Origin: Methanobacteriota archaeon
GTDB taxonomy: Archaea; Thermoplasmatota; Poseidoniia; Poseidoniales; Poseidoniaceae
Assembly (NCBI GenBank): GCA_018650165.1
Contig: JABIGM010000050.1
Span: 46,119-110,118 of the forward strand
Length of the DNA stretch: 64,000 nt
Direction: 5' to 3'
The translations under genes and the position numbers were made by a program. Positions 1-64,000 of the stretch are shown in pieces (the first letter of the stretch is position 1; the number at the start of each line of letters is the position of its first letter). The notes beneath the pieces are model-generated. The model was not told the origin of the DNA. It worked only from the letters and a program-made list of their open reading frames with translations, and did no database searches.

Positions 1-959
1 TCACTCTCTTTGGAGAGTCTCATGGCCCCGCAGTAGGCGCACTTATAGAAGGAATGCCACCAAATATCGAACTTGATTTAGAACAATTAATCGACGACAT
101 GGTGTCGCGTAGACCTGGTTCAGGTCTTGCAAGCAAAAGGAAAGAAACCGACGATGTTGAAATTATGTCAGGTGTCCATGCTGGTAAGACCACAGGGATG
201 CCAATTCTCTTATTGATAAAGAATGAAGATGTTCGCTCTAAGGATTATTCATTTTTACCTTATCAACCACGTCCGGGACATGTTGATCATCCAATTAATG
301 TCAAGACCGAAGGTGCTGCAGATTTACGAGGTGGTGGCTCTTTTTCTGCTAGGCTAACAGCCGGGCTTGTCGCAGCATCGTCAATTTCTAGAAAAGTAAT
401 TCCAGATGAATGGGTTGTTGAAGCAACTATAGGTGCACTAGGTGGTAAAGAAGGTGAAGATGGTATTGCACTTGCTGAACAAGCACGAAAAGAGGGAGAT
501 TCGCTTGGAAGTAGAGTCGATCTAGTAATTTCAGGTTTGCCAGTTGGTCTAGGAGAACCGTGGTTTGATGGCCTTGAACCCGCTTTAGCAAGAGCGTTGA
601 TGGCAATACCTGCTGCTAGAGCTGTTGAGTTTGGCAGAGGTGTTCGCGCAGGCGAAATGCGAGGGAGCCAGCACAATGACAAATGGGGTAAAGGCATGAC
701 TCTTTCAGAGGGCGCTGATGGTGCACTTGGAGGAATGGCTAGTGGAGCGCCGATTAGGGTAAGAATAACCTTCAAACCACCAAGCGGTATATCTTTGCCA
801 CAAAAAACATTCAATGAAATATCAGGAGTAATGGAGGAGTTAGCAATCAAAGGAAGGCATGACCCTGTCATCGCTCCACGCGCACGACCTGTTGTCGAAG
901 CAGTTGCACGACTTGTCATTGCAGATTTGGCGATTCGCGGAGGATATATCGATGAGTGA
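1..959 (+). CDS. aroC: Chorismate synthase. Partial at the 5' end: the reading frame is open to base 3 of the window.
   Basis: The frame continues upstream of the listed Met as 'TLFGESHGPAVGALIEGMPP', which matches the N-terminal FGESHG motif. Further motifs: 'RPGH.D', 'RGGGSFSARLTAGLVAA' (conserved GGGRSSARET-type loop), 'PSG'. Confidence 0.85.
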   Translation, partial: TLFGESHGPAVGALIEGMPPNIELDLEQLIDDMVSRRPGSGLASKRKETDDVEIMSGVHAGKTTGMPILLLIKNEDVRSKDYSFLPYQPRPGHVDHPINVKTEGAADLRGGGSFSARLTAGLVAASSISRKVIPDEWVVEATIGALGGKEGEDGIALAEQARKEGDSLGSRVDLVISGLPVGLGEPWFDGLEPALARALMAIPAARAVEFGRGVRAGEMRGSQHNDKWGKGMTLSEGADGALGGMASGAPIRVRITFKPPSGISLPQKTFNEISGVMEELAIKGRHDPVIAPRARPVVEAVARLVIADLAIRGGYIDE

Positions 960-2196
960 TATTGTAGTTCACAAATTTGGCGGTTCCTGTCTTCGAGAAG
1001 GCAGTGATATCGACAGAATTGCTGAAATTATACAAAAAACACCAGGTAAGCCATTGATAGTAGTATCTGCCCTCTGGGGAATGACTGACCGGCTATACAG
1101 GGCAGCCAGAGAACCTCATTATGCTGGACGATTAGTTCAGGATGTCACATCTCAGCACCTACTGTTTGCACCAGGGCTAGATTCCGGCGATTTCAGTCAA
1201 TTATTCAACCAAGTAATTTCTGGTATTTCTATGGAATTGGTTAAATTATCAGGTGGTGAACCATCATTACGATCTGAAAATTTAATTTTAGCCGCAGGAG
1301 AAAGACTGAGCGCCCTTGCTGTTGCACATCGACTACGTTCGATGGGAATGAATGCTCATCCTGTTGGTGCAGAAGATATTGGGTTAAAACTCAAAGGAAC
1401 TGGACGTGCAAGTCAGATTGATATTGAAGCGTCATCCCAGAGTTTAAAGCGCGGGAATTTGATTGGCATTCCAATACTAACTGGATGGTTTGGTGAAGGG
1501 TCGGATGGTGATATTGCGATACTCTCAAGAGGAGGATCGGACCATTCTGCTGCTGCTTTTGCAAATTTAATGAATGCAAAGAAATTGATTCTTTGGAAAG
1601 ATATTGATGGAATAAAACAATTGAATCCAAGATGGGGAATCGATACTCCAGCGATACCTTACCTCGGCTATGGGCAAGCCGCTGAATTATCGATACATGG
1701 CACACCTGTGATTCACCCAGCGACAGTCACTCCACTCATTGAACAAGGAATTCCTCTTGAGGTTCGCAACATAAATGCTCCATTCGTAAAGGCACCTACA
1801 GTAATTGGACCGGACATCACCCCTTCATCTGCAATTGCAATTGGTTGTCATCCAGGCGTAGCAGTAATAACGCAAAGGAATTCAATCAATAGCGAATTAT
1901 TGGCCCGATTGGAACAGGCTGATGTTCACCCGTGGTTGATGAACTCAACACCAGAGGAAATGCGGATGATCATCCCTACGCATGAAATAAAGCATATCTC
2001 TGATTTGATAGAGGGCAGCATTGAGTACAAAACTGCAGTCATATCGATAATTGGTAGTTTTGATTATACCTCGATTGATTATGAGGTTGTATCTACTAAC
2101 GAATATGGAACTCGATATATCATAGAAACAAAGGACTTACATCAAGCCCTACGTAACTTGTATCAGTCCTTGTTTTCTCTCCAAGATTGCAAGTGA
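952..2196 (+). CDS. Aspartate kinase-like amino-acid kinase. The likely start is the internal Met 'MSDIVVHKFGG'. The track ORF begins at 859 and overlaps aroC.
   Basis: 'VHKFGGSCL...LIVVSALWGMTDRL' is the amino-acid-kinase N-terminal glycine loop plus the VVSA.G.TD motif. The C-terminal half is regulatory-like. The 8-bp overlap with the aroC stop suggests coupling. Confidence 0.6.
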   Translation: MSDIVVHKFGGSCLREGSDIDRIAEIIQKTPGKPLIVVSALWGMTDRLYRAAREPHYAGRLVQDVTSQHLLFAPGLDSGDFSQLFNQVISGISMELVKLSGGEPSLRSENLILAAGERLSALAVAHRLRSMGMNAHPVGAEDIGLKLKGTGRASQIDIEASSQSLKRGNLIGIPILTGWFGEGSDGDIAILSRGGSDHSAAAFANLMNAKKLILWKDIDGIKQLNPRWGIDTPAIPYLGYGQAAELSIHGTPVIHPATVTPLIEQGIPLEVRNINAPFVKAPTVIGPDITPSSAIAIGCHPGVAVITQRNSINSELLARLEQADVHPWLMNSTPEEMRMIIPTHEIKHISDLIEGSIEYKTAVISIIGSFDYTSIDYEVVSTNEYGTRYIIETKDLHQALRNLYQSLFSLQDCK

Positions 2197-3083
2197 GTTG
2201 GAAGGTCTAAGATGAAAAGACCGCCAACGATTATGAATACAAAGAGAGTACCTAGTGCCACTCCATAAACCGAAATCAATTCTACTGATTCTTCCATTCG
2301 AAGGGCGGTTTGTTCCGAGAATAGGCTAATGAAGGCTGGTAGAATTGTATTTACTGAAAGTACCAGCATTGCAAGCGTTCCAGCAATTAGTGGATTGATA
2401 ACTAATGAACGGTGGTATTTACCAATAATTTTCTTGACATTCATGACATAAACTTCACGGGTTCTGATAGAAGTATCAAGCATACTGAATCGGAGTACAC
2501 CATTAGATAGTTCGAAATACATTACAAGGAGGACGGCATAGATTACCACAAGAATAGTTAGCATCAATTCACTTTCCATAAATGCTTCACCAAACAAGTC
2601 TTGTGAAAATGAAACCTTTGAAGATGCAAATCTCATTACAGATAGGATGAATAAAACATAAGATACTAACAAGAATCTAGCATCTCTGAACATTGTGCCC
2701 CAGAATCCAGTTCCTACTGCACAGACTACAACCATTATTTGGAGTATACTTGCTACTGTCATTGAGCCTGTTACTGTAAACCAAATAGTTCCGACTGCAG
2801 GTGTAACGATGTAAGTTAGAATACCCAATGCGATGAGAACGCCATAGCACCCAAGTTGAAGGTTTTGCACCATCTTATCCGCAGGTAAGAATTTCATTTT
2901 TGGGACTAGGGGGCCACCCAATAAGCTCTCAATGAAAGTAGGAATCTCGACTGTTGGAATTGCATCCTTCGGGATTTCTCCTGAAGAAGAAGAGGTTCCT
3001 GCAAGCTTCTTTCTAGAAGGTGCAGAAGAGCGGACGGTTTTTCCGTCATATAGATGGGCTGTGTCACCGGACTTTGTCGCCAT
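2163..3083 (-). CDS. Polytopic membrane protein, the last gene of the MoxR operon.
   Basis: About 7 hydrophobic helices after a soluble N-terminal 60 aa. It sits directly downstream of the DUF58 gene with a 12-bp gap. Confidence 0.5.
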   Translation of the reverse strand: MATKSGDTAHLYDGKTVRSSAPSRKKLAGTSSSSGEIPKDAIPTVEIPTFIESLLGGPLVPKMKFLPADKMVQNLQLGCYGVLIALGILTYIVTPAVGTIWFTVTGSMTVASILQIMVVVCAVGTGFWGTMFRDARFLLVSYVLFILSVMRFASSKVSFSQDLFGEAFMESELMLTILVVIYAVLLVMYFELSNGVLRFSMLDTSIRTREVYVMNVKKIIGKYHRSLVINPLIAGTLAMLVLSVNTILPAFISLFSEQTALRMEESVELISVYGVALGTLFVFIIVGGLFILDLPTHLQSWRENKD

Positions 3084-3095
3084 AATATTCCCTCC

Positions 3096-4418
3096 TCAGA
3101 ATCCTCTTGCACCTGCTAGTGCGGTAGATAGAAGCATATCTGGCTCCCAATCCATGATGTTGACTCCCAAACTGCTCAGTTCGCTAATCAGTACATCTCT
3201 TTCGGTTTTCAGAACTTCATAACCAGTACGGTCGAGTCTCTTAGCATCGAATTCAAATTCGAGGCTTGAAGGTGAAAGTACAGTAACATCGAAATTACGA
3301 GCTCTGAAATCACGTAGTGCACTAATAATCGTAGGATCATCTTCTAAATTTGAAAGTACGATAATTGGACTTCCCTTATTGATATGCGGTAATATTCGGT
3401 TAACTACCACTTGAAGTGGTACGTTTCCACGAGCCATTGCGCCTGCTAATTTAGTTAGTATGACGTACAATTGTTTCTTACCAGTGTCACGGTCTACACT
3501 TACAACTTCATCACCGTAGGTGATAAGTCCAACCGAATCTCGTCGACCAAGGAAAAACTTAGCAAGACTAGCGGCCGCCCTTGTCGAGTAAACCAATGCA
3601 TTTCGTGAAACAGGACCTGTTTCGGAAACTGCACGTGAATCCACAATCAGAATGATATCACTGACTGCATCTCTCTCACGCTCATTGACCATTAATTTAC
3701 CACTACGGGCATATGCAGACCAGTTAATCGCTCGGAATGAATCTCCTTCGAAATACTCACGGAGTGAGTAAAACTCGGAACCAGGTCCTGGTTGACGGAT
3801 ATTTACCGCACCTGTGAAAATTTTCGGAACACGTGATTTGACGAATGTATCTTTCAATTCTTCCATCTTCGGGAACACAAGGAAGTCGTTGTAGACATGC
3901 AGCTCTTTTTCCTTGTGGAATAACCCGAATGGGTCTTGAACACGGACAGCAACCGGGCCAAGGCTGTAGAATCCTCTCAAGGGGCATTCGACTGTGTATT
4001 CGATGAAGGTTTCACGGCGTGGACCAAGTTCCATTAAGATGTAATTTGCACCATCTTTGATGCGCATTACTTCAGGTACTCGGTCACGTACTTCCAGAAT
4101 CTTTCCTAGTGCAGAGTGATTTTGCATACGCAAAGTCACTCCAACTTCACCATCTTCGAAAATTCGGGCACTAGAGAGTTTGCGCATTGCAGAGACATTA
4201 GAAAGAGCAACTCCTTCTTCACCTGTCCATTCATCAGCACGACGACCACTTGCAGATACATCTGCGTGGCTGCCGAATAATGCGGCCCATGTAAGGAATA
4301 CAAAGATTACCACAGCAATGGTAACCAGTTGAGAATTCCTCAAGGTTAGACCTAGCAAATACATTGCTACTGCCAGGGATCCCAGCATTGCACTCTTACG
4401 ACTCCACATGCTACGCAC
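3096..4418 (-). CDS. DUF58 family protein (VWA-like MoxR partner) with an N-terminal TM hairpin.
   Basis: Two N-terminal TM helices, then the DUF58 signature region 'YSLREYFEGDSFRAINWSAYARSGKLMVNERE'. It lies immediately downstream of MoxR. Confidence 0.7.
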   Translation of the reverse strand: MRSMWSRKSAMLGSLAVAMYLLGLTLRNSQLVTIAVVIFVFLTWAALFGSHADVSASGRRADEWTGEEGVALSNVSAMRKLSSARIFEDGEVGVTLRMQNHSALGKILEVRDRVPEVMRIKDGANYILMELGPRRETFIEYTVECPLRGFYSLGPVAVRVQDPFGLFHKEKELHVYNDFLVFPKMEELKDTFVKSRVPKIFTGAVNIRQPGPGSEFYSLREYFEGDSFRAINWSAYARSGKLMVNERERDAVSDIILIVDSRAVSETGPVSRNALVYSTRAAASLAKFFLGRRDSVGLITYGDEVVSVDRDTGKKQLYVILTKLAGAMARGNVPLQVVVNRILPHINKGSPIIVLSNLEDDPTIISALRDFRARNFDVTVLSPSSLEFEFDAKRLDRTGYEVLKTERDVLISELSSLGVNIMDWEPDMLLSTALAGARGF

Positions 4419-4445
4419 TCTCTCTATTTCCGATCATTAATTTAA

Positions 4446-5621
4446 TCAAACGGTTGGTACAGGTACTTCGCGTAAGATTGCTTGGATAACTTCACCAGGT
4501 TCTAGACCTTTGATCTGGTGTTCAGGCTTCAAGATAATTCTGTGTGCTAGAGCTAATTCTGCAACGGTCTTAATGTCATCAGGAGTGATGAAATCGCGAC
4601 CACGTAGAGCTGCTGCTGCGCGTGAAGTCTTCAGGAGAGCCTGAGAACCACGAGGTGAAGCGCCGACTAGAACACGAGGATCTTCACGGGTTCTTGTTAC
4701 AACTTCAACCATGTACATGCGTAGAGCTGGGTCGACATAAATGTCTTCACATGCTTGTTGCATAGCGATAACACGCTGTGGGTCTGTGATAACATCGACA
4801 TCGACGGCATCCTTTCCACGTTCAATACGACGGCGCAGAATTTCATCTTCATCTGCACGATCTGGGTAACCTACGCTCATCTTGAACAGGAAACGGTCAA
4901 GTTGTGCTTCAGGTAGTGGGTATGTTCCTTCTTGTTCGACAGGGTTTTGTGTTGCCATAACAATAAATGGCGCTGGGAGTTTGTGAGTGACTGTACCGAT
5001 AGTCACCTGCTTCTCTTGCATAGCCTCAAGCAAAGCAGCTTGAGTCTTTGGAGGAGCACGGTTAATCTCGTCAGCTAGTAGCAGGTTACAAAATAGTGGA
5101 CCTGGTTTGAAGGTAAATTCTCCCTTCTTAGCATCGTAGATGTTTGTACCGGTAATGTCTGCTGGTAGCAAATCCGGAGTAAACTGCACACGCTTGAAGT
5201 CACAACCTAACGCATCTGCGAAAGTATTGGTCATCAAAGTCTTAGCAAGTCCTGGATAATCTTCGAACAGTAGGTTACCGTTTGATAGAATATTGATCAG
5301 AACGTTGTCAATAACGTGTGCCTTACCGATAATTACCTTCTGGACTTCGGCGCTAATCGCTGACGATATCGCTCCGACGGCCTGAAGACGTTCACGGACC
5401 TCTGGGCTACTCTGGTGTTTAGGCTGTGCCTGTGCCGGGGCTGGTGCTGCGGGTGCAGGTGCTGCAGGGGCTGGGGCCGGTGCTGCTACTGGCATAGGTG
5501 CCGGTGCTGCAGGTGCAGGCGCTGGTGGCGCTGCTGGGGCCGGGGCCGGTGCTGGCGGTGCTGCTGGTGCAGGTGGTGCCGGCGCAGGGGGGGCTGCGGG
5601 TGGTGGTGGTGCTGGCTGCAT
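4446..5621 (-). CDS. MoxR-family AAA+ ATPase with a 65-aa N-terminal Pro/Ala low-complexity extension.
   Basis: 'VLLEDYPGLAKT', 'VQFTPDLLPADITG', 'LLADEINRAPPKTQAALLEAMQE', 'VMATQNP.E.EGTYPLPEAQLDRF' are the MoxR Walker A/B, sensor and arginine-finger regions. The N-terminus is (PA)n. Confidence 0.85.
   Translation of the reverse strand: MQPAPPPPAAPPAPAPPAPAAPPAPAPAPAAPPAPAPAAPAPMPVAAPAPAPAAPAPAAPAPAQAQPKHQSSPEVRERLQAVGAISSAISAEVQKVIIGKAHVIDNVLINILSNGNLLFEDYPGLAKTLMTNTFADALGCDFKRVQFTPDLLPADITGTNIYDAKKGEFTFKPGPLFCNLLLADEINRAPPKTQAALLEAMQEKQVTIGTVTHKLPAPFIVMATQNPVEQEGTYPLPEAQLDRFLFKMSVGYPDRADEDEILRRRIERGKDAVDVDVITDPQRVIAMQQACEDIYVDPALRMYMVEVVTRTREDPRVLVGASPRGSQALLKTSRAAAALRGRDFITPDDIKTVAELALAHRIILKPEHQIKGLEPGEVIQAILREVPVPTV
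5425..5620 (-). repeat. In-frame (PA)n / APAPAA coding low-complexity repeat at the MoxR N-terminus.
   Basis: DNA is GC-rich 'gctggggccggtgctgc' iterations. It translates to about 65 residues of Pro/Ala only. Confidence 0.8.
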
Positions 5622-5641
5622 GTCTTTTTTACCTCCTTAGG

Positions 5642-7222
5642 TTATTTCCCCCAAAGTCGAATTTGCTGCAAAATTTGCCTCAGTTCTTCGTTGGAGTATG
5701 AACGCTGTTGTGAATACAACAACTCAATCAGGCGTGGGTCCTTTACCATGGACTGGATTTCACCTGGTGTTTTCCTGGCCATTTCATCACGGGTCAGGTC
5801 GCTAACTTGGCGCACTTTGGCCATCATGGCCTCCCGCACGCGGGTAAGATATAGATTCGGATCTACTTTGTTTGGTCTTTCCCTGAATCTCGTAAGGTCG
5901 AATACATGGCGCCAATTTTCTTTCTCTGGAACCACCATAATTGCAATAGATAGCAAAGCCATCAGATTCAGTACAATCAACCACTTCAACAAGGTATCAC
6001 TTGTTAACATTACAATTGCACCCATCGCCTCTGTGAATGGAGATGAAATCGCTGAAGTTATGTGGCGTGATTCATCGAATACAATGTAGAAGTTTTTATT
6101 TTCACGAGTTATTGTCAACGAAATTTCGTCATTCTCGTGCTCCATCATATCCCTGATTAGTGTGACAAAATAATCTTTATTGCCTTTCCAATCAGTTTCG
6201 CTCCCATCTTGGGAAGAAAGTAATGATTCCCAGCATGACCTTCCGTCATAGTGGATTGAATCACATTGTTGCTTACCAGTAACTTCTGCATCTGCAATAT
6301 CCCAAAGATGGTTAGCAAATACGGAGTGGTCGGAAATGAATACAATACTTCCAGTTACATCGACTTCTCCTTCTCGAATACCCTTGACTTGGTCAATAGT
6401 TTCGATTCCAGGATAATCCATACGTACAATTAGCCCGGTGTTATTACCTCCGAGAATCGGATTGTCTTTGTCGTTTGCGTCCATGTTTTCTCTAGCTATG
6501 AAAGCAGAGCCTGAAGCATGAGCCAGTACCTTCACATTACGTGAACTATCTTCATTATCTAGAACCTGAATCGCAGTAGGCCTGTGGAAGAGAATCGGTA
6601 GCGCACAATCATCGAATTCACCTGCGTTTGAAAGGTTAGAATCGCTGCAGTACGGTCGCCTCTCATACTGGTCTTCCCATACTTTGTTTACTCCAGCAAC
6701 TGCCCATAACTTTCGTGCATCTGGCGCCTCTTGTACACCAGTTTGGCTAGCTACCTCGTAGTATCTGTTTGGATCGACGACTGGGGCATCAAAAAATTTC
6801 ACATCGAACTTATCTGCAACTGTTTGAGCATTGGTAGAGTTTGATGCGATTATGACCTTGCCACCGTTCTGAGTGACGAAATCATAAATTGCATCAGCTT
6901 CAGAATTATCAAATGGTTTCTCAGGTGCTGCAATGATTAGCATTGTGCGGTGAGGTTCCCTCCAATCATTCACCAACATTGGAGTAGACATTGTATTTGC
7001 AATAACATAATCCAGTCCGTCATCACCAAGATCTCCTCTCATGGTAGATATCTGCTGATACTGAAGATTAGTATCCTCACTATCTGTAACATAAGCAGAA
7101 TACACGGTCTCCTTACCAGAAGCTGTTACAATGATGACAGTTGTTGAAAGTAGCATGGCTGCGACGAAGCCAACTAGTAACCAAGTTTCTAACTTGACCC
7201 CTGTTGTCTCTTCATCAGCCAT
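5642..7222 (-). CDS. DUF4350-like bitopic membrane protein, the first gene of the MoxR operon.
   Basis: N-terminal TM, a roughly 400-aa extracytoplasmic domain, a C-terminal TM and a cytoplasmic tail. Its position and architecture match the DUF4350 partner in the conserved DUF4350-MoxR-DUF58-membrane gene order. The family assignment rests on context only. Confidence 0.4.
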   Translation of the reverse strand: MADEETTGVKLETWLLVGFVAAMLLSTTVIIVTASGKETVYSAYVTDSEDTNLQYQQISTMRGDLGDDGLDYVIANTMSTPMLVNDWREPHRTMLIIAAPEKPFDNSEADAIYDFVTQNGGKVIIASNSTNAQTVADKFDVKFFDAPVVDPNRYYEVASQTGVQEAPDARKLWAVAGVNKVWEDQYERRPYCSDSNLSNAGEFDDCALPILFHRPTAIQVLDNEDSSRNVKVLAHASGSAFIARENMDANDKDNPILGGNNTGLIVRMDYPGIETIDQVKGIREGEVDVTGSIVFISDHSVFANHLWDIADAEVTGKQQCDSIHYDGRSCWESLLSSQDGSETDWKGNKDYFVTLIRDMMEHENDEISLTITRENKNFYIVFDESRHITSAISSPFTEAMGAIVMLTSDTLLKWLIVLNLMALLSIAIMVVPEKENWRHVFDLTRFRERPNKVDPNLYLTRVREAMMAKVRQVSDLTRDEMARKTPGEIQSMVKDPRLIELLYSQQRSYSNEELRQILQQIRLWGK

Positions 7223-7376
7223 TTAGTGTCACCTCGAATTCGGCTACGAGCAAACGCAACATCTTTCGCAACTTCGGACCATTCATATAGATTCTCGTGG
7301 CTTGCTCAATAATAATATTGGAATATCATTCCCGATGAAGCGGTATCATTCCCTATTTGAGCACAAATAACGCCGA

Positions 7377-8303
7377 TTAACGACGAATTGTGGCAGCAAA
7401 CATTACCGTTAAAATACAAATAAAGGCTGAAATTGCAGGAAGTGAATTTTCTTTAACTTCAAAATCAGAAGAGTCCGTACTATCATTTCCTTCATCTTCT
7501 TCTTTGACCAAAACGTCTGGCGCATCAACATTAAATTCCAATTCACCCTCATACGAGATGCCGTTTCCTTCACTGGTAATAGTTACAATAAATTTGCAGG
7601 TTTTATCTGGGTGGCTAGAAGGAGCAAGTAATTTGACTGTACCTGCTTTGCTAACAGATATCGCTTCGCCTGTGTTCAAGGCTGTTATTTGTTCAAAGTT
7701 CATCTGAGGGCAACCTTTGAACGAAAGCCCTATTTTCGTTAAAGCATCGTCTACATTACCAATATTTAGTACACGGATTGTTACTTCTTCATGGGTACCA
7801 GATTTTATTTCAGGCCCTTTACCATTAACCACTGGTTCAAATTCAATTTCAAATCCAAAGACTGATGAAAATTGAACTTGCTTTTCTATTTCTTTTTCAC
7901 CAATACTCTGATCTCCAAAGAGAAGGGTCGCTTTCAAAGTAACAATATCGTAATGAGACTGCCTCGCATCTATCAATTCGCCATTACTATTCAATCCACT
8001 TCCTGAGATCATTAATTCAAATGTCTCATTCGAGTTTGCCGAAACCGATACTTTCCCAGGGTCATCGACAATGAATAAATCATTGGTCTCTATTTCAAAA
8101 TCAAGGTCTGCAGGCACAGGCCGAGAATTGTCCACCCAGAATTTGATAACTAATTCAAAATTATAATTTGAATCTAATTCCATAATCATAGGTTCTTTAT
8201 CGCTATCCCATCCAATTTCCCAATCAGGGACACCTACATCTTGGGCACTTACAACAGGGCTGAGTATTGCCAATAGCAAAATAGATGAGATGATTTTCTT
8301 CAT
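7377..8303 (-). CDS. Secreted protein with a cleavable signal peptide and a C-terminal hydrophobic anchor plus RR. The likely start is 'MKKIISSILLLAILSPVVSA'; the track ORF extends to 8333.
   Basis: Signal peptide, then a beta-rich soluble domain, an acidic S/T/D linker, and 'LPAISAFICILTVMFAATIRR' at the C-terminus. It starts 4 nt after the CoxM stop. Confidence 0.5.
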   Translation of the reverse strand: MKKIISSILLLAILSPVVSAQDVGVPDWEIGWDSDKEPMIMELDSNYNFELVIKFWVDNSRPVPADLDFEIETNDLFIVDDPGKVSVSANSNETFELMISGSGLNSNGELIDARQSHYDIVTLKATLLFGDQSIGEKEIEKQVQFSSVFGFEIEFEPVVNGKGPEIKSGTHEEVTIRVLNIGNVDDALTKIGLSFKGCPQMNFEQITALNTGEAISVSKAGTVKLLAPSSHPDKTCKFIVTITSEGNGISYEGELEFNVDAPDVLVKEEDEGNDSTDSSDFEVKENSLPAISAFICILTVMFAATIRR

Positions 8304-8307
8304 TTTA

Positions 8308-9252
8308 TCACTCCTCACATGCTCTTTTGACAAGTATTTTGATCATATTTCTTCGATACCTTGGCGGTAAAGCAGTATTGTTAACCGGTTTCGTTGAATC
8401 GTAGATTGCATTACAAATTGCTTTAACATCGCCATTAGAGATTGCTACTTCCTCATCATGTCTGCGAGGAATACTTTCCAAAGCAGTTGTTGCAACTCTT
8501 AGTGTACTTCTGTCACCCTTCTTCCATGCGGCTGCTGCGCCAGCTTCTGGAAAATCCCATGACTCTCTAACTCGTAACTTGCGATAGGCTCCAATCCAGT
8601 CCTCTACATCATCGGGTAGAGTTACTTTCAGCATAAATTCACCAGGCTGCAGAATATTTCGCGTCATTCCATCTAGTTGATAGAACTCATTTACCAATAC
8701 ATTTCGAGGGCCATTTGGGCCAATCAGATGTGCTGTAGCATTCAAAACCATCAACGTTGGAGCGATATCTCCTTGGTAAGTAGCGACACACAACTCATTT
8801 TGGTTAGGAATCACTCGGCAATCAGAGCCTGTTCCACAATCACACTTGTGGCACCAATCAATACTACTTCGCCACTCTTCTGTTTGATTATACCAGAAAC
8901 ATCGAGTATCCAAGCAAAGATTTCCGCCAAGAGTGGCGTTTCTTCGAATTAGCGAGGAAGCCACTTTACTAGCGGCTTCCGCTACAAGTGGGTGAGCATT
9001 GCCACCTTCTGCGAGGTCATGTAATCGTGCCATACAGCCTATTTCGGTCAGAGAAATAGAATCGATTCCTGCGATTTTTGCGAGTGAAATCACATGAGGT
9101 TTAGTATTAATGTGCCATTTGTAATTTGGAATTAAATCGGTGCCTCCTGCGACCCAATCAAATTCTTCACCTGCTTCTAACAGTCCAGCGGCTATTACAC
9201 AGGCATCTTCCACAGATTGAGGATGGTGTAATTCAAACGGTGGCATCAGCAT
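8308..9252 (-). CDS. Molybdenum hydroxylase FAD-binding (medium, CoxM/XdhB-like) subunit with a Cys-rich insertion.
   Basis: 'FELHHPQSVEDA...AGGTDLIP' is the FAD-binding PCMH motif, and 'ATLGGNL' also matches. A 45-aa insert carries 7 Cys: 'CLDTRCFWYNQTEEWRSSIDWCHKCDCGTGSDCRVIPNQNELC'. Confidence 0.8.
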   Translation of the reverse strand: MLMPPFELHHPQSVEDACVIAAGLLEAGEEFDWVAGGTDLIPNYKWHINTKPHVISLAKIAGIDSISLTEIGCMARLHDLAEGGNAHPLVAEAASKVASSLIRRNATLGGNLCLDTRCFWYNQTEEWRSSIDWCHKCDCGTGSDCRVIPNQNELCVATYQGDIAPTLMVLNATAHLIGPNGPRNVLVNEFYQLDGMTRNILQPGEFMLKVTLPDDVEDWIGAYRKLRVRESWDFPEAGAAAAWKKGDRSTLRVATTALESIPRRHDEEVAISNGDVKAICNAIYDSTKPVNNTALPPRYRRNMIKILVKRACEE

Positions 9253-12053
9253 TACTTACCATCCTCCATTTTTCTTTGCTCGATTTTAGTCCAAGCACTA
9301 CCTGCAAGGCCAAGCCCCTCTAATTGTTCAGAGGTAGGCCTCACTGCGATTTTCCAATCTCCATCTTGGTCCTCGGGGGGAACGGTTGGGTCAAATCCAA
9401 ATAATACTCCATTGATGTAAGGGTCGGTATCTTCTGAACGCTGACGGCGACTATCTCTTCCTCCGTGTTGTGAAGAACGCTGAACAATTTTTTGCTGTAA
9501 CTCAGAGAAATCTAAACGTGGCGTAGGTAGGTCTTGGGCCTCAGCAATGTCTTCTCTCTTCATTTTCTTTGCAATTGCTGCCCAAACCTTGTCTGGTGTC
9601 AAAGGTAAATCATTGATTCTGATTCCAATTGCATCGTAAACTGCATTTACCACTGCAGGGAGAATTGGTAGAAGTGGGCCTTCTCCTGCTTCTTTAGCCC
9701 CGAATGGCCCTTCTGGGTCACATGATTCAATTATTATTGGAGTTACATTTGGCATTTCGTGAACACTTGGGATCTTGTAATCAAGTAAATTTGGATTCTG
9801 TAGATGACCGGTTCTCCCATACACCATTTGTTCTGAAAGCACCTGACCCAGACCCATATGGCAAGAACCGATGATTTGCCCTTCTACTGCGAGTGGATTC
9901 AGTGCTTTACCACAATCATGAGCGGCCCAAACATCTGTACATTTGATGAGTCCTGTTTCAACATCAACATCAACTTCGGCAACATAGGCTGAAAACGAAT
10001 ATGCAGGAGCAAGGCCCGCTGCTGCACCTTTGTGAACTCCTCCCATCGGCGGTGTTCTGTACGCACCACTAGCAATTAGCGCACCTTTGTCCTCTTGTGA
10101 TTTATGCAATGCCTCGAGATAAGAAACTCCAATCGCGGGGTCTCTTTTACTGTAAATTCTCCTGTCGTTCAGTATCAAATATTCCGCCGGCATATCCAAT
10201 ATGCCACTCGCCGCATCCACCAATTGCTCACGAATTTCGAGTGCTGCACTGATGGCAGCATTCGCATTCATGAATGTGACTCGAGATGAATATGAGCCTA
10301 AATCAACTGGACTAGTATCGCTTTCATGGGAGCGAACATGTATCATTTCCAATGGGAGTGCTAACACTTCTGCAACCACTTGGGCTATAGCAGTAGTAGA
10401 CCCTTGTCCAATATCTGCAGCACCGGTATGAACTGTAACGCCTCCATCCATATCAATCTGGATATGTACGGTCGCATGAGGGAATTTATTTGGATCCCAA
10501 TGAATAGGAAGTCCAGACCCTGATATGAAGAAACCACATCCGATTCCGATTCCCTTTCCTAAAGGTAATTTCCTGAACTTAGAATCCCACTGGCTACCTT
10601 CGCGCACTCGCTCTAATGCTTGCCGCATACCATTCGATGTAATTCTGAATCCAGTAATTGTTTTTGAATGTGGAGGTAATAAATTTGCTAACCGTAAATC
10701 GATAGGATCTACTTGTAATTTTTCAGCCAAATCATCCATACCTACTTCGATTGCACATCTAGTGTTCACAGCACCATGGCCGCGCATTGCTCCACTAGCC
10801 GGTTTGTTTGTCCAAACACGAGCACCGGTATAATGGAAGGAACCTAACTCGTATGGAGCGGTTGCTAAAACACCATTGTAGTAAGAAGTGACGTGGCCAA
10901 AAGACGCAAATCCGCCTCCGTCAATCAAAGCATCAATCTCAAATCCGGAAATTCTCGCATCCTCATCTGCAAACATTTGTACTTCGATGTGAGAGGGATG
11001 GCGTCCACGATTTACCCAAAAGACCTCTTCTCTGTCAAAAGTAATTCTAACTGGGCGCCCCGCTTTTCTGGCTAAAATCGCCGCACACATTTCATGCGGG
11101 AAAGGATCTGACTTTCCACCAAATCCACCGCCAACAAATGTTCGTATCACGTTGACCTGGTGCATTGGGACATCTAGAACAGTCGCTAGAGCTCTGTGTG
11201 CATAGTGCGGTACTTGCTGGGGGGTGTACAGTTGTAGACGCCCGTTTGAATCCCAATGAGCAACAACAGCATGGGGTTCGGTGAAGCCATGATTGACACC
11301 CATGAATTTCCATTTGCCATGGTGTGTTGCTCTGGCTTGTTCTAATTTGGAACGGTCACCAAACTCTTGGAAAACTCTTTTTTGAACATTGGTGGAGCCA
11401 ATGTGATATTGCCCGCGCCAATGGATTGGATCATCAACGTCCAATAATCCCTTTTTGGGGTCATGAACCGCATCTAGAACTTCATATTCCACTTCGATTA
11501 ATGCCGCCGCTTCACGAGCAGTTGGTTCGTCAATTGCAGCAACACAAGCCACAAGGTCCCCTACATGCCTGACTTTTTCAACAGCCATTGCGTGTTCATC
11601 TTTTGTCACCGGTAGTACACCAAAGCGCTGCGGTGCATCAGCACCTGTAGACACCGCTAAAACGCCCGGTAGTGCTTCGGCTTTGGAAGTATCAATACTC
11701 TTAACCTTAGCATAATGATGAGGTGAACGAACAATTCTTCCAATTATTTCATTTGGCAATCGCACATCATCACCATACCATGCCTGGCCCGTAACTTTGG
11801 CATTACCATCAACTAAAGGAGTTCTTTTTCCAACAGATGTTCCAGTCCTGTATTTATCATGAAGATGTTGACCTGCCGGCTGTGATTCATTTCCGCCTTC
11901 AACTTCTGGGATGAAATCCATGTCTCTATCGGCCATTTCGGGCCTTGAACCACCTGAACCGGGAGGATTAAATTTAATTTTACCTGCAACACGCTTTCCA
12001 TCAACACGAACATCAGTGTTGCTTCCAGGTTGTTGAACATAGCCATCAGTCAT
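9252..12053 (-). CDS. Molybdenum hydroxylase large (CoxL/XdhA-like) molybdopterin-binding subunit with N- and C-terminal extensions.
   Basis: a/b hammerhead region 'GKRTPLVDGNAKVTGQAWYGDD', 'GGGFGGKSD', 'GQGSTTAIAQVVAEVL', 'NPLAVEGQIIGSCHMGLGQVL'. There is about 120 aa of extra C-terminal sequence. Confidence 0.85.
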   Translation of the reverse strand: MTDGYVQQPGSNTDVRVDGKRVAGKIKFNPPGSGGSRPEMADRDMDFIPEVEGGNESQPAGQHLHDKYRTGTSVGKRTPLVDGNAKVTGQAWYGDDVRLPNEIIGRIVRSPHHYAKVKSIDTSKAEALPGVLAVSTGADAPQRFGVLPVTKDEHAMAVEKVRHVGDLVACVAAIDEPTAREAAALIEVEYEVLDAVHDPKKGLLDVDDPIHWRGQYHIGSTNVQKRVFQEFGDRSKLEQARATHHGKWKFMGVNHGFTEPHAVVAHWDSNGRLQLYTPQQVPHYAHRALATVLDVPMHQVNVIRTFVGGGFGGKSDPFPHEMCAAILARKAGRPVRITFDREEVFWVNRGRHPSHIEVQMFADEDARISGFEIDALIDGGGFASFGHVTSYYNGVLATAPYELGSFHYTGARVWTNKPASGAMRGHGAVNTRCAIEVGMDDLAEKLQVDPIDLRLANLLPPHSKTITGFRITSNGMRQALERVREGSQWDSKFRKLPLGKGIGIGCGFFISGSGLPIHWDPNKFPHATVHIQIDMDGGVTVHTGAADIGQGSTTAIAQVVAEVLALPLEMIHVRSHESDTSPVDLGSYSSRVTFMNANAAISAALEIREQLVDAASGILDMPAEYLILNDRRIYSKRDPAIGVSYLEALHKSQEDKGALIASGAYRTPPMGGVHKGAAAGLAPAYSFSAYVAEVDVDVETGLIKCTDVWAAHDCGKALNPLAVEGQIIGSCHMGLGQVLSEQMVYGRTGHLQNPNLLDYKIPSVHEMPNVTPIIIESCDPEGPFGAKEAGEGPLLPILPAVVNAVYDAIGIRINDLPLTPDKVWAAIAKKMKREDIAEAQDLPTPRLDFSELQQKIVQRSSQHGGRDSRRQRSEDTDPYINGVLFGFDPTVPPEDQDGDWKIAVRPTSEQLEGLGLAGSAWTKIEQRKMEDGK

Positions 12054-12070
12054 TGTAACACCTCATTTGA

Positions 12071-12658
12071 CTAATTTGGACCTGAAGGATGGGGGTCAGA
12101 GTGGGCTGAACTCGCAGGCTTTGCCGGTGAAGCATCTCCTCTATGGATCTCAGCCGCTGCTTGGATTGATTGAATTATTTGCTGATATCCTGTACAGCGA
12201 CAAAGATTACCTTCGATAGCAGTTGATATCTCTGCATCGGTAGGATTAGGATTCTTATCGAGCAGTGCTTGAGAGGAAATTAAGAAACCAGGCGTACAAA
12301 AGCCACATTGGGAACCTCCATGCTCTGCAAAACATTGCTGAATCGGTGCGAGGTGAGCGCCATCAGCAAGCCCTTCAACTGTCGTGATTGTGCTGCCTTG
12401 TACATCTTGAGCCATGGTAAGGCAAGATAAACGTGGTTGGCCATCTACCATCACTGCGCAGCAACCACATGTCCCCATGTCACAACCGCGCTTCACTCCG
12501 AGGCATCCAACTTTATCTCTAAGGACATCTAGTAAGACTGCATTAGAAGGGGCTAACACCTCTTGAGGTTGCCCATTAACCTCTGAGTTCCAAACTTTAG
12601 TATGTGCCGCTGGAATCATAGAAACATGCTCATCACCTACCATCTGAGACACCAACAA
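12071..12658 (-). CDS. Molybdenum hydroxylase [2Fe-2S] small (CoxS-like) subunit. The start is probably the internal Met at about 12619.
   Basis: 'CDMGTCGCCAVMVDGQPRLSCLTMA' is the plant-type 2Fe-2S site. 'GSQCGFCTPGFLIS...LCRCTGYQQI' is the second 2Fe-2S site. Confidence 0.85.
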   Translation of the reverse strand: MLVSQMVGDEHVSMIPAAHTKVWNSEVNGQPQEVLAPSNAVLLDVLRDKVGCLGVKRGCDMGTCGCCAVMVDGQPRLSCLTMAQDVQGSTITTVEGLADGAHLAPIQQCFAEHGGSQCGFCTPGFLISSQALLDKNPNPTDAEISTAIEGNLCRCTGYQQIIQSIQAAAEIHRGDASPAKPASSAHSDPHPSGPN

Positions 12659-12738
12659 CCCATGGGAAGTCGAATCACCCTTTCAGCGTTGGCACGATTG
12701 GATAATAATTTGAGATGATGAAAAACAATAGTTCTAGA

Positions 12739-14214
12739 TTATTTTCTTGATGAAACTACCGTGTAATCTTCTGACCCGGCCTTTGGATTATCCCAATCAT
12801 CATCTCCCGGCAATACTAATCCATCTCCAATTGCTACCAAATCAAATGCTAGTTTAATTTGGTCGCTACAAAGTTTACTCCAATCGAAGGATGGGTCTCT
12901 CCATTTCATCCACAATCGCATTCTTCTCCACGCGATTGTTCCTCTAGAATAGAGTTTCATCTGTAATTTACCAGCCATAGGCATCCACCATAGCATCAAC
13001 GGGAATACCGCATAAGCGGGAAGTGAAAACAGAAATTCGAGAGTTACACTATATTCTGCAAACTGGGCAATAGGACTTGTATCTGAAAGTAAAGCCCAGG
13101 TGAATACACCTGCTGCAAGCATCCACCAGATTGGATAAACTACAAATGCAGTATAGAGTTTCAAAGCACCTCGGCTAGATTCTTTGAATCTTGGCCCAAA
13201 TATTCTATCACCTGAAAATACCATTAGGTAGGGTGGAATTGAACCAATTATTGCACTCAAGGTAACAAACCCAACCATAAATGACCATGCAAATAGCCAC
13301 CACCAAATCGATATCAGAAATCCTTTACTCGTTACAGATTTTGGTCGAGAATCAACATGTCTCGGTTTGAGATTATAGGAATCAAGTAGTTCGACGTGCT
13401 CTCTAGTGCGCTGTTCTAACGCCTTACTTTTTGCAGCATCGTTTAGTGCCAGCCATTCCCAGGCTGCTCTGACTCTTCTTGCACCAAGTATGTCTTCTCC
13501 ATAACTAGAGCGCTGTTTTAGATCGGGGGTTTTACGCAAGCGTTCAGCGCGAATAATTGAGCGAGCATTCCAAATTAATTCCCTATCATTCCAGTTCTCT
13601 CTTGAAAGTGATGCACGCGATATCTCACCTGAAATTATTTCGCTCAATCCTTCTACTGAGCCACTAATTTCTATAGGCCTTTCAACTGTCAGAGCGACCC
13701 GTTCACGGAAGTAAGACTTGCGGCTATAATGAATCCCGACTGGAATTACTACAGGCTTTTCATCACCAGCTAATTCATTGGCGCGTAATGCAATTTTCGC
13801 TGCACAATCTCGAATCGCTTTTGCACGGGGAAGGTCGTGAGATTCGCCCTCTGGAAATACAACTACACTTGACCCTGCAGCGATTTGTGATGCGATTACT
13901 TCTAATTCCTCGTCATCATCTACCACTCCGTCGAATTTGACCTGGTCACCTCTTAGTAGCCCCTTGGTCAACATTTTATCAAACAAGCCACCTGGGTGCC
14001 AAGATACGATAATTGAGCCTCTGTCTTTTGAAATGTTATCTGCATCTATTATGCTTATTTCACGAAACCACGTGGCCATCAAAACTCGACTAAACCAGTT
14101 TTGCAGCCCCATGATTGGTCCTGTGCGGCTGAGGCTTTCACTTCTCGCCCGTTTTAGCAATAAATAAGAGGGTTCAAACAGTATTGCCGGTTCGAGCGAA
14201 TCAGAGTACAACAA
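12739..14214 (-). CDS. Membrane-bound acyltransferase of the PlsC/GPAT family: an N-terminal acyltransferase domain and a C-terminal multi-TM domain.
   Basis: 'SWHPGGLFD' is HX4-5D-like and 'VVVFPEGESH' is FPEG-like motif III. The C-terminal 180 aa are hydrophobic. Confidence 0.5.
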   Translation of the reverse strand: MLYSDSLEPAILFEPSYLLLKRARSESLSRTGPIMGLQNWFSRVLMATWFREISIIDADNISKDRGSIIVSWHPGGLFDKMLTKGLLRGDQVKFDGVVDDDEELEVIASQIAAGSSVVVFPEGESHDLPRAKAIRDCAAKIALRANELAGDEKPVVIPVGIHYSRKSYFRERVALTVERPIEISGSVEGLSEIISGEISRASLSRENWNDRELIWNARSIIRAERLRKTPDLKQRSSYGEDILGARRVRAAWEWLALNDAAKSKALEQRTREHVELLDSYNLKPRHVDSRPKSVTSKGFLISIWWWLFAWSFMVGFVTLSAIIGSIPPYLMVFSGDRIFGPRFKESSRGALKLYTAFVVYPIWWMLAAGVFTWALLSDTSPIAQFAEYSVTLEFLFSLPAYAVFPLMLWWMPMAGKLQMKLYSRGTIAWRRMRLWMKWRDPSFDWSKLCSDQIKLAFDLVAIGDGLVLPGDDDWDNPKAGSEDYTVVSSRK

Positions 14215-14250
14215 CCTGTACTACAGATTCCTCCTAATGGCGGTGAAGTT

Positions 14251-16185
14251 ATGAACAACTACAAGCAAATTTTCAGTTTATTCGGAATTGCAATTCTTTT
14301 GGCGCCCTTGGCTGTTGCGACTGTTCCAGTTTCAACATCAACTAATGGTGATGAAGAGCCATTAGGATGGTGGACTGAGACAACTGTTGACCGAAATAAA
14401 AACAAGGTTGGAGACATGGTTGAGCTTCATATCGACAATCCTATTTTCTTAGATGAAGAAAATACATTACCTTTGATTATCGACTTTCACTATACACCTG
14501 GCCAAGATGAAATAGACATGCTAAGGGTTAGTGTAGATTATCAACATCAATTCATTCTCCACGGAATCGATGCACTAGCAGGAAGAGTCCCAGTAACTGA
14601 ATTGCTTACACTGAGAGACCTTCCGGGAGTTGTAATGGTCGAATTAGATGGTGTCCTCACTATTGCAAATGCAGATGCTCGTGCTGGTCATGGCGTTGAT
14701 ATGGCATTCGAAGAAACCGGATATGATGGCTCGGGAACAACTGTTGCTATTATTGACACAGGCCTAGATGGCAATCATACCAGTATTGATGATCAAGACG
14801 ATGACCCGGTGACTGATGACCCTAAAATTCTGGCATTCTATGATGCAGTTGCTAATGCTGGTAATACCAATGGCACTGATTTCCCATACGATGACCATGG
14901 ACACGGTTCACACTGTGGAGGAACAACTGCAGGAACTGGAGCTCCTACCTACGAGCATGTAGGGATGGCACCTCAAGCCCATCTAGTTGGCGTCAAAGTT
15001 CTCGATGGAGGTGGCTCAGGGTCTTTCGCTGGAGTTATGGCGGGGATGCAATGGACTATCGATACAATGCACCAATACAATACAAGAGCCGCTTCTATGA
15101 GCCTAGGTGGCCCAGGTGGAATCGAATGGACTTCATCAGAAGAAGACAGTGTTAATCGCCAAGCCAATGAAATGGTACGCGCCGGTATTGCGCTATTTAT
15201 TGCAGCCGGTAATACTGCATTTAGTGCCCAAATCGGAACTCCTGGTTCGGCTGAAGATGTAATCACCGTTGGTGCTTTAGACAAGAATACTGCTATTGCA
15301 ATTTATTCGAGCCAAGGCCCAACTGAAGAAGGGCGTGTCAAACCTAACATCGCATACATGGGTAGTGACATTATGTCTGTTGCAGCAAATACTGGCGACC
15401 AATACACCGGTATGAGCGGTACAAGTATGGCTACACCGGGAGCCGCTGGTGTTGGAGCATTGATGTTACAGGCGAACCCCGATTTATCTCCATTCGATAT
15501 TAGAAATATTATGCAAGAAACCGCTACATATCGACAATGTCATTACATGGGTGCAAATGAGCCTTGTCCTGAAGATTTGATCCCTAAAAATCGGCAAAAC
15601 AATGTTTATGGCCACGGCCACGTCAATGCTCTTGAATCGGTAATAGAGGCTGCTGAATATCAGCAGCAATGGAACTTTGATCGCAATATTACCCTGAATG
15701 TAAGTAATTCATTGAATTCAAATGGCCATGTATACTTAGGCCCTGGAGATTCGATTGAGATAAGATTGAACCAAGGTGTAGACACCGTCCAATGGATGAG
15801 CAATGATTTGAGAGATTCATGGTCTAACATTCATTCATACGACCACGGCAGCACGGTTATTCTCGAATATGATGAAATTGTTCACGAACTCGAACATCTC
15901 CCCGGAATTATGCTAGAAGGCAATCACACACTATCGATGAGAGGACTAGAGGGGACTAGTTCAAGTCCTTTGATTTCTATCGACATTATGTTAGGTGAAA
16001 ATATCCCAGTAGAAGATCCCGCAGAAGGTTCAACGAATTTCGTGCTATATGGTTCTGTAATTGCGGCCATATTACTTACAATAATCATTCTTGCGGCGAC
16101 ATTAACCAATAGGAATGAATCTGAATTCAACACTAGTGACGACTCTGATATCCAAGAAGTGGTGGATGCTGAAATAATCTCCTAG
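14251..16185 (+). CDS. Subtilisin-like (S8, halolysin-like) serine protease with a signal peptide, a C-terminal TM anchor and an acidic tail.
   Basis: Catalytic triad motifs 'VAIIDTGLD' (Asp), 'HGHGSHCGGTTAG' (His), 'GMSGTSMATPGAAG' (Ser). Signal peptide 'ILLAPLAVATVP'. C-terminal TM 'VLYGSVIAAILLTIIILAATL'. Confidence 0.85.
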   Translation: MNNYKQIFSLFGIAILLAPLAVATVPVSTSTNGDEEPLGWWTETTVDRNKNKVGDMVELHIDNPIFLDEENTLPLIIDFHYTPGQDEIDMLRVSVDYQHQFILHGIDALAGRVPVTELLTLRDLPGVVMVELDGVLTIANADARAGHGVDMAFEETGYDGSGTTVAIIDTGLDGNHTSIDDQDDDPVTDDPKILAFYDAVANAGNTNGTDFPYDDHGHGSHCGGTTAGTGAPTYEHVGMAPQAHLVGVKVLDGGGSGSFAGVMAGMQWTIDTMHQYNTRAASMSLGGPGGIEWTSSEEDSVNRQANEMVRAGIALFIAAGNTAFSAQIGTPGSAEDVITVGALDKNTAIAIYSSQGPTEEGRVKPNIAYMGSDIMSVAANTGDQYTGMSGTSMATPGAAGVGALMLQANPDLSPFDIRNIMQETATYRQCHYMGANEPCPEDLIPKNRQNNVYGHGHVNALESVIEAAEYQQQWNFDRNITLNVSNSLNSNGHVYLGPGDSIEIRLNQGVDTVQWMSNDLRDSWSNIHSYDHGSTVILEYDEIVHELEHLPGIMLEGNHTLSMRGLEGTSSSPLISIDIMLGENIPVEDPAEGSTNFVLYGSVIAAILLTIIILAATLTNRNESEFNTSDDSDIQEVVDAEIIS

Positions 16186-16245
16186 AATCGTAATTTCTCC
16201 ATGTTTACCGGCTCAACATTGAAAAGCCGTTATGCAAAATCATAG

Positions 16246-19200
16246 ATGAGAAATATGTCTAATCTACCATCTCGGCCTCAAAGGCCGACAGGAAAACAGA
16301 ATCTTTCTGCACGAATTGGAAACCTTTCTGCAAATGCAATCCTTGCACCTCCGGTGACTATGGGGACTGTTGGACAAGCACCAGTAAATGCGGTAAACTC
16401 TGGAATGCAAAAATTTGCTCAATTGATTCTATTTGCAATTGCAATGATTGCGATATGGGCAGGACTTCTCTCCATTGCCTTTGGTGGCGATGAACAAACC
16501 CAAATGAATTTCCTAGTCCTTGGAATTGGAGGAATTTTATCAGGTGTTTTGGCGATTAGCCTAGTCGAGTTTCAAGTTAGGAAGGGGGGAAATGAATTAC
16601 AAAATGTCCACGATTATATGCTTGGAGTAGCATTTTTCTTCTTAGCAGTGGGCACTCTATGGGGCACTAGATGGCTTATTGGGTTCTTAGCGGGGCAAGA
16701 GGTACATTGGCTTATTCCCGAGGGAACAGACCCCTTGGATAGTGGCTGGATTCCATCTGCAAATGCAATATATTTGCAAATGGCTGCGACTTTAGCACTT
16801 GCTTTGGCACAGACATTCTACCTCATGCGACTGAAAGGAGTAACTACCTTTGGATGGTCAGTAACAACATTTACTCCTCTTGTAGTAGCCCTTATTGGTT
16901 CAAGCATCTGGATGGAGTGGTCAGATAACATAGTATCATGGGAGTTAGGTATCGCAATGATTTCATTAGCCTCGCTTTCGATGTGGCTATCTCTACGTGC
17001 AAATAGTGGAATAATATTCTCGGTAGTAGCTGTAACCTCAGGCCTATTACCGATGCTCTACGAATATAATAACGAAGATGTAGGGTCGGGCGGAGCTCTC
17101 TCGCTTTTGGTATTCATCATTGCAGTACAGGGAATTCTAGCAGCAGATAGAAGGCTCCGGCAAGATTTGATGCAATGGACTTCAGCTTTATTAGTTGGAG
17201 AAGTTGTACTAGCAATGATACTTGCACGAGATGCAGATTTCGAATTGATTCTTGGACCAATTCGTCAATCGGAACTTGGATCTCTTGAACCATATCTCAC
17301 ATTACAAGTTGGTTTATGGATGACAGTACTAGTTGCATATTTCCCTGCAACTCTCAAGCGGAGAATTCCTTACATGCCAATAGGCCTAGCAGGCTCTCTA
17401 TTCATAATCAGTTCATCCGCAGGCTTAATCCCATGGATTGTAACTTTGGTAATGCTACCGTACCTATTGGTGATATCCAAGGTCACAAGACAGTGGGTGG
17501 CCAATTGTACAATGATCGCTACTGGATTCTCCTTCTTCATACAATCACACTGGATGGGAGGATTTGAGCCAGGTTGGTTGGAAGCAACAATTCTGATTGT
17601 AGTCTTGGCTAGTGGGGAAGTTGGAAGACAAAAAGGCCACCTCTCCGACTGGGCACACTTCGTCACTTTGGGACTTTTAGTAATTTCAAAATCCGTTCTA
17701 TTTGGAGACGACCCGTATGTACCTTGGGCGATATTCATCTACGCTGTTGTTTCATCATACATGATGATGGTCAAATCCGAAGCAAATGGAAGCAAGCAAG
17801 ATGCTTTCGAAGCTTCATCCGCTACTGCTGGCTCGATGGTCATTGCTGTAATCCTCTCTTTATTCGATAGACTGGAAGTCCCACTCCCCTCAAATATTGC
17901 TGAAAATCTAGAAGGTTTCAATGTCACATTAGCATTAGTTGGTTTGATTGTATATGCATCGATGCGTAAATTCAGAACCATTGAATTAGACCTAGGTGTG
18001 ATGTTTAATTGGGCTGAAGGAAAAAGAAAATCAATGATGCCGGTATTTGATACTACCACTAATTCATGGGTGGTTGATAATGGAGGCGCATCTAGTGAGC
18101 CTGCTGATTATTCATGGGGGCCACTGGGGCGAATGAGTCTTATTGGACCAATGATTCTCTTCACGGTAGCACTTACTGCAGTAGGGCCTACTAACTTAGC
18201 AGAAAATATCATCTGGACCCTCCTATTGATCATTCCAATTGGAATAATTGTAAAGGAAGTTCTAGACGAAGAGCGGGCTTCTTCAACGGGAAGAATGATT
18301 GCCACATTCACAATGATTGCTGTGGCCGCACCTATGGCCTTAAGTTTGAACTTGGCAAGAGGAGAAACTGACGGTTTGATTTATTCTACTATTCTCTTTG
18401 ATTTGATGCTACTTGCTGGGCCATTAGGAGTATCGGTTTTGCTATCTAAAAAGGGTCTCAATGATGATTCGCTTAATCGTACAGCGGACATTGCCACTTT
18501 GATGGGGCTATTGGTCCTAGGATTATTCGATACCAGTGGTGGATTATTGTTCCTAACTATGTACATACTAGTATTCAGTAGAGCTGTGAAACATAGAGTT
18601 AATCTTGTATTATGCATAGCACCAATTGCTATACTATTATTCGGATTTGATTCATATGGAGATAGATTCGTTTCAGATGGTGCAATAGTTGGAGATATCT
18701 TATCCAAATTAGATATTATTTCTTACGACCCAAGTGAAATAACAATACTTGGGTTGAGTAGATTCTCATTCTTTGTTATGGCAACTACAAGTCTAATCAT
18801 ATTGGCACGAGGTGTGTTAGACCGTCAATATGGACTTGATGCAGGTGCCATTGAAGCGCCGATGACAGTACCTGCATTCTGGCTTACTCTTGGAATGTTT
18901 GGTGTATTACCCGAAGCGAGTTGGTTACTGTTAACAATGACAATATTAGTTACAATATACGCTTGGCTTGTTGGAAGAATTGAGATTATTCCATGGATAC
19001 CAACCTTGGCGTTAATTTCATTCCTTATTGGATTCACAAATGATTCTAATTTCAGTCATTTCGATGGAGGAGATGTTTTTGCTCACAGTTTATTGGGAAC
19101 TGGTTTATTCGCATTAACCCTCAATCAATTAAGTTCCAAAGGCTGGCTTTACAAATATGCTGATGAAGCGATTGATGATCAACTTGCCACGGCTACAATT

Positions 19201-20280
19201 TTCAATTTGGTCACTATACAGAATCGTGAACGTCTGACTTCTGTTTTGCGTATTTGGACAATTGTAGGCCTCACCTTTTCGTGGACTGCGTTCAAGGGCA
19301 TTGGTACGATGATTGGAGCAATATGGGCAACTTATGATACATTTGTAAATGGTCAAAAGTATGCGATATTAGCTATGCCATTACTACATGCATTTGCAGT
19401 TTGGAATATGCTAGAACAATTCGAACAAAATGGAAACGTACAGGATGCTTTGGTCGGAACTGTTCTGATTCTAAGTGGTCTATTGTTTACCCTAATTGCT
19501 TCTAAGGCCGAAATAGCATGGAATTGGGAAATATTTGATTGGAGCCATGAGAGTGAATACTACGGCTGGATAGATAGAGTCGGCCAATTAGGTATCACTT
19601 ACTTCCTAATTGGAATAACATGGGCGATAGGTGAGGCTGACCAAGAAGGTATGCTATGGGCTATTTGGGCTGTATTCCTATCCGGAGTTGCAATTCAAGG
19701 ATTCAGGGATGAAACTGAAACACCTTGGCGCAGAGGCATTGGCTCAATTGGCTGTATCTTTGCACTGTTCATGCTATCATTTACCTTTGAAACTGACCTT
19801 TACCAATCCATCAATTGGATGTTCATGGGTGTTGTCGCACTAGGGTTTGGTTTTGCATATATCTCTCGAATGGGCGAGGTTTCAACACTGTATGATCAAT
19901 CCTATACAGATGCTAAAGATGCAATCCAAATCGATTCTAATGATGGTGACAAATACGTAACAATACCTGAACCAATCACTGAAGAAACTGAAGAAATAGA
20001 GGAAGTAAACGAAGAGACTGTTGAAGATGAAGACGATCTTAGTGAAGATGAACTCGAGCAGGTGCTGGATGAAGTAGGTGAAGACGAAGATACACACACA
20101 GATGGAGAACCTGCGCCGCAATTACAGACTCCATTGCATTACAATTATGATTTGCAACTAGACCAAACGGTTCTTCATGCGATTCAGTCATCCCTTGCAG
20201 CAACACCGCATGCAGGATTTAAACCGGTTGTTTCAATTGCGAAAAATGGGAATTTGAAAATTGATTTCATACCGCTTTGA
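16246..20280 (+). CDS. Very large integral membrane protein (1344 aa; I estimate about 30 predicted TM helices) with a C-terminal acidic low-complexity tail. Function unknown.
   Basis: Hydrophobic helices run continuously from about aa 60 to 1230. The tail is 'EPITEETEEIEEVNEETVEDEDDLSEDELEQVLDEVGEDED'. I recognised no enzymatic motif. Confidence 0.6.
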   Translation: MRNMSNLPSRPQRPTGKQNLSARIGNLSANAILAPPVTMGTVGQAPVNAVNSGMQKFAQLILFAIAMIAIWAGLLSIAFGGDEQTQMNFLVLGIGGILSGVLAISLVEFQVRKGGNELQNVHDYMLGVAFFFLAVGTLWGTRWLIGFLAGQEVHWLIPEGTDPLDSGWIPSANAIYLQMAATLALALAQTFYLMRLKGVTTFGWSVTTFTPLVVALIGSSIWMEWSDNIVSWELGIAMISLASLSMWLSLRANSGIIFSVVAVTSGLLPMLYEYNNEDVGSGGALSLLVFIIAVQGILAADRRLRQDLMQWTSALLVGEVVLAMILARDADFELILGPIRQSELGSLEPYLTLQVGLWMTVLVAYFPATLKRRIPYMPIGLAGSLFIISSSAGLIPWIVTLVMLPYLLVISKVTRQWVANCTMIATGFSFFIQSHWMGGFEPGWLEATILIVVLASGEVGRQKGHLSDWAHFVTLGLLVISKSVLFGDDPYVPWAIFIYAVVSSYMMMVKSEANGSKQDAFEASSATAGSMVIAVILSLFDRLEVPLPSNIAENLEGFNVTLALVGLIVYASMRKFRTIELDLGVMFNWAEGKRKSMMPVFDTTTNSWVVDNGGASSEPADYSWGPLGRMSLIGPMILFTVALTAVGPTNLAENIIWTLLLIIPIGIIVKEVLDEERASSTGRMIATFTMIAVAAPMALSLNLARGETDGLIYSTILFDLMLLAGPLGVSVLLSKKGLNDDSLNRTADIATLMGLLVLGLFDTSGGLLFLTMYILVFSRAVKHRVNLVLCIAPIAILLFGFDSYGDRFVSDGAIVGDILSKLDIISYDPSEITILGLSRFSFFVMATTSLIILARGVLDRQYGLDAGAIEAPMTVPAFWLTLGMFGVLPEASWLLLTMTILVTIYAWLVGRIEIIPWIPTLALISFLIGFTNDSNFSHFDGGDVFAHSLLGTGLFALTLNQLSSKGWLYKYADEAIDDQLATATIFNLVTIQNRERLTSVLRIWTIVGLTFSWTAFKGIGTMIGAIWATYDTFVNGQKYAILAMPLLHAFAVWNMLEQFEQNGNVQDALVGTVLILSGLLFTLIASKAEIAWNWEIFDWSHESEYYGWIDRVGQLGITYFLIGITWAIGEADQEGMLWAIWAVFLSGVAIQGFRDETETPWRRGIGSIGCIFALFMLSFTFETDLYQSINWMFMGVVALGFGFAYISRMGEVSTLYDQSYTDAKDAIQIDSNDGDKYVTIPEPITEETEEIEEVNEETVEDEDDLSEDELEQVLDEVGEDEDTHTDGEPAPQLQTPLHYNYDLQLDQTVLHAIQSSLAATPHAGFKPVVSIAKNGNLKIDFIPL

Positions 20281-20282
20281 AT

Positions 20283-21506
20283 CTAATCTTGCTCAGCAGG
20301 ATAAGCGCCCCAATATGCTTCACGTGATGCTTGATTCGCAGCCATACAGGAATTGACATCACTACTACGAGAAGGTAGTGTAGAACTACCATTTAGATGA
20401 TTGATCATCGGTTCGATATTTGACCAATTTAGAACACCCCACCCAACTTGAGTGCATGGTAAAATAGGACTAATCGGAGTTGTACCCCCTGTTGGGTCCC
20501 AGGTTGCTGCGGAGGGGTACCATCCTGAAAGATTCAAGGCATTGCGGATATCTGAATTAGAAATCTCAACATCTCCATCCACGAGATATCCATCTCTGCC
20601 CCCGGAACTTGAATCATTGAATTCGGCTCTGAGTGTGGTCATGATGTGGCCCAAAAATCCGGCTGTTCGTGGTGTTGCAAAGGATGTTCCCGAAGTTTCA
20701 TGATAGCCATCTGTATCCTGGTGATTGGGTAATGATTGTGTCCAATCTGACGCCATATCTGGGTAAGAACCAGACATTGTCTCTTTTTGGTCGTCATCCC
20801 CCTCTGCATATCCTGAAACTCCAATTGACCATGGCGGGCCTGCAGTGGCATCTTGTACTGCGGGTGAAGGTGAGTTATCAGCAGCGCCTGTGTGAATCTT
20901 GTGATTTTCGACCACAGCGATCTTGGTAGCATCTTCGATTCCAGGCACAGGTACTGAACCAGGTGCTCCAAATGAAGTTGTAATGACATCTACCATTGGG
21001 TGGGTTCCAGCAGTAATAACGGCATTTTCACTAAAGCCTTCAACAAAGAAAATTATTGCATCGGGGTCGGCATCAAGAACGGCCCCTGTTACTGCAGTTC
21101 CATGACCATCATCCGGGTCATCAAGAATCATCGTGGGTGTACCACCATCAGGAGATTGTGCAAATATTCGTGTTCCAGGGAAATATACAATATCGCTTGC
21201 AGTAATCGTATCCCAACAAGTTGTGCGATCGTTATCAACACGCTCTTGATAGGTTCCTTGGTTAGTTAAATTACAAATTATAGTTGTTCCCATGGCCTCA
21301 ACAAACCAGTCTGGGAGAATCTCTTCGGTTTGGAAATGGTCGTGATAAGGATTTATTCCAGTATCGATAGGAGCTATCACGGTATAGGGTCTGAAGTTAT
21401 CCCCATTCGCCATTTCTGTCTCTTTCGGTACGACTTCTTCTTCGCTGAAGCACCCTGCAAGACTAGCACTTGCCATCAAGATGGCTAGCAGTAAGGCGCG
21501 AGACAT
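20283..21506 (-). CDS. S8-family serine peptidase, a lipoprotein-like secreted protein.
   Basis: 'LAILMASASLAGC' is a signal peptide plus lipobox-like Cys. 'VIAPIDTGIN' (Asp), 'DGHGTAVTGAV' (His), 'ETSGTSFATPRTAG' (Ser). Confidence 0.75.
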   Translation of the reverse strand: MSRALLLAILMASASLAGCFSEEEVVPKETEMANGDNFRPYTVIAPIDTGINPYHDHFQTEEILPDWFVEAMGTTIICNLTNQGTYQERVDNDRTTCWDTITASDIVYFPGTRIFAQSPDGGTPTMILDDPDDGHGTAVTGAVLDADPDAIIFFVEGFSENAVITAGTHPMVDVITTSFGAPGSVPVPGIEDATKIAVVENHKIHTGAADNSPSPAVQDATAGPPWSIGVSGYAEGDDDQKETMSGSYPDMASDWTQSLPNHQDTDGYHETSGTSFATPRTAGFLGHIMTTLRAEFNDSSSGGRDGYLVDGDVEISNSDIRNALNLSGWYPSAATWDPTGGTTPISPILPCTQVGWGVLNWSNIEPMINHLNGSSTLPSRSSDVNSCMAANQASREAYWGAYPAEQD

Positions 21507-21577
21507 AGATTACCGCGGGAGCACCTCATTGAATAATCATCCGCCATAATGAAACACTCAATACACGTGGGATTAGC

Positions 21578-22111
21578 ATGGCGGGAGAAATGGTTTGGAT
21601 TGATCTCGAAATGACGGGATTAAATCTTGATAGTGAATCTATTATTGAAATTGCCACAATTGTCACTGATGGTGAATTGAATATTACTGCCATGGGCCCA
21701 AATCTGGCAATCAAAGTAAGCGAAGAGTTGCTGGGAAATATGGATGAGTGGAACACAACTCATCACACAGCCTCTGGACTTGTTGATAGAATAAGGAGCG
21801 AAGGTGTTAGTTTAGAAGAAGCGATTAAGCAAACTTGTGCCTTTCTAAAAGAAAATATAGATACAGGTGCTTCTCCACTCTGTGGCAATTCAATTCATAC
21901 TGATAGAGCATTTTTGGCAAAAGAAATGCCTGAAATTCTAGACCTGTTACACTATCGTATTGTCGATGTATCTTCAATCAAAGAGTTATCCAATAGATGG
22001 TATCCAAATAATCCAAGATATGACAAAAAAGAAGCACACCGTGCTTTGGATGATATTATCGAATCTATCGAAGAACTTCGCCACTACAGGGCTACTTTAT
22101 TCAGAGATTAA
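21578..22111 (+). CDS. orn: Oligoribonuclease (DEDDh 3'-5' exonuclease).
   Basis: 'MVWIDLEMTGL' is Exo I with the DxE. 'GNSIHTDRAFL' and 'HRALDDIIESI' are Exo II/III with His and Asp. 177 aa is the typical Orn size. Confidence 0.8.
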   Translation: MAGEMVWIDLEMTGLNLDSESIIEIATIVTDGELNITAMGPNLAIKVSEELLGNMDEWNTTHHTASGLVDRIRSEGVSLEEAIKQTCAFLKENIDTGASPLCGNSIHTDRAFLAKEMPEILDLLHYRIVDVSSIKELSNRWYPNNPRYDKKEAHRALDDIIESIEELRHYRATLFRD

Positions 22112-22904
22112 TTCCTTTGAACCCGGCAATAATTTCTGCGATTACTGCAATTGCAATCTCTTCGGGGCTCTCTGCCCCAATCTCAAGTCCAATTGGGCAG
22201 TTCACCCGGTCTAACCTCTCTTGAGTAATCCCTGCATCGAGAGCGACTTCAGAGAAAGTTTTCCATTTTGATTTTGAGCCTATTACTCCTAATCTCCCCG
22301 AATAACCTGCAAATAGTAAGCCGAGTAATCTTTCTTCATCTTCTTTCCAGTCGTGACCTAGAAGCAAAATATCACTAAATCTAGCCAAGGAATCGGTGTT
22401 TTCAGCCATCAAGAAATCTTTGGGACAGGAGTGATGTGACTCTTTAGCTCCTTCAATCGTGGCAAATTCCGCTCTCGAATCCTGAACTGAGAAACTCCAA
22501 TTCAAAGGACCACATGCTTCTGCAATCGCCTTAGCACAATGACCTCCTCCCATCAGTAGAATATGTGGCATCGGCATCAGGATCTCCATTGCAACGGTAA
22601 CGTGGCCGCCACATAAACTATCCAGAGGTGTTACCTCATAGCCCTTGGCTCCTTTATTCAATCCAAATGTCACGACCTTACCGCATGGCTTGATGGCATT
22701 TTCCAGCATCTCTCTAAGTTGTGATATCACTTTCAGTTCAAGTCCAGCACCGCCAACGGTACCTACTATGCCATGATTATTCAATGCTAATTTAGCACCT
22801 TCTTTTCCGGGTACTGAACCTGTAGTTGAAATCACAGTTGCAATTGCAACCCCTCGATTTTTGGAAAGTTCATCAAGAGACCAGTGCAAAATAGATGCCG
22901 TCAT
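22101..22904 (-). CDS. xdhC: XdhC/CoxI-family molybdenum-cofactor insertion chaperone.
   Basis: N-terminal XdhC_CoxI region 'VAIATVISTTGSVPGKEGAKL', then a Rossmann-like 'ILLMGGGHCAKAIAEA'. It overlaps mocA by 4 nt. Confidence 0.7.
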   Translation of the reverse strand: MTASILHWSLDELSKNRGVAIATVISTTGSVPGKEGAKLALNNHGIVGTVGGAGLELKVISQLREMLENAIKPCGKVVTFGLNKGAKGYEVTPLDSLCGGHVTVAMEILMPMPHILLMGGGHCAKAIAEACGPLNWSFSVQDSRAEFATIEGAKESHHSCPKDFLMAENTDSLARFSDILLLGHDWKEDEERLLGLLFAGYSGRLGVIGSKSKWKTFSEVALDAGITQERLDRVNCPIGLEIGAESPEEIAIAVIAEIIAGFKGINL

Positions 22905-23476
22905 TGCAATGCCTCCAAATCGGCGGGAGTGTCTATGTTCATATGCACGCCGGGAGCAGAAATCCTAGTGATTTCTAATTGTTCACGTAATGAAGACTCT
23001 TTACTGAGGGCAAGGACCTTATCAATTTCACACAGTAAAAGTGGATGGCCACTTGGGTCTGGAGATGCATTAGAATGGTTCTCCAATAATGCGGGAATAG
23101 TTTCTTTATTCCAACCACATCTATCAACCGGAGAAATCAAAACGCGCCGAGGAGTTCTGCCTAATTCGCTCAGAAGTGAAAGTAATCCGACCTGTAAGGT
23201 GCCTGTCCTGCCATCTTCAGGATTTGGATTTACAACAATTGTTGCATCTTTGCATGAGAGCATCACATCGATTTGTAATTCAGAGCGAGTTACAACGATA
23301 ATAGGTTTGCAACCACTCTCCTGAAGGAGACGTACTGCCCTGCCAACCAAGGTTTCACCATTCCATTCGACCAATGCTTTAGGTTGTCCCAATCGAGATG
23401 ACGACCCCGCAGCCAGAACAATGGCTGGTACACACTTGGCCATTAGATCACAGGTCCTTGGTAATCTCACGCCCAA
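22901..23476 (-). CDS. mocA: MobA-like NTP transferase, a candidate molybdenum cofactor cytidylyltransferase. The start is probably the internal 'MAKCVPAIVLAAG' at about 23443.
   Basis: 'AIVLAAGSSSRLGQPKAL' is the nucleotidyl-transferase glycine-rich loop of the MobA/MocA family. It is adjacent to xdhC. Confidence 0.65.
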   Translation of the reverse strand: MGVRLPRTCDLMAKCVPAIVLAAGSSSRLGQPKALVEWNGETLVGRAVRLLQESGCKPIIVVTRSELQIDVMLSCKDATIVVNPNPEDGRTGTLQVGLLSLLSELGRTPRRVLISPVDRCGWNKETIPALLENHSNASPDPSGHPLLLCEIDKVLALSKESSLREQLEITRISAPGVHMNIDTPADLEALQ

Positions 23477-24596
23477 TTATCATACGTTGGACCTGACTGC
23501 TTCCTTCATAGATTTGCATTACTTTAGCACCACGCATTAAACGAGCCACTGGGTACTCTTCAGAATAACCATATCCACCATAGACCTGTACTGCATCTGT
23601 AGTAACTTCCATGGCAGTATCTGCTGCAAAGCGCTTCGCATGGGCTGCGGATTCAGTATTACTGATTCCCGCATCTGATTCTGAGGCTGATTTCCAGGTT
23701 AACATCCTTGATGCTTCAATCTTAGTCTTCATATCCGCAAGCATGAATTGAATTGCTTGGTGTCGATGTAGAGGTTTGCCAAACGTTTGGCGTTCTCCTG
23801 AATATTGTAATGCGTGTTCGTAAGCAGCACGAGCTAGTCCTGTTGCATGAGCTGCAATGTTTGGCCGACTCATGTCGAATGCCTTCATCGCATTCATCCA
23901 CCCACCTGATTCTGAAGCACCACACAGGTTTTCAACTGGAATCCTCATGTCATCGAATGACATAGAACGGGTATCAGAACACCTTTGGCCCATATTATTC
24001 TCTTTCTTTCCTAGAGAAAGACCAGGGGTGTTAGCATCGACAATGAAACCAGACATCCCACGATATCCCGCATTGGGGTCGGTCTTTGCCAAAACGAAAA
24101 ACCAATCTGCTTTTCCGGCACCTGTGATCCACATTTTTGAACCGTTGATGACATATTCATCACCATCTTTTACTGCCAGAGTTTTACAAGCAGCCACGTC
24201 TGAACCCGCACCTGGTTCGGTAACTGCATAGGATGCGAGAGCACCTTCTTCAGCAACCATTCGCAAGTATTTGTCCTTCTGTTCATGAGTTGCCCCTGTA
24301 ATCAGTGGAGCACATGCTAGACTAGTGGCATATGCCGCTGTTGCAAAACCGGGGTCACCCCATGCTAATTCTTCATTGACAAGCACTTCTTCCATTGAAC
24401 CAAGTCCAGGTCCACCATACTCTTCAGAAATATGTAAGTTTAGTAATCCCATTTCATTTGCAGATTTTATTGCATCTTTCGGGTATTCCGAATTCAAGTC
24501 CCAGTGTTCTGCATTTGGTCTGATTTCATCCAAGGCAAACTCTCTTGCTAGTTCTTGGAGCATCGTCTGCATTTCATCTAATTGAAAGTCGACCAT
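23448..24596 (-). CDS. Acyl-CoA dehydrogenase.
   Basis: 'YAVTEPGAGSDVAA', 'NGSKMWITGAG', 'QVYGGYGYSEEYPVARLMRGAKVMQIYEGSSQVQR' are canonical ACAD motifs, including the catalytic-base region. Confidence 0.85.
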   Translation of the reverse strand: MVDFQLDEMQTMLQELAREFALDEIRPNAEHWDLNSEYPKDAIKSANEMGLLNLHISEEYGGPGLGSMEEVLVNEELAWGDPGFATAAYATSLACAPLITGATHEQKDKYLRMVAEEGALASYAVTEPGAGSDVAACKTLAVKDGDEYVINGSKMWITGAGKADWFFVLAKTDPNAGYRGMSGFIVDANTPGLSLGKKENNMGQRCSDTRSMSFDDMRIPVENLCGASESGGWMNAMKAFDMSRPNIAAHATGLARAAYEHALQYSGERQTFGKPLHRHQAIQFMLADMKTKIEASRMLTWKSASESDAGISNTESAAHAKRFAADTAMEVTTDAVQVYGGYGYSEEYPVARLMRGAKVMQIYEGSSQVQRMIIGREITKDL

Positions 24597-24639
24597 GCTC
24601 AGCCCACAAGGCCATTGCGCATAAGAAGTGCTATTCTTC

Positions 24640-25779
24640 TCAAATCGAGAGATAGCCTTGGCGTTGTAATTCGATTAGAACCAAGAATAGTAAGTAGAAA
24701 GAAATCAAAATTCCACCTTCCAATCTACTAAATTTAAATCCGGTCCACATCATTACCAAACATAATGCCACTCCAGCAATCGTCGCTGGGATAATCAAGT
24801 ACATTGTTAGGTCATAAGAGGCTTCAGTCAATGTGATTGGGGCCACTAAGGCTGCGATACCAATGGACAATAGTGGGTCTGTAATATTAGAGCCTATCAG
24901 GGTTCCAATCGCAACTCCTTGACTCTTACGTACTGCAACCATTGCGACAGTAAGTTCTGGAAGTGAGGTTCCTAAACCAGACATTGTGGAACCAACAATT
25001 GCATGAGGAACATTCAATTTATAGGCGATTTCACAAGCATAATCCACTAACTGAGTCGCTGAATATACAGCCATACTCAGTCCAATTATGACCATGATCA
25101 TGTATGCAGTTCCACTCCAACTAAATTCTGTTGAAGACTTAATCTCATTTACAATTTCAAGTTCATCTTCTCTAATTTTATTAGTATCACTAAGCAACCA
25201 AAAGATGTACAGCATATAGATTAAACACAGGATTGCCCCCTCTATACGAGTTAGTCCATCTCCCTCCCATAGTAAAGCAGTCAAGACAAGTACTGAAAGA
25301 AGCATAAGAAGGCCATCTCTTCGTAGCCATGCGGGCCTAATCTCAAGCGGTTTGAAAGCGACAACTATGCCCAATACTAGGGTGATTTGAACCAATATCG
25401 AGCCGTAGATATTACCAACTGCTAGATCCATCAGTGCCGGGTCATTTCCTGCAGCTGTTGCCGAAGCAGTAGCAGTAACAAGAATCTCGGGGAGAGAGGT
25501 TCCAATGCTGACAATCGTTAATCCGATTACAACTTCTGCCATTCCGGCTCTCCTAGCGAGTCCTTTAGCACCCTCTACAAAGAAATCAGCAGAGGTAATC
25601 AGCAATGCCAGTGCTATTATTATCAAAACAATTAGGATGCCGATATTTGTCCAATCATTTTTCTCAGTAATTCCTCCAAGAATTGCCAGTGTTACGAACA
25701 GTGCGAATGAAATCAGTAATGCATTCCATTGGAGAAGAGCACCAATGCCTTGCTGCTTAACTTCCCCTCCCATGACCAT
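24640..25779 (-). CDS. CaCA-family Na+/Ca2+ (cation/Ca2+) exchanger.
   Basis: Two alpha-repeat signatures, 'GTSLPEILVT' and 'GTSLPELTVA', with about 10 TM helices. Confidence 0.8.
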   Translation of the reverse strand: MVMGGEVKQQGIGALLQWNALLISFALFVTLAILGGITEKNDWTNIGILIVLIIIALALLITSADFFVEGAKGLARRAGMAEVVIGLTIVSIGTSLPEILVTATASATAAGNDPALMDLAVGNIYGSILVQITLVLGIVVAFKPLEIRPAWLRRDGLLMLLSVLVLTALLWEGDGLTRIEGAILCLIYMLYIFWLLSDTNKIREDELEIVNEIKSSTEFSWSGTAYMIMVIIGLSMAVYSATQLVDYACEIAYKLNVPHAIVGSTMSGLGTSLPELTVAMVAVRKSQGVAIGTLIGSNITDPLLSIGIAALVAPITLTEASYDLTMYLIIPATIAGVALCLVMMWTGFKFSRLEGGILISFYLLFLVLIELQRQGYLSI

Positions 25780-25855
25780 GGCATAATGAACCCCTCTTTG
25801 ATTATTACTTAGGTTTTAGAAAAAACTCATGAATTGAGTCTGATACCACCGGTTT

Positions 25856-26455
25856 GTGTGGTCGCGCTACCTTGCTGAATTTTGCGGGACTTTTCTGATG
25901 GTCCTATTGGGATGTGGATCCGTTGCAATGGGTTGGAGCCCTATTGCAATTAGTGTGACTTTTGGTTTTGCAGTATTCACAGCAATTATGATTTTCCAGC
26001 CAATTTCGGGCGCCCATATTAATCCGGCTGTATCGATTGCATTTGCAGCAAAGGGTGACCTTGAACAAAAAGCGTTACCTGGGTACTTAATCGCACAATC
26101 ACTAGGTGCTTGGCTTGCAGCAATGCTGGTCGTTGATGGAGCAACTATTCCCACTGTCTCGATGCCAAATGCATGGGGAATTGAAATTGCAATTACTCTA
26201 CTTCTAATGTATTCAATACATGTGCTGGTAAGAAGAAATGTGAGTCGATTCAAACTATCACTCGGAGTAGGGACCATGGTTGCATTACTGTCATTCTGTT
26301 TCGGAGATTCCACCGGCGCTAGTATGAATCCCGCAAGAACACTTGGACCAAATATTGTCACGGGCAATGGGAATTTAATTCTATATATCGTGGCCCCTGT
26401 AATCGGGGCCGTAATATCAAACTTCATCCCTGGGCCACTTGACGAAGAGCCTTGA
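25856..26455 (+). CDS. MIP-family channel (aquaporin / aquaglyceroporin-like), short form.
   Basis: Two NPA boxes, 'GAHINPAVS' and 'GASMNPART', with 6 hydrophobic helices. Confidence 0.75.
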   Translation: MWSRYLAEFCGTFLMVLLGCGSVAMGWSPIAISVTFGFAVFTAIMIFQPISGAHINPAVSIAFAAKGDLEQKALPGYLIAQSLGAWLAAMLVVDGATIPTVSMPNAWGIEIAITLLLMYSIHVLVRRNVSRFKLSLGVGTMVALLSFCFGDSTGASMNPARTLGPNIVTGNGNLILYIVAPVIGAVISNFIPGPLDEEP

Positions 26456-29054
26456 TCACATGGTCGAGACTCGGAACGGTGTGGTCCTCAAGAGGTGGAG
26501 CAAACGGTACTGGTGTATCAAGCGCACCGATAATTAGTGGAGCAGATTCTAAAGCATAGAAAGCATCTTCCATGATTCTAGATTGCATAGAATGAGCAAT
26601 ACCGCCAAACCATTGACCTTCTTGTAAAATTACAAGACGTCCAGTTCTGGTTACACTAGATACGCATGTTTTTGCATCGAATGGCACCAGAGTTCTAACA
26701 TCAATAATTTCCACTTCAATATCTTCTTTTGATAATTGATCTGCTGCAAGTTTAGCTACATGCACCATTGAACCCCATGTGACCAGGGTAACATCTCTTC
26801 CCCCACGAATAACTCCCGCTTTACCAATCTTGAGTCTTTCACCCGATGAAATTGCATCTTTGACTGGCTTTGTATCTACTTTTTGATTAATATTTTGGCC
26901 CCAGCCAGTAAGGCCTCCGCGCAACCCATACAAACCAATATGTTCCAAGAAAATTACTGGGTCATCTAGTGCGGCCGCCTCACGTAAAAGGTCGTAGGCA
27001 TCTTGGGGAGTCCCTGGAGCAAGTACTACCAAACCGGGGTCATTTGCATACCATGATTCAATCATATTTGCATGGAATGGTCCACTTCGTGTCTTTGCAC
27101 CCAATGGTATTCTGATAGTAATGGGTACATCAGCACCCCATCTCCAGCGTAGCATTGCTGCATTATTTATTAGCGCGTTGTGGGCTAATGCTGCAAAGCC
27201 ACCAAATTGTATTTCGGCCATTGGCCTCATTCCAGCAAGAGCAGCGCCTGTAGCGGAATGAATTATGACTGCTTCACATAGAGGCATATCGAGTAATTTA
27301 TCTTGATGTCCGTTTGCTTTTAGAGGAATATTCATTCCGAACGCTCCTGCTACTTCCATATCTTCTCCCATGAAAAGTGTGGAATCCCCATATTGCTCAG
27401 CAATATCACACATCGCTTGCTGAATCGCTCTTGAATAAGTCCAACCACCACTCTCGGCATACTCTAGTAAGCACTCACCTACTTCTAATACTGGATTTGA
27501 TTCCCCCATAATTGCAGAACCGGATAAACGTTTCAAATGGTCTTCATGAGTATCGGCATTATGTAGTGATGTTACACCAAGTGTGACTGTTGAAGGGTCT
27601 GCCCATTCCATCTCTTCGACTGAAGAACGGGCAGAATCTACCAATTCTTGTTCCTCTGCTTCCATAACAGAGAGTTCTTTTTCGGTAATTCCTAGAGAAA
27701 GCAGAAGATTTCTATGAGTTGGAATTGGGTCCTTAGCTTCCCAATATGAAAGTAAGTCGCGGTCTACATATCCAGGAGGGGTGCCTGAAGGTGCACCAAG
27801 ATAGAGATCATCATGGTGGTGAGCATGCCCACAACCACGCATGGTTTCAATGTGAATTAGAGTTGGCCCCCCGCCAGACAATGAAAATTCTCGTGCACAA
27901 GCAACAGATGCATGCCAGGATGCAGGGTCTGAGCCATCTATTGTCCACGATGGAATGCCCATTGCCACTGCCTTATCAGCCCATAATTCAACATTTGATT
28001 GATTTACAGGTGGTGTATCAAGTGCAATTTGGTTGTTTTGTAAAATATATGATATTGGTAAGCCGCGGGTTGCAGCTAGATTGATTGCTTCCCACCACTC
28101 TCCTGATGAGGAAGAGCCTTCGCCTATGCATGCAAGGTGGAATCTCTTCTCATTCTTTTTCCATGCTGAAAGTGCCATTCCAGTCATCGTAACCGTAGCA
28201 ATTGGAAGAGGTGCTGTAGGCGGGAGTACGCCTCTGTGGAAGCAACCAACGTGTAAATCTCTACCTCCTGCACCATCGATTCCCCCATTCATTACTGAAT
28301 CGATTTTACCCATCTGTGCAGTCATAATATCCATTGGAGTATCGCCCATTGCCATACATAATCCAATATCTCTAATCATTGGAGCGATGTAATCACCATG
28401 ATATGGTGAATCGGGAGAGTTGTGTTGGTCTCTTTTGAGAGCAGTAGCCGCTGCAACACAACCCTCTTGCCAGGTAGAACGGAAGCCCTTTCCGCCAAAT
28501 TTACCACCATCAGGAGTGTCCATGCCATTTGCAAAAATATCTTTCAGATGAGCATCTAATCCACGAGTTCTTGTCATCATACGTTGCCATTCCATTCGCA
28601 TTTCATTTGTGATTGACATATAGTGTGCCAATCGACGTAAACAGAGTATGACATCAACGATGAAGCGATCACCTCTTCTTTCTAAATGTAAATCCGTATC
28701 TCTTCTTGGAATTATTTCACCTTCAGTCAAACCCTTGACTTTAGTACGCCCGGTCAATCCTTGCTTCAGTGCATCGACAAATCTGTTGGAAAAGTCGTGC
28801 CATGATTCTCCATCATAGGAATTTTCACCGCGATGTACGAAATCCCATACGGCTCCGATAAGTTGTAGGTGGCCATCGTGACGCTCTGCAGTGAAGCGCA
28901 GTAACTCGCCTTTAGCAGCATCTGCTGGTAGTGTATTGGTAAATTCTAATGGGCTTTCACCAATCCAATCAGTACCACGAATCGTCGGTAATTGTCCTTG
29001 AGTCATGGTCCATCCCACCCCTCCGAAGAGGCGTTTTCTTATCAGGCATGCCAT
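26424..29054 (-). CDS. 2-oxoacid dehydrogenase E1 component with fused alpha (TPP-binding) and beta (transketolase-like) halves.
   Basis: The alpha-type TPP motif region is 'ACIGEGSSSSGEWWEAINLAA...LPISYILQNN'. The beta-type region is 'FMGEDMEVAGAFGMN...AEIQFGGFA...'. The two halves are joined in one 876-aa ORF. Confidence 0.75.
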   Translation of the reverse strand: MACLIRKRLFGGVGWTMTQGQLPTIRGTDWIGESPLEFTNTLPADAAKGELLRFTAERHDGHLQLIGAVWDFVHRGENSYDGESWHDFSNRFVDALKQGLTGRTKVKGLTEGEIIPRRDTDLHLERRGDRFIVDVILCLRRLAHYMSITNEMRMEWQRMMTRTRGLDAHLKDIFANGMDTPDGGKFGGKGFRSTWQEGCVAAATALKRDQHNSPDSPYHGDYIAPMIRDIGLCMAMGDTPMDIMTAQMGKIDSVMNGGIDGAGGRDLHVGCFHRGVLPPTAPLPIATVTMTGMALSAWKKNEKRFHLACIGEGSSSSGEWWEAINLAATRGLPISYILQNNQIALDTPPVNQSNVELWADKAVAMGIPSWTIDGSDPASWHASVACAREFSLSGGGPTLIHIETMRGCGHAHHHDDLYLGAPSGTPPGYVDRDLLSYWEAKDPIPTHRNLLLSLGITEKELSVMEAEEQELVDSARSSVEEMEWADPSTVTLGVTSLHNADTHEDHLKRLSGSAIMGESNPVLEVGECLLEYAESGGWTYSRAIQQAMCDIAEQYGDSTLFMGEDMEVAGAFGMNIPLKANGHQDKLLDMPLCEAVIIHSATGAALAGMRPMAEIQFGGFAALAHNALINNAAMLRWRWGADVPITIRIPLGAKTRSGPFHANMIESWYANDPGLVVLAPGTPQDAYDLLREAAALDDPVIFLEHIGLYGLRGGLTGWGQNINQKVDTKPVKDAISSGERLKIGKAGVIRGGRDVTLVTWGSMVHVAKLAADQLSKEDIEVEIIDVRTLVPFDAKTCVSSVTRTGRLVILQEGQWFGGIAHSMQSRIMEDAFYALESAPLIIGALDTPVPFAPPLEDHTVPSLDHVIKALRQVAQG

Positions 29055-29062
29055 TATTCAAA

Positions 29063-30319
29063 TCATTCAGATTCGAGGCGTTTTGACATTTCTGAATTGT
29101 AACAATCACTCAATACCTGACGATTTGAAAGGGTTATCATCAATCCTATGGCCATCGGTATTGCAAGAATTCCTAATGAGATTCCCCAATTGTTAGTGTA
29201 ATCATAAACCGGACCAATAACCATTGGTCCAACTATAGTTCCAGCAGCCCATGCGGTTCCAAAGGCACCAAATGCAAGACCTGCGCCACCTTTACCGTAT
29301 ACTTGAGTAGTTGCCGCATCTACCATTGGAAGCATTGGAACTTGTGCTGCCGAGATTGCAAATTGGAAAACTCCTAAAATTACAATGATACAATATGCTG
29401 CAAGAATGACATCATGTATTGAATATGCAACATATCCAGCCGCAAGCATCGTTATGGTTACAACAGTCCAACCGAATATCATGTAGCGAACGGGGCCATT
29501 GCGATCTACTAGAACGCCCCACAACCAACCGCCTAAACCTTGGGCGACTACCATTACCAACAAGACTGCACCAATCCAGGCAGCATTTAGGCCCAAACTA
29601 TCCTTAAGGAATAATGGAACTCCTGCTTCTAGTGCACCAGTTGCTAATGTAGTCATCATCACCAATAGACCGATTCGGAATAATACAGGGTTCTGAATGA
29701 ATACTTTCAGAGGCACTGAGCCTTGAGCCGGCTCACTACCATGACCCAACTCCTTAGTTGTCACATAGATTATTGGAATGATGACTGCAGTTGCAGATGC
29801 TAGACCAATAAATGCATATTGCGGTCCAATTGTGTAAGCAGCCCCTCCAATTACTGGCCCCATCAAACCGCCAATTGTTGCCATTGCAATCAATTTCCCT
29901 GACATTTCTCCAAATTTGGTTGGCCAAATATCACTCGCTGCAGCAAATCCTGCAGTCAGAATTGCAGCACCTGATGCGCCATGTATCAACCTGGCTATTG
30001 CCAAAACAATGAATCCATCAATAGATGTGACTTCCATTGCTACCAAGTAGAGCAAAGATGCTGCAGTTAATGCAACCAATGAGAATAGAATAGTGCGACC
30101 AGGCCCCAGACGGTCGGTCAACCGTCCAGTGTAAGGCCCCAGTAAGAAAAGCGGAACTGCCCAAAGTGAAACTAATGCTGTAGCTTCAGTATTGGATAAT
30201 GCAAACTCTGCTCTCCATGATGGAAGTATTGGAACGATGAACGCATAACCCATGAAATCAACTAAAAATGCACAAGATAAAGCCCAGAAAGCCCACTTCT
30301 TATCCGATTCACTCATCAT
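29063..30319 (-). CDS. MFS transporter.
   Basis: 12 predicted TM helices. MFS motif-A-like 'GRLTDRLGPGRT' sits between TM2 and TM3. Confidence 0.75.
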   Translation of the reverse strand: MMSESDKKWAFWALSCAFLVDFMGYAFIVPILPSWRAEFALSNTEATALVSLWAVPLFLLGPYTGRLTDRLGPGRTILFSLVALTAASLLYLVAMEVTSIDGFIVLAIARLIHGASGAAILTAGFAAASDIWPTKFGEMSGKLIAMATIGGLMGPVIGGAAYTIGPQYAFIGLASATAVIIPIIYVTTKELGHGSEPAQGSVPLKVFIQNPVLFRIGLLVMMTTLATGALEAGVPLFLKDSLGLNAAWIGAVLLVMVVAQGLGGWLWGVLVDRNGPVRYMIFGWTVVTITMLAAGYVAYSIHDVILAAYCIIVILGVFQFAISAAQVPMLPMVDAATTQVYGKGGAGLAFGAFGTAWAAGTIVGPMVIGPVYDYTNNWGISLGILAIPMAIGLMITLSNRQVLSDCYNSEMSKRLESE

Positions 30320-31365
30320 TCTTCTTCCTCTCTTGATGGAAGTGAGGTCAACACATCCCCTAGCATTTCAGTAACGTCTTCTACACGGGTTGACAATGTA
30401 ATATCTGTGAGATTCCCCGGTCTTCCGATATCCCACATCAATTCATGGGCTGTTTCAGTTACCAGTCTTGTGAATTCAAGAACAGCAGGATCGATTGCAG
30501 CTTGGTTATGTTCTGGAATAATATTGACAAGGTCCGGCTTTTCATCGAGTATACTATCCATTACTCCCTCAATGTCAGATGCTATTACATCCGCTTGGTT
30601 TTGTAGAATATCTTCCATTGAACCTCCCCCCAATTTACTAGTTGTAGATTTTGAACCCAACTTTGAACTCCTCTTTGAGGTGGGTAGATTTCCAGAAACT
30701 GAGCCCGCAGCACCCGCATTAGCAGTGGGGCCTAATTCATTGACAATATTGTTGAGAGCTACACGAAGTACATTCGACATCAAAGAGGGATCTATCTCTT
30801 GTTCGATTTCTATGCCTTCTTCTCCTAACTGAGTTAGTATCTCATTGATGAAGTCGACATTAATTTTTTCCGGAGTGACAATTCCTTTTAGCATCGGAAG
30901 CGCCCATTTAGCATCACCCATCACCATCGATACGTCAAATGTGCCACTTCCGCCTGTACCTGTGGCATTAGAAACGTCTGCTGGTGGCTGAACGAATTGT
31001 TTCTTCGAATGTTTCTCAAGTTGTGCAAGTAACTTATTCATGTCAACCGGTTTTGAAATCACTTCGTTTATTCCTGCTCTGGCAGCAGAAACCAGATAAT
31101 CTTCAGAATTTGACCTTGATAGAATCACGATTCTGCATTTGAATGCAAACTCAGGATCTGACATTAATCTCTGAGATGCATCGATTGCATCACCGGTGTT
31201 CCATTCACCATCAATTAGGACAACCTCGGGCATTGTAGCGAGAGCAGTTCCTTCCGCTTGTCGTAAAGTCCCAGCCCTAGTTACTTCATACCCGGCTCGC
31301 TCTAAAGTTCCTGCAAGAAGATTGCGTCGGCCTTCGTTCTCGTCGGCTACGATAAGTTTCGGCAC
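30316..31365 (-). CDS. Response regulator: a CheY-like receiver plus an uncharacterised 220-aa C-terminal domain.
   Basis: Receiver 'KLIVADENEG...VVLIDGEWN...ISKP' contains an acidic pocket, a phospho-acceptor Asp and a conserved Lys. There is no kinase gene in the window. Confidence 0.6.
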   Translation of the reverse strand: MPKLIVADENEGRRNLLAGTLERAGYEVTRAGTLRQAEGTALATMPEVVLIDGEWNTGDAIDASQRLMSDPEFAFKCRIVILSRSNSEDYLVSAARAGINEVISKPVDMNKLLAQLEKHSKKQFVQPPADVSNATGTGGSGTFDVSMVMGDAKWALPMLKGIVTPEKINVDFINEILTQLGEEGIEIEQEIDPSLMSNVLRVALNNIVNELGPTANAGAAGSVSGNLPTSKRSSKLGSKSTTSKLGGGSMEDILQNQADVIASDIEGVMDSILDEKPDLVNIIPEHNQAAIDPAVLEFTRLVTETAHELMWDIGRPGNLTDITLSTRVEDVTEMLGDVLTSLPSREEEE

Positions 31366-31418
31366 ATGCTACTGGCCAACACTAAACCCCTTGAAGGTTG
31401 ACCCACCATAGGTGGGTC

Positions 31419-32510
31419 TCAGCCATGTATGATACCTTCTGGGTTTGTTTCAGCCCAATCCAAGATTCCACCCGACAGATTATACAATTTTGAGGCATCA
31501 TAACCGGCTTGAATCAATTGCATTATTGCAATTTGAGACCTCATCCCCGATCTACAGTGGACTAAGACATCTTGGTCTTTGGGAATTTGGTCAATGGCGG
31601 ATAATATCTCATCGTGTGGACACATGTACACCGCTTTTGAAATCCGAGCCTGATCCCATTCATTTTGTGAACGGACATCAATAAAACATGGATTCCAGCC
31701 TTCATCCATTTTTTCGATAGCTTTGGAAGGGGGGATTGTGTGGAACATCAATTCATTGGCAGGGATATCTGATTTTTCAACTTGTTCACTATTTGAATTA
31801 CCAAATGAAAGAATTCTTTGCTTAGATTCTAATGAATCATAGATTAGTAATTTACCTGAAAGTGGAGTTCCAATCTCAAGAATTATTTTTATTGCTTCAC
31901 TTGCTTGTATACAACCGATTAATCCCGGAATAACACCGATAACACCTGCATCTGCACAAGATGGAATTAATTCATCCGGTGGTGCCACGGGAAATAAATC
32001 CCGATACCTTGGACCACCTTTGTAATTGAACACTGAGGCTTGGCCTTCGAATCTATAAACCGAGCCATAGACCCATGGAATTCCTAATTCCATACAGGTA
32101 TCATCAATTAAATATCTAGTTGGAATATTGTCAGTTCCATCTATGACTAAATCATGTCCCTTAAACAATTCATTTGCATTTTCCGAGTTCAATCTAACAA
32201 CCTTTGAAGCAACTGAAATATTTGGGTCTAGGTCGTTAACAAATCTCTTTGCTGAATCAGCTTTAGGATGTCCAATGTCTGTACTTCGGTGAATTACTTG
32301 CCGTTGTAAGTTGGAAATGTCAACATTATCATCATCAATAAGTGTGAGGTGACCAACTCCTGCTGCAGCAAGATATTGAATTACGGGGCTTCCTAAGCCG
32401 CCTGCGCCCACGCATAAAATTCGTGCTTTTGCCAGACGTGCCTGCCCTTCTGCTCCGACTTGAGGTAACAGTATATGGCGCGAATGGCGGTCGATGTTTA
32501 CCATTCTCAT
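31419..32510 (-). CDS. moeZ: MoeB/ThiF-type E1-like adenylyltransferase fused to a C-terminal rhodanese domain (MoeZ/MOCS3-like).
   Basis: 'ILCVGAGGLGSPVIQYLAAAGVGHLTLIDDDNVDISNLQRQ' is the ThiF nucleotide-binding fold, followed by the CxxC region. C-terminal 'VLVHCRSGMRSQ' is the rhodanese active-site Cys loop. Confidence 0.8.
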   Translation of the reverse strand: MRMVNIDRHSRHILLPQVGAEGQARLAKARILCVGAGGLGSPVIQYLAAAGVGHLTLIDDDNVDISNLQRQVIHRSTDIGHPKADSAKRFVNDLDPNISVASKVVRLNSENANELFKGHDLVIDGTDNIPTRYLIDDTCMELGIPWVYGSVYRFEGQASVFNYKGGPRYRDLFPVAPPDELIPSCADAGVIGVIPGLIGCIQASEAIKIILEIGTPLSGKLLIYDSLESKQRILSFGNSNSEQVEKSDIPANELMFHTIPPSKAIEKMDEGWNPCFIDVRSQNEWDQARISKAVYMCPHDEILSAIDQIPKDQDVLVHCRSGMRSQIAIMQLIQAGYDASKLYNLSGGILDWAETNPEGIIHG

Positions 32511-32513
32511 GCC

Positions 32514-33491
32514 TCAATGTACATTTTCTTCAAGCCATTTTTCGCAATCTATTGCTGCTTGGCAACCAAGACCTGCTGCAGTGATTGCTTGCTTGTAGCG
32601 CGTATCTACGACATCTCCTGCTGCAAATACTCCTTCTACATTTGTCATGGTATGTTCTCTGTGAATCAAATAACCTTCTTCATTAGTTTCTAATTGACCT
32701 TCAAGGAAGTTGGTAATCGGCGTATGGCCAATTGCGATGAAGGCGCCGCTTACTGCGATTTCTTCAGTGGAACCGTCTCTCGGGTCTTCTAATACAGCAC
32801 CGGTCAATCCAGAATCATCGGAAAGCCATTTCTTTACTTGGCGGAATGTCTTAATCTCAATTTTCTCATGATTAGCGGCACGATCATACATCACTTGTGA
32901 TGCACGAAACACATCTCTTCGATGGACAAGAGTAACCTTTGATGCGAACCGCGTTAAGAAAGTCGCTTCTTCCATAGCAGAGTCTCCTCCACCAACAACC
33001 ATTATTTCCTGTTCTCTGAAAAATGCCCCATCACAAGTTGCACATGTTGAAATTCCTCTGCCCTTTTGTTCCTCTTCACCTTCGACTCCAAGCCAAATCG
33101 ATTCTGCACCTGTTGATACAATGATTGAATGAGTAAGATATTCATCACCTTCTGAATAAACTTTGAATGGGCGCTCTGACAAATCAACACGGTCTACGTT
33201 ACGGTCTTGAACTTCAAGTCCAAATCGTTCAGCCTGTTCGCGCAACTCCATCATCATCTCAGGGCCACCAATTCCTTTAGGGTACCCTGGGAAGTTTTCG
33301 ATGTCACTTGTCAGCATCAATTGCCCTCCAGACATGTAGCCTGCAAACATCAGCGGCTCTAACATTGCACGACCTGTGTACAACCCTGCAGTATATCCAG
33401 CAGGTCCACTTCCGATGATTATTACGTTGCGAATATTGTCGCCCATGTATCTACCAAGGGAATAGCATCCTTGAACATTGCCTCTCAACAT
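32514..33491 (-). CDS. trxB: Thioredoxin-disulfide reductase.
   Basis: 'VIIIGSGPAGYTAGLY' binds FAD. 'CATCDGAFF' is the redox-active CxxC. 'GGGDSAMEEA' binds NADPH. 'FAAGDV' is the C-terminal FAD motif. Confidence 0.85.
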   Translation of the reverse strand: MLRGNVQGCYSLGRYMGDNIRNVIIIGSGPAGYTAGLYTGRAMLEPLMFAGYMSGGQLMLTSDIENFPGYPKGIGGPEMMMELREQAERFGLEVQDRNVDRVDLSERPFKVYSEGDEYLTHSIIVSTGAESIWLGVEGEEEQKGRGISTCATCDGAFFREQEIMVVGGGDSAMEEATFLTRFASKVTLVHRRDVFRASQVMYDRAANHEKIEIKTFRQVKKWLSDDSGLTGAVLEDPRDGSTEEIAVSGAFIAIGHTPITNFLEGQLETNEEGYLIHREHTMTNVEGVFAAGDVVDTRYKQAITAAGLGCQAAIDCEKWLEENVH

Positions 33492-33521
33492 TCAAGAATA
33501 AACTGCAATTCGCAAGTAAAT

Positions 33522-34061
33522 ATGGATGTTTTTTCACATTGGCTCTGGGGCATGGCATTAACCCGTGGGAAAATGTCATGGAAGGTTAGTGGACCAATGA
33601 GTGTACTACCTGACCTCTTGGCATTTATTCCAAACACAATTTATGGATTGATTTATGGAATATCAAGGGTCGATATCGATAACGCAGTTACCGAAGATAT
33701 GCCTTTTGCGTGGTCGATTTACCAGTGGACTCACTCACTAACAATAGTTCTCGTTCTATTTTTGGCAGCTTGGTATATTCTAAAATCTAAGGAACATGAA
33801 AACCCGAGATATATGGCTTGGATTTTTGTATTGCCTTGGTTTTTCCATATACTACTAGATATTCCCGGGCATACTATTGATTTCTTCCCAACACCTTTCC
33901 TTCACCCATTCAGTGATCTCATGTTGGATGGGGTGAGATGGAGTACCTGGTGGTTCTTCTGGCCGCAAGCCATTATTCTAGGAGCGCTGTGGTGGTATAT
34001 TTTGAAGACAGAGAAGGCTCACAGCATAGAAGAAATTGCAGACACTGCCGCCCTAGCATGA
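33522..34061 (+). CDS. Membrane protein, possibly of the DUF457 / YdjM-like membrane-bound metal-dependent hydrolase family. The likely start is 'MDVFSHWLWG'; the track ORF starts at 33471.
   Basis: 4 TM helices, the His-containing N-terminus 'FSHWLWG', and 'DIPGHTIDFFPTPFLHPFSD'. Confidence 0.35.
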   Translation: MDVFSHWLWGMALTRGKMSWKVSGPMSVLPDLLAFIPNTIYGLIYGISRVDIDNAVTEDMPFAWSIYQWTHSLTIVLVLFLAAWYILKSKEHENPRYMAWIFVLPWFFHILLDIPGHTIDFFPTPFLHPFSDLMLDGVRWSTWWFFWPQAIILGALWWYILKTEKAHSIEEIADTAALA

Positions 34062-34414
34062 GGCTCTAGGCGAGGCTCGATGTGCTTCTCTTCTGCGCCG
34101 GGACCAATAATGCCTAAACCAATCGGTTTACCATGTTCTAATTGTAATTCAATTATTGATTTGATAACTGCTTGTCCCATTGCCAGTCCGTGCTTTGTAC
34201 TACCTTTCTCAATTATTCCAAGACATGCTGCACCGTGAATATCGTCACGAGAGATTAAGCGGGAAAGAGCCAATGGAACTTCCATTGCCCCCGGCACCCA
34301 TACGATTTCTACAATCGTCATGTCTTCGCTAGCCGCTTGGTTTTCAGCATAAGCAAGCATTCTCGAAATCTCTGCTTTATGAAAACTCCCACATACAATT
34401 GCAATTTGTGTCAT
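34019..34414 (-). CDS. ribH: 6,7-dimethyl-8-ribityllumazine synthase.
   Basis: 'IAIVCGSFHKAEISRML', 'VWVPGAMEVPLA' (VPGAFE[IL]P-type motif) and 'GAACLGII' fit the lumazine-synthase fold. 131 aa. Confidence 0.65.
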   Translation of the reverse strand: MTQIAIVCGSFHKAEISRMLAYAENQAASEDMTIVEIVWVPGAMEVPLALSRLISRDDIHGAACLGIIEKGSTKHGLAMGQAVIKSIIELQLEHGKPIGLGIIGPGAEEKHIEPRLEPHARAAVSAISSML

Positions 34415-35019
34415 ACTCTTTCCTCCAGAATCTTTTCCACAGTTGAAACAATAGTTTGCGTCATTGAATCGACTTCGATATTAACATGTTCACCAAGTCC
34501 TTTCCCGCCAATCGTGGTTAGTTGAATTGTCTCTGGAATTAGATGTAAGGCAAACCCTCCTTCACTAATGTGACCGACTGTTAAAGAAATACCATCTATT
34601 GCGATGTAGCCTTTTTCTTGAATATATTTCATTATATCATCCGGACAGTCGATGAAGATATCCAAAAACTCATTCCCATCATCCCGTTCAATTATTTCCC
34701 CGACCCCAAATATGTGGCCTGACAGTAGATGCCCTCCTATCTCATCGCCAAATTTGAGGGCGCGCTCAAGATTTACCCAATGGCCCTCGATTTTTTCTCC
34801 TAGTGTGGTCAATGAAAGGGTCTCGGGAATTACGTCGAATGAAATCAATCTATCATCAATATCCACAACAGTAAGGCAGACACCATCGACTGAAACTGAT
34901 GCTCCTTCGACTAACCCGTCTACTGAAACCATTCCAAAATCAATTACTAAACGGATTACTTCCTCGCCTTCTATTTGAGAAATCCGACCCATGCCTGCAA
35001 CAATTCCAGTGAACATCAA
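34411..35019 (-). CDS. ribE: Riboflavin synthase (bacterial/eukaryotic two-barrel type).
   Basis: 'MMFTGIVAGMGRI' is the MFTGI N-terminus. The second-repeat motif is 'GISLTVGHI', and the 'DGVCLTVV' / 'DGISLTV' duplication is present. Confidence 0.8.
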   Translation of the reverse strand: MMFTGIVAGMGRISQIEGEEVIRLVIDFGMVSVDGLVEGASVSVDGVCLTVVDIDDRLISFDVIPETLSLTTLGEKIEGHWVNLERALKFGDEIGGHLLSGHIFGVGEIIERDDGNEFLDIFIDCPDDIMKYIQEKGYIAIDGISLTVGHISEGGFALHLIPETIQLTTIGGKGLGEHVNIEVDSMTQTIVSTVEKILEERV

Positions 35020-35474
35020 TTCACCTCCTTGTCTTTGCTATTGTGGAACGAGGAACGTTCTAGTATCCTAGCAATGATTTTTCGAGTCCCATCCAAATCA
35101 TCGGATAAGCCTTCAACCCTTACAACTTTGATGTGGCCAAGACCTCTCTCCTCAAGCGAACTACGGATTCGTTCTTCAGCGTGTTCTTGGTCATATCCTA
35201 AAGCAATAATATCGGGATTAACCTTTGGTAAAATATCGAATATTGGTATATCAGGGGAGTTTCCAATCACGGCTTCATCAACTGGTTTTAGGCCTTCAAC
35301 CATCCTTCTGCGTAAATCTTGGCCCGTTATTGGATCATGCTTACGCTTTCTGACAGTATCATCATGAGCAACAACGACTACTAGGTAATCACCAAGCGAT
35401 TTCGCTTGCTCCATATAATGCAGATGTCCAGCATGTAATAGGTCGAAGACCCCCACTGCCATCACACGAATCAT
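35016..35474 (-). CDS. ribL: Archaeal-type FAD synthetase (FMN adenylyltransferase, cytidylyltransferase fold).
   Basis: 'VMAVGVFDLLHAGHLHYMEQAKSLGDYLVVVVAHDDTV' is the (H/T)xGH nucleotidyltransferase motif in RibL-like spacing. 152 aa. Confidence 0.65.
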   Translation of the reverse strand: MIRVMAVGVFDLLHAGHLHYMEQAKSLGDYLVVVVAHDDTVRKRKHDPITGQDLRRRMVEGLKPVDEAVIGNSPDIPIFDILPKVNPDIIALGYDQEHAEERIRSSLEERGLGHIKVVRVEGLSDDLDGTRKIIARILERSSFHNSKDKEVN

Positions 35475-35506
35475 ATGTTATCCTCCTTTCATGGGAAAAG
35501 GTACTC

Positions 35507-36205
35507 TCACTTAGAGCCTAGGGCACTAATCAATTCCTCACCGGTCAAGAATGGTATTCCTCTTTCATTAGCCCAAATGCGAGCATCTTCTACAGGCAAT
35601 GCGAGATCCCCGTCAGGTTGTAACATCTCAGCCCCAATGACGACTGGCGTCATTCCGGAGAGACGTGCTAGGCCAACAGCGAGTTCGGTATGCCCTTGTC
35701 GGCGCGACAGGCCGCCTTCTGTCTCTCTACAGACTGGTATATGCCCTGGAGTGCGAAACTCTTCTCCCAGCTTTTCAAGTGCATCATCGCCATCTTTTAG
35801 TTCGGCATATAGTTCAGCAAACCTTCGAGTAGTGAGTGCTCGATCACGATCTGTGATTCCTGTAAACGTATCACGATGATTTAACGATAAAGTGAATGCA
35901 CTGCGAGTATCGTATTGAAGGTCGTTTGTCTGTAAGTGACGAAGTACTGGGTAATCCGCTAATAATCTGGCATCCATGTGCAAATCTTGTAAAAATGGTA
36001 ATGAAAACCTCTCTCCAACTTCATGCCCAATTGCAAGGAAAAGTAACCCTCCACAATCGAATCGTAATTGCCTCATAGTTGCAGCATCGGCACATTGGCC
36101 GGGAAATAATAAATCAGTTTCCCCTTCCCTATTCTCTGCATCGAATAAACAGACTGGATTGCCATGACGGAATGCATTAACTGCGGCCTCCACATGTGCC
36201 TCCAT
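35507..36205 (-). CDS. ribB: 3,4-dihydroxy-2-butanone-4-phosphate synthase.
   Basis: 'PVCLFDAENREGETDLLFPGQ' is the signature acidic loop ('DDEDREGEGDL' in the reference). 'TELAVGLARLSG' also matches. Confidence 0.8.
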   Translation of the reverse strand: MEAHVEAAVNAFRHGNPVCLFDAENREGETDLLFPGQCADAATMRQLRFDCGGLLFLAIGHEVGERFSLPFLQDLHMDARLLADYPVLRHLQTNDLQYDTRSAFTLSLNHRDTFTGITDRDRALTTRRFAELYAELKDGDDALEKLGEEFRTPGHIPVCRETEGGLSRRQGHTELAVGLARLSGMTPVVIGAEMLQPDGDLALPVEDARIWANERGIPFLTGEELISALGSK

Positions 36206-36328
36206 ATTCCGCCCGACCCGGTTCTCTCAAATGAACCAAACCCTCCCTAATTAGAACAATTTTGGTACGAATGACGGAAAGGGGTTAACATAGGACAGCC
36301 CTTCCGCCTGTTCTGCGGGAGTGGGTGC

Positions 36329-37534
36329 ATGGCAGTAAAGTTAGGTCCGGCTGGAGTTCCTCTCTCGTGTAAAGGGCGAACAATCGTTGAAGGAATGGAC
36401 GATATTATCTCTCTCGGATTGGAGACTATGGAGGTACAAACTGTACGCATGGTTTCCCCGCAGCACTTTGAACAGTATTGGCAGGCTGGAGTTCTAGCTC
36501 ACAAAACTGGTTTCGAAATGAACATACACGGGCCGTACTATTCTGAACTACTTGGAGACCGTTTACAACGCAATAGAAGCCTAGCTAAAGTTGAGGCGGC
36601 GCTACAAGCGGCTAAAACAATCAATGCTAGGCACGTTACCTTACATGCTGGCCATTATGGCGAGATGGGGCGAGGGCAAGCAGCAAATGAACAAGTTGCT
36701 AGTGTATTCAAAGGAATTGTTCAGAGGGTTCACGATATTTGGAATGATGATGAAGAAATTTATCCTGTATTCCCATGGTTGAAGGACGGCACTCCTGCTA
36801 AAATCGGAGTCGAGACTAGTGGTCGACAGGAACTTTGGGGTAGCCTAGAAGAAGTTCTCGAAGTGGTCAACCATGTTGAAGGCACAATTCCAGTAATTAA
36901 TTTGGCACATGTTCACGCCCGTGGACACGGTAGATTGCGTACCTCAGAAGATTATGGTGAATTGTTTGATCAAGTTCGAGAGACTATCGGGACTAAACAA
37001 TTCTATTGTCACTTTTCAGGCGTGGAACACCGCATGGGTAATGCAATGCATTACACTCAGATTAAAAAATCAGATTTGAATTTCGAGCCGTTAGCTGAAT
37101 TTATCATCGAAGAAGGCGCTTGGCTAGATATGACTTTGATTTCAGATTCACCATTGCTCGAACACGATGCAATGTATATGGTTCAAAATATTGAGAGAGC
37201 ACGACACCGTCAGCTAGAGAGAAAGGCTCGAGAGGATAGGCGCAAGGCACTTGCAGCCCAGGCTAATATTTCCCCAGAGGAAATGGAAGCAAGAGAAGTT
37301 GAAATCGCAGCAGCACGTGCTAAAGATGCACTTGCTAAAGTTCAACCTGTAAAAGCAACAAAGACTGTTGCCGAACCTGCTAAGGAAGAGGAAACAGTTG
37401 CTGAACCTGCTAAGGAAGAAAAGAAGGTCACTGACGAAAAGAAAGGCGCTGCTAAGGCAAAGAAGTCTGCGGCTAAAAAAGATGATAATGATGATCTATT
37501 CGTCACAGAAGACGATGATGATGATCTATTTTGA
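36329..37534 (+). CDS. AP-endonuclease family 2 / xylose-isomerase-like TIM-barrel protein (endonuclease IV-like) with a 110-aa K/E/A-rich repeat tail ending in 'DDLF...DDDDDLF'.
   Basis: It is collinear with the Nfo metal-site blocks: 'NIHGPYYSELL', 'TLHAGH', 'GVETSG', 'INLAHVHARGHG', 'FYCHFSGVEH'. The tail has 'VAEPAKEE' twice. Confidence 0.5.
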   Translation: MAVKLGPAGVPLSCKGRTIVEGMDDIISLGLETMEVQTVRMVSPQHFEQYWQAGVLAHKTGFEMNIHGPYYSELLGDRLQRNRSLAKVEAALQAAKTINARHVTLHAGHYGEMGRGQAANEQVASVFKGIVQRVHDIWNDDEEIYPVFPWLKDGTPAKIGVETSGRQELWGSLEEVLEVVNHVEGTIPVINLAHVHARGHGRLRTSEDYGELFDQVRETIGTKQFYCHFSGVEHRMGNAMHYTQIKKSDLNFEPLAEFIIEEGAWLDMTLISDSPLLEHDAMYMVQNIERARHRQLERKAREDRRKALAAQANISPEEMEAREVEIAAARAKDALAKVQPVKATKTVAEPAKEEETVAEPAKEEKKVTDEKKGAAKAKKSAAKKDDNDDLFVTEDDDDDLF

Positions 37535-37584
37535 TAAATCGATTCTACTGCAAAATTGATAATTGAAGGCCTGTAACTCGTTTC

Positions 37585-38154
37585 ATGGCCTTACCTATAT
37601 TGTACTCTTTTAGGCGGTGCCCGTATGCAATGCGTGCTCGAATGGCAATAGTACGAACTGGTTTCCAAATAGAGCACCGAGAAGTGATTCTAAGAGATAG
37701 GCCCGACCATATGCTGAAAATATCACCTAAGGGAACGGTTCCTGTAATGCTACTAGCAGATGGTAATGTGATTGAAGAAAGTTTAGAAATTATGGAGTAT
37801 GTCCAATCTTGGAAATTGAATGAAGAAGAGAGAGGTTGGATAAATCGTAATGATAACGAATTCAAATTTCATCTTGATAGATACAAATATCCAAATCGAT
37901 ATGAAAATGTCGATGCAGTTGAACATAGAGATGCTGCAAGTAAATATCTCTTAGATCTCAATGTCAATCTCCCTAAAGGAAATTTAAGTGATGCCATTTT
38001 CCCATTTGTTAGACAATTTGCTAACCACGACAGAGTTTGGTTTGACTCACAAAACTGGACAAGAGTCCACCTATGGTTAAGTGAAAATCTTGAAAGTGAG
38101 GCTTTTGCAAAATGTATGACAAAATATCCTCAATGGCAACCAGAACAAGTCTGA
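37585..38154 (+). CDS. Glutathione S-transferase / glutaredoxin-2-like thioredoxin-fold protein.
   Basis: 'LPILYSFRRCPYAMRARMAI...ISPKGTVPVM...EESLEIMEYV' is a GST N-terminal thioredoxin-like domain with an active-site Cys/Ser position and a cis-Pro. Confidence 0.5.
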   Translation: MALPILYSFRRCPYAMRARMAIVRTGFQIEHREVILRDRPDHMLKISPKGTVPVMLLADGNVIEESLEIMEYVQSWKLNEEERGWINRNDNEFKFHLDRYKYPNRYENVDAVEHRDAASKYLLDLNVNLPKGNLSDAIFPFVRQFANHDRVWFDSQNWTRVHLWLSENLESEAFAKCMTKYPQWQPEQV

Positions 38155-38217
38155 AAATCAAAACCTGGTTCGGATTAAAGGCTCTAATAACTCGCATGTA
38201 AGGGGTAATGATAGGGA

Positions 38218-38235
38218 AATCCCCTAAAGGGGATT
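38218..38235 (+). promoter_or_regulatory. Perfect inverted repeat 'aatcccct-aa-aggggatt' 19 nt upstream of gpsA.
   Basis: Read directly: 8-nt arms, fully complementary. It lies in the 99-bp gap between the GST-like gene and gpsA. It is either a transcription-factor palindrome or a terminator hairpin for the upstream gene. Confidence 0.3.
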
Positions 38236-38253
38236 GGTAAGCCACGGGATACT

Positions 38254-39252
38254 ATGGCTCATATTGCGGTACTCGGATTGGGTAATTGGGGAAGTGCTAT
38301 TGCACGCTTGTGGCTTCTAGACGGACACAATGTCAAAGGGTGGACTGTTGAACAAGAAGTGTATGAATCAATTACGATGGAAGGTATGAATCACAAATAC
38401 TTACCAGAACATTCTCTTGAGGGGCTTGAAGCCACAATGCATGTCGAAGAGGTTCTTGAAGGCAGTGAAATTATTGTACTTGCATTACCATCATCGGTTA
38501 TCTTGAATGTTGTTGAGGATATTATAGAGCATCTGAGACCTGGCCATGTACTTCTTGACCTTGCTAAAGGATTAGCACCTGGAAAGAGATTGATTAGCGA
38601 AGCAATTCACCAAATGTTGAACGAGAAAAATATGCATAACCCGTTAGCTGTACTTACAGGTCCGACGATTGCACCTGAAGCCGCTGGTGGCGTTATGACC
38701 ACTGCATTAGTTGCCAGCGAAGATATGTCCGTTGCAGAGAACCTTGCTGCAACACTCACAACACCTACATTCATTCTTCATGCAGCATCAGATCCTGTTG
38801 GAGCGGAGTTATGGGGTGCTTTCAAGAATGTAGTGGCCCTTGCTTGTGGCCTTGTTGATGGACTAAAACAAATCGGCTCTTTGGGTGGTGACAATCTGAA
38901 AGCAGCAATTTTCAATGCTGGATTCCGCGAGGGGTGTCTCTTACTTCCACAACTAGGAGCAAGAGCGGAAGTTGCATTTGGCCCAGCTGGTCTTGGAGAC
39001 CTCTATGTCACAGCAACTTCACCGCACGGAAGAAACAGAAAGATGGGCGAAAAATTGGGTAGTGGATTGACTCTGGAACAAGCACTCGAAGAGATGGTAA
39101 TGGTCGCTGAAGGAGTTAGGGCGGCTCGAATGTTTAGAGACAGGGCTATCGATATGGGTATTGATATACCATTTGTCAAGGCCCTCAATACCCTGCTTGA
39201 TGGTTTCATTGATGCTGAAGAGTGCTGCAGAAGAATGGTAATTCTTTCGTGA
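38254..39252 (+). CDS. gpsA: NAD(P)H-dependent sn-glycerol-3-phosphate dehydrogenase.
   Basis: 'IAVLGLGNWGSAIARL' is a Rossmann GxGxxG. 'GAFKNVVALACG', 'NAGFREG' and 'AEGV' are GpsA catalytic-domain motifs. Confidence 0.85.
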   Translation: MAHIAVLGLGNWGSAIARLWLLDGHNVKGWTVEQEVYESITMEGMNHKYLPEHSLEGLEATMHVEEVLEGSEIIVLALPSSVILNVVEDIIEHLRPGHVLLDLAKGLAPGKRLISEAIHQMLNEKNMHNPLAVLTGPTIAPEAAGGVMTTALVASEDMSVAENLAATLTTPTFILHAASDPVGAELWGAFKNVVALACGLVDGLKQIGSLGGDNLKAAIFNAGFREGCLLLPQLGARAEVAFGPAGLGDLYVTATSPHGRNRKMGEKLGSGLTLEQALEEMVMVAEGVRAARMFRDRAIDMGIDIPFVKALNTLLDGFIDAEECCRRMVILS

Positions 39253-39265
39253 TGGTAGCCTTGAT

Positions 39266-39502
39266 GTGCTTGGCCACGCTGGGAGTGTCATGGCAGACCT
39301 CACTGAATTCGAGTTACGTCTTTTCGAATGGATTAAACAGTCCGATTTTGAGGTCGTAGCTTGGTCTACTAAAAAAGCGGCTAAATCATTCAAATGCAAA
39401 GAAGATGAGATCTATGAAGGAGTTGCTTCTTTGACCAAAAAATTACCAAATAGAATCCAGGTATACTATGAAGAAGGGAATGTACACATCGCTGCAGAAT
39501 GA
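39266..39502 (+). CDS. Small hypothetical protein (78 aa).
   Basis: The ORF sits tightly between gpsA and the DCC gene and overlaps the latter by 4 nt. No motif recognised. Confidence 0.3.
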   Translation: MLGHAGSVMADLTEFELRLFEWIKQSDFEVVAWSTKKAAKSFKCKEDEIYEGVASLTKKLPNRIQVYYEEGNVHIAAE

Positions 39503-39831
39503 GCATGGATAAAGATACCTTACTCATCGATGGTCTTTGCGGCCTATGTACTAAAACTGGGAAATTTATTTCAAATCGCCTGTCTCGTTATTTGGAAATA
39601 ACCGAGCAAGAATCAGAGATTGGAATCGAATTGCTAAATCGCTATCAAGTCAACACAGATACACTTGTTTTAATCAGAAAAAACAAGATGTATTCGCATT
39701 CTTCTGCTGCGATTAGGTGCTTACTATACATGAGGTGGAATTGGATTTGGTTGTTCCCTTTCGCATGGATAATCCCTCGCCCTATCCGAGATTTCGTTTA
39801 CAATATTGTTTCCAGTTTTAGGGAGCCCTAA
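39499..39831 (+). CDS. DCC-family thiol-disulfide oxidoreductase (DUF393).
   Basis: 'LLIDGLCGLCTKTGKFI' is the N-terminal CxxC of the DCC1-like family. The size is about 110 aa. Confidence 0.55.
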   Translation: MSMDKDTLLIDGLCGLCTKTGKFISNRLSRYLEITEQESEIGIELLNRYQVNTDTLVLIRKNKMYSHSSAAIRCLLYMRWNWIWLFPFAWIIPRPIRDFVYNIVSSFREP

Positions 39832-39862
39832 TCTTTATTAGGCTAGCCTAAAACCGACCGGC

Positions 39863-40732
39863 ATGGCGACAACCCTAATGGCAGACTTGTGGACAGGTGG
39901 ACTCATTGGGTTTAGAGAAGCTCTTGAAGCGACAATGATTGTTGTAATACTAGTGCTGATACTAAAAAACGGCAAGCGAGACGATCTTATTCCTAATATT
40001 TGGAAAGGTGTTGCAGCAGGTGTTGGAGCAAGTGTCGTCACCGCTCTGATTTTTGAATTAGTAATTGGGAATTTTGAAGATAATGAAGCTTGGTTCGAAG
40101 GTATTCTGATGGTTGCATCTTCAGTATTAATTGCAGTAGTAATCTTTCACTTAATCAAGCATCATTCCAAAAATGAATTAGAAAATCTTGCTGAAAAGGC
40201 GATGCTTGACTCTACTAGTGGGGCGAAGTCCCTCTCGGTTATTGCATTCCTTTCAGTATGGAGAGAAGGCTCTGAAACCGTAGTGTTCCTCGGAGCAAGT
40301 ACCGATACCCTTTGGGCCATTCTGGGATTGGTCATCGGTATTGGTATCGCAATCTCACTAGGATGGTTAATGATGGCGAAGGGTGTTAAAATTGACATCA
40401 AAAAAATGTTTACAATTTCTACCGTGTTCCTAATATTCGTCGGTGCTGGTTTGTTTGCTCATGGGATTCATGAATTACAAGAAGACGATGCCGGATTAAT
40501 CCCTGTTTACAATGAAGAAATTTGGGATTTGAATCCCGAATGGGATGGAGAAGGTGATGCCCCTATTATGCATGATAAAGGTACAATTGGTGGTTTATTC
40601 CGCGCCATTATTGGCTGGAATGGAGATCCTACATTGCTCGAGTTTTGCGGATGGGTGACTTACCTTGGCGCCATGGCTGCATTGATGAAAAGAGATTCCA
40701 TGGCCCATACACCTGCTGAAGAAAGTGTTTAA
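39863..40732 (+). CDS. FTR1/EfeU-family high-affinity iron permease.
   Basis: Two RExxE motifs, 'FREALEA' and 'WREGSETVVFL', with 7 TM helices. Confidence 0.75.
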   Translation: MATTLMADLWTGGLIGFREALEATMIVVILVLILKNGKRDDLIPNIWKGVAAGVGASVVTALIFELVIGNFEDNEAWFEGILMVASSVLIAVVIFHLIKHHSKNELENLAEKAMLDSTSGAKSLSVIAFLSVWREGSETVVFLGASTDTLWAILGLVIGIGIAISLGWLMMAKGVKIDIKKMFTISTVFLIFVGAGLFAHGIHELQEDDAGLIPVYNEEIWDLNPEWDGEGDAPIMHDKGTIGGLFRAIIGWNGDPTLLEFCGWVTYLGAMAALMKRDSMAHTPAEESV

Positions 40733-41533
40733 TCACAGCGAATCAATGTATTCGAGTACTATTTTTTCTTCGAAAATATCTTCTTGAAAAGAGAGAGTTG
40801 GGCGTGTAATCGATAGTAATGTTACCTCGCCGCCAGCGTTAGGAAATCCTACGATTATCACTGTTGCTAGAGTCGTTTCAAATCCATCCCTCTTTACATT
40901 AAATCGGGCTATAAATTGAGTATCTTCACCGTACTGGTGGTTTCCTTCTGTTTCGACCTCTTCTAACCAAAACGCATCAGGATCAATACTAAAACCACTA
41001 ATCATTGAATTCATTACATCTATTGATTGACGCATTCTTTTATCATGCATTCCAAGCATAACCCCTAATGTTACACTGGACGAATCTTGTGACCAAGAGC
41101 AGAATGTGTGCGGTGTTCTTGTGCTGAGTATTCCAATCACTGCGCCATCATGAAGCCAAGTATATTGTTCACTGGCGGGCCAGGAAGGGGCATGTGGATT
41201 TTCAGTAGTAATTGGCTCACCCCACTCTTCTGCTCCACTTGGAGTTGAGACCGGATACAATGCAAATAAATTTAATAAAATTAGCAAAACAAGACTTGTT
41301 GCAATTCTTCGGCTCCGATACCTCACCCATTCTTCTCTACCTGCGGGACTAACTAACGAAATTATAATCGCTAAAGGTAGGATAACAAAAATCCCCCATG
41401 GAATTATCCAGAGAAGTAAAACCCCTACTGATAATGAAATCATTGAGGTTTTGTCAAAATCTTCACTTCGCCATTTGAGGAGTCCAAACAAGCATGCCAC
41501 AAGGGCTGTAGATGCGAGAAGACCGCCTAACAC
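40733..41533 (-). CDS. Membrane protein with 3-4 N-terminal TM helices and a C-terminal extracytoplasmic domain. Hypothetical.
   Basis: Hydrophobic helices in the first 100 aa. No motif recognised. Confidence 0.35.
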   Translation of the reverse strand: MLGGLLASTALVACLFGLLKWRSEDFDKTSMISLSVGVLLLWIIPWGIFVILPLAIIISLVSPAGREEWVRYRSRRIATSLVLLILLNLFALYPVSTPSGAEEWGEPITTENPHAPSWPASEQYTWLHDGAVIGILSTRTPHTFCSWSQDSSSVTLGVMLGMHDKRMRQSIDVMNSMISGFSIDPDAFWLEEVETEGNHQYGEDTQFIARFNVKRDGFETTLATVIIVGFPNAGGEVTLLSITRPTLSFQEDIFEEKIVLEYIDSL

Positions 41534-41622
41534 GTCCCCCCCTGAACTGTTGTAAGCATAAGTTCAACGCAAATGATGGCCGATAAGCGGCACATTGTAA
41601 TGGGTGTACGCTGGCTTCGAGA

Positions 41623-42432
41623 ATGATGGAGACTAGTTTAACTCTAAATGATGTGTCGTGGCGGCACACTGTTAGAGATTATTCTTCTTGGAAACCTTGG
41701 GCTAAGAAAGATGGTCCCGGTATACATTCTATCAATCTAGAAATTCACAAAGGTCAGATTCTCGGGTTAATCGGGCCAAATGGTGCAGGAAAGTCGACCC
41801 TGATGAAAGCAATATGTGGCCTATATGATTGCAAAGGGTTCGACAAAACATGTACATCGCGTCGTATTGGAATTGGCTACATGCCAGAACAAGTTCGCTG
41901 GGAAGGCCGGATAAGTGTAAGGAACACTCTCAAAACAATTTCCCTAATGCGAGAAGAAACTGTTGATGTGGGAAGTATAATTCAAATTGTTGGCCTTTCC
42001 TCAAAATCAGATCATCACCTCGATAATCTATCACAAGGAATGCGCCAACGCCTTTCCTTGGCTTGTGCACTTATTGGGAATCCAAAAATATTGGTTCTAG
42101 ATGAGCCGCTGAATGGTTTGGATCCGCTTGCACAGAGAGCTTTCAGTAATCTGTTAGAAAGTCTTGCATCAAAGGGTGTTTCAATAATAATTTCTTCACA
42201 TCAAGTTGCCGACCTTGAGATGCTTGCAGACCGAGTTGCACTTCTGCATCACGGTCAATTATTGATTGAAGGCACGCTTTCCACTGTCAGAGAAAATCTT
42301 GGATTAGATGATAACTCGGGCATATTGGAAATGATTTGTTCAGCCACTGGAATCGACCCTGGTGATGTGAGTCTTGAACTTTCAAATGACGACTTACTGC
42401 CATTCAAACAATTAGGAGGTGAAGAAGAATGA
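41623..42432 (+). CDS. ABC transporter ATP-binding protein.
   Basis: Walker A 'GPNGAGKST', signature 'LSQGMRQRLSLA', Walker B 'ILVLDEP', H-loop 'SSHQ'. Confidence 0.85.
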   Translation: MMETSLTLNDVSWRHTVRDYSSWKPWAKKDGPGIHSINLEIHKGQILGLIGPNGAGKSTLMKAICGLYDCKGFDKTCTSRRIGIGYMPEQVRWEGRISVRNTLKTISLMREETVDVGSIIQIVGLSSKSDHHLDNLSQGMRQRLSLACALIGNPKILVLDEPLNGLDPLAQRAFSNLLESLASKGVSIIISSHQVADLEMLADRVALLHHGQLLIEGTLSTVRENLGLDDNSGILEMICSATGIDPGDVSLELSNDDLLPFKQLGGEEE

Positions 42433-43247
42433 GTGCCTTCACCCTTGGCTGGCATATCATGAAAGAACGCCTTTCAGCAGGCAGAATGTTGGTTATTTGG
42501 CCACTACTTGCGATATTCATTATCTTCTCGAGTTGGGGATTATCCGACCCTAAAGCGGATTTGTTATCGGGACTTACTATCGATTCCGCATATGATGTGA
42601 TGTTCGCATCAACAGCATTCATCGGGCTTTCTGCTACGATGGGAGCGGTGTTAATCTCATTTGACGGCATAAGTCGCGACCGTTTATCAGGAGTTTTAGA
42701 AATCAAATTGTCGCAGCCAATTGAACGGTCAAAGTATGCAAGGTCCCTTCTAATTGGACATTGGGGCGCTATTTTCTTCCCTGTATTGATATTGAATTTA
42801 TTCAGTCTTGCGATAATTTGGCACAGAATGAATGAATTACCCAGTGTTGAAGAATTTTTCATCTATACCCTAGGTACAGGATTACTATTACTTTGGTACA
42901 CTTCGATTCAACTCTTGGCCTCTTCTTGGGCGAAAGATATGGGTTCATCGATTGCTATTGGATTGGGTGTTTGGATGACATTCACACTACTGTGGCTAGT
43001 TCTAACCACTGTAGTTGCAGGTCTATCAGGGGTTGGAGTTGAAAATCTAAACTCTTCCGAATATGTCGAAATTGGGGGAATGGTGGATTTGTTTTCACCG
43101 AATGGTGTTTACAACCATCTCTTAGAATTACCACTTACTGGTGTCGATAGAGGGATTTCGCCATTAGCATCTACCATTGCTGCAATCGTATGGAGTGTAC
43201 TGCCACTACAACTATTCATTCGTAGAATAGAACGTATGCATCCATGA
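42429..43247 (+). CDS. ABC-2-type permease (6 TM).
   Basis: It overlaps the ATPase stop by 4 nt and has six hydrophobic helices typical of ABC-2 exporters. Confidence 0.6.
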   Translation: MSAFTLGWHIMKERLSAGRMLVIWPLLAIFIIFSSWGLSDPKADLLSGLTIDSAYDVMFASTAFIGLSATMGAVLISFDGISRDRLSGVLEIKLSQPIERSKYARSLLIGHWGAIFFPVLILNLFSLAIIWHRMNELPSVEEFFIYTLGTGLLLLWYTSIQLLASSWAKDMGSSIAIGLGVWMTFTLLWLVLTTVVAGLSGVGVENLNSSEYVEIGGMVDLFSPNGVYNHLLELPLTGVDRGISPLASTIAAIVWSVLPLQLFIRRIERMHP

Positions 43248-43293
43248 TAGTGTAAAGCAACACACTAAGTATATTCTGTTCATAGGACAAGCC

Positions 43294-45210
43294 ATGAAGG
43301 AGAGAATTCCAGCACTGTTGCTAGCAATCCTGATGGCAACAATGTCATTCACAACTGTAACAAGCGCCGAAGATTCAGGACGACAAGCGATGGACGTAGA
43401 TTGTTCAGGCTATACATTTGAAGACCTTTTTGAATACAATAATGCTGTCTTTATGTTTGAAATTTTAGATGATTGGGCGACCTCTGATTTGTACGCTAAT
43501 TCATGGGTCAATGAGAGCCGCGCTTCTGTTGTTAGAGATAATCTGGACAGTTTGTTCGAAGGCCTACCTGGAGGAAATGACAACTGGATTTCAACTGATG
43601 AGAGAGATGCTGTAAGAGAAATCGGTGCCAAGTGTATTGCAGACATGTACACTCGAATTGGAATTCGTGAAGGGCTCCCACATCGTGGAGATGTAGATTG
43701 GAATGATGTGACGTTCGTCGAAGAAGGTATTGGGCTAGAAGAAGTTAACTTAGTTCCAGAAGGGCATCCAGACGAGAGGGTTTGCCCCGCTAGTTCAGGA
43801 CGTATTCCAAGTGATGATTGTAAAGAAGTTCCAACTACTGCAACCAATAACCTTGAGATCTCGATGTTTACAAAAGAAGATGAAACGCACAATACTAGAT
43901 TCAATCAACTTCCAAATTTCGGAAATGGAGATTATGAAAACCAAACATTCACAGTCGCCATGAATGCAACAAATGTAACAAGCGCCACTATGGTGTTCTC
44001 ATTCCCATACGTTGACGGCCTTAGAATGGCAAACTGGACCATCGAAGATGATGGCGAAACCAATCTAGAAGCAGGGTCTATTATTGAAACACACCTTCCT
44101 GATGGAAGCGTTAGAGTAACCCTAACCATCGGTTACGACAAAGCAGATTACCCAATGATTCGAAATATCTTCTTTGACATGACGACCACTCCTCCTGAAG
44201 AAAATGATATTCCAGTTTGGAGTTCTTATGCTCCTGAAGATAATACAATTATCCCAATTATCAAAGATGGTAGTGAAGTTGTTGCAATCACTGGAAACAC
44301 GATGGAAAACTGGGCTAGCGATGATAACGCATGGGGCCTAGACTGTGAATTTGCTGAAACCGGCTGGTCCAGTAGAATGAATTCCGATGGTGAACTTTTA
44401 GTAACATCTGGCTCTTCTGAATCTGGAACTGCAGAGTGCTCTATTGTCGACCCATATGGTGCTACAAACAATGAAACTCACACATGGAGGTTTGGCCAGC
44501 CTGCGAGTTTTTCAGCAGTAGCAGGTAGTTATTCTGATTCGGTTGATATCGATGCAAATCCGACACTGTTAGTGCAAAGCCTCGCTGTTGGAATGGCTGC
44601 ATACCAAAATGGTGGAGATGGGCCGGTAACCAATTTTAATCTCGGCACAACTTCATCCTCAAACTCCGTTAGCTTATCTGGGATGTCACCTGGTGAATTC
44701 ATGATTCACGTTACTGCAAGTTCGGATGGAATGTTAGATTGGAATACAATGTTAGACCTTTCATTAGAAAAGAAGAACACACCTCCTGTAATTACTGTCA
44801 AAACTGACGAAATCGACGGGACTCAGGCTACTTGGGCATCAGACCAGTACTCGTTCAGTCTATCAGGTACTGCAATTGACCCCGATGGAGGTGTAGTAAC
44901 CCTATCTGCAAATATGTGTGGAGAAACCACTACTGCATTCACTAGAGATGGTGAAAATTGGGATGTTAGCCTATCAATCGCAAAGTGTGTATCCGATGGA
45001 GTAACTCAGTATGATGTCATCATTACGGCTACCGACCCCGTTAATGGGATAGCCACTGCAGATGTAAGTGTCCCAGATCCATTTGCTGGTTCTAACACAG
45101 ACACAGGCGACACAGATACCTCAGCCGAAGAGAGCGGCCTACCTTCAATCGGCATGTTTGCAACAATCATTTCGATGCTAGGTGCTGCACTTTTACTACG
45201 CAGAGACTAA
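43294..45210 (+). CDS. Secreted 638-aa protein with a signal peptide, a Thr/Asp-rich linker and the C-terminal hydrophobic tail 'GLPSIGMFATIISMLGAALLLRRD'.
   Basis: Signal peptide 'ALLLAILMATMSFTTVTSA'. The mature domain has no recognisable enzymatic motif. C-terminal anchor plus RR. Confidence 0.6.
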   Translation: MKERIPALLLAILMATMSFTTVTSAEDSGRQAMDVDCSGYTFEDLFEYNNAVFMFEILDDWATSDLYANSWVNESRASVVRDNLDSLFEGLPGGNDNWISTDERDAVREIGAKCIADMYTRIGIREGLPHRGDVDWNDVTFVEEGIGLEEVNLVPEGHPDERVCPASSGRIPSDDCKEVPTTATNNLEISMFTKEDETHNTRFNQLPNFGNGDYENQTFTVAMNATNVTSATMVFSFPYVDGLRMANWTIEDDGETNLEAGSIIETHLPDGSVRVTLTIGYDKADYPMIRNIFFDMTTTPPEENDIPVWSSYAPEDNTIIPIIKDGSEVVAITGNTMENWASDDNAWGLDCEFAETGWSSRMNSDGELLVTSGSSESGTAECSIVDPYGATNNETHTWRFGQPASFSAVAGSYSDSVDIDANPTLLVQSLAVGMAAYQNGGDGPVTNFNLGTTSSSNSVSLSGMSPGEFMIHVTASSDGMLDWNTMLDLSLEKKNTPPVITVKTDEIDGTQATWASDQYSFSLSGTAIDPDGGVVTLSANMCGETTTAFTRDGENWDVSLSIAKCVSDGVTQYDVIITATDPVNGIATADVSVPDPFAGSNTDTGDTDTSAEESGLPSIGMFATIISMLGAALLLRRD

Positions 45211-45246
45211 CCGTCACACTGAAAAGCAGAACGCCGAGGGCGTGTT

Positions 45247-46398
45247 ATGTTCAAAGGCAGGGTGGAGAGTGTCAGCCATGAAGGCGGCTTACTCGTATCA
45301 TACTCAGGTGCTTGTCCTGCTCTAGGGTCGGTTATGATCGATTCTGGCGAGACATATATCGGCAAAGTTGATGGAGTAATTGGTAATCTAAAAGAGTCAC
45401 TGGTACACATTGCTCACCTCGACAGAAAATCAAATCCCGAAGCTATGCTTGGTCTAGAAATTACAATTAGAACTCGTAAACCGAGGGATAAACAACACTC
45501 GAGTGATGGTCGTCGCGACCGAGATAATCGGGGCGAGCGGGGTGACCGGGGAGGTCGAGATGACAATCGTGGAGACCGCAGGGGACGCGATAACCGCGGA
45601 GACCGAGATAATCGAGATAATCGAGGTGGGAATTCAAACCATCAAAACCGGGATTGGGATTGTCCTAAATGTAATAATTCTAATTTTTCTTTCAGAACAG
45701 AATGTAATCGCTGTGGCGAGCAAAAAGGAAGAGGCGGTTCTAACTTCCAACGCGATGACAGGCGTGGAAGAGACGACAGGCGTGGAAGAGACGACAGGCG
45801 AGATAATGACCGCCGTGACAATCGTAATACTCACGGCGATAATGATTGGGATTGTCCGAAATGTAAAAATTCCAATTTCGCATTCCGAACAGAATGTAAT
45901 CGCTGCGGCGAATCTAAGGGCAGAGGTGGCTCAAATTTCCAACGTAACGACCGCCGAGGAAGTGATGAGCGACGTGGCGGTAATGATCGCCGAGGAAGAG
46001 ACGATAGACGCGGAGGTAATGACCGACGTGGAAATGGTAACACTCACGGAGAAAATGACTGGGACTGTCGAGAATGTAAGAATTCTAACTTTTCATTCAG
46101 GAATGAATGTAACAGATGTGGCGCACCTAAAGGAAGAGGGAGTGCACCAACTCAAAAATGGGAAGGTAATGATCGTAGGGCCGGAGATAGAAATGAATCA
46201 TCTCAGCCTAGAGCGGGTGATTGGGATTGTCCACAATGTGGTAAATCCAACTTTGCAAAACGCAATGATTGCTTTGGCTGTGGACGCTCAAAAAGGGTTG
46301 GCGGCCCTCGAAATAAAGGACACCACCGCAAATTACGCGACCCCCCGAAATTGCAATCTGCTAAGTACGGTCGCGGTGAGCGGAGGAATAACGAATGA
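45247..46398 (+). CDS. Gar1-like H/ACA RNP domain protein fused to RD/RG low-complexity repeats and four RanBP2-type zinc fingers.
   Basis: The N-terminal 78 aa align to archaeal Gar1 ('GLLVSYSGACPALGSVMIDSGETYIGKVDGVIGNLKESLVHIAHLD...NPEAMLGLEITI'). Four copies of W-x-C-x2-C-x3-N-x6-C-x2-C (for example 'WDCPKCNNSNFSFRTECNRCG') are separated by 'DRRGRDDRRG' repeats. Confidence 0.7.
   Translation: MFKGRVESVSHEGGLLVSYSGACPALGSVMIDSGETYIGKVDGVIGNLKESLVHIAHLDRKSNPEAMLGLEITIRTRKPRDKQHSSDGRRDRDNRGERGDRGGRDDNRGDRRGRDNRGDRDNRDNRGGNSNHQNRDWDCPKCNNSNFSFRTECNRCGEQKGRGGSNFQRDDRRGRDDRRGRDDRRDNDRRDNRNTHGDNDWDCPKCKNSNFAFRTECNRCGESKGRGGSNFQRNDRRGSDERRGGNDRRGRDDRRGGNDRRGNGNTHGENDWDCRECKNSNFSFRNECNRCGAPKGRGSAPTQKWEGNDRRAGDRNESSQPRAGDWDCPQCGKSNFAKRNDCFGCGRSKRVGGPRNKGHHRKLRDPPKLQSAKYGRGERRNNE
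45490..46330 (+). repeat. Tandemly repeated coding modules (RD/RG low-complexity plus RanBP2 zinc finger) of about 190 bp, 3-4 copies.
   Basis: Near-identical DNA blocks 'gattgggattgtcc(t/g)aaatgtaa...aattc(t/c)aa(t/c)tt...agaacagaatgtaatcgctg(t/c)ggcga' recur at about 45655, 45845 and 46055. Confidence 0.75.
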
Positions 46399-47426
46399 GT
46401 GCTGAAAGCCATTATCTTGATGCAATTGAAGCAGAAGAGAATGGTGAAATTGACAGTGCCTTAGAGCATGCTAGGCTTGCTGTCGAAGCAGACCCTGAGC
46501 ATTCAAACGCATGGTGGATGATTGCATGCCTCCTTTCGCCCGAAGGAAAATATCCAGATATCGAGCAAGCATCAAAGGCAGTAGTTGCATGTAATAAAGT
46601 CATAGACATCGATCCTTCTAGAGTTGATACATGGGTCAAATGTGGACGCTTGATGGTTGATCATTTGGGTCTGCACGAAGATGCTCTCGCATGGTGGCAG
46701 CGCTGCAGAGAAGCTGCTCCACTAGAATCGGTTCCGATTATAGAACAAGTAACAATTCTTTCAGACCTGGGAATGTATGCTGAAGCAAGAGACCGCTTAA
46801 GTGCGCTTTTCGAAGAGAATTTAGATATTGCAAATTCGCAACTTGCACGAATTACACATCTGCACAAAACTCTCGAGCGTTCGGCTCAACAGGACCCGAA
46901 AGTCCATTTCAAACCGTGGCAAAAAAATCATGGAGGATGGACTGCAATTAAGATGCGAGCAAACAAAGCACCTGTTTCGGAAAACATGTTGTTTATGTTG
47001 TCCACAGTTCCATTTTTGATGATGGAAGTTTTTGCTGCAAGGGCATTATTTGGTTCGGGATGGGGTGCATTTTGTCTGACAAGCCTGCTTATTTTAGTGA
47101 CCGTAATAATCGGTATGTCCTTCACAAGAAAATTGTATCAACGAGTGAATAGACCAGGTTTCAACTTACTAAGAGCGATTCAATTTGAGGCGAGTTGTGG
47201 AAAAGTCGTAATCCCTGAAGATATTCGAGCCTCGAAATTATACATGTTCCTATTCGCTCGACATCCACCTGCATTTCAGCAAAGATTAGAGAAAATTGTC
47301 GAGGCAGACCGTAAACTTCCAAGGAATTGGAAAATGAATCTGCCTGATTTTGAATCACATTACGATGAGATAGGATACATCGATGATGAACAAGAAGAAG
47401 ACTTGACTTCGTACGAAGAAGAGTGA
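46395..47426 (+). CDS. TPR-like N-terminal domain protein with two central TM helices and an acidic C-terminus. Hypothetical.
   Basis: 4-nt start/stop overlap with the upstream gene. TPR-like helical repeats 'ALEHARLAVEADPEHSNAWWMIA'. Hydrophobic segments 'MLFMLSTVPFLMMEVFAA' and 'FCLTSLLILVTVIIGM'. Confidence 0.45.
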   Translation: MSAESHYLDAIEAEENGEIDSALEHARLAVEADPEHSNAWWMIACLLSPEGKYPDIEQASKAVVACNKVIDIDPSRVDTWVKCGRLMVDHLGLHEDALAWWQRCREAAPLESVPIIEQVTILSDLGMYAEARDRLSALFEENLDIANSQLARITHLHKTLERSAQQDPKVHFKPWQKNHGGWTAIKMRANKAPVSENMLFMLSTVPFLMMEVFAARALFGSGWGAFCLTSLLILVTVIIGMSFTRKLYQRVNRPGFNLLRAIQFEASCGKVVIPEDIRASKLYMFLFARHPPAFQQRLEKIVEADRKLPRNWKMNLPDFESHYDEIGYIDDEQEEDLTSYEEE

Positions 47427-48743
47427 TCATGTCCCAGCAGTATAATCTGTTGCGTATGTGGTTTGCTCTTGGGTTAACTCATCAATAGAGAATCCAAGTG
47501 TGCTCAATTTTGTATTTGCCAAATCCATATCCTGTTCCAGTGAGATGTCGTAGACCTTTGCATCCATGTCTGCGCCTTCTGCAGCAAGCCTGCATAGAGA
47601 TAGGAATTGATTTGCAAAACTCATATCCATTACTTCCGAAGGGTGGCCTTCGGCTGCGGCTAGATTGACTAATCTACCGTCTGCTAGAAGATATATGCGG
47701 CGCCCATCAGCCAGAGTATATTCATCGTTTTCGGGACGTATTGTTCGCATTGAAATAGACCTTTCTTTCAATTCTTTAATGTTAATTTCACAGTCATAGT
47801 GACCTGTGTTTGAAACTAATGCACCGTCTTTCATTGTGTCAACATGGCGTCCCAAAATTACATCTTTCATGCCAGTAGCAGTACAAAATATGTCACCAAG
47901 AGGAGCTGCATCATCCATACGCATTACTCGGAAACCATCCATCACTGCCCTTAGAGCAGGTAGTGGATCAATCTCTGTGATTATGACATTAGCACCCATT
48001 CCGCGTGCTCTCATAGCAAGACCACGTCCACAATGACCGTAACCTGCTACGACAAACGTTTTGCCAGCAATCAGTACACTGGTTGCTCTGATGATTCCAT
48101 CTAAGGTCGATTGCCCGGTTCCATACACGTTATCGAAGTCCCATTTTGTGATTGCATCATTAACTGCGATTACTGGGTACTTCAAATCGCCAGCATTTGC
48201 CATAGCACGAAGCCGGTGAACTCCTGTCGTTGTTTCCTCTGTTCCTCCAATGACGGTATCTGCAAATTCAGATTTATCACCATGAACACGAACAATCAAA
48301 TCTGCACCATCATCAAGGGTCAGAGTTGGTTTCAACTCTAGTGTTCGGTCTATACACCAATAAAAGTCCTCAACTGATTGCCCATGCCATGCATGTACTG
48401 CATAACCCTCACGAGCCAACCAGGCCGCTACATCATCTTGTGTAGAAAGTGGATTACATCCAGACCATGATACCTCAGCGCCTGCTGCTCGAATGGTTTC
48501 AATGAGAACTGCTGTTTCCTTAGTGACATGGAGGCAACCAGTTACTCTCATCCCTGCAAGGGGTTGGTCTATTTCGGCTTGTGATTTCAAAGCGGCTAAT
48601 ACTGGCATTCGGGAGCGTGCCCAATCCACACGTAATGCACCTTGGTCAGCTAGGCTCATGTCGGCAACTGTGTAGAACTCGCCTTTGTCCATGGACTGGC
48701 CCGTGTGGACACACCTCATAGGTGAATCGGTCACAAGGCTCAC
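47427..48743 (-). CDS. ahcY: Adenosylhomocysteinase (S-adenosyl-L-homocysteine hydrolase). The start is probably the internal Met at about 48692.
   Basis: 'YTVADMSLADQG', 'GCLHVTKETAVLIETI', 'VAGYGHCGRGLA' (NAD-binding GxGxxG) and 'NTGHYDCEI' are all canonical SAHH blocks. Confidence 0.9.
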   Translation of the reverse strand: MSLVTDSPMRCVHTGQSMDKGEFYTVADMSLADQGALRVDWARSRMPVLAALKSQAEIDQPLAGMRVTGCLHVTKETAVLIETIRAAGAEVSWSGCNPLSTQDDVAAWLAREGYAVHAWHGQSVEDFYWCIDRTLELKPTLTLDDGADLIVRVHGDKSEFADTVIGGTEETTTGVHRLRAMANAGDLKYPVIAVNDAITKWDFDNVYGTGQSTLDGIIRATSVLIAGKTFVVAGYGHCGRGLAMRARGMGANVIITEIDPLPALRAVMDGFRVMRMDDAAPLGDIFCTATGMKDVILGRHVDTMKDGALVSNTGHYDCEINIKELKERSISMRTIRPENDEYTLADGRRIYLLADGRLVNLAAAEGHPSEVMDMSFANQFLSLCRLAAEGADMDAKVYDISLEQDMDLANTKLSTLGFSIDELTQEQTTYATDYTAGT

Positions 48744-48780
48744 CTCAAAAGAAGTGGAGCCCGGTGATCAACTAACCTCG

Positions 48781-51700
48781 CTATTGCTGTTGTTGGAAGT
48801 GACCAGCATATTGTTGGGCATAGGTCCTCGCAGTTTCTTCAGGATATCCTTGGGCAATCAATTGTTGTACATATTGCTCCATCGGGTCCATTTGTGCTAC
48901 TCCAGCATATCCTGCCGCAGTTGCAGTGAAGTCGCCACCCATTTGTGTATCAATTCCCATTGTTTCATCTTCAGTTCCGCCACGCATTACAAAGAATAGT
49001 GATAATAGTACAATTAACAGCAGACCAATTCCTCCACCGAGATATAGCATCAAATTAGAATCTTCTCCTGATTCAATAGCATCAGAATTTGGTGCCTTAT
49101 CCGGGATTCCATCATTATCTGAATCGGTATATTTACCGGACCAACTACAAGATTCGGTTTCATCGTCCCAAATCCAATAAGCATCAGGTTCAGCATCAAG
49201 AACCTCAACTGGAACTTCTAGACCTTGACATGCAGGTAGAGTGAGTTCTATCCAATAGATAATCGGCCATCGCTTGTCATCTCCTTCGTATACCTTGACG
49301 AAGACTCTCTTGGATTTGGTTTCATTATCGAATAGGTCCTCAATATTCAGAGTTAATTCGAATCCGTCTCCGTCTCCAAGGGCATCCGATCTAGCCCATT
49401 TCTTTTCTAAAGAAAGTGTGTACTTAGCGACTGCTGTTTCATCAAAAGTAGTTTCGAGTAAAGCAACTTCGACATATACATCTCCTTGCTCTGCACCATC
49501 TACAATGTTTCCAGCCAAGGTAATTGTATCGCTCATAACCTTTGAACCATTCAGTGACAAATCAATTTGTACAGTAGGTTCAGCATCGCCGAACCCTTCT
49601 GGAACCACTGAGAAGTACATCTTGTACTTGTCAGAACTCTTTCCAGCTTGGTCGTATACTACTAATTCGATACGAATTAGTGATTCTGTCTGCCCACTTG
49701 GGTCAACTGTAACGTTGCTGAAAGTGTAAGCCCAAGCACCATCACTGGAATCAGGTATCACGAAATTATGACCTTCCAACTTGTAATTATCTTCATTGTA
49801 AGGCTTGTCAAACAGTACAGTCCATTCATACGACTCTATTCCAGAACCTGTCAGTGCATCTGCATCTGAGGAATTACCTGCATCGAAATGTACGGTTAGT
49901 GAACCTGTATCATCCAAATGAATACGTTGTAGTGGCCAATCTATTCCAGATACGGATTTTACTCCTCTGTCTTCGATTAAGTCCTCATACTCTTGTCTCA
50001 TATCGATTACTGCATCTGCATCAGGACGGTACTCATCTGCTCTTGTATCATCTGTCATAACTGTAACAGAGATTGAGCGAGAGTGTCCTGCTGCATCGTG
50101 TAGGTAAAGTGTAATCTCCCAAGTTGCGCCTTGCAAACATCCTGTTGCAGATTGTAGGTCAACTTTACAGAATTCAACTGTAGGAGTTGCCACATCTGTG
50201 TGGTCAGTTCCACTAGCCATAGAGGAACCTTCCCAATCAGTTGGTCCATTGATTACCCAATCTGTAGACAAAACCTCAGAGGTACTTGTTGTGTGAGCGA
50301 AAGTAATCTCTGAATCACTCTTCATGTAGTGGTATGCATACCCTGCTGTCGAAGGATCGAATGCAGGTACTTCTCCATTAATAGTCAAGTCAAGTCCACT
50401 TCCAAGTGTACCAAATCCGTTAGGATAAGGAGATACCTGGTATGAAAGCATGTTACCCAGTAGTGGGAAGGTAGAACTGTCTGCTCTATCAGAAACACTT
50501 GCAACGTCGATTGTTGTAACGATTAATCCACCATCAACATAGCTACATACTCCCAATACAGTATCTTGGACATCTGCTTCAGATTGAAGGAGTCTCTGGA
50601 ATGTACCACCTTCTTCGGAGTATCCATTACATGCACGAGGTACAGAGGTCGCAGAAGCGCTCTTTGTGTTGATAATAGATTCTGTAACTGTTCCGAATTG
50701 ATCAAATCCTTGGAATGCTGCTAAATCAATTCCATCAAGTATAGGATGGAATGGGTCTGCAACTTCCATATTGCTGTATGTAACTCGAGTCTCTGGGGTG
50801 TTACGAGGTTGGATATTCATATCGAATGGAAGCAAACTCTCTCCTGTAGATGATGAATAATCATAGTAATCTGTTGCTCCGGAGAGGTGAATTTGTACCG
50901 TACCTCCAGATGACATGAAACTCTTCAGAATATTCTTGTTCGAATCTGTACCAACCATAGTGAAGTACTCTTCAGCATTACTTGCACCCTGCCAAGGCAT
51001 AATCACCTTATCATAATGAGTTAACCAGCCAAGGTCGAGATAATTACCCCAATCATTGACATCATATTGGGTGTAAGTCATTCCAAGAATTACCAAGTCT
51101 TCTTTGATTGAAGCTACTCTAGTGGAATCTCCTGATAATATTGCGATGTCTATATGCGCTGCAAATGTTGCATGGAAGTAACGTACGTTTCCTGAAGTAC
51201 TACCATCTGGTAATGTTGCATGGTAACTAATATTGTAAGAGTGTCCATCTTGCCATCCATTCCATGGTGTAAAGGAAACAATGGTCCGCTGATGAGCACT
51301 CAATGTTTGGCTAGGCCCCGCAGTAGTTGTGTGAACTTGACTTCCATCTGCTTCATCAACAACTGTCATGTGGAAGGTGTAATCTCCTTGAAGAACACCA
51401 TTTGTTGCAGAGAGTGCCCAATCGTGCATCTTTGCACTGTCGATTGGTAGTACACAATCCAATACCACATCATCGAGACATGAAATTTGGTCTGGTTTTC
51501 CAAGGGTGATATCTACACTTTCTACAGAGAAAATCACTCGGCCTAAATTGTTAGCCAGTGACACTTCTTCCATTCCGTACCATGTTGTTCCTTGAGTTGT
51601 ATTGTCGAAAACTGATTCAACTTCAATCTTGTAGACTCCAGATACGAAGTCGTGGTTTGAAATTGAAATTGTTCGGTTCTCCTCAGCATCTAAATCGATT

Positions 51701-54700
51701 ACAGATGTACTGTATACTGCATCTTGGCTGAAGGTAAACTCCTCTAGGGTGATGTTATCGAATCCAACACCACGTACACCATCATTTTGGCCATTGTGGC
51801 CGTCATCGTTCGAACGGAATTCGAAATTGAGGTCTAGAGTTGATCCTGCTAGACTGATACACTCATCAGTCCACTGGTTACTATCAGGAGCGGTTGTATT
51901 TACAACATAAAGGTGAGTCAAATCTAGACTTCTGCTCTGAACTAATCCATCGGTGTTGAAGAATACATTGTATGATCCTGAGCCACCATTAACATTTGTT
52001 GGGTCTCCGATATATTCGATTTCAGTATTGTCTAGAGTTGTTTCATTGACAGGGTCGATGAAACCATTTCCATCTTCATCAACGATACAGAATCCATCTT
52101 CATTGTAATCAATCCACTGTCCATAGATTAGCCCATTGTAATCAGAACTACCTTGTGTCCAATCTACCGTTAGAGCAGCATAATCGTTCACTGAAGATGT
52201 TTGGCCAGACTGAGAAATCTCGAACCAAGTTTCAGCATAGTACTCGAAGTTAAGAGCAACATAGTCACCAGACATGTTTGTCAAATCAATTCCAGGGATA
52301 GTTAGGGTTTCGTTCTCCCAGACATCGCCGAAACTGTTTGCAGTATTACATGGATGACCGAACCAGTATGCATGTGAACCGAAAATCTTCTCAGTACAAC
52401 TGGAGTCATCTAGGATTCCTCCATTTGCATTGTTGTCATCTGTATATCTAAATCCAGATGCACCGCCTTCGAATCCTTCTTCACAGACGACTAGAGGTGA
52501 GCCACAGTATACATCTGTTGGTAAAGCGCTGTAGACCTTTGCTTCAACATCGAATGAGACATTGGTATTACCACGATGTTCGACTTTAACTTCAATTGGG
52601 AAGTTTCCTTCCGCATACAATCCTCCGGGATTGAATGATTCAATTCCCATGACAGCTGGGTCGAAAATATTGAATGCTGTAATGTAACCTACGATTTCGT
52701 CATTTGCAGGCTGTTCATCTTGTCCATAATTCAGAACTGCGGATATACGGTATGTGGTTCCATTCACGAAATCAGCAGTAATTGCTGCTGTGTAATCGCT
52801 ATTAGGTGCCAGATTGTTCATGTTGATCGGTGCTTGAAGGGTCTGAACATTACTGGTAAAAGCGGTGTTTTGCTTCCAGATTGTAATGTTGTCAATTGCG
52901 AATCCATCTAGACCAGACCAACGTGATTCATTTGCGCCAACAGAGCCTTCGAATCCAGACTTAAAGCGGAATCTAATATCGATTGTATCTCCTGCGAATC
53001 GGGAGAGGTCAAATGCCCCAAGGTCGTCTTCTGTGAAATTACCCCAACTGTACTGTGTTCCTGGAATTGCACCACCGTAGCGATAGATAGATTCAGCGAA
53101 ATTGGTATTTTGGAGGTTTTCGATACGTCCATTGTCATATCCACCCCAATAACTGATTCCAGATGCACACTGTGCTCCGAAATATGCCCCATTAGGACAA
53201 GCGATTGTTACCCAGCCTTCGTCTTCTGTGAAGACTTCGATAAGAGCCATGTCGTCCCAAACTTCACCAAGGTAGAAGCCGTTAGCATCTTGATAATACA
53301 AGTCAGCTAGACCGAGTTGCCTGAATAGTTCAACACTCATCCAAGCACGGTCTGCTCCTGTCAAGTCGATATCATTCAGGACAAGCCCTTCATCCCAATT
53401 TGCTCCGTATCCAGACCATTCGCTCCCACTTGAATTGGTTTTCATTACTCCAGACCACATGAAATCAGTAGGGTTGTTTGCGTTTGCAGATTCCGATGCA
53501 GCATTGTTTCCGGAAGTATGTCCACTGGAACTGTTTGCTGCAAATTCTTCATGCCAATGACTTGGCCCATAGTATGACTCAGTAGTCCAAGAACATCCTG
53601 AACTGCATCCGGTCTTAACCTCTGGGTTATCCCAATCCATTGCGTATACTGTTACATTGCTAGAAGCACTTTCATCAACTTCCTTAATCTCAACATCAAG
53701 GGTTGCTTGTCCGTTTAGAATATCCATCCCAGTGTTTGTGACAGTAACTTCAACCTCACGCTCACCTTCTCCTAAAGCACCGATATAAACATCGGTTGGA
53801 GAGATATCAATGCTTGCAACCGCTAGATCTTTGTTATCCATTTCGATAACAACGATTCGGTCGTATGCGCCATCCCAGCCGAAGTTATCATCCCATGTTT
53901 GTTGGTCATATGCTCCATGCCCTACAACGAGGTCAGGTGCACTGTTTGTACCTCCAATTACTTGCCCAACTGTGACAGTAGTTGGCCGCATTGCACCGAA
54001 ATATTCCAGTGGGTTCATGTGACCACCAGCGCCGTTAGAAAGCGTCACTTGGACACTTGTTGGCAAGTTAAGGAAAAAGTTCGTAGTAGTGTCTCCGGTA
54101 GAAGATGTTGAGTTTGATGCTTTGAACTTTCCAGCGTGGATGAAGTCTACTTCTCCATCACCGTTCAATTCAGCAATAGTAACTTCCCAAGCAATATATG
54201 GTCCGAAATATACTGTATTAGAACTAGCATAGGTATGGGTTGTTGGATTGATTGTAGCGTAAGTTACATTCTCGGTATTTCCATCGTTAATTGCAACAAC
54301 ATCGATTACACCATCATTATCCAAATCTCCAATATCAAATCCACCAAATTGAGGACCTAGTGCATGTACGTGCAATCCAGTTCCACCAGATGTACTCCAT
54401 GCAATTGTAGCAGGGAATGTGTTTGTAAGACAATTGAATTCGATAACTGTGACGTTGTCGGATTTACCAGGGTTTGTTGCAGCCCCGGTTAGATAATCGA
54501 CACCTTGTGACCTAACTAGCCACAGGTCATTATCATCACAACTTCCACTAACAGGATTGGTTTGACTTGGTTCTCCCCAATCCCCTAATTCAAGTTCTGT
54601 GTAAGAGTTTTGAGTTGAATCACCAAGACTGGTAATTTGTGCCTGTGTGTTTGAAGTGATTGGTCCGCGGTATGTAACAACACGCTGGTTCTTTAGGTCG

Positions 54701-55287
54701 GCAAGCAATTCGAGTGTGACGATATCGTCGTTGCCATCTTGGTCTAAATCAGCTACTGCTAGGTCCCACATCCAAATTACATCGAATTGTTCACCGATAG
54801 TGAAAGTATCAACGCTACATCCATCGTTTTCGATGATAGTTACGTTTCCGGGCTTGTCAACAACGATTGCACCGCTTGCATCTTGTTTTAGAGGCCTGTT
54901 TCGAGCATAGATTACGATGTCAATAGCATTGTCTCCGGTGAATTCTCCAACCTCGACTTGCTGAGTATTTGAGTGATCTTCATAATCAGCATCTTGGCTT
55001 GGGTTTCCTGAAGTCCATACATCAGAACGCTTCTGGAAGTGTCCATTTTCATTCCACAGAATGGAAATCCTTGTACTTCTATCATTTGCAGTTACAATAT
55101 CCAAATCGCCGTCACAATCGAAATCACCTAAGGCGACATCGACAGGGTCTGTGTCAGTAGTATATGTCCTCGAAGTTGAAGCAGATACTAGGTTTGCGGC
55201 AGTTGTTGAAAGTAACATTACTAAGACTAGGAAAATCGCTCTTGTGCGTCCGTCCTTGTTCATTGTGTTCCAAAACATCATCATCAC
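48781..55287 (-). CDS. Giant (2168 aa) cell-surface adhesin-like protein: signal peptide, FG-GAP/VCBS-like Ca-binding repeats, many beta-rich domains, a C-terminal TM and a Q/Y-rich cytoplasmic tail.
   Basis: Repeated 'DxDxDGxxD' loops ('DFDCDGDLDIV', 'DLDQDGNDDIV', 'DLDNDGVIDVV', 'ELNGDGEVDFI'). N-terminal signal peptide. C-terminal 'IGLLLIVLLSLFFV' TM. Confidence 0.8.
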   Translation of the reverse strand: MMMMFWNTMNKDGRTRAIFLVLVMLLSTTAANLVSASTSRTYTTDTDPVDVALGDFDCDGDLDIVTANDRSTRISILWNENGHFQKRSDVWTSGNPSQDADYEDHSNTQQVEVGEFTGDNAIDIVIYARNRPLKQDASGAIVVDKPGNVTIIENDGCSVDTFTIGEQFDVIWMWDLAVADLDQDGNDDIVTLELLADLKNQRVVTYRGPITSNTQAQITSLGDSTQNSYTELELGDWGEPSQTNPVSGSCDDNDLWLVRSQGVDYLTGAATNPGKSDNVTVIEFNCLTNTFPATIAWSTSGGTGLHVHALGPQFGGFDIGDLDNDGVIDVVAINDGNTENVTYATINPTTHTYASSNTVYFGPYIAWEVTIAELNGDGEVDFIHAGKFKASNSTSSTGDTTTNFFLNLPTSVQVTLSNGAGGHMNPLEYFGAMRPTTVTVGQVIGGTNSAPDLVVGHGAYDQQTWDDNFGWDGAYDRIVVIEMDNKDLAVASIDISPTDVYIGALGEGEREVEVTVTNTGMDILNGQATLDVEIKEVDESASSNVTVYAMDWDNPEVKTGCSSGCSWTTESYYGPSHWHEEFAANSSSGHTSGNNAASESANANNPTDFMWSGVMKTNSSGSEWSGYGANWDEGLVLNDIDLTGADRAWMSVELFRQLGLADLYYQDANGFYLGEVWDDMALIEVFTEDEGWVTIACPNGAYFGAQCASGISYWGGYDNGRIENLQNTNFAESIYRYGGAIPGTQYSWGNFTEDDLGAFDLSRFAGDTIDIRFRFKSGFEGSVGANESRWSGLDGFAIDNITIWKQNTAFTSNVQTLQAPINMNNLAPNSDYTAAITADFVNGTTYRISAVLNYGQDEQPANDEIVGYITAFNIFDPAVMGIESFNPGGLYAEGNFPIEVKVEHRGNTNVSFDVEAKVYSALPTDVYCGSPLVVCEEGFEGGASGFRYTDDNNANGGILDDSSCTEKIFGSHAYWFGHPCNTANSFGDVWENETLTIPGIDLTNMSGDYVALNFEYYAETWFEISQSGQTSSVNDYAALTVDWTQGSSDYNGLIYGQWIDYNEDGFCIVDEDGNGFIDPVNETTLDNTEIEYIGDPTNVNGGSGSYNVFFNTDGLVQSRSLDLTHLYVVNTTAPDSNQWTDECISLAGSTLDLNFEFRSNDDGHNGQNDGVRGVGFDNITLEEFTFSQDAVYSTSVIDLDAEENRTISISNHDFVSGVYKIEVESVFDNTTQGTTWYGMEEVSLANNLGRVIFSVESVDITLGKPDQISCLDDVVLDCVLPIDSAKMHDWALSATNGVLQGDYTFHMTVVDEADGSQVHTTTAGPSQTLSAHQRTIVSFTPWNGWQDGHSYNISYHATLPDGSTSGNVRYFHATFAAHIDIAILSGDSTRVASIKEDLVILGMTYTQYDVNDWGNYLDLGWLTHYDKVIMPWQGASNAEEYFTMVGTDSNKNILKSFMSSGGTVQIHLSGATDYYDYSSSTGESLLPFDMNIQPRNTPETRVTYSNMEVADPFHPILDGIDLAAFQGFDQFGTVTESIINTKSASATSVPRACNGYSEEGGTFQRLLQSEADVQDTVLGVCSYVDGGLIVTTIDVASVSDRADSSTFPLLGNMLSYQVSPYPNGFGTLGSGLDLTINGEVPAFDPSTAGYAYHYMKSDSEITFAHTTSTSEVLSTDWVINGPTDWEGSSMASGTDHTDVATPTVEFCKVDLQSATGCLQGATWEITLYLHDAAGHSRSISVTVMTDDTRADEYRPDADAVIDMRQEYEDLIEDRGVKSVSGIDWPLQRIHLDDTGSLTVHFDAGNSSDADALTGSGIESYEWTVLFDKPYNEDNYKLEGHNFVIPDSSDGAWAYTFSNVTVDPSGQTESLIRIELVVYDQAGKSSDKYKMYFSVVPEGFGDAEPTVQIDLSLNGSKVMSDTITLAGNIVDGAEQGDVYVEVALLETTFDETAVAKYTLSLEKKWARSDALGDGDGFELTLNIEDLFDNETKSKRVFVKVYEGDDKRWPIIYWIELTLPACQGLEVPVEVLDAEPDAYWIWDDETESCSWSGKYTDSDNDGIPDKAPNSDAIESGEDSNLMLYLGGGIGLLLIVLLSLFFVMRGGTEDETMGIDTQMGGDFTATAAGYAGVAQMDPMEQYVQQLIAQGYPEETARTYAQQYAGHFQQQQ

Positions 55288-55405
55288 TCGTTTCTGCGGA
55301 AACCACCTACCACTTTAATTCCTTTGGGAAGGTGCGTTTTATGTTAAGTAGAAAATGTAATTCAGTACAGCGTTTTTACCAAAAACAAAAATTTACCAAA
55401 AACAC

Positions 55406-56083
55406 TCAAAGTCCAGAAGATAACCATGCTGGAGAGGGGCCCCAACCAGTGGCAATTCCTCCGTGAACCTTGACTATTTTTCCAGATCTAAACATCGCTT
55501 CAAGGAATAATTCTAATTCAAGACCTTCTCTATCTCCCAAATAATCGCTTGCAGCTAAAGCGATGGTTTCAGTCGAAATTGCTGTTACTCCATGATTCCT
55601 AACTACAATTCGTAACAACTCTTTCAACCAAGATTCAGCCATAGGGTCCGTGACCATTGGACCTTGTGCCGGGTGAGGTTCTTCGACCTCTGCAAGTTGT
55701 GTTCTTAATTCATCAGAAGTAGGCTTCATTGGATGTTCAAGTCCTACATCTACGAGTTTAGCAATTAGATCCAACTGCCCAATTGGGCGTCGGATGATTG
55801 GAATGCGAGAAGGGTCGGGTTCCGGCCCCATATCCTTTGGTTTGCCTGAAGGTTCATCCGGATTATCACTAATGATTCCCGAAGTGGGATTACCTGACCT
55901 ATCAACAGCCATTGGCATCATCCAACCAACGTTACGCAGGCCGAGTTCGGCAACAACGCCTCTTACCCAATCAGCATCGCCTTCCAGCATGACATCTACG
56001 TCATCCTCTTCACCGCGGAAGCGATAGCGAATGTAACCACTTAACTCCTGCATGTAATCACCCAATGATAAGAAGGAAATCAA
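55406..56083 (-). CDS. Hypothetical cytoplasmic protein (225 aa) between the two giant surface-protein genes.
   Basis: ORF with no signal peptide and an acidic/proline-rich middle. No motif recognised. Spacing to the flanking genes is 9 nt and 118 nt. Confidence 0.35.
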   Translation of the reverse strand: MISFLSLGDYMQELSGYIRYRFRGEEDDVDVMLEGDADWVRGVVAELGLRNVGWMMPMAVDRSGNPTSGIISDNPDEPSGKPKDMGPEPDPSRIPIIRRPIGQLDLIAKLVDVGLEHPMKPTSDELRTQLAEVEEPHPAQGPMVTDPMAESWLKELLRIVVRNHGVTAISTETIALAASDYLGDREGLELELFLEAMFRSGKIVKVHGGIATGWGPSPAWLSSGL

Positions 56084-56092
56084 TCCACCGGT

Positions 56093-59000
56093 TCAGACCC
56101 TTTCGAACCTACCGTCAGGATGGCGCCACCACCAGACGCCTTCAGAAGTCTCGTACCACATTCCGTCGTCTCTATCGTGGTATTCACCACCGCCAGGCAA
56201 TCCGTCCCAAGATTCAATGAACTTAGATGGCTCCTCTAATGAAATCTCTGTGATTGGAGTTTCTATTTCCTCCTTATCGAGAAGATTGATTTCTTCCGCT
56301 CCGAATTCATCCTCTTCTCTGCGTTTCATAAATGCAAATATTAGGAGGCCGGCAATCAGCAAAGTCATTGCACCCAGAATTCCTAATGTAGTTCCGGTAA
56401 ACATAGAACCGGCCGTTTCATCGGTCGGTGTTTCATCATCTTCGACTTCAACTGGTTCTAGTTCAGGTTCTACAACCTCAAAGGTATGGTTTCCTTCTTC
56501 TAGTAAGAGCCAGTATCCCCCTCTATTTTGAGCCTCTAGGCGCCAATCAAGAACATAATTGCCAACTTCCTTTCCATCCTTCAACATACAAGAGACATCT
56601 AGGGTTAGTGAAGGATCGACTACTGTCTCATTGCAATTATAATCTGCAGAGGGTTTTGAACTAATCATTCGCAATGTTGTTGGATAATCTCCCGCATTGG
56701 TTGAAGAACAATTGGCTTCACTACAAAATGCAATGATTTCGATATTCCACCAAGGTGTTGCATCAATAATTTGCGAATAATTTTCACATTCACCAATGCT
56801 ACATATTTCCAAAACAATATTGTGAGATGAATTACTCAGATTTGATAAAGATAATTGTTCGAAAAGAGACCCGTCCATTATTGGAGTTACAAGCCACACT
56901 TCATCATCTACAACCCAATTTAGAGTCCCTTCACCGGTTCTAAAAATTACATCGCCAGATAAAATGACACTCTCTTCAACAGCAGATAAGGATAGATTTG
57001 TAGAATTTATTATTGGTAGAGGCACTGGTATATCAACCAAATTTATCGTAGTATTAACCTCATTACCAAAATTATCTCTCACATGGATTTCAGCGGTATA
57101 AGCACCAGGAGATAGAGTGTTTTTGTCCAGTGTTGTATAACCAATTCCATTACTGGTTTGATCGATGATTTTGGTTGCAATATTCTCACTATTGGGCCCG
57201 AAAATGAACGCCCAAACACTTACCGTATCTCCCGGTTCTATTTCCCACTGGACATCGATTCTGACCTCGTCGGTAGTCTCGGTTGATGTTGCTGAAAGTA
57301 TCACTGGAGGGATGCCATCTATGAGATAAAAAGTAGCATCTATACCATTATGTAACCCATCTTCATCAATTTCTCCACCATTTGGCTCCTCGGCATAAAC
57401 CTCTACGTCCCATGAACCAAGGTCGGAAAATTCAGGTTCCCAAATTACAGAATAGGCAGAATCTGTTGTATTCCATACCATCTGAAGTATCTGAGTTGAC
57501 GATTCTGAATTCAATTCTATTTCGACATTAAGGTCGCTTCTATCATTTGCGTCTTTAACTAAGAATCTAAGATTGTCAGGAGTGCTGAAATTACTATTTT
57601 CAGCAAGTTCTCCATCAACAGTCATTATCGCAAGTTGACTAACCGAAGGAATGGCAGGTAATACTGTTATTGAATCTGCATTTAACAGTATAACTGAGTT
57701 CCCTTGCGCATCATACAATTCAACACTGAACCATATAGAATGGTCGATGCTTGCATCCAATTGGAAAGTAGAAACACTTCCCCAATATTTTTGGATTTGC
57801 GAGTTCCAAATCAATGGGTTTGGGCTAAGATTCGCAAGTTCAATCCAAGTTGTAACGGGAGAAGTGTGTGCCCAAATTTTGCCTTGTAAGTCGTCTTCTG
57901 CAAGTTTATCATGCACTATAACCACGATAGTTTCGCCATGTCTAGCATCAGCATCGTCCACACCGTTGACCCTATGTGAGACCGATTGGATTTGGGGCTC
58001 GATATCATCAACCCATGCAATATTCAAGTTGCTAAGTTCTAATGTTTGATTCCACATTTCACCTTCGGGGTCACCTTTGACATCAATAGAATATGCATCA
58101 AGGCATGATTCTGTAGCATCGTACCACGAGCCGCATTGTGAAGTTGCATGATTTTCCATTTCTGAGGAAAATTCGAGGTTACCTGTAATTGTATGATGGA
58201 AACTAACATTTGTAATGCCAAATGCTTGTAGATTTGATGTACTCAAACTAAAGTTAAGATTCGTCCACTCAATACCTTCAGAAGTTGAATTGTAAACTGT
58301 TGGCCATTCATTTTGCATCACGCTCATTGGAATAATTAGGTCAATTCCCCCTGCAACAACATCTGCTGACGACCACGAAATTGTGTATCCGCTATTGAAT
58401 GTAGCTGTGACGCTGCCTGTGATGTTATTGTTCGCCAGATCCATCCACATTGCAAAATCGGAAATCGCAGTTCCGTTCAATGGAACATCTAACGATAAAG
58501 GAACAGTAAGAGGGTTTGCTTTCGTTAAAGGGCCGTCCTCCTCTATCCACCCAAAAACCAAATCGGGGTCTAGAGGGCCTAGAATGGATTGGCCCTCTAG
58601 TTCAATACTGAGATTCTCCATGTGTTCGATATTCGTTGAACCGGGAACAATCGCGGTCAGAATCGGAGATAACCCAGCACTCGACCTCTCGAAATCATAG
58701 AGAAAACTGATGTTGGAAAATCGTGGCAATTCCTGGTGAGAAAGGTTGCCATTTAGCCACCCAGACCAGTCTACTCCATTCATTGTGTAATTATACTTCA
58801 TGTCCAATACGGCACCTGCTGGAACTGACGCAGTAGTATTAATCCATGCCCTTTCGACATTATCGTCATCCCCTAACCCAGGAATTAAGAAACTGCCATA
58901 ATTTGAGGTATTATTACTACTAGAAATAAACCCTGGGAAGGTCGAATAAGTGGTACTTCCAACTACACTATTTGACCCTGCAATCCCGTCCGAGCCAGTT

Positions 59001-60121
59001 CCTAATTTCAGACCATAGTCGCCACCAGACCCTGCTGAAACATCAACTGTACCAGAGTTGGATACTCCGTTTGAAGGAGTAGTCATTGTGATGAAGCCGC
59101 CAGAGCCGCCTCCACCGCCGTCACCCCCATGGTAAAGGAAGAGAGAAGGTCCTGTTGGCCAAACTGCATCTGCACCATCGCCTCCATCGCCACCTGCGGA
59201 ACTAACAATTCCATATGAGCCGATTGAAATGGTATTTGCTTTGAGAATAATTGAGCCGCCAGAGCCGCCTCCTGCAGCATTACCGCCGTTACCACCATTA
59301 GGTGGAGTGGGGCCATTATCACCAACTCCTCCCTCGCTTGTGACCGAGCCATTAATCGTGATTGAGCCTGCTACTATTGTAATTACTGACCCACCATTTC
59401 CACCAATAGTGGATGCACCATTGGGATGTGAATTTCCGCCTCCAGGGGAGCCGGGTTCTGTGCCATTTCCGTACGATGAGCCCCCGTTGGTAGAGGAACC
59501 ACCGCCATTGCCTCCTGCGCCAACGTGCCCACCACCACCGGCTCCATCTCCAGTCCAACTATTAGTTGCGGACTCTGAACCACCATTGCCAAGATAAGTG
59601 TTCACACGATCGCTTCCTGAAATTGTAGTAGAGACATCAATTACCACTTCATTTGCATGAATTGTTAAATTACCAGTTGCAGTAATTGAACCACAACTTA
59701 TGATTCCACAGGATAATTGTAGAGTGTCGTAAGCATGGAATCCTTGTAGATTAGAATTATTGAACAGATGAAGATTTGTAGTTCCTGCTGTGGTGGGTCC
59801 AGTTGTCGATTGATTTAGGATGAGTCCATTAGAAGTTGAAGTCAAATTAGTTGTATTTCCAATAGATGAAGAGTATGTCGCCATGTCAAGACTCCATGTT
59901 TCGTCAATTATCTCTGGTGATAATTCCCAATCAAATGAAGCTGAATCCACACGATATCCCGCTTTGTGAGGAATAGCCGTGGATTCATTCAATCCAGGGA
60001 ATAGCACTACTTCTTTCTGAAATAATTCAAACTCATCAGCGACTATTGGATTAGCCGAAAATACTGGTATAAACGCTGAGAGTACCAAGATGGCTGTGAT
60101 AGAGAGGGTATGGGTTTTCAT
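56093..60121 (-). CDS. Giant (1342 aa) surface protein: signal peptide, a Gly-rich parallel-beta-helix-like region, Ig-like domains, a C-terminal TM and a Trp-rich cytoplasmic tail.
   Basis: Signal peptide 'ITAILVLSAFIPVFSA'. Glycine-rich repeats 'GGNGGNAAGGGSGGS...GGDGGDGADA'. C-terminal TM 'TLGILGAMTLLIAGLLIFAF'. Confidence 0.75.
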   Translation of the reverse strand: MKTHTLSITAILVLSAFIPVFSANPIVADEFELFQKEVVLFPGLNESTAIPHKAGYRVDSASFDWELSPEIIDETWSLDMATYSSSIGNTTNLTSTSNGLILNQSTTGPTTAGTTNLHLFNNSNLQGFHAYDTLQLSCGIISCGSITATGNLTIHANEVVIDVSTTISGSDRVNTYLGNGGSESATNSWTGDGAGGGGHVGAGGNGGGSSTNGGSSYGNGTEPGSPGGGNSHPNGASTIGGNGGSVITIVAGSITINGSVTSEGGVGDNGPTPPNGGNGGNAAGGGSGGSIILKANTISIGSYGIVSSAGGDGGDGADAVWPTGPSLFLYHGGDGGGGGSGGFITMTTPSNGVSNSGTVDVSAGSGGDYGLKLGTGSDGIAGSNSVVGSTTYSTFPGFISSSNNTSNYGSFLIPGLGDDDNVERAWINTTASVPAGAVLDMKYNYTMNGVDWSGWLNGNLSHQELPRFSNISFLYDFERSSAGLSPILTAIVPGSTNIEHMENLSIELEGQSILGPLDPDLVFGWIEEDGPLTKANPLTVPLSLDVPLNGTAISDFAMWMDLANNNITGSVTATFNSGYTISWSSADVVAGGIDLIIPMSVMQNEWPTVYNSTSEGIEWTNLNFSLSTSNLQAFGITNVSFHHTITGNLEFSSEMENHATSQCGSWYDATESCLDAYSIDVKGDPEGEMWNQTLELSNLNIAWVDDIEPQIQSVSHRVNGVDDADARHGETIVVIVHDKLAEDDLQGKIWAHTSPVTTWIELANLSPNPLIWNSQIQKYWGSVSTFQLDASIDHSIWFSVELYDAQGNSVILLNADSITVLPAIPSVSQLAIMTVDGELAENSNFSTPDNLRFLVKDANDRSDLNVEIELNSESSTQILQMVWNTTDSAYSVIWEPEFSDLGSWDVEVYAEEPNGGEIDEDGLHNGIDATFYLIDGIPPVILSATSTETTDEVRIDVQWEIEPGDTVSVWAFIFGPNSENIATKIIDQTSNGIGYTTLDKNTLSPGAYTAEIHVRDNFGNEVNTTINLVDIPVPLPIINSTNLSLSAVEESVILSGDVIFRTGEGTLNWVVDDEVWLVTPIMDGSLFEQLSLSNLSNSSHNIVLEICSIGECENYSQIIDATPWWNIEIIAFCSEANCSSTNAGDYPTTLRMISSKPSADYNCNETVVDPSLTLDVSCMLKDGKEVGNYVLDWRLEAQNRGGYWLLLEEGNHTFEVVEPELEPVEVEDDETPTDETAGSMFTGTTLGILGAMTLLIAGLLIFAFMKRREEDEFGAEEINLLDKEEIETPITEISLEEPSKFIESWDGLPGGGEYHDRDDGMWYETSEGVWWWRHPDGRFERV

Positions 60122-60169
60122 GATAAGTCCTCTTTAATTGTAGCATATATACTGTCTGATATTAAGCGT

Positions 60170-62824
60170 TCATTGTGCAAGTTTACGGAGAACCGTATGA
60201 AGGATTCCTCCATTGCGGTAATAGTCTACCTCAACTGGAGTATCGAGCCTAATGTCTGCCGTGAAGTTAACCATACTACCGTCAGATTTGTGTGCTGTAA
60301 TGGATATCTCTTGAAGTGCTTGGACATCATCTGTAACTGGTATGTCAAAGGATTCAGTTCCATCGAGTCCGAGAGAATCTGCATCTTGGCCGTCTTTGAA
60401 AGTAAGAGGTAGTACACCCATCCCAACTAGATTCGAACGATGAATGCGCTCAAATGAAGTTGCGATTACTGCTTTTACTCCAAGTAAATATGTACCTTTA
60501 GCAGCCCAATCTCTGCTACTCCCAGTTCCATATTGGGAGCCTGCTAAAACAACCATTGGTGTGTCACTGTTCATTGCAGCTTCAAACACCGAGGTTACTT
60601 CTCCAGAATTGTGATCTAGAGCATAACCACCTTCGGTGCCTGGTGCCATTTGGTTTCTTACTCTAACGTTTGCGAATGTTCCACGCATCATGATTTCATG
60701 GTTTCCACGGCGACTACCAAAGGAATTGAAATCACCTTGCATTACACCTCGCTCAATCAACCATTTACCAGCAGGTCCGTCCGCAGGGAATGCACCCGCT
60801 GGAGAAATGTGGTCAGTGGTAATAGAATCACCCAGTTTTAGCAATACCTTTGCCCCACTAATCGGTTGGATTGGTTGTGCTTCCTTGGATAATCCTTGGA
60901 AGAAACTCGGCAATCGAATGTAGGTTGAATCATCTTGCCAAGGGTAAAGTGGTGATGCTTCACTAGGTATTGAATCCCATCTTGGTTCTTGCATTACAGT
61001 TGAATATCGTTCACGGAACATTTCAGGAGTAATGTTGGCTACTGCAGCAGATAATTGTTCATCACTTGGCCAAATATCGCTAAGCATTACTGGAGCACCA
61101 TCACTTCCAATCCCAATGGCCTCTGTAGTCAAATCTACATTCAAACTACCTGCTAGTGCATATGCTACTACCAATGGGGGGCTTGCCAGATATGAGGCCT
61201 TGACCTTCTGGTGAACGCGTCCCTCGAAGTTACGGTTTCCTGAAATTACAGAACCTACAATCAACCCAGCATCATCAATTGCTGATTCAATCTCTTCAGG
61301 TAATGGGCCAGAGTTTCCAATACAAGTTGTACATCCATAACCCACATTGTTGAAACCTAATGCTGCTAAATCTTCATCCAAACCATTTGCTTCAAAGTAA
61401 TCTGTTACGACTCGTGACCCTGGTGCAAGTGATGTCTTGACCCATGGCTTGACGCTGAGGCCTCTAACTCTAGCATTGCGTGCGAGTAGTCCTGCTGCCA
61501 ACATAACTCCGGGATTAGACGTATTTGTACAGGATGTGATTGCTGCAATTACGACGTCGCCGTGATTCAAATCATAATCAGTTCCAATAAGTGCTGAATT
61601 AGAAAGTTCAGATTCTTCTAATCCATGCCCTTGATGTCCTAACTCATGAGTTAGACTTTCGCTGAAATGAGAAGCCATTTGCGAGAGGTCTACTCTATCT
61701 TGTGGGCGCTTAGGCCCTGCCAATGCCGGTTCAACAGTCGAGATATCCAATTCTAGAACGGTTGTGTAACTTTTCTCGGAATCTGATGAACTGTACCATA
61801 GGCCTTGGGCCCTACAATATGCTTCCACACCAGCAATATCTTGTTCTTCACGGCCGGATAAGCGCATGTACGATAATGTGTTTTCGTCAACAGGGAAGAA
61901 ACCACAAGTTGCTCCATATTCAGGAGCCATATTTGCAATGGTGGCTCTGTCTGGCAAAGAAAGGTCCGCCATTCCTTCTCCGAAGAATTCTACGAATTTT
62001 CCTACAACACCTTGCGCACGAAGCATTTCCACGATTCGAAGAGTCATATCGGTAGCAGTAACTCCGGCCTTAAGTGAGCCAACTAATCTGAATCCTACTA
62101 CATCAGGAGCCAGCATGTAAATCGGCTGGCCCAGCATTACAGCTTCAGCCTCGATTCCGCCGACCCCCCAACCTAGAACTCCAAGTCCATTGATCATTGT
62201 TGTATGTGAATCGGTTCCGACTAAAGAATCAGGAAGCCAAATACCATTTTCTTGTCGAGCAACTGTTGCTAACCATTCGAGGTTTACTTGGTGTACAATA
62301 CCTCTTGAAGGTGGGACTGCACGGAAATTTTCTAATGATTTCTGGCCCCACTTCAAGAAAGTGTAGCGCTCCATATTTCGGTGGTATTCAATGTCAAGAT
62401 TCAGGTCAAGTGCATTTGCATTAGAACCGGATACATCGACTTGAACTGAGTGGTCGATAACTAAGTCTACTGGAACTTGAGGATTCACTTTCTCAGGGTC
62501 ACCGCCCATTTCGACCATCGCATCTCTCAATGCGGCTAAATCTACAACCGCCGGAACTCCTGTGAAGTCCTGAAGGATTACCCTAGATGGTCTGAAAGGT
62601 ATCTCTCCGCGCTCACCATCTGCCTTCCATCCTGCAATATTTCTAACATCTTTTTCTGTAATCAGAAAACCATCACAGTTCCTTAGTGCCCCTTCTAGGA
62701 GGACTCTAATCGAATAGGGAAGGGTTTGCGTATCCAAGCCTGCATCATCAAGGGAATCAAGGGAATGAAAATGCCCGCCTAGTGAAAATTCTCGCTTTGA
62801 AGAGAGGGGGTCCGAGTCGCTCAT
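60170..62824 (-). CDS. acnA: Aconitate hydratase (AcnA/IRP-type).
   Basis: 'NFEGRVH', 'SGNRNFEGR', Fe-S ligand regions 'CTNTSNP' / '[10 protein letters not shown]', '[14 protein letters not shown]'. 884 aa. Confidence 0.9.
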
Positions 62825-62875
62825 AGAGCGACTGCGGATGGCCGAATCATATCAACATGCCTTTGAAAAACAAAA

Positions 62876-63934
62876 TCACCAGAATTGGTACCAAGGGTTA
62901 CCTTCTTTGATTCCATCATCTGTAATTTCGATTGAAACTATTGTAACAGCGTTGTCTGGCTTGTCATCTCCATCAGTTGCAACAGCGGCGATTGCATCAA
63001 TATGCTCTTGGCCATCTGTAACTGTTCCATACACGGTATGGCAAGACTGCGATGAACAATCCTTGTTCTTATCTTCTGCGCATGAACCCCCGCCAGCGGA
63101 GACTTGATCACCATCTAACCAGCAAGGGTCAGAACCGGTTGGAACGATGTAAAATTGGCTACCATCTGTATTCAAGCCTGCGTGAGCAGCAGCCAAAGAA
63201 CCGACACTATGCCTTAGACCGTTGGTGTGCTCCCCAGGAACTGACCACTGATTTACTTCACAGGTTTCTGCAGTATATTCAACGCCCTCGGCATTGGTTG
63301 TTTTTCCATTACAGTATCCATACCACTTAGCAGCATAGCCACCAGAGCCGCTATTTAACTCAAAGTCGCCACCCTGAATCATAAATGGATCAAAGGAGGG
63401 GGTTTGCGCATTATCGCCAATAACTCTGTGGAAAATTACATTATCATACTTACCAGTTTCAGAAAGCATAATGAAATTCTCAACATGCAGTGGGGCTTCA
63501 TCCCTGTGTAGAGCAATAGTTATCTTTTCATCATGAAATACTCCACTATTATCGGTCCAAGTAACTCTCATTACTGCCTCACCATCTTCATACTCGCTAA
63601 CAGAGCTAGCCAGTTGCAAAGCGCCAAGGATGAGTAATAGTGCCGCAACAATCGCAAAAATACCTGCTGGAGTCGGTGTTCCTTCATTCATTAATCGAGG
63701 AATGACACTTTCTGAAATGTGTTTATCTTGCATCTCATTTCGAATTTGATTGTAGAGAGCGCTCGATTGCTTATCACGTGGATTTGCATTTACTGCATCA
63801 CGAAGTAATTTTGCTGCTTTTCGGTATTCCGATTTAGAATTGGATTTGGATGCCATAGAATACACCGCTTGTCCTGCGATTCTGAGAGTTGTTGCCTCTT
63901 TGCCTTCGGGGTCAACTTTGCGTAATAGATCCAA
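62876..63934 (-). CDS. Cyclophilin-type peptidyl-prolyl cis-trans isomerase with an N-terminal helical (TPR-like) region and a TM anchor. It may extend beyond the window edge.
   Basis: 'IFHRVIGDNAQTPSFDPFMIQGGDF' and 'HSVGSLAAAHAGLNTDGSQFYIV' are the cyclophilin catalytic core. TM 'IFAIVAALLLILGAL'. Confidence 0.75.
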   Translation of the reverse strand: MDLLRKVDPEGKEATTLRIAGQAVYSMASKSNSKSEYRKAAKLLRDAVNANPRDKQSSALYNQIRNEMQDKHISESVIPRLMNEGTPTPAGIFAIVAALLLILGALQLASSVSEYEDGEAVMRVTWTDNSGVFHDEKITIALHRDEAPLHVENFIMLSETGKYDNVIFHRVIGDNAQTPSFDPFMIQGGDFELNSGSGGYAAKWYGYCNGKTTNAEGVEYTAETCEVNQWSVPGEHTNGLRHSVGSLAAAHAGLNTDGSQFYIVPTGSDPCWLDGDQVSAGGGSCAEDKNKDCSSQSCHTVYGTVTDGQEHIDAIAAVATDGDDKPDNAVTIVSIEITDDGIKEGNPWYQFW

Positions 63935-64000
63935 GGCTCCATTCGTTTTACCTTTGGTCAGAAGAGCTTCTGCTTCCTTCCATGCTGCAGCGGTTGATTC

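What the first reader, a model, noticed from the sequence alone, without database searches (positions are those of the whole stretch)
7377..7450. Shared C-terminal 'LP[AS]I[SG]xF - hydrophobic - RR' tail on two secreted proteins: a candidate lineage-specific sorting signal
Two secreted proteins end in strikingly similar tails, each preceded by an acidic Ser/Thr/Asp-rich linker:
- the 318-aa protein (7377..8303, minus strand) ends 'SLPAISAFICILTVMFAATIRR';
- the 638-aa protein (43294..45210) ends 'GLPSIGMFATIISMLGAALLLRRD'.

By established knowledge, this layout is the same as the archaeosortase/exosortase substrates PGF-CTERM and PEP-CTERM: an S/T linker, a short signature, a TM helix and basic residues. 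The signature here (LPxIxxF) is different from PGF or PEP.

This suggests a distinct sortase-like processing and lipid-anchoring system for surface proteins in this lineage.
Basis: partly seen in the sequence, partly recalled or inferred. Interest (0 to 1): 0.6.

Follow-up and report, generated by a model that had tools for sequence, protein, structure and literature searches.

The report
Shared C-terminal anchor tail, marine archaea
Two exported proteins of a Marine Group II archaeon (Poseidoniales) end in the same short, strongly conserved 'Leu-Pro + membrane helix + Arg-Arg' tail, which looks like an undescribed local version of the sorting signals archaea use to fix proteins to their surface; the enzyme that would read it could not be looked for.

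Summary
ORF 7377..8303/8333(-) ends SLPAISAFICILTVMFAATIRR and ORF 43294..45210(+) ends GLPSIGMFATIISMLGAALLLRRD. Each has an N-terminal signal peptide and a disordered acidic Ser/Thr stalk. The window is from Ca. Poseidoniaceae (Marine Group II).

The tail is not chance:
- Leu-Pro is invariant in 78 species-level orthologues of the 638-aa family and in 73-76 of 76 clusters of the 318-aa family, while the stalk drifts freely.
- The same tail sits on at least two further unrelated exported families: TSP3-repeat glycoproteins and a thioredoxin-like protein.
- Synonymous sites between families are randomised, so selection acts on the protein.
- A control family in the same genomes keeps a C-terminal helix but conserves neither LP nor RR.

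The true consensus is LP[SA]Φ[GS]-x10-[AS]A-x2-3-[RK][RK].

No curated model covers it. PGF-CTERM is the only recurrent, sub-threshold match, and its alignment register puts P-[SA]-Φ-[GS] on P-G-F-G.

No archaeosortase, sortase, rhomboid or CPBP gene was seen in the window or in about 1.5 Mb of related loci. These are syntenic, and whole genomes could not be searched.

Verdict: a new, lineage-specific PGF-CTERM-like anchor and probable sorting domain. Cleavage and lipidation are inferred, not shown.

The parts
7377..8303 (-). Gene for the 308-aa exported protein (318 aa if read from TTG 8333). It comprises a signal peptide, two Ig-like beta-sandwich domains, a disordered acidic stalk and the C-terminal tail. 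It is the first gene of a conserved cluster: this gene, DUF4350, MoxR, DUF58 and a 6-TM protein.
   Evidence: ORF. 79 homologues of 304-335 aa. AlphaFold2 mean pLDDT 85, strands 28-260, helix 290-307. Only generic Ig-like matches in the PDB. Synteny kept at 52% identity.
7446..7523 (-). Acidic Ser/Thr/Asp/Glu-rich stalk of the 308-aa protein (about residues 261-286).
   Evidence: Sequence. pLDDT below 50 for residues 266-288.
7428..7442 (-). Signature LPAIS (residues 288-292 of the 308-aa protein).
   Evidence: L in 73 of 76 and P in 76 of 76 clusters; A, I and S at 3.5-4.0 bits. S287, L288 and P289 are nearly invariant in alignment A4.
7380..7436 (-). Hydrophobic helix AISAFICILTVMFAATI, overlapping the signature, followed by the terminal Arg-Arg. 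The stop codon is 7377..7379.
   Evidence: Helix 290-307 in the model. A at +17 in 76 of 76 and RR in 75 of 76 clusters.
43294..45210 (+). Gene for the 638-aa exported protein. It comprises a signal peptide, a poorly modelled N-terminal region, several beta-sandwich domains, a disordered stalk and the C-terminal tail. It is the third gene of a conserved operon: ABC ATPase, ABC-2 permease, this gene.
   Evidence: ORF. 530 homologues. Found in 138 species genomes, and the 80 fetched are nearly all labelled Poseidoniales, Poseidoniaceae, Poseidonia or generic archaeal MAGs. Model. The permease lies directly upstream in the fetched loci.
45082..45138 (+). Acidic Ser/Thr/Asp stalk of the 638-aa protein (about residues 597-615).
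   Evidence: 1-2 bits per column across 78 orthologues. pLDDT below 50 for residues 599-623.
45139..45153 (+). Signature LPSIG (residues 616-620).
   Evidence: L and P invariant in 78 of 78 anchored orthologues. Variants are LPAPG, LPSIG, LPSVS, LPSLS, LPSLG and others; 82 of 83 members keep LP.
45148..45207 (+). Hydrophobic helix IGMFATIISMLGAALLL followed by Arg-Arg-Asp. The stop codon is 45208..45210.
   Evidence: Helix 619-637. A+8, T+9, L+14, A+16 and A+17 are conserved.
41623..43247 (+). ABC transporter ATPase (41623..42432) and ABC-2 permease (42429..43247), immediately upstream of the 638-aa gene.
   Evidence: Pfam ABC_tran and ABC2_membrane_2. Conserved adjacency in related loci.
2163..7222 (-). 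Genes downstream of the 308-aa gene: DUF4350-like 526 aa (5642..7222), MoxR AAA+ ATPase (4446..5621), DUF58 (3096..4418) and a 306-aa 6-TM protein with no family (2163..3083).
   Evidence: Pfam. NCBIfam gave nothing. Same order in L169-L171.

Best explanation
The two tails are copies of one conserved, Poseidoniales-restricted C-terminal domain of the tripartite sorting-signal kind. Its closest known relative is PGF-CTERM.

Shown:
- Each protein carries an N-terminal signal peptide, a folded beta-sandwich ectodomain and a disordered acidic Ser/Thr stalk.
- The tail then follows: an invariant Leu-Pro with small / hydrophobic / small residues (LP[SA]Φ[GS]), a hydrophobic helix of 15-17 residues with a near-invariant Ala at +17, two basic residues, and at most four more residues.

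Follows from established topology rules: after Sec export the helix stops transfer. The ectodomain is then held on the outer face of the membrane with the basic residues inside.

Inferred:
- The signature and helix are kept across at least four unrelated ectodomains under protein-level selection, while an ordinary C-terminal anchor in the same genomes drifts. The tail is therefore read by one shared membrane factor.
- That factor is most likely a membrane-embedded sorting enzyme of the archaeosortase type, which would cut at or near the Leu-Pro signature and replace the helix with a lipid anchor, as ArtA does for PGF-CTERM proteins in Haloferax.
For: - Tails as quoted, and the only two such tails in the window.
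- Lineage is Ca. Poseidoniaceae, from source names of homologues and genome titles.
- L and P are invariant at 4.32 bits in 78 species-level orthologues of the 638-aa family that are only 44-77% identical overall. The stalk has 1-2 bits. The 318-aa family shows the same picture.
- An exhaustive profile search of 1.84 billion representatives gave 37 hits, of which 34 lie within 7 residues of a C-terminus. They fall into the two window families plus TSP3-repeat proteins (P0220, P0225, P0233, P0235) and a thioredoxin-like protein (P0234). TSP3 carriers were confirmed on 10 further metagenome contigs.
- Between the unrelated 638 and TSP3 families, 14-17 of 24 tail residues are identical, while third codon positions agree in only 4-8 of 14-17 identical-residue codons.
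- Controls: a secreted family of about 780 aa in the same loci keeps a C-terminal helix but conserves neither LP nor RR at 37-52% identity. Three other type-I proteins in the window lack the signature and have cytoplasmic tails of 25-78 aa.
- PGF-CTERM-containing models are the only recurrent sub-threshold hits. Their register places P-[SA]-Φ-[GS] on P-G-F-G.
- Models show a disordered stalk and a terminal helix.
- Background on ArtA / PGF-CTERM processing: PMC6098224.
Against: - No candidate enzyme was found: no Exosortase_EpsH/archaeosortase, sortase, rhomboid or CPBP hit in the window or among the multi-TM proteins of the fetched loci. Those loci are syntenic and cover a small part of a genome, so this is weak evidence.
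- Only four carrier families pass a stringent threshold.
- All curated cut-offs are failed: PGF_CTERM gives 9-18 bits against a cut-off of 24.5.
- Haloferax ArtA needs the PGF order, since PGF to PFG blocks processing (PMC6098224). A PSI/PAI signature would therefore need a co-evolved enzyme.
- Both window proteins are encoded with membrane machineries (an ABC-2 exporter; a MoxR/DUF58 cluster). A permanent helix anchor would serve those perfectly well.
- No paper links any sortase-type enzyme to Marine Group II.
Confidence: 0.5

Rival explanations
1. It is a permanent, unprocessed C-terminal transmembrane anchor (type-I topology). The Leu-Pro is a helix N-cap at the membrane interface. The Ala-Ala and Thr positions are helix-packing contacts, and the basic pair simply obeys the positive-inside rule. 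No cleavage or lipidation takes place.
For: - Both window proteins are encoded with membrane complexes that they could dock to through a helix: an ABC-2 permease directly upstream, and a MoxR/DUF58/6-TM cluster downstream.
- No sorting enzyme was found in any sequence examined.
- Only four carrier families were seen at the stringent threshold.
- All curated sorting-signal cut-offs are failed.
- C-terminal helix anchors that stay in place are known in archaea, for example Sulfolobus SlaB (PMC6098224).
Against: - Partner-specific packing cannot explain why adhesin-like TSP3 proteins and a thioredoxin-like protein carry nearly the same helix and signature as the ABC-linked protein, with randomised synonymous sites.
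- A true plain anchor in the same genomes (the ~780-aa family) and three type-I proteins in the window show none of this conservation.
- The most conserved positions are at the outer boundary (LP), not in the helix core.
Confidence: 0.38
2. It is a recognition site for a different membrane protease: a rhomboid ('rhombosortase'-like), a CPBP/Rce1-like 'myxosortase', or an undescribed family. This enzyme would release or re-anchor the ectodomains, so the system would be a new signal/enzyme pair rather than an archaeosortase one.
For: - The cross-family conservation is the same as above.
- Small residues and a helix-breaking Pro at the outer end of the helix suit intramembrane proteases.
- Haft's work shows that tripartite signals pair with several unrelated enzyme families (bioRxiv 10.1101/2023.06.07.544157).
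- The signature fails the PGF model.
Against: - There is no Gly-Gly signature and no invariant Cys in the signature. The Cys of the 318-aa family lies inside the helix at +9 and is absent from the other families.
- There are no hits to the GlyGly-CTERM or CGP-CTERM models, and a single weak one to MYXO-CTERM.
- No such enzyme gene is seen near any carrier.
Confidence: 0.08
3. It is a sortase (LPXTG-type) cell-wall sorting signal cleaved by a classical sortase.
For: - The tail begins L-P-x-x-G, followed by a hydrophobic stretch and basic residues.
- One orthologue reads LPATG (L080).
- One of 19 tails gave a weak LPXTG_anchor hit, E = 0.033.
Against: - Position 4 is Thr in 1 of 83 members and is usually I/V/L/P. 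Position 5 is Ser in the whole 318-aa family.
- The signature abuts the helix without a spacer, which is typical of signals read by deeply membrane-embedded enzymes rather than by sortases (bioRxiv 10.1101/2023.06.07.544157).
- These archaea have no peptidoglycan acceptor (established knowledge).
- No sortase was seen.
Confidence: 0.03
4. It is a chance resemblance between two hydrophobic C-termini, or an annotation artefact.
For: Hydrophobic tails of low complexity can look alike, and the motif was defined after the fact.
Against: - 0.007 occurrences are expected at that position in the window.
- LP is invariant across 78 and 76 independent orthologues.
- Profile hits in 1.84 billion proteins are almost all C-terminal and from the same lineage.
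Confidence: 0.01

Closest known systems
PGF-CTERM sorting domain (TIGR04126 / PF18204), processed by archaeosortase A (ArtA)
   Same: - Found in archaea (Euryarchaeota sensu lato).
- Lies at the extreme C-terminus of Sec-exported proteins.
- Has a Ser/Thr-rich stalk, a Pro-led signature abutting the helix with no spacer, an Ala/Gly/Leu-rich helix of similar length, and an Arg-Arg end.
- It is the only recurrent, sub-threshold HMM match, and it is in register: P on P, [SA] on G, [ILV] on F, [GS] on G.
- It also anchors ABC-transporter extracellular subunits (TIGR04281 gave weak hits).
   Different: - Gly-Phe of the signature is replaced by [SA][ILVP]. Only 2 of 83 members read PGV.
- An invariant Leu precedes the Pro.
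- Scores are 9-18 bits against a cut-off of 24.5.
- The stalk is more acidic.
- No ArtA has been shown in this lineage, and no processing data exist.
LPXTG cell-wall sorting signal and sortases (TIGR01167)
   Same: It has an L-P-x-x-G/S start, a hydrophobic segment and a basic tail. One natural variant reads LPATG.
   Different: Thr at position 4 is not conserved. There is no spacer between motif and helix. There is no peptidoglycan, no sortase was seen, and the HMM match is negligible.
Other lineage-specific tripartite signals: PEP-CTERM/exosortase, GlyGly-CTERM/rhombosortase, CGP-CTERM and MYXO-CTERM/myxosortases, and the Heimdall-CTERM and GVDTG-CTERM models of NCBIfam
   Same: It shares the general architecture and a many-proteins-to-one-signal logic restricted to one lineage. 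TSP3-repeat proteins of other lineages fetched here end in PEP-CTERM-like, Cys-containing or Gly-rich tails at the same place (L100, L126, L127, L109, L140).
   Different: None of their signatures (PEP, GG, invariant Cys) is present. None of these models matches the window tails at E up to 10, apart from a single weak MYXO-CTERM hit.
Permanent C-terminal transmembrane anchors of archaeal surface proteins (e.g. Sulfolobus SlaB)
   Same: A single C-terminal helix holds an exported ectodomain on the membrane (PMC6098224).
   Different: Such anchors carry no signature shared between families. The ~780-aa control family here illustrates that.

Membership tests
PGF-CTERM (TIGR04126 / PF18204) | Tripartite layout at the extreme C-terminus: signature, hydrophobic helix, basic cluster. 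| tested here: met
   Terminal helices in the models. 0-4 residues follow the basic pair.
PGF-CTERM (TIGR04126 / PF18204) | Pro-Gly-Phe signature. | tested here: not met
   Pro is invariant, but Gly-Phe is replaced by [SA][ILVP]. The motif census is LPAPG 22, LPSIG 15, LPSVS 10 and so on; only 2 of 83 read LPGVS.
PGF-CTERM (TIGR04126 / PF18204) | Score at or above the curated cut-off (24.5 bits for TIGR04126; 18.8 bits for PF18204). | tested here: not met
   13.9 and 12.0 bits for the 638-aa tail and nothing for the 318-aa tail. 5 of 19 tails match at best E = 0.0096. The best of 8 further tails scores 18.4 bits.
PGF-CTERM (TIGR04126 / PF18204) | Ser/Thr-rich, presumably glycosylated, region just upstream. 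| tested here: inconclusive
   The stalks are rich in D, E, S, T, N and G, and are disordered. They are more acidic than typical, and glycosylation cannot be tested.
PGF-CTERM (TIGR04126 / PF18204) | Archaeosortase A (TIGR04125) encoded in the same genome. | not testable with these tools
   None in the window or the fetched loci. No whole Poseidoniales genome could be read, and no archaeosortase seed sequence was available.
PGF-CTERM (TIGR04126 / PF18204) | C-terminal helix removed and lipid attached in vivo. | not testable with these tools
   This needs proteomics or genetics. The organisms are uncultured.
LPXTG sortase signal (TIGR01167) | L-P-x-T-G pentapeptide. | tested here: not met
   Thr at position 4 occurs in 1 of 83 members (L080, LPATG). 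Position 5 is Ser in the 318-aa family. An HMM hit appears in 1 of 19 tails, at E = 0.033.
PEP-CTERM (TIGR02595) / exosortase | Pro-Glu-Pro signature and a model match. | tested here: not met
   No PEP is present, and no TIGR02595 match at E up to 10.
Cys-containing signals (CGP-CTERM, MYXO-CTERM) / myxosortases | Invariant Cys in the signature. | tested here: not met
   There is no Cys in the signature. The Cys of the 318-aa family is at +9 inside the helix and is absent from the 638-aa and P0234 tails. One weak MYXO-CTERM hit in 19 tails.
GlyGly-CTERM / rhombosortase | Gly-Gly-rich signature, and a rhombosortase in the genome. | tested here: not met
   No Gly-Gly signature and no model match. 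Presence of the enzyme is not testable.

The most novel reading that the evidence does not exclude
Poseidoniales, among the most abundant archaea of the surface ocean, use their own C-terminal protein-sorting system. In this reading the 'LP[SA]Φ[GS]-CTERM' signal is read by a dedicated enzyme that is either a very divergent archaeosortase or a membrane protease family not yet linked to sorting. It would mark a definable set of surface proteins: adhesin-like TSP3 glycoproteins, transporter accessory subunits and redox proteins.
Probability: 0.2. Interest if true: 0.7.

Novelty: new variant of a known kind. Interest (0 to 1): 0.45.

Why it matters
Marine Group II archaea are uncultured, globally abundant degraders of surface-ocean organic matter. 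Almost nothing is known about how their cell surface is built.

A conserved C-terminal tag would give a simple sequence rule for predicting which proteins are displayed on the cell. It would provide a handle, by phylogenetic profiling, for finding the enzyme that reads it. It would also offer a natural experiment on how far the PGF signature of archaeosortase substrates can drift.

If the tail turns out to be only a permanent anchor, the finding is still a useful annotation rule, but not a new system.

Tried and rejected
- **Curated sorting-signal models.** NCBIfam and Pfam on whole proteins and on 27 tails gave nothing above cut-off.
- **Sorting enzyme in the window.** Every multi-TM ORF was scanned. 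They are a Na/Ca exchanger, aquaporin, MFS transporter, FTR1, ABC-2 permease and DUF58, plus three orphans (306 aa, 266 aa, 1344 aa) with no archaeosortase, sortase, rhomboid or CPBP signal.
- **Sorting enzyme in related DNA.** 80 species-level loci (1.3 Mb) around the 638-aa gene gave 15 multi-TM clusters, none archaeosortase-like by inspection. These loci are syntenic, so the negative says little. Loci around the 318-aa, TSP3 and P0234 genes also gave none.
- **Third protein-database search, with a tail profile.** It returned only fragments of 75 aa or less from the known families. Two earlier attempts failed on parameter limits.
- **Metagenome scan with the TSP3 family.** Most of the 80 loci were unrelated TSP3 proteins from soil and sediment. 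Only L089-L099 carry the tail.
- **Viral contig scan for the tail DNA pattern.** It gave 3 internal chance matches in phage proteins.
- **Fold search.** The afdb50 library was unavailable. The PDB search of the 308-aa model gave only generic Ig-like hits.
- **Literature.** No paper connects archaeosortase, sortase or exosortase with Marine Group II / Poseidoniales. Haft 2012 is not held.
- **Rejected hits.** P0206, P0226 and P0232 are repeat-driven false positives. P0218, a lipobox N-terminus joined to a 638-type tail, is probably a chimeric or frameshifted call. P0247, an 'LPGFG' tail on a 932-bp contig, is itself below the PGF_CTERM cut-off and of unknown origin.
Full report
**1. Observation**

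The minus-strand ORF ending at 7377 terminates in ...DFEVKENSLPAISAFICILTVMFAATIRR. The plus-strand ORF 43294..45210 terminates in ...SAEESGLPSIGMFATIISMLGAALLLRRD.

The first ORF is 318 aa from TTG 8333 and 308 aa from ATG 8303. The shorter form matches the identical database protein P0001 and the length range of its homologues.

A six-frame scan finds no other real ORF in the window with a hydrophobic stretch plus basic pair at the very C-terminus.

The strict pattern LP[SA][ILV][SG] occurs twice in the 20,795-aa window proteome, and both occurrences are these tails. About 0.5 occurrences are expected anywhere and 0.007 at that position.

Both proteins begin with signal-peptide-like hydrophobic segments.

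**2. Organism and gene context**

Source names of homologues (Candidatus Poseidoniaceae, Poseidoniales) and the titles of 80 species-level genome loci place the window in Marine Group II archaea.

The 308-aa gene follows three genes of a molybdenum-hydroxylase cluster, a 4-nt gap after the FAD-subunit gene. It opens a conserved run: this gene, DUF4350, MoxR AAA+, DUF58 and a 6-TM orphan. The order is kept at 52% identity.

The 638-aa gene is the third gene of a conserved operon after an ABC ATPase and an ABC-2 permease.

AlphaFold2 models show the following:
- The 308-aa protein has a signal helix, two confident Ig-like beta-sandwiches (residues 28-260), a disordered stalk (266-288) and a terminal helix (290-307).
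- The 638-aa protein has beta-sandwich domains (218-594), a disordered stalk (599-618) and a terminal helix (619-637).
- Foldseek against the PDB gives only generic Ig-like matches.

**3. Conservation within each family**

Among 83 members of the 638-aa family from different species, some only 44-47% identical overall, 82 keep Leu-Pro. The pentapeptide varies as LPAPG, LPSIG, LPSVS, LPSLS, LPSLG, LPSIS and so on.

Information content, anchored on LP, is as follows:

| Position | Bits | Residues |
|---|---|---|
| L+1, P+2 | 4.32 | invariant |
| +3 | 3.0 | S/A |
| +5 | 3.4 | G/S |
| +8 | 4.05 | A |
| +9 | 3.9 | T |
| +16 / +17 | 3.5 / 3.9 | A / A |
| 25 upstream stalk positions | 1.0-2.8, mostly below 2 | variable |

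The basic pair lies at +21/+22.

The 318-aa family (76 clusters) shows L in 73 of 76, P in 76 of 76, A+17 in 76 of 76 and RR in 75 of 76.

The real consensus is LP[SA]Φ[GS]-x10-[AS]A-x2-3-[RK][RK], followed by 0-4 residues.

**4. Spread across unrelated proteins**

A profile of 19 tails was run without a word filter against 1.84 billion representative proteins. It gave 37 hits at E ≤ 0.001:
- 34 place the match within 7 residues of the C-terminus.
- 3 are internal repeat artefacts.

By BLAST of the N-terminal parts, the 34 are orthologues or fragments of the two window families plus two unrelated families:
- **TSP3-repeat, sequon-rich exported proteins** (P0220, P0225, P0233, P0235), ending [SA][LIV]PSIG[ML]LATSLC[LM]LGAA.L.RRD.
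- **A 302-aa exported protein with a CxxC motif** (P0234), ending DSLPSISAITSIMVVLFAAMARKS.

Ten further metagenome contigs carry TSP3 proteins with the same tail.

Between the 638 and TSP3 families, 14-17 of 24 tail residues are identical. Third codon positions agree in only 4-8 of the 14-17 identical-residue codons. The likeness is therefore held by selection on the peptide and is not the trace of a recent DNA transfer.

**5. Controls**

- Three other type-I membrane proteins of the window (an S8 subtilase, a 1342-aa protein and a 2168-aa FG-GAP protein) have no LP signature and carry cytoplasmic tails of 25-78 aa.
- A secreted family of about 780 aa, encoded beside a FecCD-type permease in the fetched loci, also ends in a single helix. 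At 37-52% identity it conserves neither a signature nor the basic pair; examples are ...FLPLFGILST...NRRLVS...SFLSTIAVL...VRDQDGD and ...SISFALTSISLL...FWRDDDV.

An ordinary anchor in this lineage therefore drifts, and the LP tail does not.

**6. Comparison with known signals**

No curated model passes its cut-off.
- The 638-aa tail scores 13.9 bits on TIGR04126 (cut-off 24.5) and 12.0 bits on PF18204 (cut-off 18.8). The 318-aa tail scores nothing.
- Of 19 tails, 5 touch PGF_CTERM, 6 touch a PGF-CTERM-anchored ABC binding protein model and 3 touch a haloarchaeal S-layer glycoprotein model. There are single weak hits to LPXTG, NPXTG and MYXO-CTERM.
- Eight more variants score at most 18.4 bits.

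The local alignments cover helix plus RR. Extending their register puts the tail's Pro on profile position 6. That position holds the P of PGF when an 'LPGFG' fragment (P0247) is aligned over the full model. [SA] then falls on G, [ILV] on F, and [GS] on the following G.

So the signature has the same physico-chemical pattern as P-G-F-G: Pro, small, hydrophobic, small. Two orthologues even read P-G-V.

LPXTG is a poorer fit. Thr occurs once in 83 members, Ser replaces Gly in one whole family, and there is no spacer before the helix (for the spacer rule).

PEP, Gly-Gly and invariant-Cys signatures are absent.

**7. What could not be done**

The decisive test is a sorting enzyme that co-occurs with the tail. 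It needs whole genomes, or at least an archaeosortase seed, and neither was reachable.
- The window and all fetched loci contain no Exosortase_EpsH, sortase, rhomboid or CPBP protein.
- The literature held here has nothing on such enzymes in Marine Group II.
- The negative is uninformative, because the loci are syntenic copies of two neighbourhoods.

**8. Interpretation**

Shown:
- This is a real, homologous, lineage-restricted tripartite C-terminal domain.
- It sits on at least four unrelated exported protein families.
- It is under strong protein-level constraint that a plain anchor does not need.

Follows from topology rules: the tail anchors the ectodomains on the outer face of the membrane.

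Inferred:
- The constraint comes from one shared reader, most plausibly an archaeosortase-type enzyme that would cleave near LP and attach a lipid, as ArtA does for PGF-CTERM proteins (PMC6098224).

I put about 0.5 on a processed sorting signal. Within that, archaeosortase-type is more likely than another enzyme. I put about 0.38 on a permanent anchor, with the remainder on other proteases or a sortase.

The finding is a new variant of a known kind and is moderately interesting. It gains weight from the ecological importance of these organisms and the near-total ignorance of their cell surface.

Noticed in passing
window 16246..20280 (+): A 1344-aa protein with about 18 predicted membrane helices and an acidic C-terminal region. 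It has no Pfam or NCBIfam match at all. It lies next to an S8 subtilase (14251..16185), and the same pairing (a 1378-1387 aa orphan beside an S8 peptidase) recurs in L169 and L171.
   Followed up: partly
window 45247..46398 (+): A 383-aa protein made of repeated RanBP2-type zinc fingers (WDCPxCxxxNFxxRxxCxRCG), separated by Arg/Asp/Gly-rich low-complexity spacers. It lies directly after the 638-aa gene. The homologue in L006 carries Pfam Zn_ribbon_RanBP. This is an unusual architecture for an archaeon.
   Followed up: no
window 8308..12658 (-) and 2163..7222 (-): The 308-aa tail-bearing gene sits between a three-gene molybdenum hydroxylase set and a MoxR / DUF58 set. The hydroxylase genes (2Fe-2S, MoCo-binding and FAD-binding subunits) were assigned by synteny with L169. 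The arrangement resembles the cox gene clusters, where a MoxR-like CoxD and a VWA-type CoxE mature the enzyme. Start and stop are 4 nt apart from the FAD-subunit gene.
   Followed up: partly
window 2163..3083 (-) and 40733..41533 (-): Two conserved membrane proteins with no family: 306 aa with 6 TM, the last gene of the MoxR cluster, and 266 aa with 3-4 TM plus a soluble domain, divergent from the ABC operon. The second recurs in 27 related loci.
   Followed up: partly
L057 3288..5606, L015 3608..5965, L016 3605..5998, L052 3220..5574 and others: A secreted family of about 780 aa beside a FecCD-type ABC permease. It has a fast-evolving C-terminal helix anchor and lacks the LP signature. It was used here as an internal control.
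   Followed up: yes
L080 5064..7085: One orthologue of the 638-aa family reads ILPATG at the signature, a literal LPXTG motif. L044 and L052 read LPGVS, the closest natural approach to PGF.
   Followed up: partly
L011/L015 (MAG PBGS01) and L019/L021 (MAG PAQE01): Two MAGs each hold two copies of the ABC-2 permease plus 638-aa gene pair on different contigs. This could be a true duplication or mixed strains in a bin.
   Followed up: no
L100, L109, L126, L127, L140 (metagenome contigs of other lineages): Contigs fetched through the TSP3 repeat carry proteins ending in PEP-CTERM-like (VPEPATL..., VPEPGTL...), Cys-containing (GCDSVPGS..., GLCPTGAT...) or Gly-rich (GSGGGGS...) tripartite tails. On L127 the tail directly follows a TSP3 repeat. 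So the same ectodomain module takes different sorting tails in different lineages.
   Followed up: partly
window 20283..21506 (-): A 407-aa protein starting MSRALLLAILMASASLAGC, a lipobox-type N-terminal lipid-anchor signal. The same genome therefore uses at least three ways of holding proteins at the surface: a lipobox, helix anchors with cytoplasmic tails, and the LP tail.
   Followed up: no
P0218 (125 aa, database protein): A small protein with a lipobox-like N-terminus (…LALTSC) joined to a 638-type tail that is 93% identical to that of L030. It is probably a frameshifted or chimeric gene call rather than a fifth carrier family.
   Followed up: partly

Follow-up and report, generated by a model that had tools for sequence, protein, structure and literature searches.

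What kind of molybdenum enzyme is encoded by a three-gene operon of Marine Group II (MGII) archaea, and in which direction do electrons run through it? This question is raised by the window analyzed here, a 64-kb stretch of DNA from a planktonic MGII archaeon (Ca. Poseidoniales). It contains three co-directional minus-strand genes encoding the Fe-S, Mo, and FAD subunits of a xanthine-oxidase-family enzyme, as indicated by ORF calls and Pfam. [quoted passage not shown] Public automated annotations vary among 4-HBCR, xanthine dehydrogenase family, and CutA or YagS. An earlier note had described an atypical enzyme of the CoxSLM type; its ORFs, cysteine-rich loop, and terminal extensions stand, while its premise that, among well-described family members, HcrB alone has such a loop does not.

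Operon organization and subunit structure

The operon was found in at least 218 species genomes, covering both MGII families (MGIIa and MGIIb). Its features are as follows:

[quoted passage not shown]
9252–12053, minus strand: L, α (large) molybdopterin subunit, 933 aa
8308–9252, minus strand: M, β (medium) FAD subunit, 314 aa
11829–12053, minus strand: N-terminal extension of L (residues 1–75), MGII-specific, with conserved motifs
9255–9575, minus strand: C-terminal extension of L (residues 827–933), MGII-specific, predicted to be ordered
8788–8916, minus strand: Cys loop of M (residues 113–155, ~43 aa), putative [4Fe-4S] site from the HcrB alignment

L and M overlap at a TAATG junction, and the ATG of L is preceded, at a distance of 7 nt, by a GAGGTG motif. 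Pfam assigns Fer2_2, Fer2, and Fer2_3 to S, Ald_Xan_dh_C, MoCoBD_1, and MoCoBD_2 to L, and FAD_binding_5 to M, with E-values of 1e-27 to 1e-71; these predicted domain assignments are far beyond chance. Together with the ORF positions, the domain sets bear out the S, L, and M identities given in the earlier note. The S subunit best matches the NCBIfam model of HcrC (TIGR03193), with 187.7 bits against a cutoff of 257.8. Among 72 MGII sequences of S, nine cysteines are kept at 99–100%, including those in the segments GCDMGTCGCC and CGFCTPG...CRCTG, which we take to resemble plant-type and Fer2_2 motifs. In the same sequences, residues before ~23 are weakly conserved, and the true start is probably Met6 (12643) or Met14 (12619) rather than the TTG. 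S ends in a C-terminal tail of ~25 aa.

The best PDB matches of L and M are HcrA (1rm6_A, E = 6e-186, 43% identity) and HcrB (1rm6_B, E = 1.6e-45, 39% identity), far ahead of CO dehydrogenase (CODH), QOR, PaoABC, and xanthine dehydrogenase (XDH) as solved homologs. The structure models of both subunits also match chains A and B of 1rm6 best; for the AF2 model of L (pTM 0.83), Foldseek placed 1rm6_A at the top with a TM value of 0.92. Homologs cover L only over about residues 73–827, flanked by the two extensions. These had been noted from the sequence with lengths of about 75 and 120 aa, and they prove real, the N-terminal one measuring ~72–75 aa and the C-terminal one ~106 aa. Alignments of the orthologs begin at residue 1, and the motifs GYxQQP, GKxxFxxPGSGG, IPExxGG, QPxG, and HxHD of the N-terminal extension are kept across MGIIa and MGIIb, with a third-position to first/second-position substitution ratio of 3.2–3.6. 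This extension has no Pfam match at E ≤ 10, is absent from HcrA and the nearest bacterial relatives, and shows low AF2 pLDDT values (33–66). The C-terminal extension likewise has no Pfam match, and no solved homolog spans it, because only ~770 columns align in the structure search. Its pLDDT values are about 87–97 over residues 827–920, with a long helix at 852–871 in the model, and this arm of roughly 100 aa is probably folded. The motifs Y-x-NG-x-x-FG-x-DP and LAGxAW are conserved in both MGII families; the substitution ratio of 3.3 over residues 871–933 indicates clear purifying selection, and that of 1.8 over residues 827–870 is more relaxed. Both extensions are evidently genuine, MGII-specific, and under purifying selection. 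Subunit clamping, partner docking, and cluster shielding are candidate roles for the two arms.

The loop of M contains seven cysteines (113, 118, 134, 137, 139, 145, and 155), as the earlier note had counted, and six of them are invariant or nearly so in 81 MGII sequences; C137 occurs in only 25%. C118, C134, C145, and C155 align with C122, C138, C146, and C155 of HcrB, whose four ligand cysteines were reportedly identified by Unciuleac et al. 2004. All four are invariant in MGII, in authentic HcrB, and in the neighboring bacterial relatives, and the loop is homologous to the [4Fe-4S] insertion of HcrB. In addition, C113 aligns with HcrB C117, and the invariant C139 is specific to MGII. The loop is found in relatives of the P0121, P0123, and P0124 types and is missing from P0128 and P0147, which are basal types; the alignments indicate that it is common to a whole subclade of uncharacterized bacterial relatives. 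The archaeal CutB (4zoh_B) aligned solely to M residues 162–311, outside the loop. The alignments of PaoB (5g5g_B) and of the Methylobacillus aldehyde oxidase (5y6q_B) extend across the loop, and according to the literature the FAD subunit of PaoABC carries a four-Cys [4Fe-4S] motif. The HcrB-only premise is therefore outdated, and the loop is to be read as an extra electron port that alone is no proof of reverse electron flow, to which it had been tied: in PaoABC, it accompanies oxidative aldehyde chemistry. The pLDDT of the loop is below 50, so the AF2 model is uninformative on its geometry.

Relation to HcrABC and gene neighborhood

By these sequence criteria, the MGII enzyme is not an ortholog of HcrABC, because all three subunits fall below the NCBIfam equivalog cutoffs, L forms a separate branch, and the pocket motifs differ. 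L scores 800.5 bits against TIGR03194 (cutoff 994.55), where MGII sequences reach 800–815 bits, their neighbors 833–933 bits, and bona fide HcrA 1292–1342 bits; M scores 219.5 bits against TIGR03195 (cutoff 404.55). In bootstrapped NJ trees, MGII monophyly and the HcrA clade were each supported at 100%, the grouping of MGII with P0121 at 85.5%, that of MGII with P0121, P0122, and P0123 at 96%, and an exclusive MGII plus HcrA group at 0%. MGII thus branches with uncharacterized bacterial proteins, apart from HcrA, and L lies outside every characterized clade, the outcome of the phylogeny that the earlier note had proposed as a check. Among 314 core positions that are conserved within MGII and within HcrA alike, 109 differ between the two. 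The differing positions include pocket segments (GGGFGGKSDPF against GGGFGARTExL, LAPAYSF against ATMGFCY, and GFRITSNG against YAQKVMSYG), and at these segments MGII agrees with its neighbors.

Three further genes of the window are relevant to the enzyme:

22101–22904, minus strand: XdhC/CoxI-family Moco maturation and insertion chaperone (Pfam XdhC_CoxI, XdhC_C)
22901–23476, minus strand: MobA-like NTP transferase (Pfam NTP_transf_3)
23448–24596, minus strand: acyl-CoA dehydrogenase with all three Pfam ACAD domains, overlapping the MobA-like gene

The XdhC product, whose XdhC-type NCBIfam matches are below cutoff, is a probable accessory factor of the S-L-M enzyme. The gene overlapping it by 4 nt (60 bits against TIGR03310 MocA, below cutoff) probably encodes a MocA-type molybdenum cofactor cytidylyltransferase, the maker of the MCD cofactor. 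The acyl-CoA dehydrogenase best matches the NCBIfam models of acryloyl-CoA reductase and cyclohexane-1-carbonyl-CoA dehydrogenase without reaching either cutoff, and an association with the enzyme is possible. Both MGII families keep the maturation genes in synteny with the operon. In MGIIa loci L024 and L025, the whole ACAD-MocA-XdhC string is kept upstream, with XdhC ~4 kb from S-L-M; the string is not kept in MGIIb locus L084, where XdhC lies directly upstream with one HTH_10 gene between. The MocA-like gene is also syntenic in MGIIb and in the bacterial relatives L083, L086, L089, and L091, and in L083 the XdhC gene comes after hcrCAB.

Several of the closest relatives are placed in acyl-CoA, BCR-type, and ferredoxin-reducing gene clusters. 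The P0123 locus contains a CoA ligase fused to a BcrAD/BadFG ATPase, a thiolase, an SDR, an HGD-D gene, and a BcrAD gene; P0122 has two HGD-D genes, MocA, XdhC, and an SDR; P0125 has two BcrAD genes, an ACAD, and a 2-oxoacid:ferredoxin oxidoreductase; and P0128 has MocA, XdhC, a thiolase, two enoyl-CoA hydratases, and an SDR.

Probable function and alternative readings

On balance, we favor a ferredoxin-coupled, 4-HBCR-like enzyme acting on a probably aromatic acyl-CoA substrate. The redox wire runs, by homology, between the Mo-pterin of α, the two [2Fe-2S] clusters of γ, the FAD of β, and an extra [4Fe-4S] cluster held by the four-Cys loop of β. As in 4-HBCR, a low-potential one-electron carrier, most probably ferredoxin, would dock at this last cluster. 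The molybdopterin cytosine dinucleotide cofactor would be sulfurated, and the MocA-like and XdhC genes close by would provide for its maturation. The acyl-CoA and ferredoxin assignments were made because of the P0122, P0123, P0125, and P0128 loci and the MGIIa ACAD-MocA-XdhC string; they suggest an aromatic or otherwise activated acyl-CoA thioester as substrate and the Mo center as the site of oxygen-atom transfer. The chances for and against an acyl-CoA substrate are about evenly balanced, and reductive dehydroxylation, as in 4-HBCR, and oxidative hydroxylation feeding ferredoxin are about equally probable. Several observations count against the favored reading: within the 64-kb window, there is no gene for a CoA ligase, a BCR-type enzyme, a 2-oxoacid:ferredoxin oxidoreductase, or a ferredoxin; acyl-CoA neighbors are absent from the P0121 and P0124 loci; and the [4Fe-4S] cluster of PaoABC is compatible with ordinary oxidative aldehyde chemistry. 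Moreover, MGII count as aerobic photoheterotrophs (PMC9723583), and 4-HBCR is oxygen-sensitive (PMC12771579). Transcript coverage of the enzyme's orthologs from MGIIb is also low in coastal metatranscriptomes.

An oxidative hydroxylase or dehydrogenase resembling PaoABC, with a substrate other than a CoA ester (an aldehyde or N-heterocycle, for example), is the less probable but still credible case in which electrons would flow from Mo by way of the Fe-S clusters and FAD and exit at the [4Fe-4S] cluster to ferredoxin or a different acceptor. Oxidative enzymes make up most of the family (PMC10420851, PMC12771579), L retains the catalytic Glu of hydroxylases together with their Gln and Arg motifs, and the aerobic host, the comparable cluster of PaoABC-type enzymes, and the P0121 and P0124 loci fit this chemistry. 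However, PaoC and PaoB score 217 and 77 bits against 623 and 159 bits for HcrA and HcrB, the loop spacing is HcrB-like and unlike that of PaoB, the N-terminus of S lacks a twin-arginine motif on inspection, and several close relatives reside in the clusters described above. A bona fide 4-HBCR, in which reduced ferredoxin would feed [4Fe-4S], FAD, [2Fe-2S], and finally Mo for removal of the para-hydroxyl of 4-hydroxybenzoyl-CoA to give benzoyl-CoA, is slightly more doubtful still. The best matches of all three subunits in models and structures, the hcrCAB gene order with XdhC and MocA accessories, and the conserved loop cysteines are as expected for it, and JGI, KEGG, and some NCBI pipelines already use the name; a protein identical to M is labeled 4-HBCR beta in public data (P0404). 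Against it stand the subunit scores, the position outside the HcrA clade, the replaced pocket motifs, the aerobic host, and the 64-kb window, which contains no benzoyl-CoA-consuming genes. The literature search also found no paper on 4-HBCR in MGII, and, among its matches on benzoyl-CoA plus MGII, those consulted report no such pathway there.

Two other readings carry far less weight. Aerobic CODH of the CoxSLM type shares the three-subunit architecture, and CODH structures are the second-best matches; yet this identity is close to negligible, given that L scores 288.8 against TIGR02416 (cutoff 991), is 26% identical to CoxL, and aligns GAMRGHG with the AYRCSFR loop of CoxL, whose absence had already led the earlier note to doubt a CODH. 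Furthermore, the Cys loop is missing from CoxM, whose alignment to M is broken at residue 113. XDH for purine catabolism is also very improbable. In L, Ser follows GGGFGGK, at the position taken by the substrate-binding Glu in XDH (bovine Glu802); the XdhA, pucD, and xdhB scores are 524, 404, and 278 against cutoffs of 780, 784, and 850, and identity to XDH is only 23–24%, 4-HBCR being structurally nearest. This reading was suggested by automated annotation, in which xdhC and yagS were named in MGIIb MAGs (PMC9723583). According to the supplement of that study, they correspond to XdhC and M of the cluster described here, and KEGG assigns L to hcrA there. In line with purine use, MGIIb strongly transcribes a xanthine/uracil permease.

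Architecture and distribution of the operon

The operon consists of three ORFs on the minus strand, located where the earlier note had placed them and encoding the γ (S), α (L), and β (M) subunits:

12071–12658, minus: S, γ Fe-S subunit, 195 aa counted from TTG; Pfam Fer2/Fer2_2
9252–12053, minus: L, α Mo subunit, 933 aa; Pfam Ald_Xan_dh_C, MoCoBD_1, and MoCoBD_2
8308–9252, minus: M, β FAD subunit, 314 aa; Pfam FAD_binding_5

These domains were assigned with E-values of 1e-27 to 1e-71. The domain set of the xanthine oxidase family is complete (Fer2/Fer2_2, hammerhead plus MoCoBD_1/2, and FAD_binding_5), and the folds agree. The genes are co-directional and closely spaced in the order hcrC-A-B, which is also that of the hcr genes of Sedimenticola (L083). 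Since the stop codon of L and the start codon of M share a TAATG junction and a GAGGTG motif is located 7 nt upstream of L, the three genes appear to form one translationally coupled unit. A promoter and terminator scan, by a method that does not cover archaeal promoters, found sites no more numerous than in shuffled sequence. In the L subunits of Marine Group II archaea (MGII, Ca. Poseidoniales), the motifs QQVPHY, GAMRGHG, and GAKEAGEG are conserved; the family-wide Gln, the Arg of the RGHG (RGxG) loop, and the catalytic Glu are thus kept, presumably corresponding to bovine Gln767, Arg880, and Glu1261. Homology shows an αβγ architecture with predicted sites for Mo-pterin, two [2Fe-2S] clusters, and FAD, as well as a four-Cys site for a putative additional [4Fe-4S] cluster.

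L aligns with every homologue only over approximately residues 73–827, so that ~75 N-terminal and ~106 C-terminal residues remain unmatched. The terminal extensions described in the earlier note are genuine. MGII orthologue alignments span residue 1 to the end of L in 73 genomes. Motifs common to both MGII families, MGIIa and MGIIb, are GYxQQP, GKxxFxxPGSGG, IPExxGG, QPxG, and HxHD at the N-terminus and PRL...LQ, RD..R, YxNGxxFGxDP, and LAGxAW at the C-terminus. The ratio of change at codon position 3 to the mean of positions 1 and 2 is 3.2–3.6 in the N-terminal extension, 1.8 in residues 827–870, 3.3 in residues 871–933, and 6.3 in the L core. This third-position-dominated change indicates that the extensions are translated and constrained. 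In the AF2 model of L (mean pLDDT 80, pTM 0.83), the N-terminal 70 residues have low confidence, and the C-terminal residues 827–920 are predicted to be ordered (pLDDT 87–97), with a long helix at 852–871. Neither extension is covered by a homologue among solved structures or gave a Pfam match at E ≤ 10. [quoted passage not shown] With these conserved terminal modules, a well-studied enzyme family gains a new structural feature.

The window derives from an MGII archaeon (Poseidoniaceae), and the operon is found across both MGII families. Homologues of L at 70–95% identity are all labelled Poseidoniales or Thalassarchaeaceae and comprise 917–956 aa. When one genome of each GTDB species was scanned, at least 218 stretches proved to encode a relative of M, and all 80 loci kept carry Poseidoniales or generic archaeal MAG labels. 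In one MAG (SI034_bin128), two contigs (L059 and L070) each contain the full operon, with M ~68–69% identical to that of the window; this is either a paralogue pair or the result of mixed strains in the bin. S-L-M is a real, well-conserved, automatically annotated, and uncharacterised enzyme.

The automated names for the operon conflict, comprising 4-HBCR, xanthine dehydrogenase, CutA/CutB, and YagS. An MGII transcriptome study calls these putative xanthine dehydrogenase genes and suggests purine catabolism from the annotation; in its supplement, Prokka names the same MGIIb cluster CutA/CutB and KEGG names it hcrA/yagS, and its transcript coverage is low (PMC9723583). In supplement file 4 (SIMO Bin 19-2, genes 968–974), the chaperone gene is named MnmC or XdhC, L is CutA versus hcrA, and M is CutB versus yagS; the same bin also has a hotdog thioesterase with the KEGG label 4-hydroxybenzoyl-CoA thioesterase (PMC9723583). 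In the literature on MGII, we found nothing specific on 4-HBCR or benzoyl-CoA metabolism and no paper linking MGII with 4-HBCR.

The Cys loop of the FAD subunit

The seven-cysteine string reported in the earlier note is present in M:

8788–8916, minus: Cys loop, M residues 113–155, seven Cys

By far the best match to M among solved structures is HcrB, the FAD subunit of Thauera 4-HBCR (1rm6_B, E = 1.6e-45), which aligned straight through the loop. The earlier note had likened the two loops, and they indeed share four Cys at near-identical spacing. C118, C134, C145, and C155 of M align with C122, C138, C146, and C155 of HcrB, which Unciuleac et al. reportedly described in 2004 as the [4Fe-4S] ligands; this ligand numbering, like the channel residues, is taken from alignment. 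When 24 sequences, comprising MGII M subunits and authentic HcrB, were aligned, C113, C118, C134, C145, and C155 were invariant. The position of C113 is occupied by Met in the nearest bacterial relative (P0121), so that the universally kept set consists of C118, C134, C145, and C155. Compared with HcrB, the MGII loop is 3 aa longer and carries an extra invariant Cys: C139, which sits in the 3-residue MGII-specific insertion, is invariant across 81 MGII sequences, only 25% of which have C137.

The entire insertion of ~40–42 residues is present in HcrB, in MGII, and in relatives of the P0121, P0123, and P0124 types, and is cleanly missing from M of the basal types P0128 and P0147, which comprises 291–292 aa. 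This pattern indicates that the loop is a derived trait of one subclade and not peculiar to this gene. From these alignments, we regard it as a putative [4Fe-4S] site. The AF2 model of M (pLDDT 74.8) also has 1rm6_B as its best match, and the loop itself, with pLDDT < 50, is uninformative on geometry.

The premise that this type of loop is confined to HcrB proved to be outdated. PaoB and the medium subunit of the Methylobacillus aldehyde oxidase align through the region with Cys of their own, and PaoABC is characterised by a four-Cys [4Fe-4S] motif according to the literature. In view of these PaoABC-type loops, the loop indicates an extra electron port and does not by itself imply reversed electron flow. 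The observations in the earlier note (ORFs, Cys string, and extensions) stand, and its interpretation holds in part.

Relationship to 4-HBCR and other family members

Among characterised enzymes, the closest relative is HcrABC of Thauera aromatica (PDB 1RM6/1SB3), which is also the best match in sequence and fold for MGII α and β; the L model matches 1rm6_A with a TM of 0.92. Both enzymes have three subunits, the same gene order, all cofactor-binding domains, and XdhC and MocA-type accessory genes nearby. However, sequence identity is low (43% for L and HcrA, 39% for M and HcrB), HcrA lacks the terminal extensions, and, unlike in HcrABC systems, the host is an aerobic planktonic archaeon in which aromatic-CoA genes are not adjacent.

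Every test argued against orthology with HcrABC, namely equivalog scores, cluster ranking, NJ tree, and pocket residues. All three subunits fall below the NCBIfam equivalog cutoffs (α, TIGR03194, 800.5 vs 994.55; β, TIGR03195, 219.5 vs 404.55; γ, TIGR03193, 187.7 vs 257.8). The calibration on TIGR03194 is bimodal, with 1292–1342 bits for HcrA of Sedimenticola, Paramagnetospirillum, and P0136 and 815–933 bits for MGIIb, P0121, P0124, and P0125. In a search of 1.84 billion cluster representatives, ~15 uncharacterised clusters are nearer to MGII than the HcrA cluster is. The α-subunit phylogeny, calculated by NJ only, places MGII outside the HcrA orthologues.

Bootstrap support in the NJ tree of the α subunit (200 replicates)
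MGII monophyly: 100%
HcrA orthologue clade, MGII outside: 100%
Whole Hcr-like superclade: 100%
MGII + P0121/P0122/P0123: 96%
MGII + P0121: 85.5%
Exclusive MGII + HcrA: 0%

When 108 MGII and 120 HcrA sequences were compared at core positions ≥95% conserved in both, 109 of the 314 co-conserved positions differed in the alignment between the two groups, among them residues in active-site segments. In the active-site segments of the family, MGII resembles its uncharacterised neighbours rather than HcrA.

Pocket segments of the α subunit (MGII and neighbours; HcrA)
GGGFGGKSDPFPHE; GGGFGARTExLhFE
GLAPAYSFSAY; GATMGFCYAAQ
TIsGFRITSNG; TmYAQkVmSYG

The uncharacterised neighbours include the closest relatives of the operon, the bacterial Hcr-like P0121, P0122, P0123, P0124, and P0125, with 45–55% identity in α. 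They have the pocket motifs GGGFGGKS(D/E)PF and PAYSF in common with MGII and are also under the TIGR03194 cutoff, and M of P0121, P0123, and P0124 contains a four-Cys loop. Unlike MGII, they lack C139 as well as the extensions, and several are S-L fusions. In the locus of the closest bacterial relative (L081), a 141-aa ORF without a Pfam match (8050–8475) lies between L and M. It was considered as a free-standing counterpart of the MGII C-terminal tail and rejected, being lipoprotein-like (lipobox LMAAC) and without similarity.

Xanthine dehydrogenase, PaoABC, CutABC, and aerobic CO dehydrogenase are all much more distant from the enzyme than 4-HBCR is, and its scores lie below the cutoffs of their models. 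PaoABC of E. coli (PDB 5G5G) and the Methylobacillus aldehyde oxidase (5Y6Q) are heterotrimeric members of the xanthine oxidase family with an extra four-Cys [4Fe-4S] motif in the FAD subunit, as in MGII. Yet, similarity to PaoABC is far lower (PaoC, 217 bits; PaoB, 77 bits vs 159 for HcrB), PaoC scores 301 against the NF041671 cutoff of 1180, and the Cys spacing of PaoB differs from that of M. PaoABC is periplasmic and its PaoA subunit carries a Tat leader, whereas inspection of the S N-terminus revealed no twin-arginine motif. The urolithin C dehydroxylase of Enterocloster (UcdCFO/Ucdh), the second known reductive dehydroxylase of the family, is XdhC-dependent and also has 4-HBCR as its closest characterised relative, at only ~33% identity, but it has no [4Fe-4S] loop in its FAD subunit and depends on NADH, not ferredoxin (PMC11760930, PMC12771579). 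CutABC, the glyceraldehyde oxidoreductase of Sulfolobus (PDB 4ZOH), is an archaeal heterotrimer of this family whose name Prokka gives to the MGIIb orthologues; its FAD subunit (4zoh_B) matches only M residues 162–311, outside the loop, and the NCBIfam glyceraldehyde dehydrogenase scores are far below cutoff (328 vs 790 and 84 vs 350).

The name xanthine dehydrogenase is contradicted by the scores (XdhA, 524 vs 780; pucD, 404 vs 784; xdhB, 278 vs 850) and by a Ser after GGGFGGK in place of the xanthine-binding Glu, at what we take to be the position of Glu802. Aerobic CO dehydrogenase (CoxSLM) is likewise rejected: TIGR02416 gave 288.8 vs 991, and the (V)AYRCSFR loop, which the earlier note had also failed to see, is replaced by GAMRGHG in the equivalent segment of L.

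Collectively, these comparisons show that the enzyme, as judged from its sequence, belongs to a 4-HBCR-related lineage with a predicted [4Fe-4S] cluster and is neither a xanthine dehydrogenase nor a true 4-HBCR. It is a variant of the 4-HBCR-type branch of the xanthine oxidase family, set apart by lineage-specific terminal modules and an extra conserved Cys. This placement removes a likely mis-annotation and provides a concrete target for expression studies.

Genomic neighbourhood and possible chemistry

The genes considered as accessories or neighbours of the operon are as follows:

31419–32510, minus: ThiF+rhodanese fusion (MoeB/MoeZ/MOCS3-like; also SAMP-activating-E1-like)
22901–23476, minus: MocA-type cytidylyltransferase candidate (NTP_transf_3)
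22101–22904, minus: XdhC-type chaperone
20283–21506, minus: second subtilase-family gene, between XdhC and the operon
16246–20280, plus: 1344-aa protein without a Pfam domain, between XdhC and the operon
2163–8333, minus: co-directional string directly downstream of M, comprising a 318-aa surface/TM-type protein without a Pfam match, a DUF4350-like protein (5642–7222), a MoxR AAA_3 ATPase (4446–5621), a DUF58 protein (3096–4418), and a 306-aa protein

The MocA-like and XdhC genes are part of an overlapping ACAD/MocA-like NTP transferase/XdhC string (24596–22101) on the operon's strand and are syntenic in both MGII families. In other MGIIa genomes, this upstream string is only ~4 kb away from S-L-M; MGIIb has MocA and XdhC directly upstream, with an HTH_10 regulator between them and S. 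The authentic hcr locus (L083; hcrCAB-XdhC-MocA) has the same accessories. The 1344-aa gene and the second subtilase-family gene were not found in the corresponding interval of two compared loci (L024 and L025), nor was the 1344-aa gene in four others (L043, L044, L065, and L080), which suggests a lineage-specific insertion. In MGIIb (L084), the ThiF+rhodanese gene shows synteny with the XdhC/MocA region, and its product could serve in molybdopterin synthase sulfuration. Immediately upstream of S (12739–14214, minus), a 491-aa membrane protein without a Pfam or NCBIfam match contains WHPGGLFD and FPEGESH in its N-terminal part, loosely resembling acyltransferase motifs; it is syntenic in MGIIa and only ~35% conserved.

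Downstream of M, MoxR and DUF58 are 92–93% conserved in MGIIa, and in MGIIb (L084) S-L-M is followed by the same string. The link of the surface protein/DUF4350-MoxR-DUF58 string to the enzyme is an unproven association. MoxR-DUF58 is reminiscent of CoxD/CoxE, the maturation pair of CO dehydrogenase, but the ATPase is of the AAA_3 type (generic MoxR-proper) and the pair is absent from the fetched flanks of bacterial relatives; it is not counted in the system. The MoxR ATPase has a low-complexity N-terminal extension of ~65 aa with Pro/Ala repeats. A 224-aa Cys/Arg/Trp-rich ORF (5415–6089, plus) overlaps this GC-rich repeat from the opposite strand and looks like an antisense artefact rather than a gene.

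Within the 64-kb window, neither a CoA ligase (4-hydroxybenzoate-CoA ligase included) nor a BCR-type gene or other benzoyl-CoA-consuming pathway genes were found, and a six-frame scan revealed no CxxCxxCxxxC[PAGS] ferredoxin motif. The missing ligase does not discriminate against 4-HBCR, because L083 also lacks an adjacent one. The gene contexts of the bacterial relatives are as follows:

P0122: two HGD-D genes, MocA, XdhC, SDR
P0123: CoA ligase fused to a BcrAD/BadFG ATPase, thiolase, SDR, HGD-D, further BadFG ATPase (BcrAD)
P0125 (Ignavibacteriales): two BadFG ATPases, ACAD, 2-oxoacid:ferredoxin oxidoreductase (OFOR)
P0128 (Acidobacteria): MocA, XdhC, thiolase, two enoyl-CoA hydratases, SDR

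Acyl-CoA-type neighbours were not found for P0121 and P0124. The contexts of the closest members outside MGII repeatedly contain acyl-CoA chemistry together with anaerobic aryl- or hydroxyacyl-CoA machinery; HGD-D, BcrAD/BadFG, CoA ligase, thiolase, ACAD, and OFOR of the P0122, P0123, and P0125 loci do not adjoin the MGII operon. By association, these contexts form the main basis for proposing that the lineage acts on an acyl-CoA and has ferredoxin as its partner. The substrate would be an aromatic or activated acyl-CoA, as the ACAD neighbour of the MGII operon also suggests. An electron exchange between the [4Fe-4S] cluster and ferredoxin would be in line with 4-HBCR and with the OFOR of the P0125 locus. 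XdhC and MocA support a sulfurated cofactor, probably MCD with a sulfido ligand.

The direction of electron flow may be read either way. The phylogenetic neighbourhood favours flow into Mo, i.e., dehydroxylation, whereas the aerobic lifestyle of MGII, the absence of an evident benzoyl-CoA sink, and the precedent of PaoABC favour flow out of Mo, i.e., hydroxylation. A more specific reading, which we consider improbable, is that the enzyme, present throughout the MGII order, is a 4-HBCR-type reductive dehydroxylase of archaea (or acts in reverse) adapted to an oxygen-exposed cell, in which the folded C-terminal module, the N-terminal arm, and Cys139 would shield or tune the [4Fe-4S] port. To our knowledge, 4-HBCR-type reductive molybdenum chemistry has so far been found only in anaerobes. 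If such an oxygen-adapted dehydroxylase existed, MGII could process phytoplankton-derived phenolic acyl-CoAs, e.g., hydroxybenzoates and hydroxycinnamates. Among uncultured plankton, MGII belong to the most abundant groups, and we know of no carbon sources for them other than those inferred from genomes. If aromatic acyl-CoAs and ferredoxin are indeed the partners of the enzyme, MGII would be linked to marine phenolic dissolved organic matter and its turnover, and a chemistry thought to be anaerobic would extend into an aerobic archaeon.

Several other genes of the window deserve mention. A riboflavin/FAD cluster (34411–36205, minus) contains riboflavin synthase (Lum_binding), DHBP synthase, and a cytidylyltransferase-like gene that may encode the archaeal FAD synthetase. 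Large proteins are a 1342-aa protein without a recognisable domain (56093–60121, minus) and a 2168-aa FG-GAP-repeat protein (48781–55287, minus), and a further protein has four RanBP-type zinc ribbons (45247–46398, plus). A GpsA-type NAD-dependent glycerol-3-phosphate dehydrogenase with the bacterial C-terminal domain is encoded in this archaeon at 38254–39252 (plus), fitting the bacterial-type lipid backbone genes reported for MGII.

What the first reader, a model, noticed from the sequence alone, without database searches (positions are those of the whole stretch)
14251..21506. Two S8 subtilases bracketing a 1344-aa multi-TM membrane protein (I estimate about 30 helices)
A membrane-anchored halolysin-like protease (14251..16185, +) is followed after 60 bp by a 1344-aa protein made almost entirely of TM helices, with a long Glu/Asp tail. 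A second, lipoprotein-type S8 peptidase lies convergently 3 bp after its stop.

A polytopic protein of this size, with no recognisable transporter or enzyme motif, flanked by two extracytoplasmic proteases is not a configuration I can assign to a described system. Possible roles for the membrane protein:
- peptide or oligopeptide uptake coupled to extracellular proteolysis, which would fit a protein-degrading planktonic lifestyle;
- a membrane scaffold or anchor for the proteases;
- a giant sensor.
Basis: partly seen in the sequence, partly recalled or inferred. Interest (0 to 1): 0.6.

Follow-up and report, generated by a model that had tools for sequence, protein, structure and literature searches.

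The report
Giant 38-helix archaeal membrane protein
Marine Group II archaea (Poseidoniales) carry a conserved, unannotated gene for a membrane protein that crosses the membrane about 38 times and matches no known fold; the two proteases beside it are mostly inherited neighbours, not proven partners.

Summary
The three ORFs sit at the stated coordinates:
- A pre-pro S8 subtilase with a C-terminal membrane anchor (S8a).
- A 1344-aa polytopic protein (BIG), 60 bp downstream.
- A convergent lipobox S8 peptidase (S8b), 2 bp after BIG's stop.

BIG has about 38 transmembrane helices, not about 30. Both ends are cytoplasmic, and almost nothing is exposed outside the cell. It ends in an acidic cytoplasmic linker and a conserved 45-aa domain.

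BIG resolves into no known family. Pfam, NCBIfam, PADLOC and PDB sequence searches found nothing. A confident AlphaFold model of helices 1-18 (pTM 0.86) has no significant PDB match; its nearest shapes are soluble alpha-solenoids. The family is confined to Poseidoniales and close Thermoplasmatota, and every named member is "hypothetical".

The protease link is weaker than it looks. All three genes lie in an ancient syntenic slot inside a xanthine-dehydrogenase/cox-like cluster. In other lineages a CD36-like protein and an HTH_10 regulator occupy S8a's position. Where BIG lies outside this slot (about 10 distinct contexts), S8a is beside it in only one.

My best reading, at low confidence, is a structural membrane platform with at most a facultative protease partnership. 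The protein family is new, but its function is unproven.

The parts
14251..16185 (+). S8a: pre-pro subtilase (644 aa). It has an N-terminal signal-like segment, a conserved pro-region, a catalytic domain (D169/H218/S392), a conserved C-terminal extension, a single C-terminal TM anchor (about aa 597-618) and a conserved acidic cytoplasmic tail (DSDIQEVV, aa 631-638).
   Evidence: Pfam PF00082 at E 5e-49. Ortholog alignment A3. Motif positions. The best NCBIfam hit is mycosin TIGR03921 at 72.5 bits, far below its 278.75 cut-off.
16186..16245 (.). 60-bp spacer between S8a and BIG, compatible with co-transcription. No obvious oligo-T terminator is visible.
   Evidence: Same-strand S8a-BIG spacers are 76 bp or less in 33 of 34 loci (one outlier at 416 bp; my own start-codon calls).
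16246..20280 (+). BIG: 1344-aa protein with about 38 TM helices, N-in/C-in. It founds an unannotated family specific to Poseidoniales. The database twin P0001 starts 3 codons later (1341 aa).
16366..17985 (+). BIG domain D1 (aa 41-580, TM1-18), the most conserved core of the family. It contains YFPATLKRRIPYMPIGLAGS (aa 365-384) and the family-invariant R373, P375, R415 and W417.
   Evidence: AlphaFold2 model with pLDDT 89.7 and pTM 0.86. No PDB match at E<=1e-3; the nearest shapes are alpha-solenoids. Invariant residues.
17974..18132 (+). Largest cytoplasmic loop of BIG (aa 577-629). It has an amphipathic helix and a beta-hairpin (PVFD...W..V).
18133..19872 (+). BIG TM19-38 (aa 630-1209). It includes short Gly/Pro-rich helices, the conserved Asp residues D719, D748 and D762, and the cytoplasmic motif FRDETETPWRRG (aa 1153-1164).
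   Evidence: This region is modelled only within the full-length model (pLDDT about 80, overall pTM 0.54).
19873..20139 (+). Cytoplasmic acidic linker of BIG (aa 1210-1298). The measured span, aa 1210-1300, holds 33 D/E and 2 K/R.
   Evidence: The weak Snf7 hit (E 0.018) is compositional.
20140..20277 (+). C-terminal domain of BIG, about 45 aa (beta-alpha-beta-beta pattern; ...TPHxGFKPVV..GN..IDF). It is conserved even in the most distant family members and lost only in one clade of 1236-1263 aa.
20283..21506 (-). S8b: lipobox (LAGC, Cys19) S8 peptidase of 407 aa with motifs D48/H135/S275. It is convergent with BIG, with 2 bp between the stop codons.
   Evidence: Orthologs lie downstream of BIG in 31 of 60 in-slot loci, including distant lineages.
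12739..14214 (-). LPLAT/PlsC-like acyltransferase with a C-terminal membrane region (491-aa ORF; the real start is probably about 34 codons later). It is transcribed divergently from S8a and is a conserved member of the same syntenic block.
   Evidence: The window copy scores 15.5 bits on PF01553, below the cut-off; the ortholog in L155 scores 53.9 bits. It is 56% identical to the L002 ortholog. It is present in 43 of 60 in-slot loci.
8308..12658 (-). Structural genes of a xanthine-dehydrogenase/cox-like molybdoenzyme: FAD_binding_5, MoCoBD large subunit and 2Fe-2S small subunit. They form the upstream border of the slot.
21578..23476 (.). Downstream border of the slot: RNase T-like exonuclease (+), XdhC (-) and a MobA-like nucleotidyltransferase (-).
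   Evidence: These genes are conserved next to BIG in most lineages.

Best explanation
**What is shown.** The 1344-aa ORF is a real, order-wide conserved gene of Poseidoniales (Marine Group II archaea).
- It encodes an integral membrane protein of about 38 helices.
- Both termini are cytoplasmic, and the outside loops are at most 35 residues.
- A cytoplasmic acidic linker leads to a small conserved C-terminal domain.
- It belongs to no described family.
- The confidently modelled first 18 helices have no significant match among solved structures. Their nearest shapes are alpha-solenoids.

**What is inferred.** The protein is a long, tightly packed array of transmembrane hairpins, a "membrane solenoid". 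It acts as a structural platform in the membrane rather than as a transporter or enzyme. The working surface is probably the cytoplasmic face, with its Arg/Trp/Pro-rich motifs, and the C-terminal domain, which recruit partners.

**The proteases.** The two S8 genes lie beside BIG mainly because all three sit in an ancient syntenic slot inside an XDH/cox-like gene cluster. At most, the membrane-anchored S8a is a facultative client whose single-pass anchor and conserved acidic tail dock on the platform. S8b is an accessory neighbour.
For: **Reality and range of the family**
- 160 word-index hits, all about 1240-1390 aa.
- 103 species-level loci, all from Poseidoniales-type MAGs.
- Only 194 representative clusters among 1.84 billion proteins.
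- Every name given by a source is "hypothetical protein".

**Topology**
- 38 AlphaFold helices. K+R is 22.8 on the N-terminal side and 4.7 on the other.

**No known family**
-.

**Fold**
- D1 model with pLDDT 89.7 and pTM 0.86.
- Foldseek against the PDB gave no hit at E<=1e-3.
- The best shapes are a designed circular tandem-repeat protein (7rdr, TMq 0.33), VPS35 (5f0k, TMt 0.47) and TPR proteins.
- Only one membrane protein appeared among the 50 listed matches, ND5, at TM 0.19. The full-length model behaved the same way.

**Packing rather than a polar pathway**
- Of 101 positions at least 85% conserved across 260 sequences, G 23, L 13, W 12 and P 12 dominate.
- No His or Cys is conserved.
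- Only R142 and D719 are conserved ionisable residues deep in helices.

**Synteny**
- In-slot loci: S8a adjacent in 53 of 60, S8b in 31 of 60.
- Out-of-slot loci: S8a in 1 of 23. S8b in 3 of 23, and those three loci are type C in gene order.
- A CD36-like protein plus HTH_10 replace S8a in other lineages.
- BIG lies directly between Fer2 and XdhC in a cluster named Thalassarchaeaceae.

**For a facultative S8a link**
- Operon-like spacers of 76 bp or less in 33 of 34 same-strand loci.
- The genes stay together through an inversion of S8a and a reshuffle to S8b|S8a|BIG in L128.
- One relocated BIG->S8a pair sits in an unrelated context, L090, with S8a 55% identical.
- S8a has a conserved cytoplasmic tail motif.
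Against: - No direct functional evidence exists. The platform role is inferred from the absence of other signatures.
The solenoid-like packing rests only on which PDB shapes Foldseek ranked first.
- My own covariation analysis was too noisy to confirm it (effective sequence number about 60).
- TM19-38 could only be searched within the lower-confidence full-length model. This region has short Gly/Pro-rich helices and conserved Asp residues (D719, D748, D762), so a transport-like module there is not excluded.
- The S8a membrane anchor is poorly conserved in sequence. That argues against a specific helix-helix docking interface.
Confidence: 0.3

Rival explanations
1. Dedicated protease-platform system. 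BIG is the obligate membrane partner of S8a and S8b. It positions, activates or regulates the surface subtilases, loosely as the ESX membrane complex holds mycosin.
For: - S8a is immediately adjacent to BIG in 53 of 60 in-slot loci.
- The genes remain together in four arrangements: S8a->BIG, S8a<-|->BIG, S8b|S8a|BIG and BIG->S8a.
- Same-strand spacers are 76 bp or less in 33 of 34 loci.
- S8a has a C-terminal TM anchor and a conserved cytoplasmic tail.
- S8b is found downstream of BIG even in lineages whose BIG scores about a tenth of the window's self-score.
Against: - In about 10 distinct contexts outside the slot, S8a is beside BIG in only one, and no S8a lies within 8 kb in the others.
- Whole lineages keep BIG in the same slot with no S8a at all (types B and C).
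- S8a is far better conserved than BIG at the same divergence: 55% identity against BIG scoring about a tenth of self.
- The anchor helix is not conserved.
- BIG exposes almost nothing to the outside, where the proteases work.
Confidence: 0.15
2. Uptake conduit. BIG is a very large transporter or channel of a new type. It takes up what lineage-specific surface modules deliver: peptides from S8a and S8b in MGIIa, lipids from the CD36-like protein in other lineages.
For: - The gene just upstream of BIG is an extracytoplasmic substrate-handling protein in both arrangements: S8a, or a CD36-family protein (PF01130, 47.6-50.9 bits).
- TM19-38 contains short Gly/Pro-rich helices and conserved Asp residues D719, D748 and D762.
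- An M14 carboxypeptidase lies nearby in one out-of-slot clade.
Against: - No transporter family or fold matched.
- No internal or inverted repeat was found.
- Conserved residues are Gly, Leu, Trp and Pro, with only two buried ionisable residues in 38 helices.
- The nearest shapes are solenoids, which suggests sequential rather than bundle packing.
- No ATPase or binding-protein gene is consistently adjacent.
Confidence: 0.17
3. Partner of its genomic hosts. BIG serves membrane-lipid homeostasis together with the adjacent LPLAT acyltransferase, or it tethers the cytoplasmic XDH/cox-like molybdoenzyme to the membrane.
For: - The oldest and most widespread adjacency of BIG is with the XDH small subunit and XdhC. 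It is present in types A, A', B and C.
- The acyltransferase is in 43 of 60 in-slot loci.
- Several cytoplasmic-face motifs are strongly conserved, including the invariant R373 and R415 and the R1162-R1163 pair.
Against: - BIG is on the opposite strand from the XDH genes. Unrelated genes (RNase T, the proteases) separate it from them.
- BIG occurs away from the XDH cluster and the acyltransferase in about 10 contexts.
- No His or Cys is conserved that could hold a haem or a metal centre.
Confidence: 0.1
4. Piezo-like force or curvature sensor. A long array of TM helices senses membrane tension and gates a pore formed by the last helices of an oligomer.
For: - About 38 TM helices with both termini inside, the same count as Piezo (count; the Piezo comparison is from my own knowledge).
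- An elongated, solenoid-like array is suggested.
- An MscS-type channel gene lies divergently next to BIG in one clade.
Against: - No Piezo family reached E<=1 in the Pfam scan, and no Piezo structure is among the 50 listed Foldseek matches.
- No detectable 4-helix repeat unit.
- No cap-like extracellular domain.
- The MscS neighbour is confined to one clade.
Confidence: 0.06

Closest known systems
Soluble alpha-solenoid or tandem-repeat proteins (VPS35 N-terminal region 5f0k, LGN TPR 3sf4, designed circular tandem-repeat protein 7rdr)
   Same: They are the nearest shapes to the confident model of TM1-18. Foldseek probabilities are 0.93-1.00, with TM-score up to 0.39 (query) and 0.47 (target). 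This implies consecutive antiparallel helices stacked side by side.
   Different: They are soluble proteins. Their E-values are not significant (>=0.018), identity is about 10% and rmsd is 14-15 A. BIG's helices are hydrophobic and membrane-spanning, with a strong positive-inside bias. This is a geometric analogy, not homology.
Piezo mechanosensitive channels
   Same: About 38 transmembrane helices in one chain, both termini cytoplasmic, and a presumed extended helix array (the Piezo features are from my own knowledge).
   Different: BIG is about half the length. It shows no sequence or fold match and no detectable repeating 4-helix unit. It has no extracellular cap, and it is archaeal and confined to one order.
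Mycosin (MycP) with the ESX/type VII secretion membrane complex
   Same: A subtilase with a C-terminal membrane anchor is encoded next to a large polytopic membrane protein. Mycosin TIGR03921 is the best NCBIfam hit of S8a.
   Different: The score is 72.5 bits against a cut-off of 278.75. No EccB/C/D/E-like genes or FtsK-type ATPase lie nearby. BIG is unrelated to EccD.
Halolysins (haloarchaeal extracellular subtilases such as SptA; PMC3158780)
   Same: An archaeal S8 protease with a pro-region and a C-terminal extension beyond the catalytic domain.
   Different: S8a ends in a transmembrane anchor and a cytoplasmic tail rather than being released. Its N-terminus has no twin-arginine motif. It forms a separate ortholog group found in Poseidoniales-type contigs.
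Complex I antiporter-like subunit ND5/NuoL
   Same: It is the only membrane protein among the 50 listed Foldseek matches of D1 (7r4d_L).
   Different: TM-score 0.19, probability 0.41, E 0.1. This is not a meaningful match.

Membership tests
Peptidase S8 (subtilases) - S8a, 14251-16185 | Pfam PF00082 above the gathering score, with the Asp/His/Ser catalytic motifs in order | tested here: met
   167.5 bits against a cut-off of 21.8. D169 (IDTG), H218 (HGHGSH) and S392 (GTSMATP) are invariant in 7 orthologs.
Peptidase S8 (subtilases) - S8b, 20283-21506 | Pfam PF00082 above the gathering score, with the Asp/His/Ser motifs | tested here: met
   32.6 bits against a cut-off of 21.8. D48 (IDTG), H135 (GHGTA) and S275 (GTSFATP) are present, with the lipobox LAGC at residues 16-19.
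Type VII secretion mycosin (TIGR03921) | Score at or above the curated cut-off, with ESX core genes (EccB/C/D/E) nearby | tested here: not met
   72.5 bits against 278.75. The neighbours are XDH subunits, an acyltransferase, RNase T and XdhC.
Known transporter superfamilies (MFS, APC, RND/MMPL, OPT, ABC permeases) | A sequence-profile match to the family | tested here: not met
   No Pfam or NCBIfam family at E<=1 for BIG or for 7 distant members. A PDB sequence profile found 0 hits at E<=10.
Known transporter superfamilies (MFS, APC, RND/MMPL, OPT, ABC permeases) | A fold match, or internal structural repeats | tested here: not met
Piezo | About 38 TM helices | tested here: met
   38 helices with a consistent positive-inside alternation. 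This is a resemblance only.
Piezo | Homology or fold similarity, with repeated 4-TM units | tested here: not met
   No Piezo family reached E<=1 in Pfam. No Piezo chain is among the 50 listed Foldseek matches. hhalign between 160-aa slices reached at most 13.7% probability.
Anti-phage defence systems (PADLOC) | A match of the components to defence-system models | tested here: not met
   BIG matched 0 families. S8a matched only the generic 'subtilase' model.
LPLAT/PlsC acyltransferases (neighbour 12739-14214) | Pfam PF01553 above the gathering score | tested here: inconclusive
   The window copy scores 15.5 bits, below the cut-off of 23. The homolog in L155 (phmmer score 235 to the window copy) scores 53.9 bits. 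An FPEG motif is visible in the sequence.
Halolysin-type secreted archaeal subtilases | Twin-arginine signal and release into the medium (from my own knowledge of SptA-type halolysins) | tested here: not met
   The N-terminus MNNYKQIFSLFGIAILLAPLAVA has no RR motif. The protein ends in a hydrophobic anchor plus a cytoplasmic tail.

The most novel reading that the evidence does not exclude
BIG is a new class of membrane machine: a membrane-embedded alpha-solenoid of 19 TM hairpins that forms an arc or ring in the lipid bilayer. It would serve as the common membrane module onto which lineage-specific surface acquisition modules dock, the anchored subtilase S8a in MGIIa and a CD36-like lipid-handling protein in other Poseidoniales. 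That would be a previously unseen nutrient-acquisition architecture in one of the most abundant archaeal groups in the surface ocean.
Probability: 0.12. Interest if true: 0.85.

Novelty: categorically new. Interest (0 to 1): 0.55.

Why it matters
Poseidoniales are among the most abundant archaea of the surface ocean and have no cultured representative. Their cell envelope and their way of acquiring nutrients are largely inferred from annotated genes.

A single-chain protein with about 38 transmembrane helices is very unusual for a prokaryote. This one is conserved across the order, has no annotation, and gives a confident model with no structural relative among solved structures.

If it is a structural membrane solenoid, it would be a new architectural principle for membrane proteins. 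If it cooperates with the neighbouring surface enzymes, it would point to how these archaea couple extracellular hydrolysis or lipid capture to the membrane.

For annotation, the result is practical. The "two proteases bracketing a giant membrane protein" pattern should not be read as an operon-level system without expression or interaction data. Most of it is inherited synteny.

Tried and rejected
- **Internal repeats.** Self-BLAST found only the identity hit. hhalign between all non-overlapping 160-aa slices of the family alignment reached at most 13.7% probability. I therefore rejected a duplicated-transporter or repeat origin detectable in sequence.
- **Sequence families.** Pfam, NCBIfam and PADLOC found nothing on BIG, and Pfam found nothing on 7 distant members. 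The Snf7 and CPP1 hits at E 0.3-0.8 are compositional.
- **PDB profile search.** 0 hits at E<=10.
- **Mean-field DCA.** I ran it on D1 with 260 sequences (effective number about 60) to test sequential-neighbour packing. It showed a slight excess of couplings between helices i and i+2 (15 of 80 against 10% expected) but was dominated by noise. The result is inconclusive.
- **First synteny reading.** I first concluded that S8b was not conserved and that S8a adjacency was clade-specific. The metagenome scan revised this: both belong to one ancient slot.
- **The 443-aa and 303-aa neighbours in L004.** I tested whether they were diverged copies of the window's acyltransferase and S8b. They are not.
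- **Redox anchor for the XDH-type enzyme.** I considered this and downgraded it, because no His or Cys is conserved.
- **Literature.** A survey of Poseidoniales-specific protein families (PMC9258230) lists such families but does not describe this protein in its main text or its supplements held as text (one file cut when stored). Keyword searches found nothing on it.
- **Promoter and terminator reading.** The 60-bp spacer gave no clear signal.


Full report
**1. Observation**

The ORF map reproduces the finding exactly.

- S8a: 14251-16185 (+), 644 aa.
- BIG: 16246-20280 (+), 1344 aa.
- S8b: 20283-21506 (-), 407 aa.

S8a matches Pfam Peptidase_S8 at E 5e-49. S8b matches weakly but above the gathering score (32.6 bits against 21.8). 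Both keep the Asp/His/Ser motifs: S8a has D169/H218/S392 and S8b has D48/H135/S275.

S8a has an N-terminal signal-like segment, a conserved pro-region and C-terminal extension, one C-terminal hydrophobic anchor, and a short acidic tail. S8b starts with a lipobox (LAGC). The S8a-BIG gap is 60 bp. The BIG-S8b gap is 2 bp, not 3.

Composition, neighbours and database names place the window in a Poseidoniales (Marine Group II) archaeon. The 100%-identical database protein is named "Euryarchaeota archaeon", and relatives are named Poseidoniales or Poseidoniaceae.

**2. The large protein**

*Helix count and topology.* Alignment-averaged hydropathy and the AlphaFold2 secondary structure both give about 38 membrane helices. 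Numbering loops alternately gives 22.8 Lys+Arg on the N-terminal side and 4.7 on the other. This is a strong positive-inside signal that holds over the whole chain. Both termini are therefore cytoplasmic.

- The largest outside loops are 20-35 residues.
- The largest cytoplasmic loop is aa 577-629 and contains a beta-hairpin.
- After TM38 comes an acidic linker, with 33 D/E and 2 K/R in aa 1210-1300.
- The chain ends in a 45-aa domain with a beta-alpha-beta-beta pattern.
- That domain is recognisable even in the most distant relatives. It is missing only in one clade of 1236-1263 aa.

*Known families.* None matched. Pfam, NCBIfam and PADLOC gave nothing for BIG, and Pfam gave nothing for seven distant members. 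A profile of 20 homologues finds no PDB chain even at E<=10. No internal repeat is detectable.

*Structure models.*

| Model | pLDDT | pTM |
|---|---|---|
| aa 41-1220 (20 sequences) | 77.9 | 0.54 |
| D1, aa 41-580, TM1-18 (48 sequences) | 89.7 | 0.86 |

Foldseek against the PDB returned no hit at E<=1e-3 for D1. Its top matches are soluble helical-repeat proteins: the designed circular tandem-repeat protein 7rdr, the VPS35 solenoid 5f0k (TMt 0.47) and TPR proteins. The only membrane protein among the 50 listed matches is ND5, at TM 0.19. The full-length model behaves the same way, and its single hit below 1e-3 is a soluble solenoid at TM 0.11. BFVD gives nothing.

I infer that consecutive TM hairpins stack side by side like a solenoid, rather than forming a transporter-type bundle. 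My own covariation test was too noisy to decide.

*Conservation.* Across 260 sequences (effective number about 60), 101 positions are at least 85% conserved. They are dominated by Gly 23, Leu 13, Trp 12 and Pro 12. No His or Cys is conserved. Only R142 and D719 are conserved ionisable residues deep in helices.

The most striking motifs lie on the cytoplasmic face:
- KRRIPYMPIGLAGS
- SKVTRQWVAN
- FRDETETPWRRG

This pattern fits tight helix packing and interfacial anchoring better than a polar translocation path. However, a small cluster of conserved Asp residues (D719, D748, D762) in TM22-24 leaves room for a functional site in the less well modelled second half.

*Distribution.*
- 160 word-index hits.
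- 103 species-level genome loci, all Poseidoniales-type MAGs.
- Only 194 representative clusters among 1.84 billion proteins.
- The most distant members are named Ca. Thalassarchaeaceae, Ca. Thermoplasmatota or Euryarchaeota archaeon.
- Every name given is "hypothetical protein".

A published survey of lineage-specific archaeal families notes Poseidoniales-specific modules. It does not describe this protein in its main text or the supplements held as text (PMC9258230).

**3. Is the protease bracket meaningful?**

I called ORFs in 178 related loci and labelled neighbours with phmmer. The three genes lie in one ancient slot inside an XDH/cox-like gene cluster. In the window that cluster comprises:
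- FAD subunit, large subunit and 2Fe-2S subunit at 8308-12658 (-).
- MoxR, DUF58 and DUF4350 further upstream.
- XdhC and a MobA-like gene at 22101-23476 (-).

Slot variants:

| Type | Gene order | Example loci |
|---|---|---|
| A (window clade) | Fer2 \| acyltransferase \| S8a -> BIG \| [S8b] \| RNase T \| XdhC | window |
| A' (BIG about 33% identical) | As A, but S8a inverted | L066, L071 |
| L128 | S8b \| S8a \| BIG \| RNase T \| XdhC | L128 |
| L102 | Fer2 \| S8a \| BIG \| 329-aa ORF \| RNase T \| XdhC (no acyltransferase) | L102 |
| B | Fer2 \| BIG \| RNase T \| XdhC, no protease | L100, L101 |
| Thalassarchaeaceae-named | Fer2 \| BIG \| XdhC | L091, L092 |
| C | Fer2 \| [acyltransferase] \| CD36-like \| HTH_10 \| BIG \| [S8b] \| XdhC | L104, L127, L155, L149 |

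In type C, a CD36-family protein (PF01130, 47.6-50.9 bits) and a regulator sit where S8a sits in type A.

Counts among the 83 loci with full flanks:

| Context | Loci | S8a adjacent | S8b adjacent |
|---|---|---|---|
| In slot | 60 | 53 | 31 |
| Out of slot | 23 (about 10 distinct contexts) | 1 (L090) | 3 |

The three out-of-slot S8b cases are type C in gene order.

L090 is the one relocated pair. There a 55%-identical S8a ortholog follows BIG on the same strand in an unrelated neighbourhood. No S8a lies within 8 kb in the other out-of-slot loci.

The adjacency is therefore ancient and real, but it is mostly explained by block synteny. The points in favour of some coupling are:
- The operon-like spacers, 76 bp or less in 33 of 34 same-strand loci.
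- Persistence through an inversion and a reshuffle.
- The L090 pair.
- The conserved cytoplasmic tail of S8a.

**4. Mechanism**

*Shown:* a conserved membrane protein of about 38 helices with cytoplasmic termini, minimal outside exposure, a new fold for TM1-18 and no family assignment.

*Inferred, confidence about 0.3:* a structural membrane platform built as a TM-hairpin array. Its cytoplasmic face and C-terminal domain bind partners. S8a is at most a facultative client.

*Rivals:*

| Explanation | Confidence |
|---|---|
| Obligate protease-platform system | 0.15 |
| New-type uptake conduit fed by S8a or the CD36-like surface module | 0.17 |
| Partner of the acyltransferase or the XDH enzyme | 0.10 |
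| Piezo-like tension sensor | 0.06 |

The remaining probability is for something not considered.

**5. Comparison with known systems**

- The nearest shapes are soluble alpha-solenoids. This is analogy only.
- The helix count equals that of Piezo, but neither sequence, fold nor repeat structure matches.
- The pairing of an anchored subtilase with a polytopic neighbour recalls mycosin and ESX. However, S8a is far below the mycosin cut-off, and no ESX core genes are present.
- S8a is halolysin-like only in being an archaeal S8 enzyme with a C-terminal extension.

**6. Verdict**

BIG is unassignable and unusual, but the "system" is largely synteny.
- The protein family and the D1 fold appear new. 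The function is unknown, with a low-confidence structural reading.

Noticed in passing
L104:2680-5187 (+), L149:1471-5184 (+), L094:1016-3493 (+), L155:2221-5322 (+): Large archaeal proteins (825-1237 aa) match the CD36 family (PF01130; L104 and L149 score 47.6-50.9 bits against a cut-off of 26.5, over only the first ~130 of 463 profile positions). They sit immediately upstream of an HTH_10 regulator and BIG, where S8a sits in the window's clade. To my knowledge CD36-family proteins are rarely reported in prokaryotes.
   Followed up: partly
window 12739-14214 (-): A 491-aa ORF is transcribed divergently from S8a. It has an LPLAT/PlsC-type acyltransferase N-domain (FPEG motif) and a C-terminal membrane region. 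The window copy is below the Pfam cut-off, but the L155 ortholog scores 53.9 bits. It is conserved in 43 of 60 in-slot loci. It may be relevant to the proposed bacterial-type ester lipids of MGII (that link is from my own knowledge). The real start is probably about 34 codons later, where the alignment to the L002 ortholog's first residue begins.
   Followed up: partly
window 3096-12658 (-) and 22101-23476 (-): An XDH/cox-like molybdoenzyme cluster is split in two. On one side are DUF58, MoxR AAA_3, DUF4350, an unknown gene, FAD_binding_5, the MoCoBD large subunit and the 2Fe-2S subunit. On the other are XdhC and a MobA-like transferase. The acyltransferase/S8a/BIG/S8b/RNase T island lies between them, and this split is conserved across Poseidoniales.
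   Followed up: partly
window 16141-16182 (S8a tail) and about 20050-20090 (BIG tail): S8a orthologs share a cytoplasmic C-terminal motif, D-x-D-I-x-E-V-V-x-A-E. BIG's acidic linker contains a similar acidic-amphipathic stretch (DELEQVLDEVGED). This could be a shared short linear motif or just composition.
   Followed up: no
L090:14088-18929 (+): A 1613-aa protein lies downstream of the relocated BIG->S8a pair. It ends in ...VPGFGILLTMTSLLGAALILAGRRDE, which looks like a PGF-CTERM archaeosortase sorting signal (recognised from my own knowledge).
   Followed up: no
L036:2125-3294 (-) and L036:8629-10824 (+): In one clade where BIG has left the slot, an MscS-type mechanosensitive channel gene lies divergently next to BIG. 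An M14 carboxypeptidase lies three genes downstream.
   Followed up: no
L099:10206-13733 (-): A 1175-aa protein with a PNGase F C-terminal domain and thrombospondin type 3 repeats is convergent with a distant BIG homologue.
   Followed up: no
L062:7833-11941 (+): BIG is split into two overlapping ORFs (644 and 758 aa) in this MAG. This is probably a frameshift or an assembly error, not a natural split.
   Followed up: no
window 16246-16257: The start codon of BIG is ambiguous. The identical database protein (P0001, 1341 aa) starts three codons later (MSNLPSRP...).
   Followed up: no
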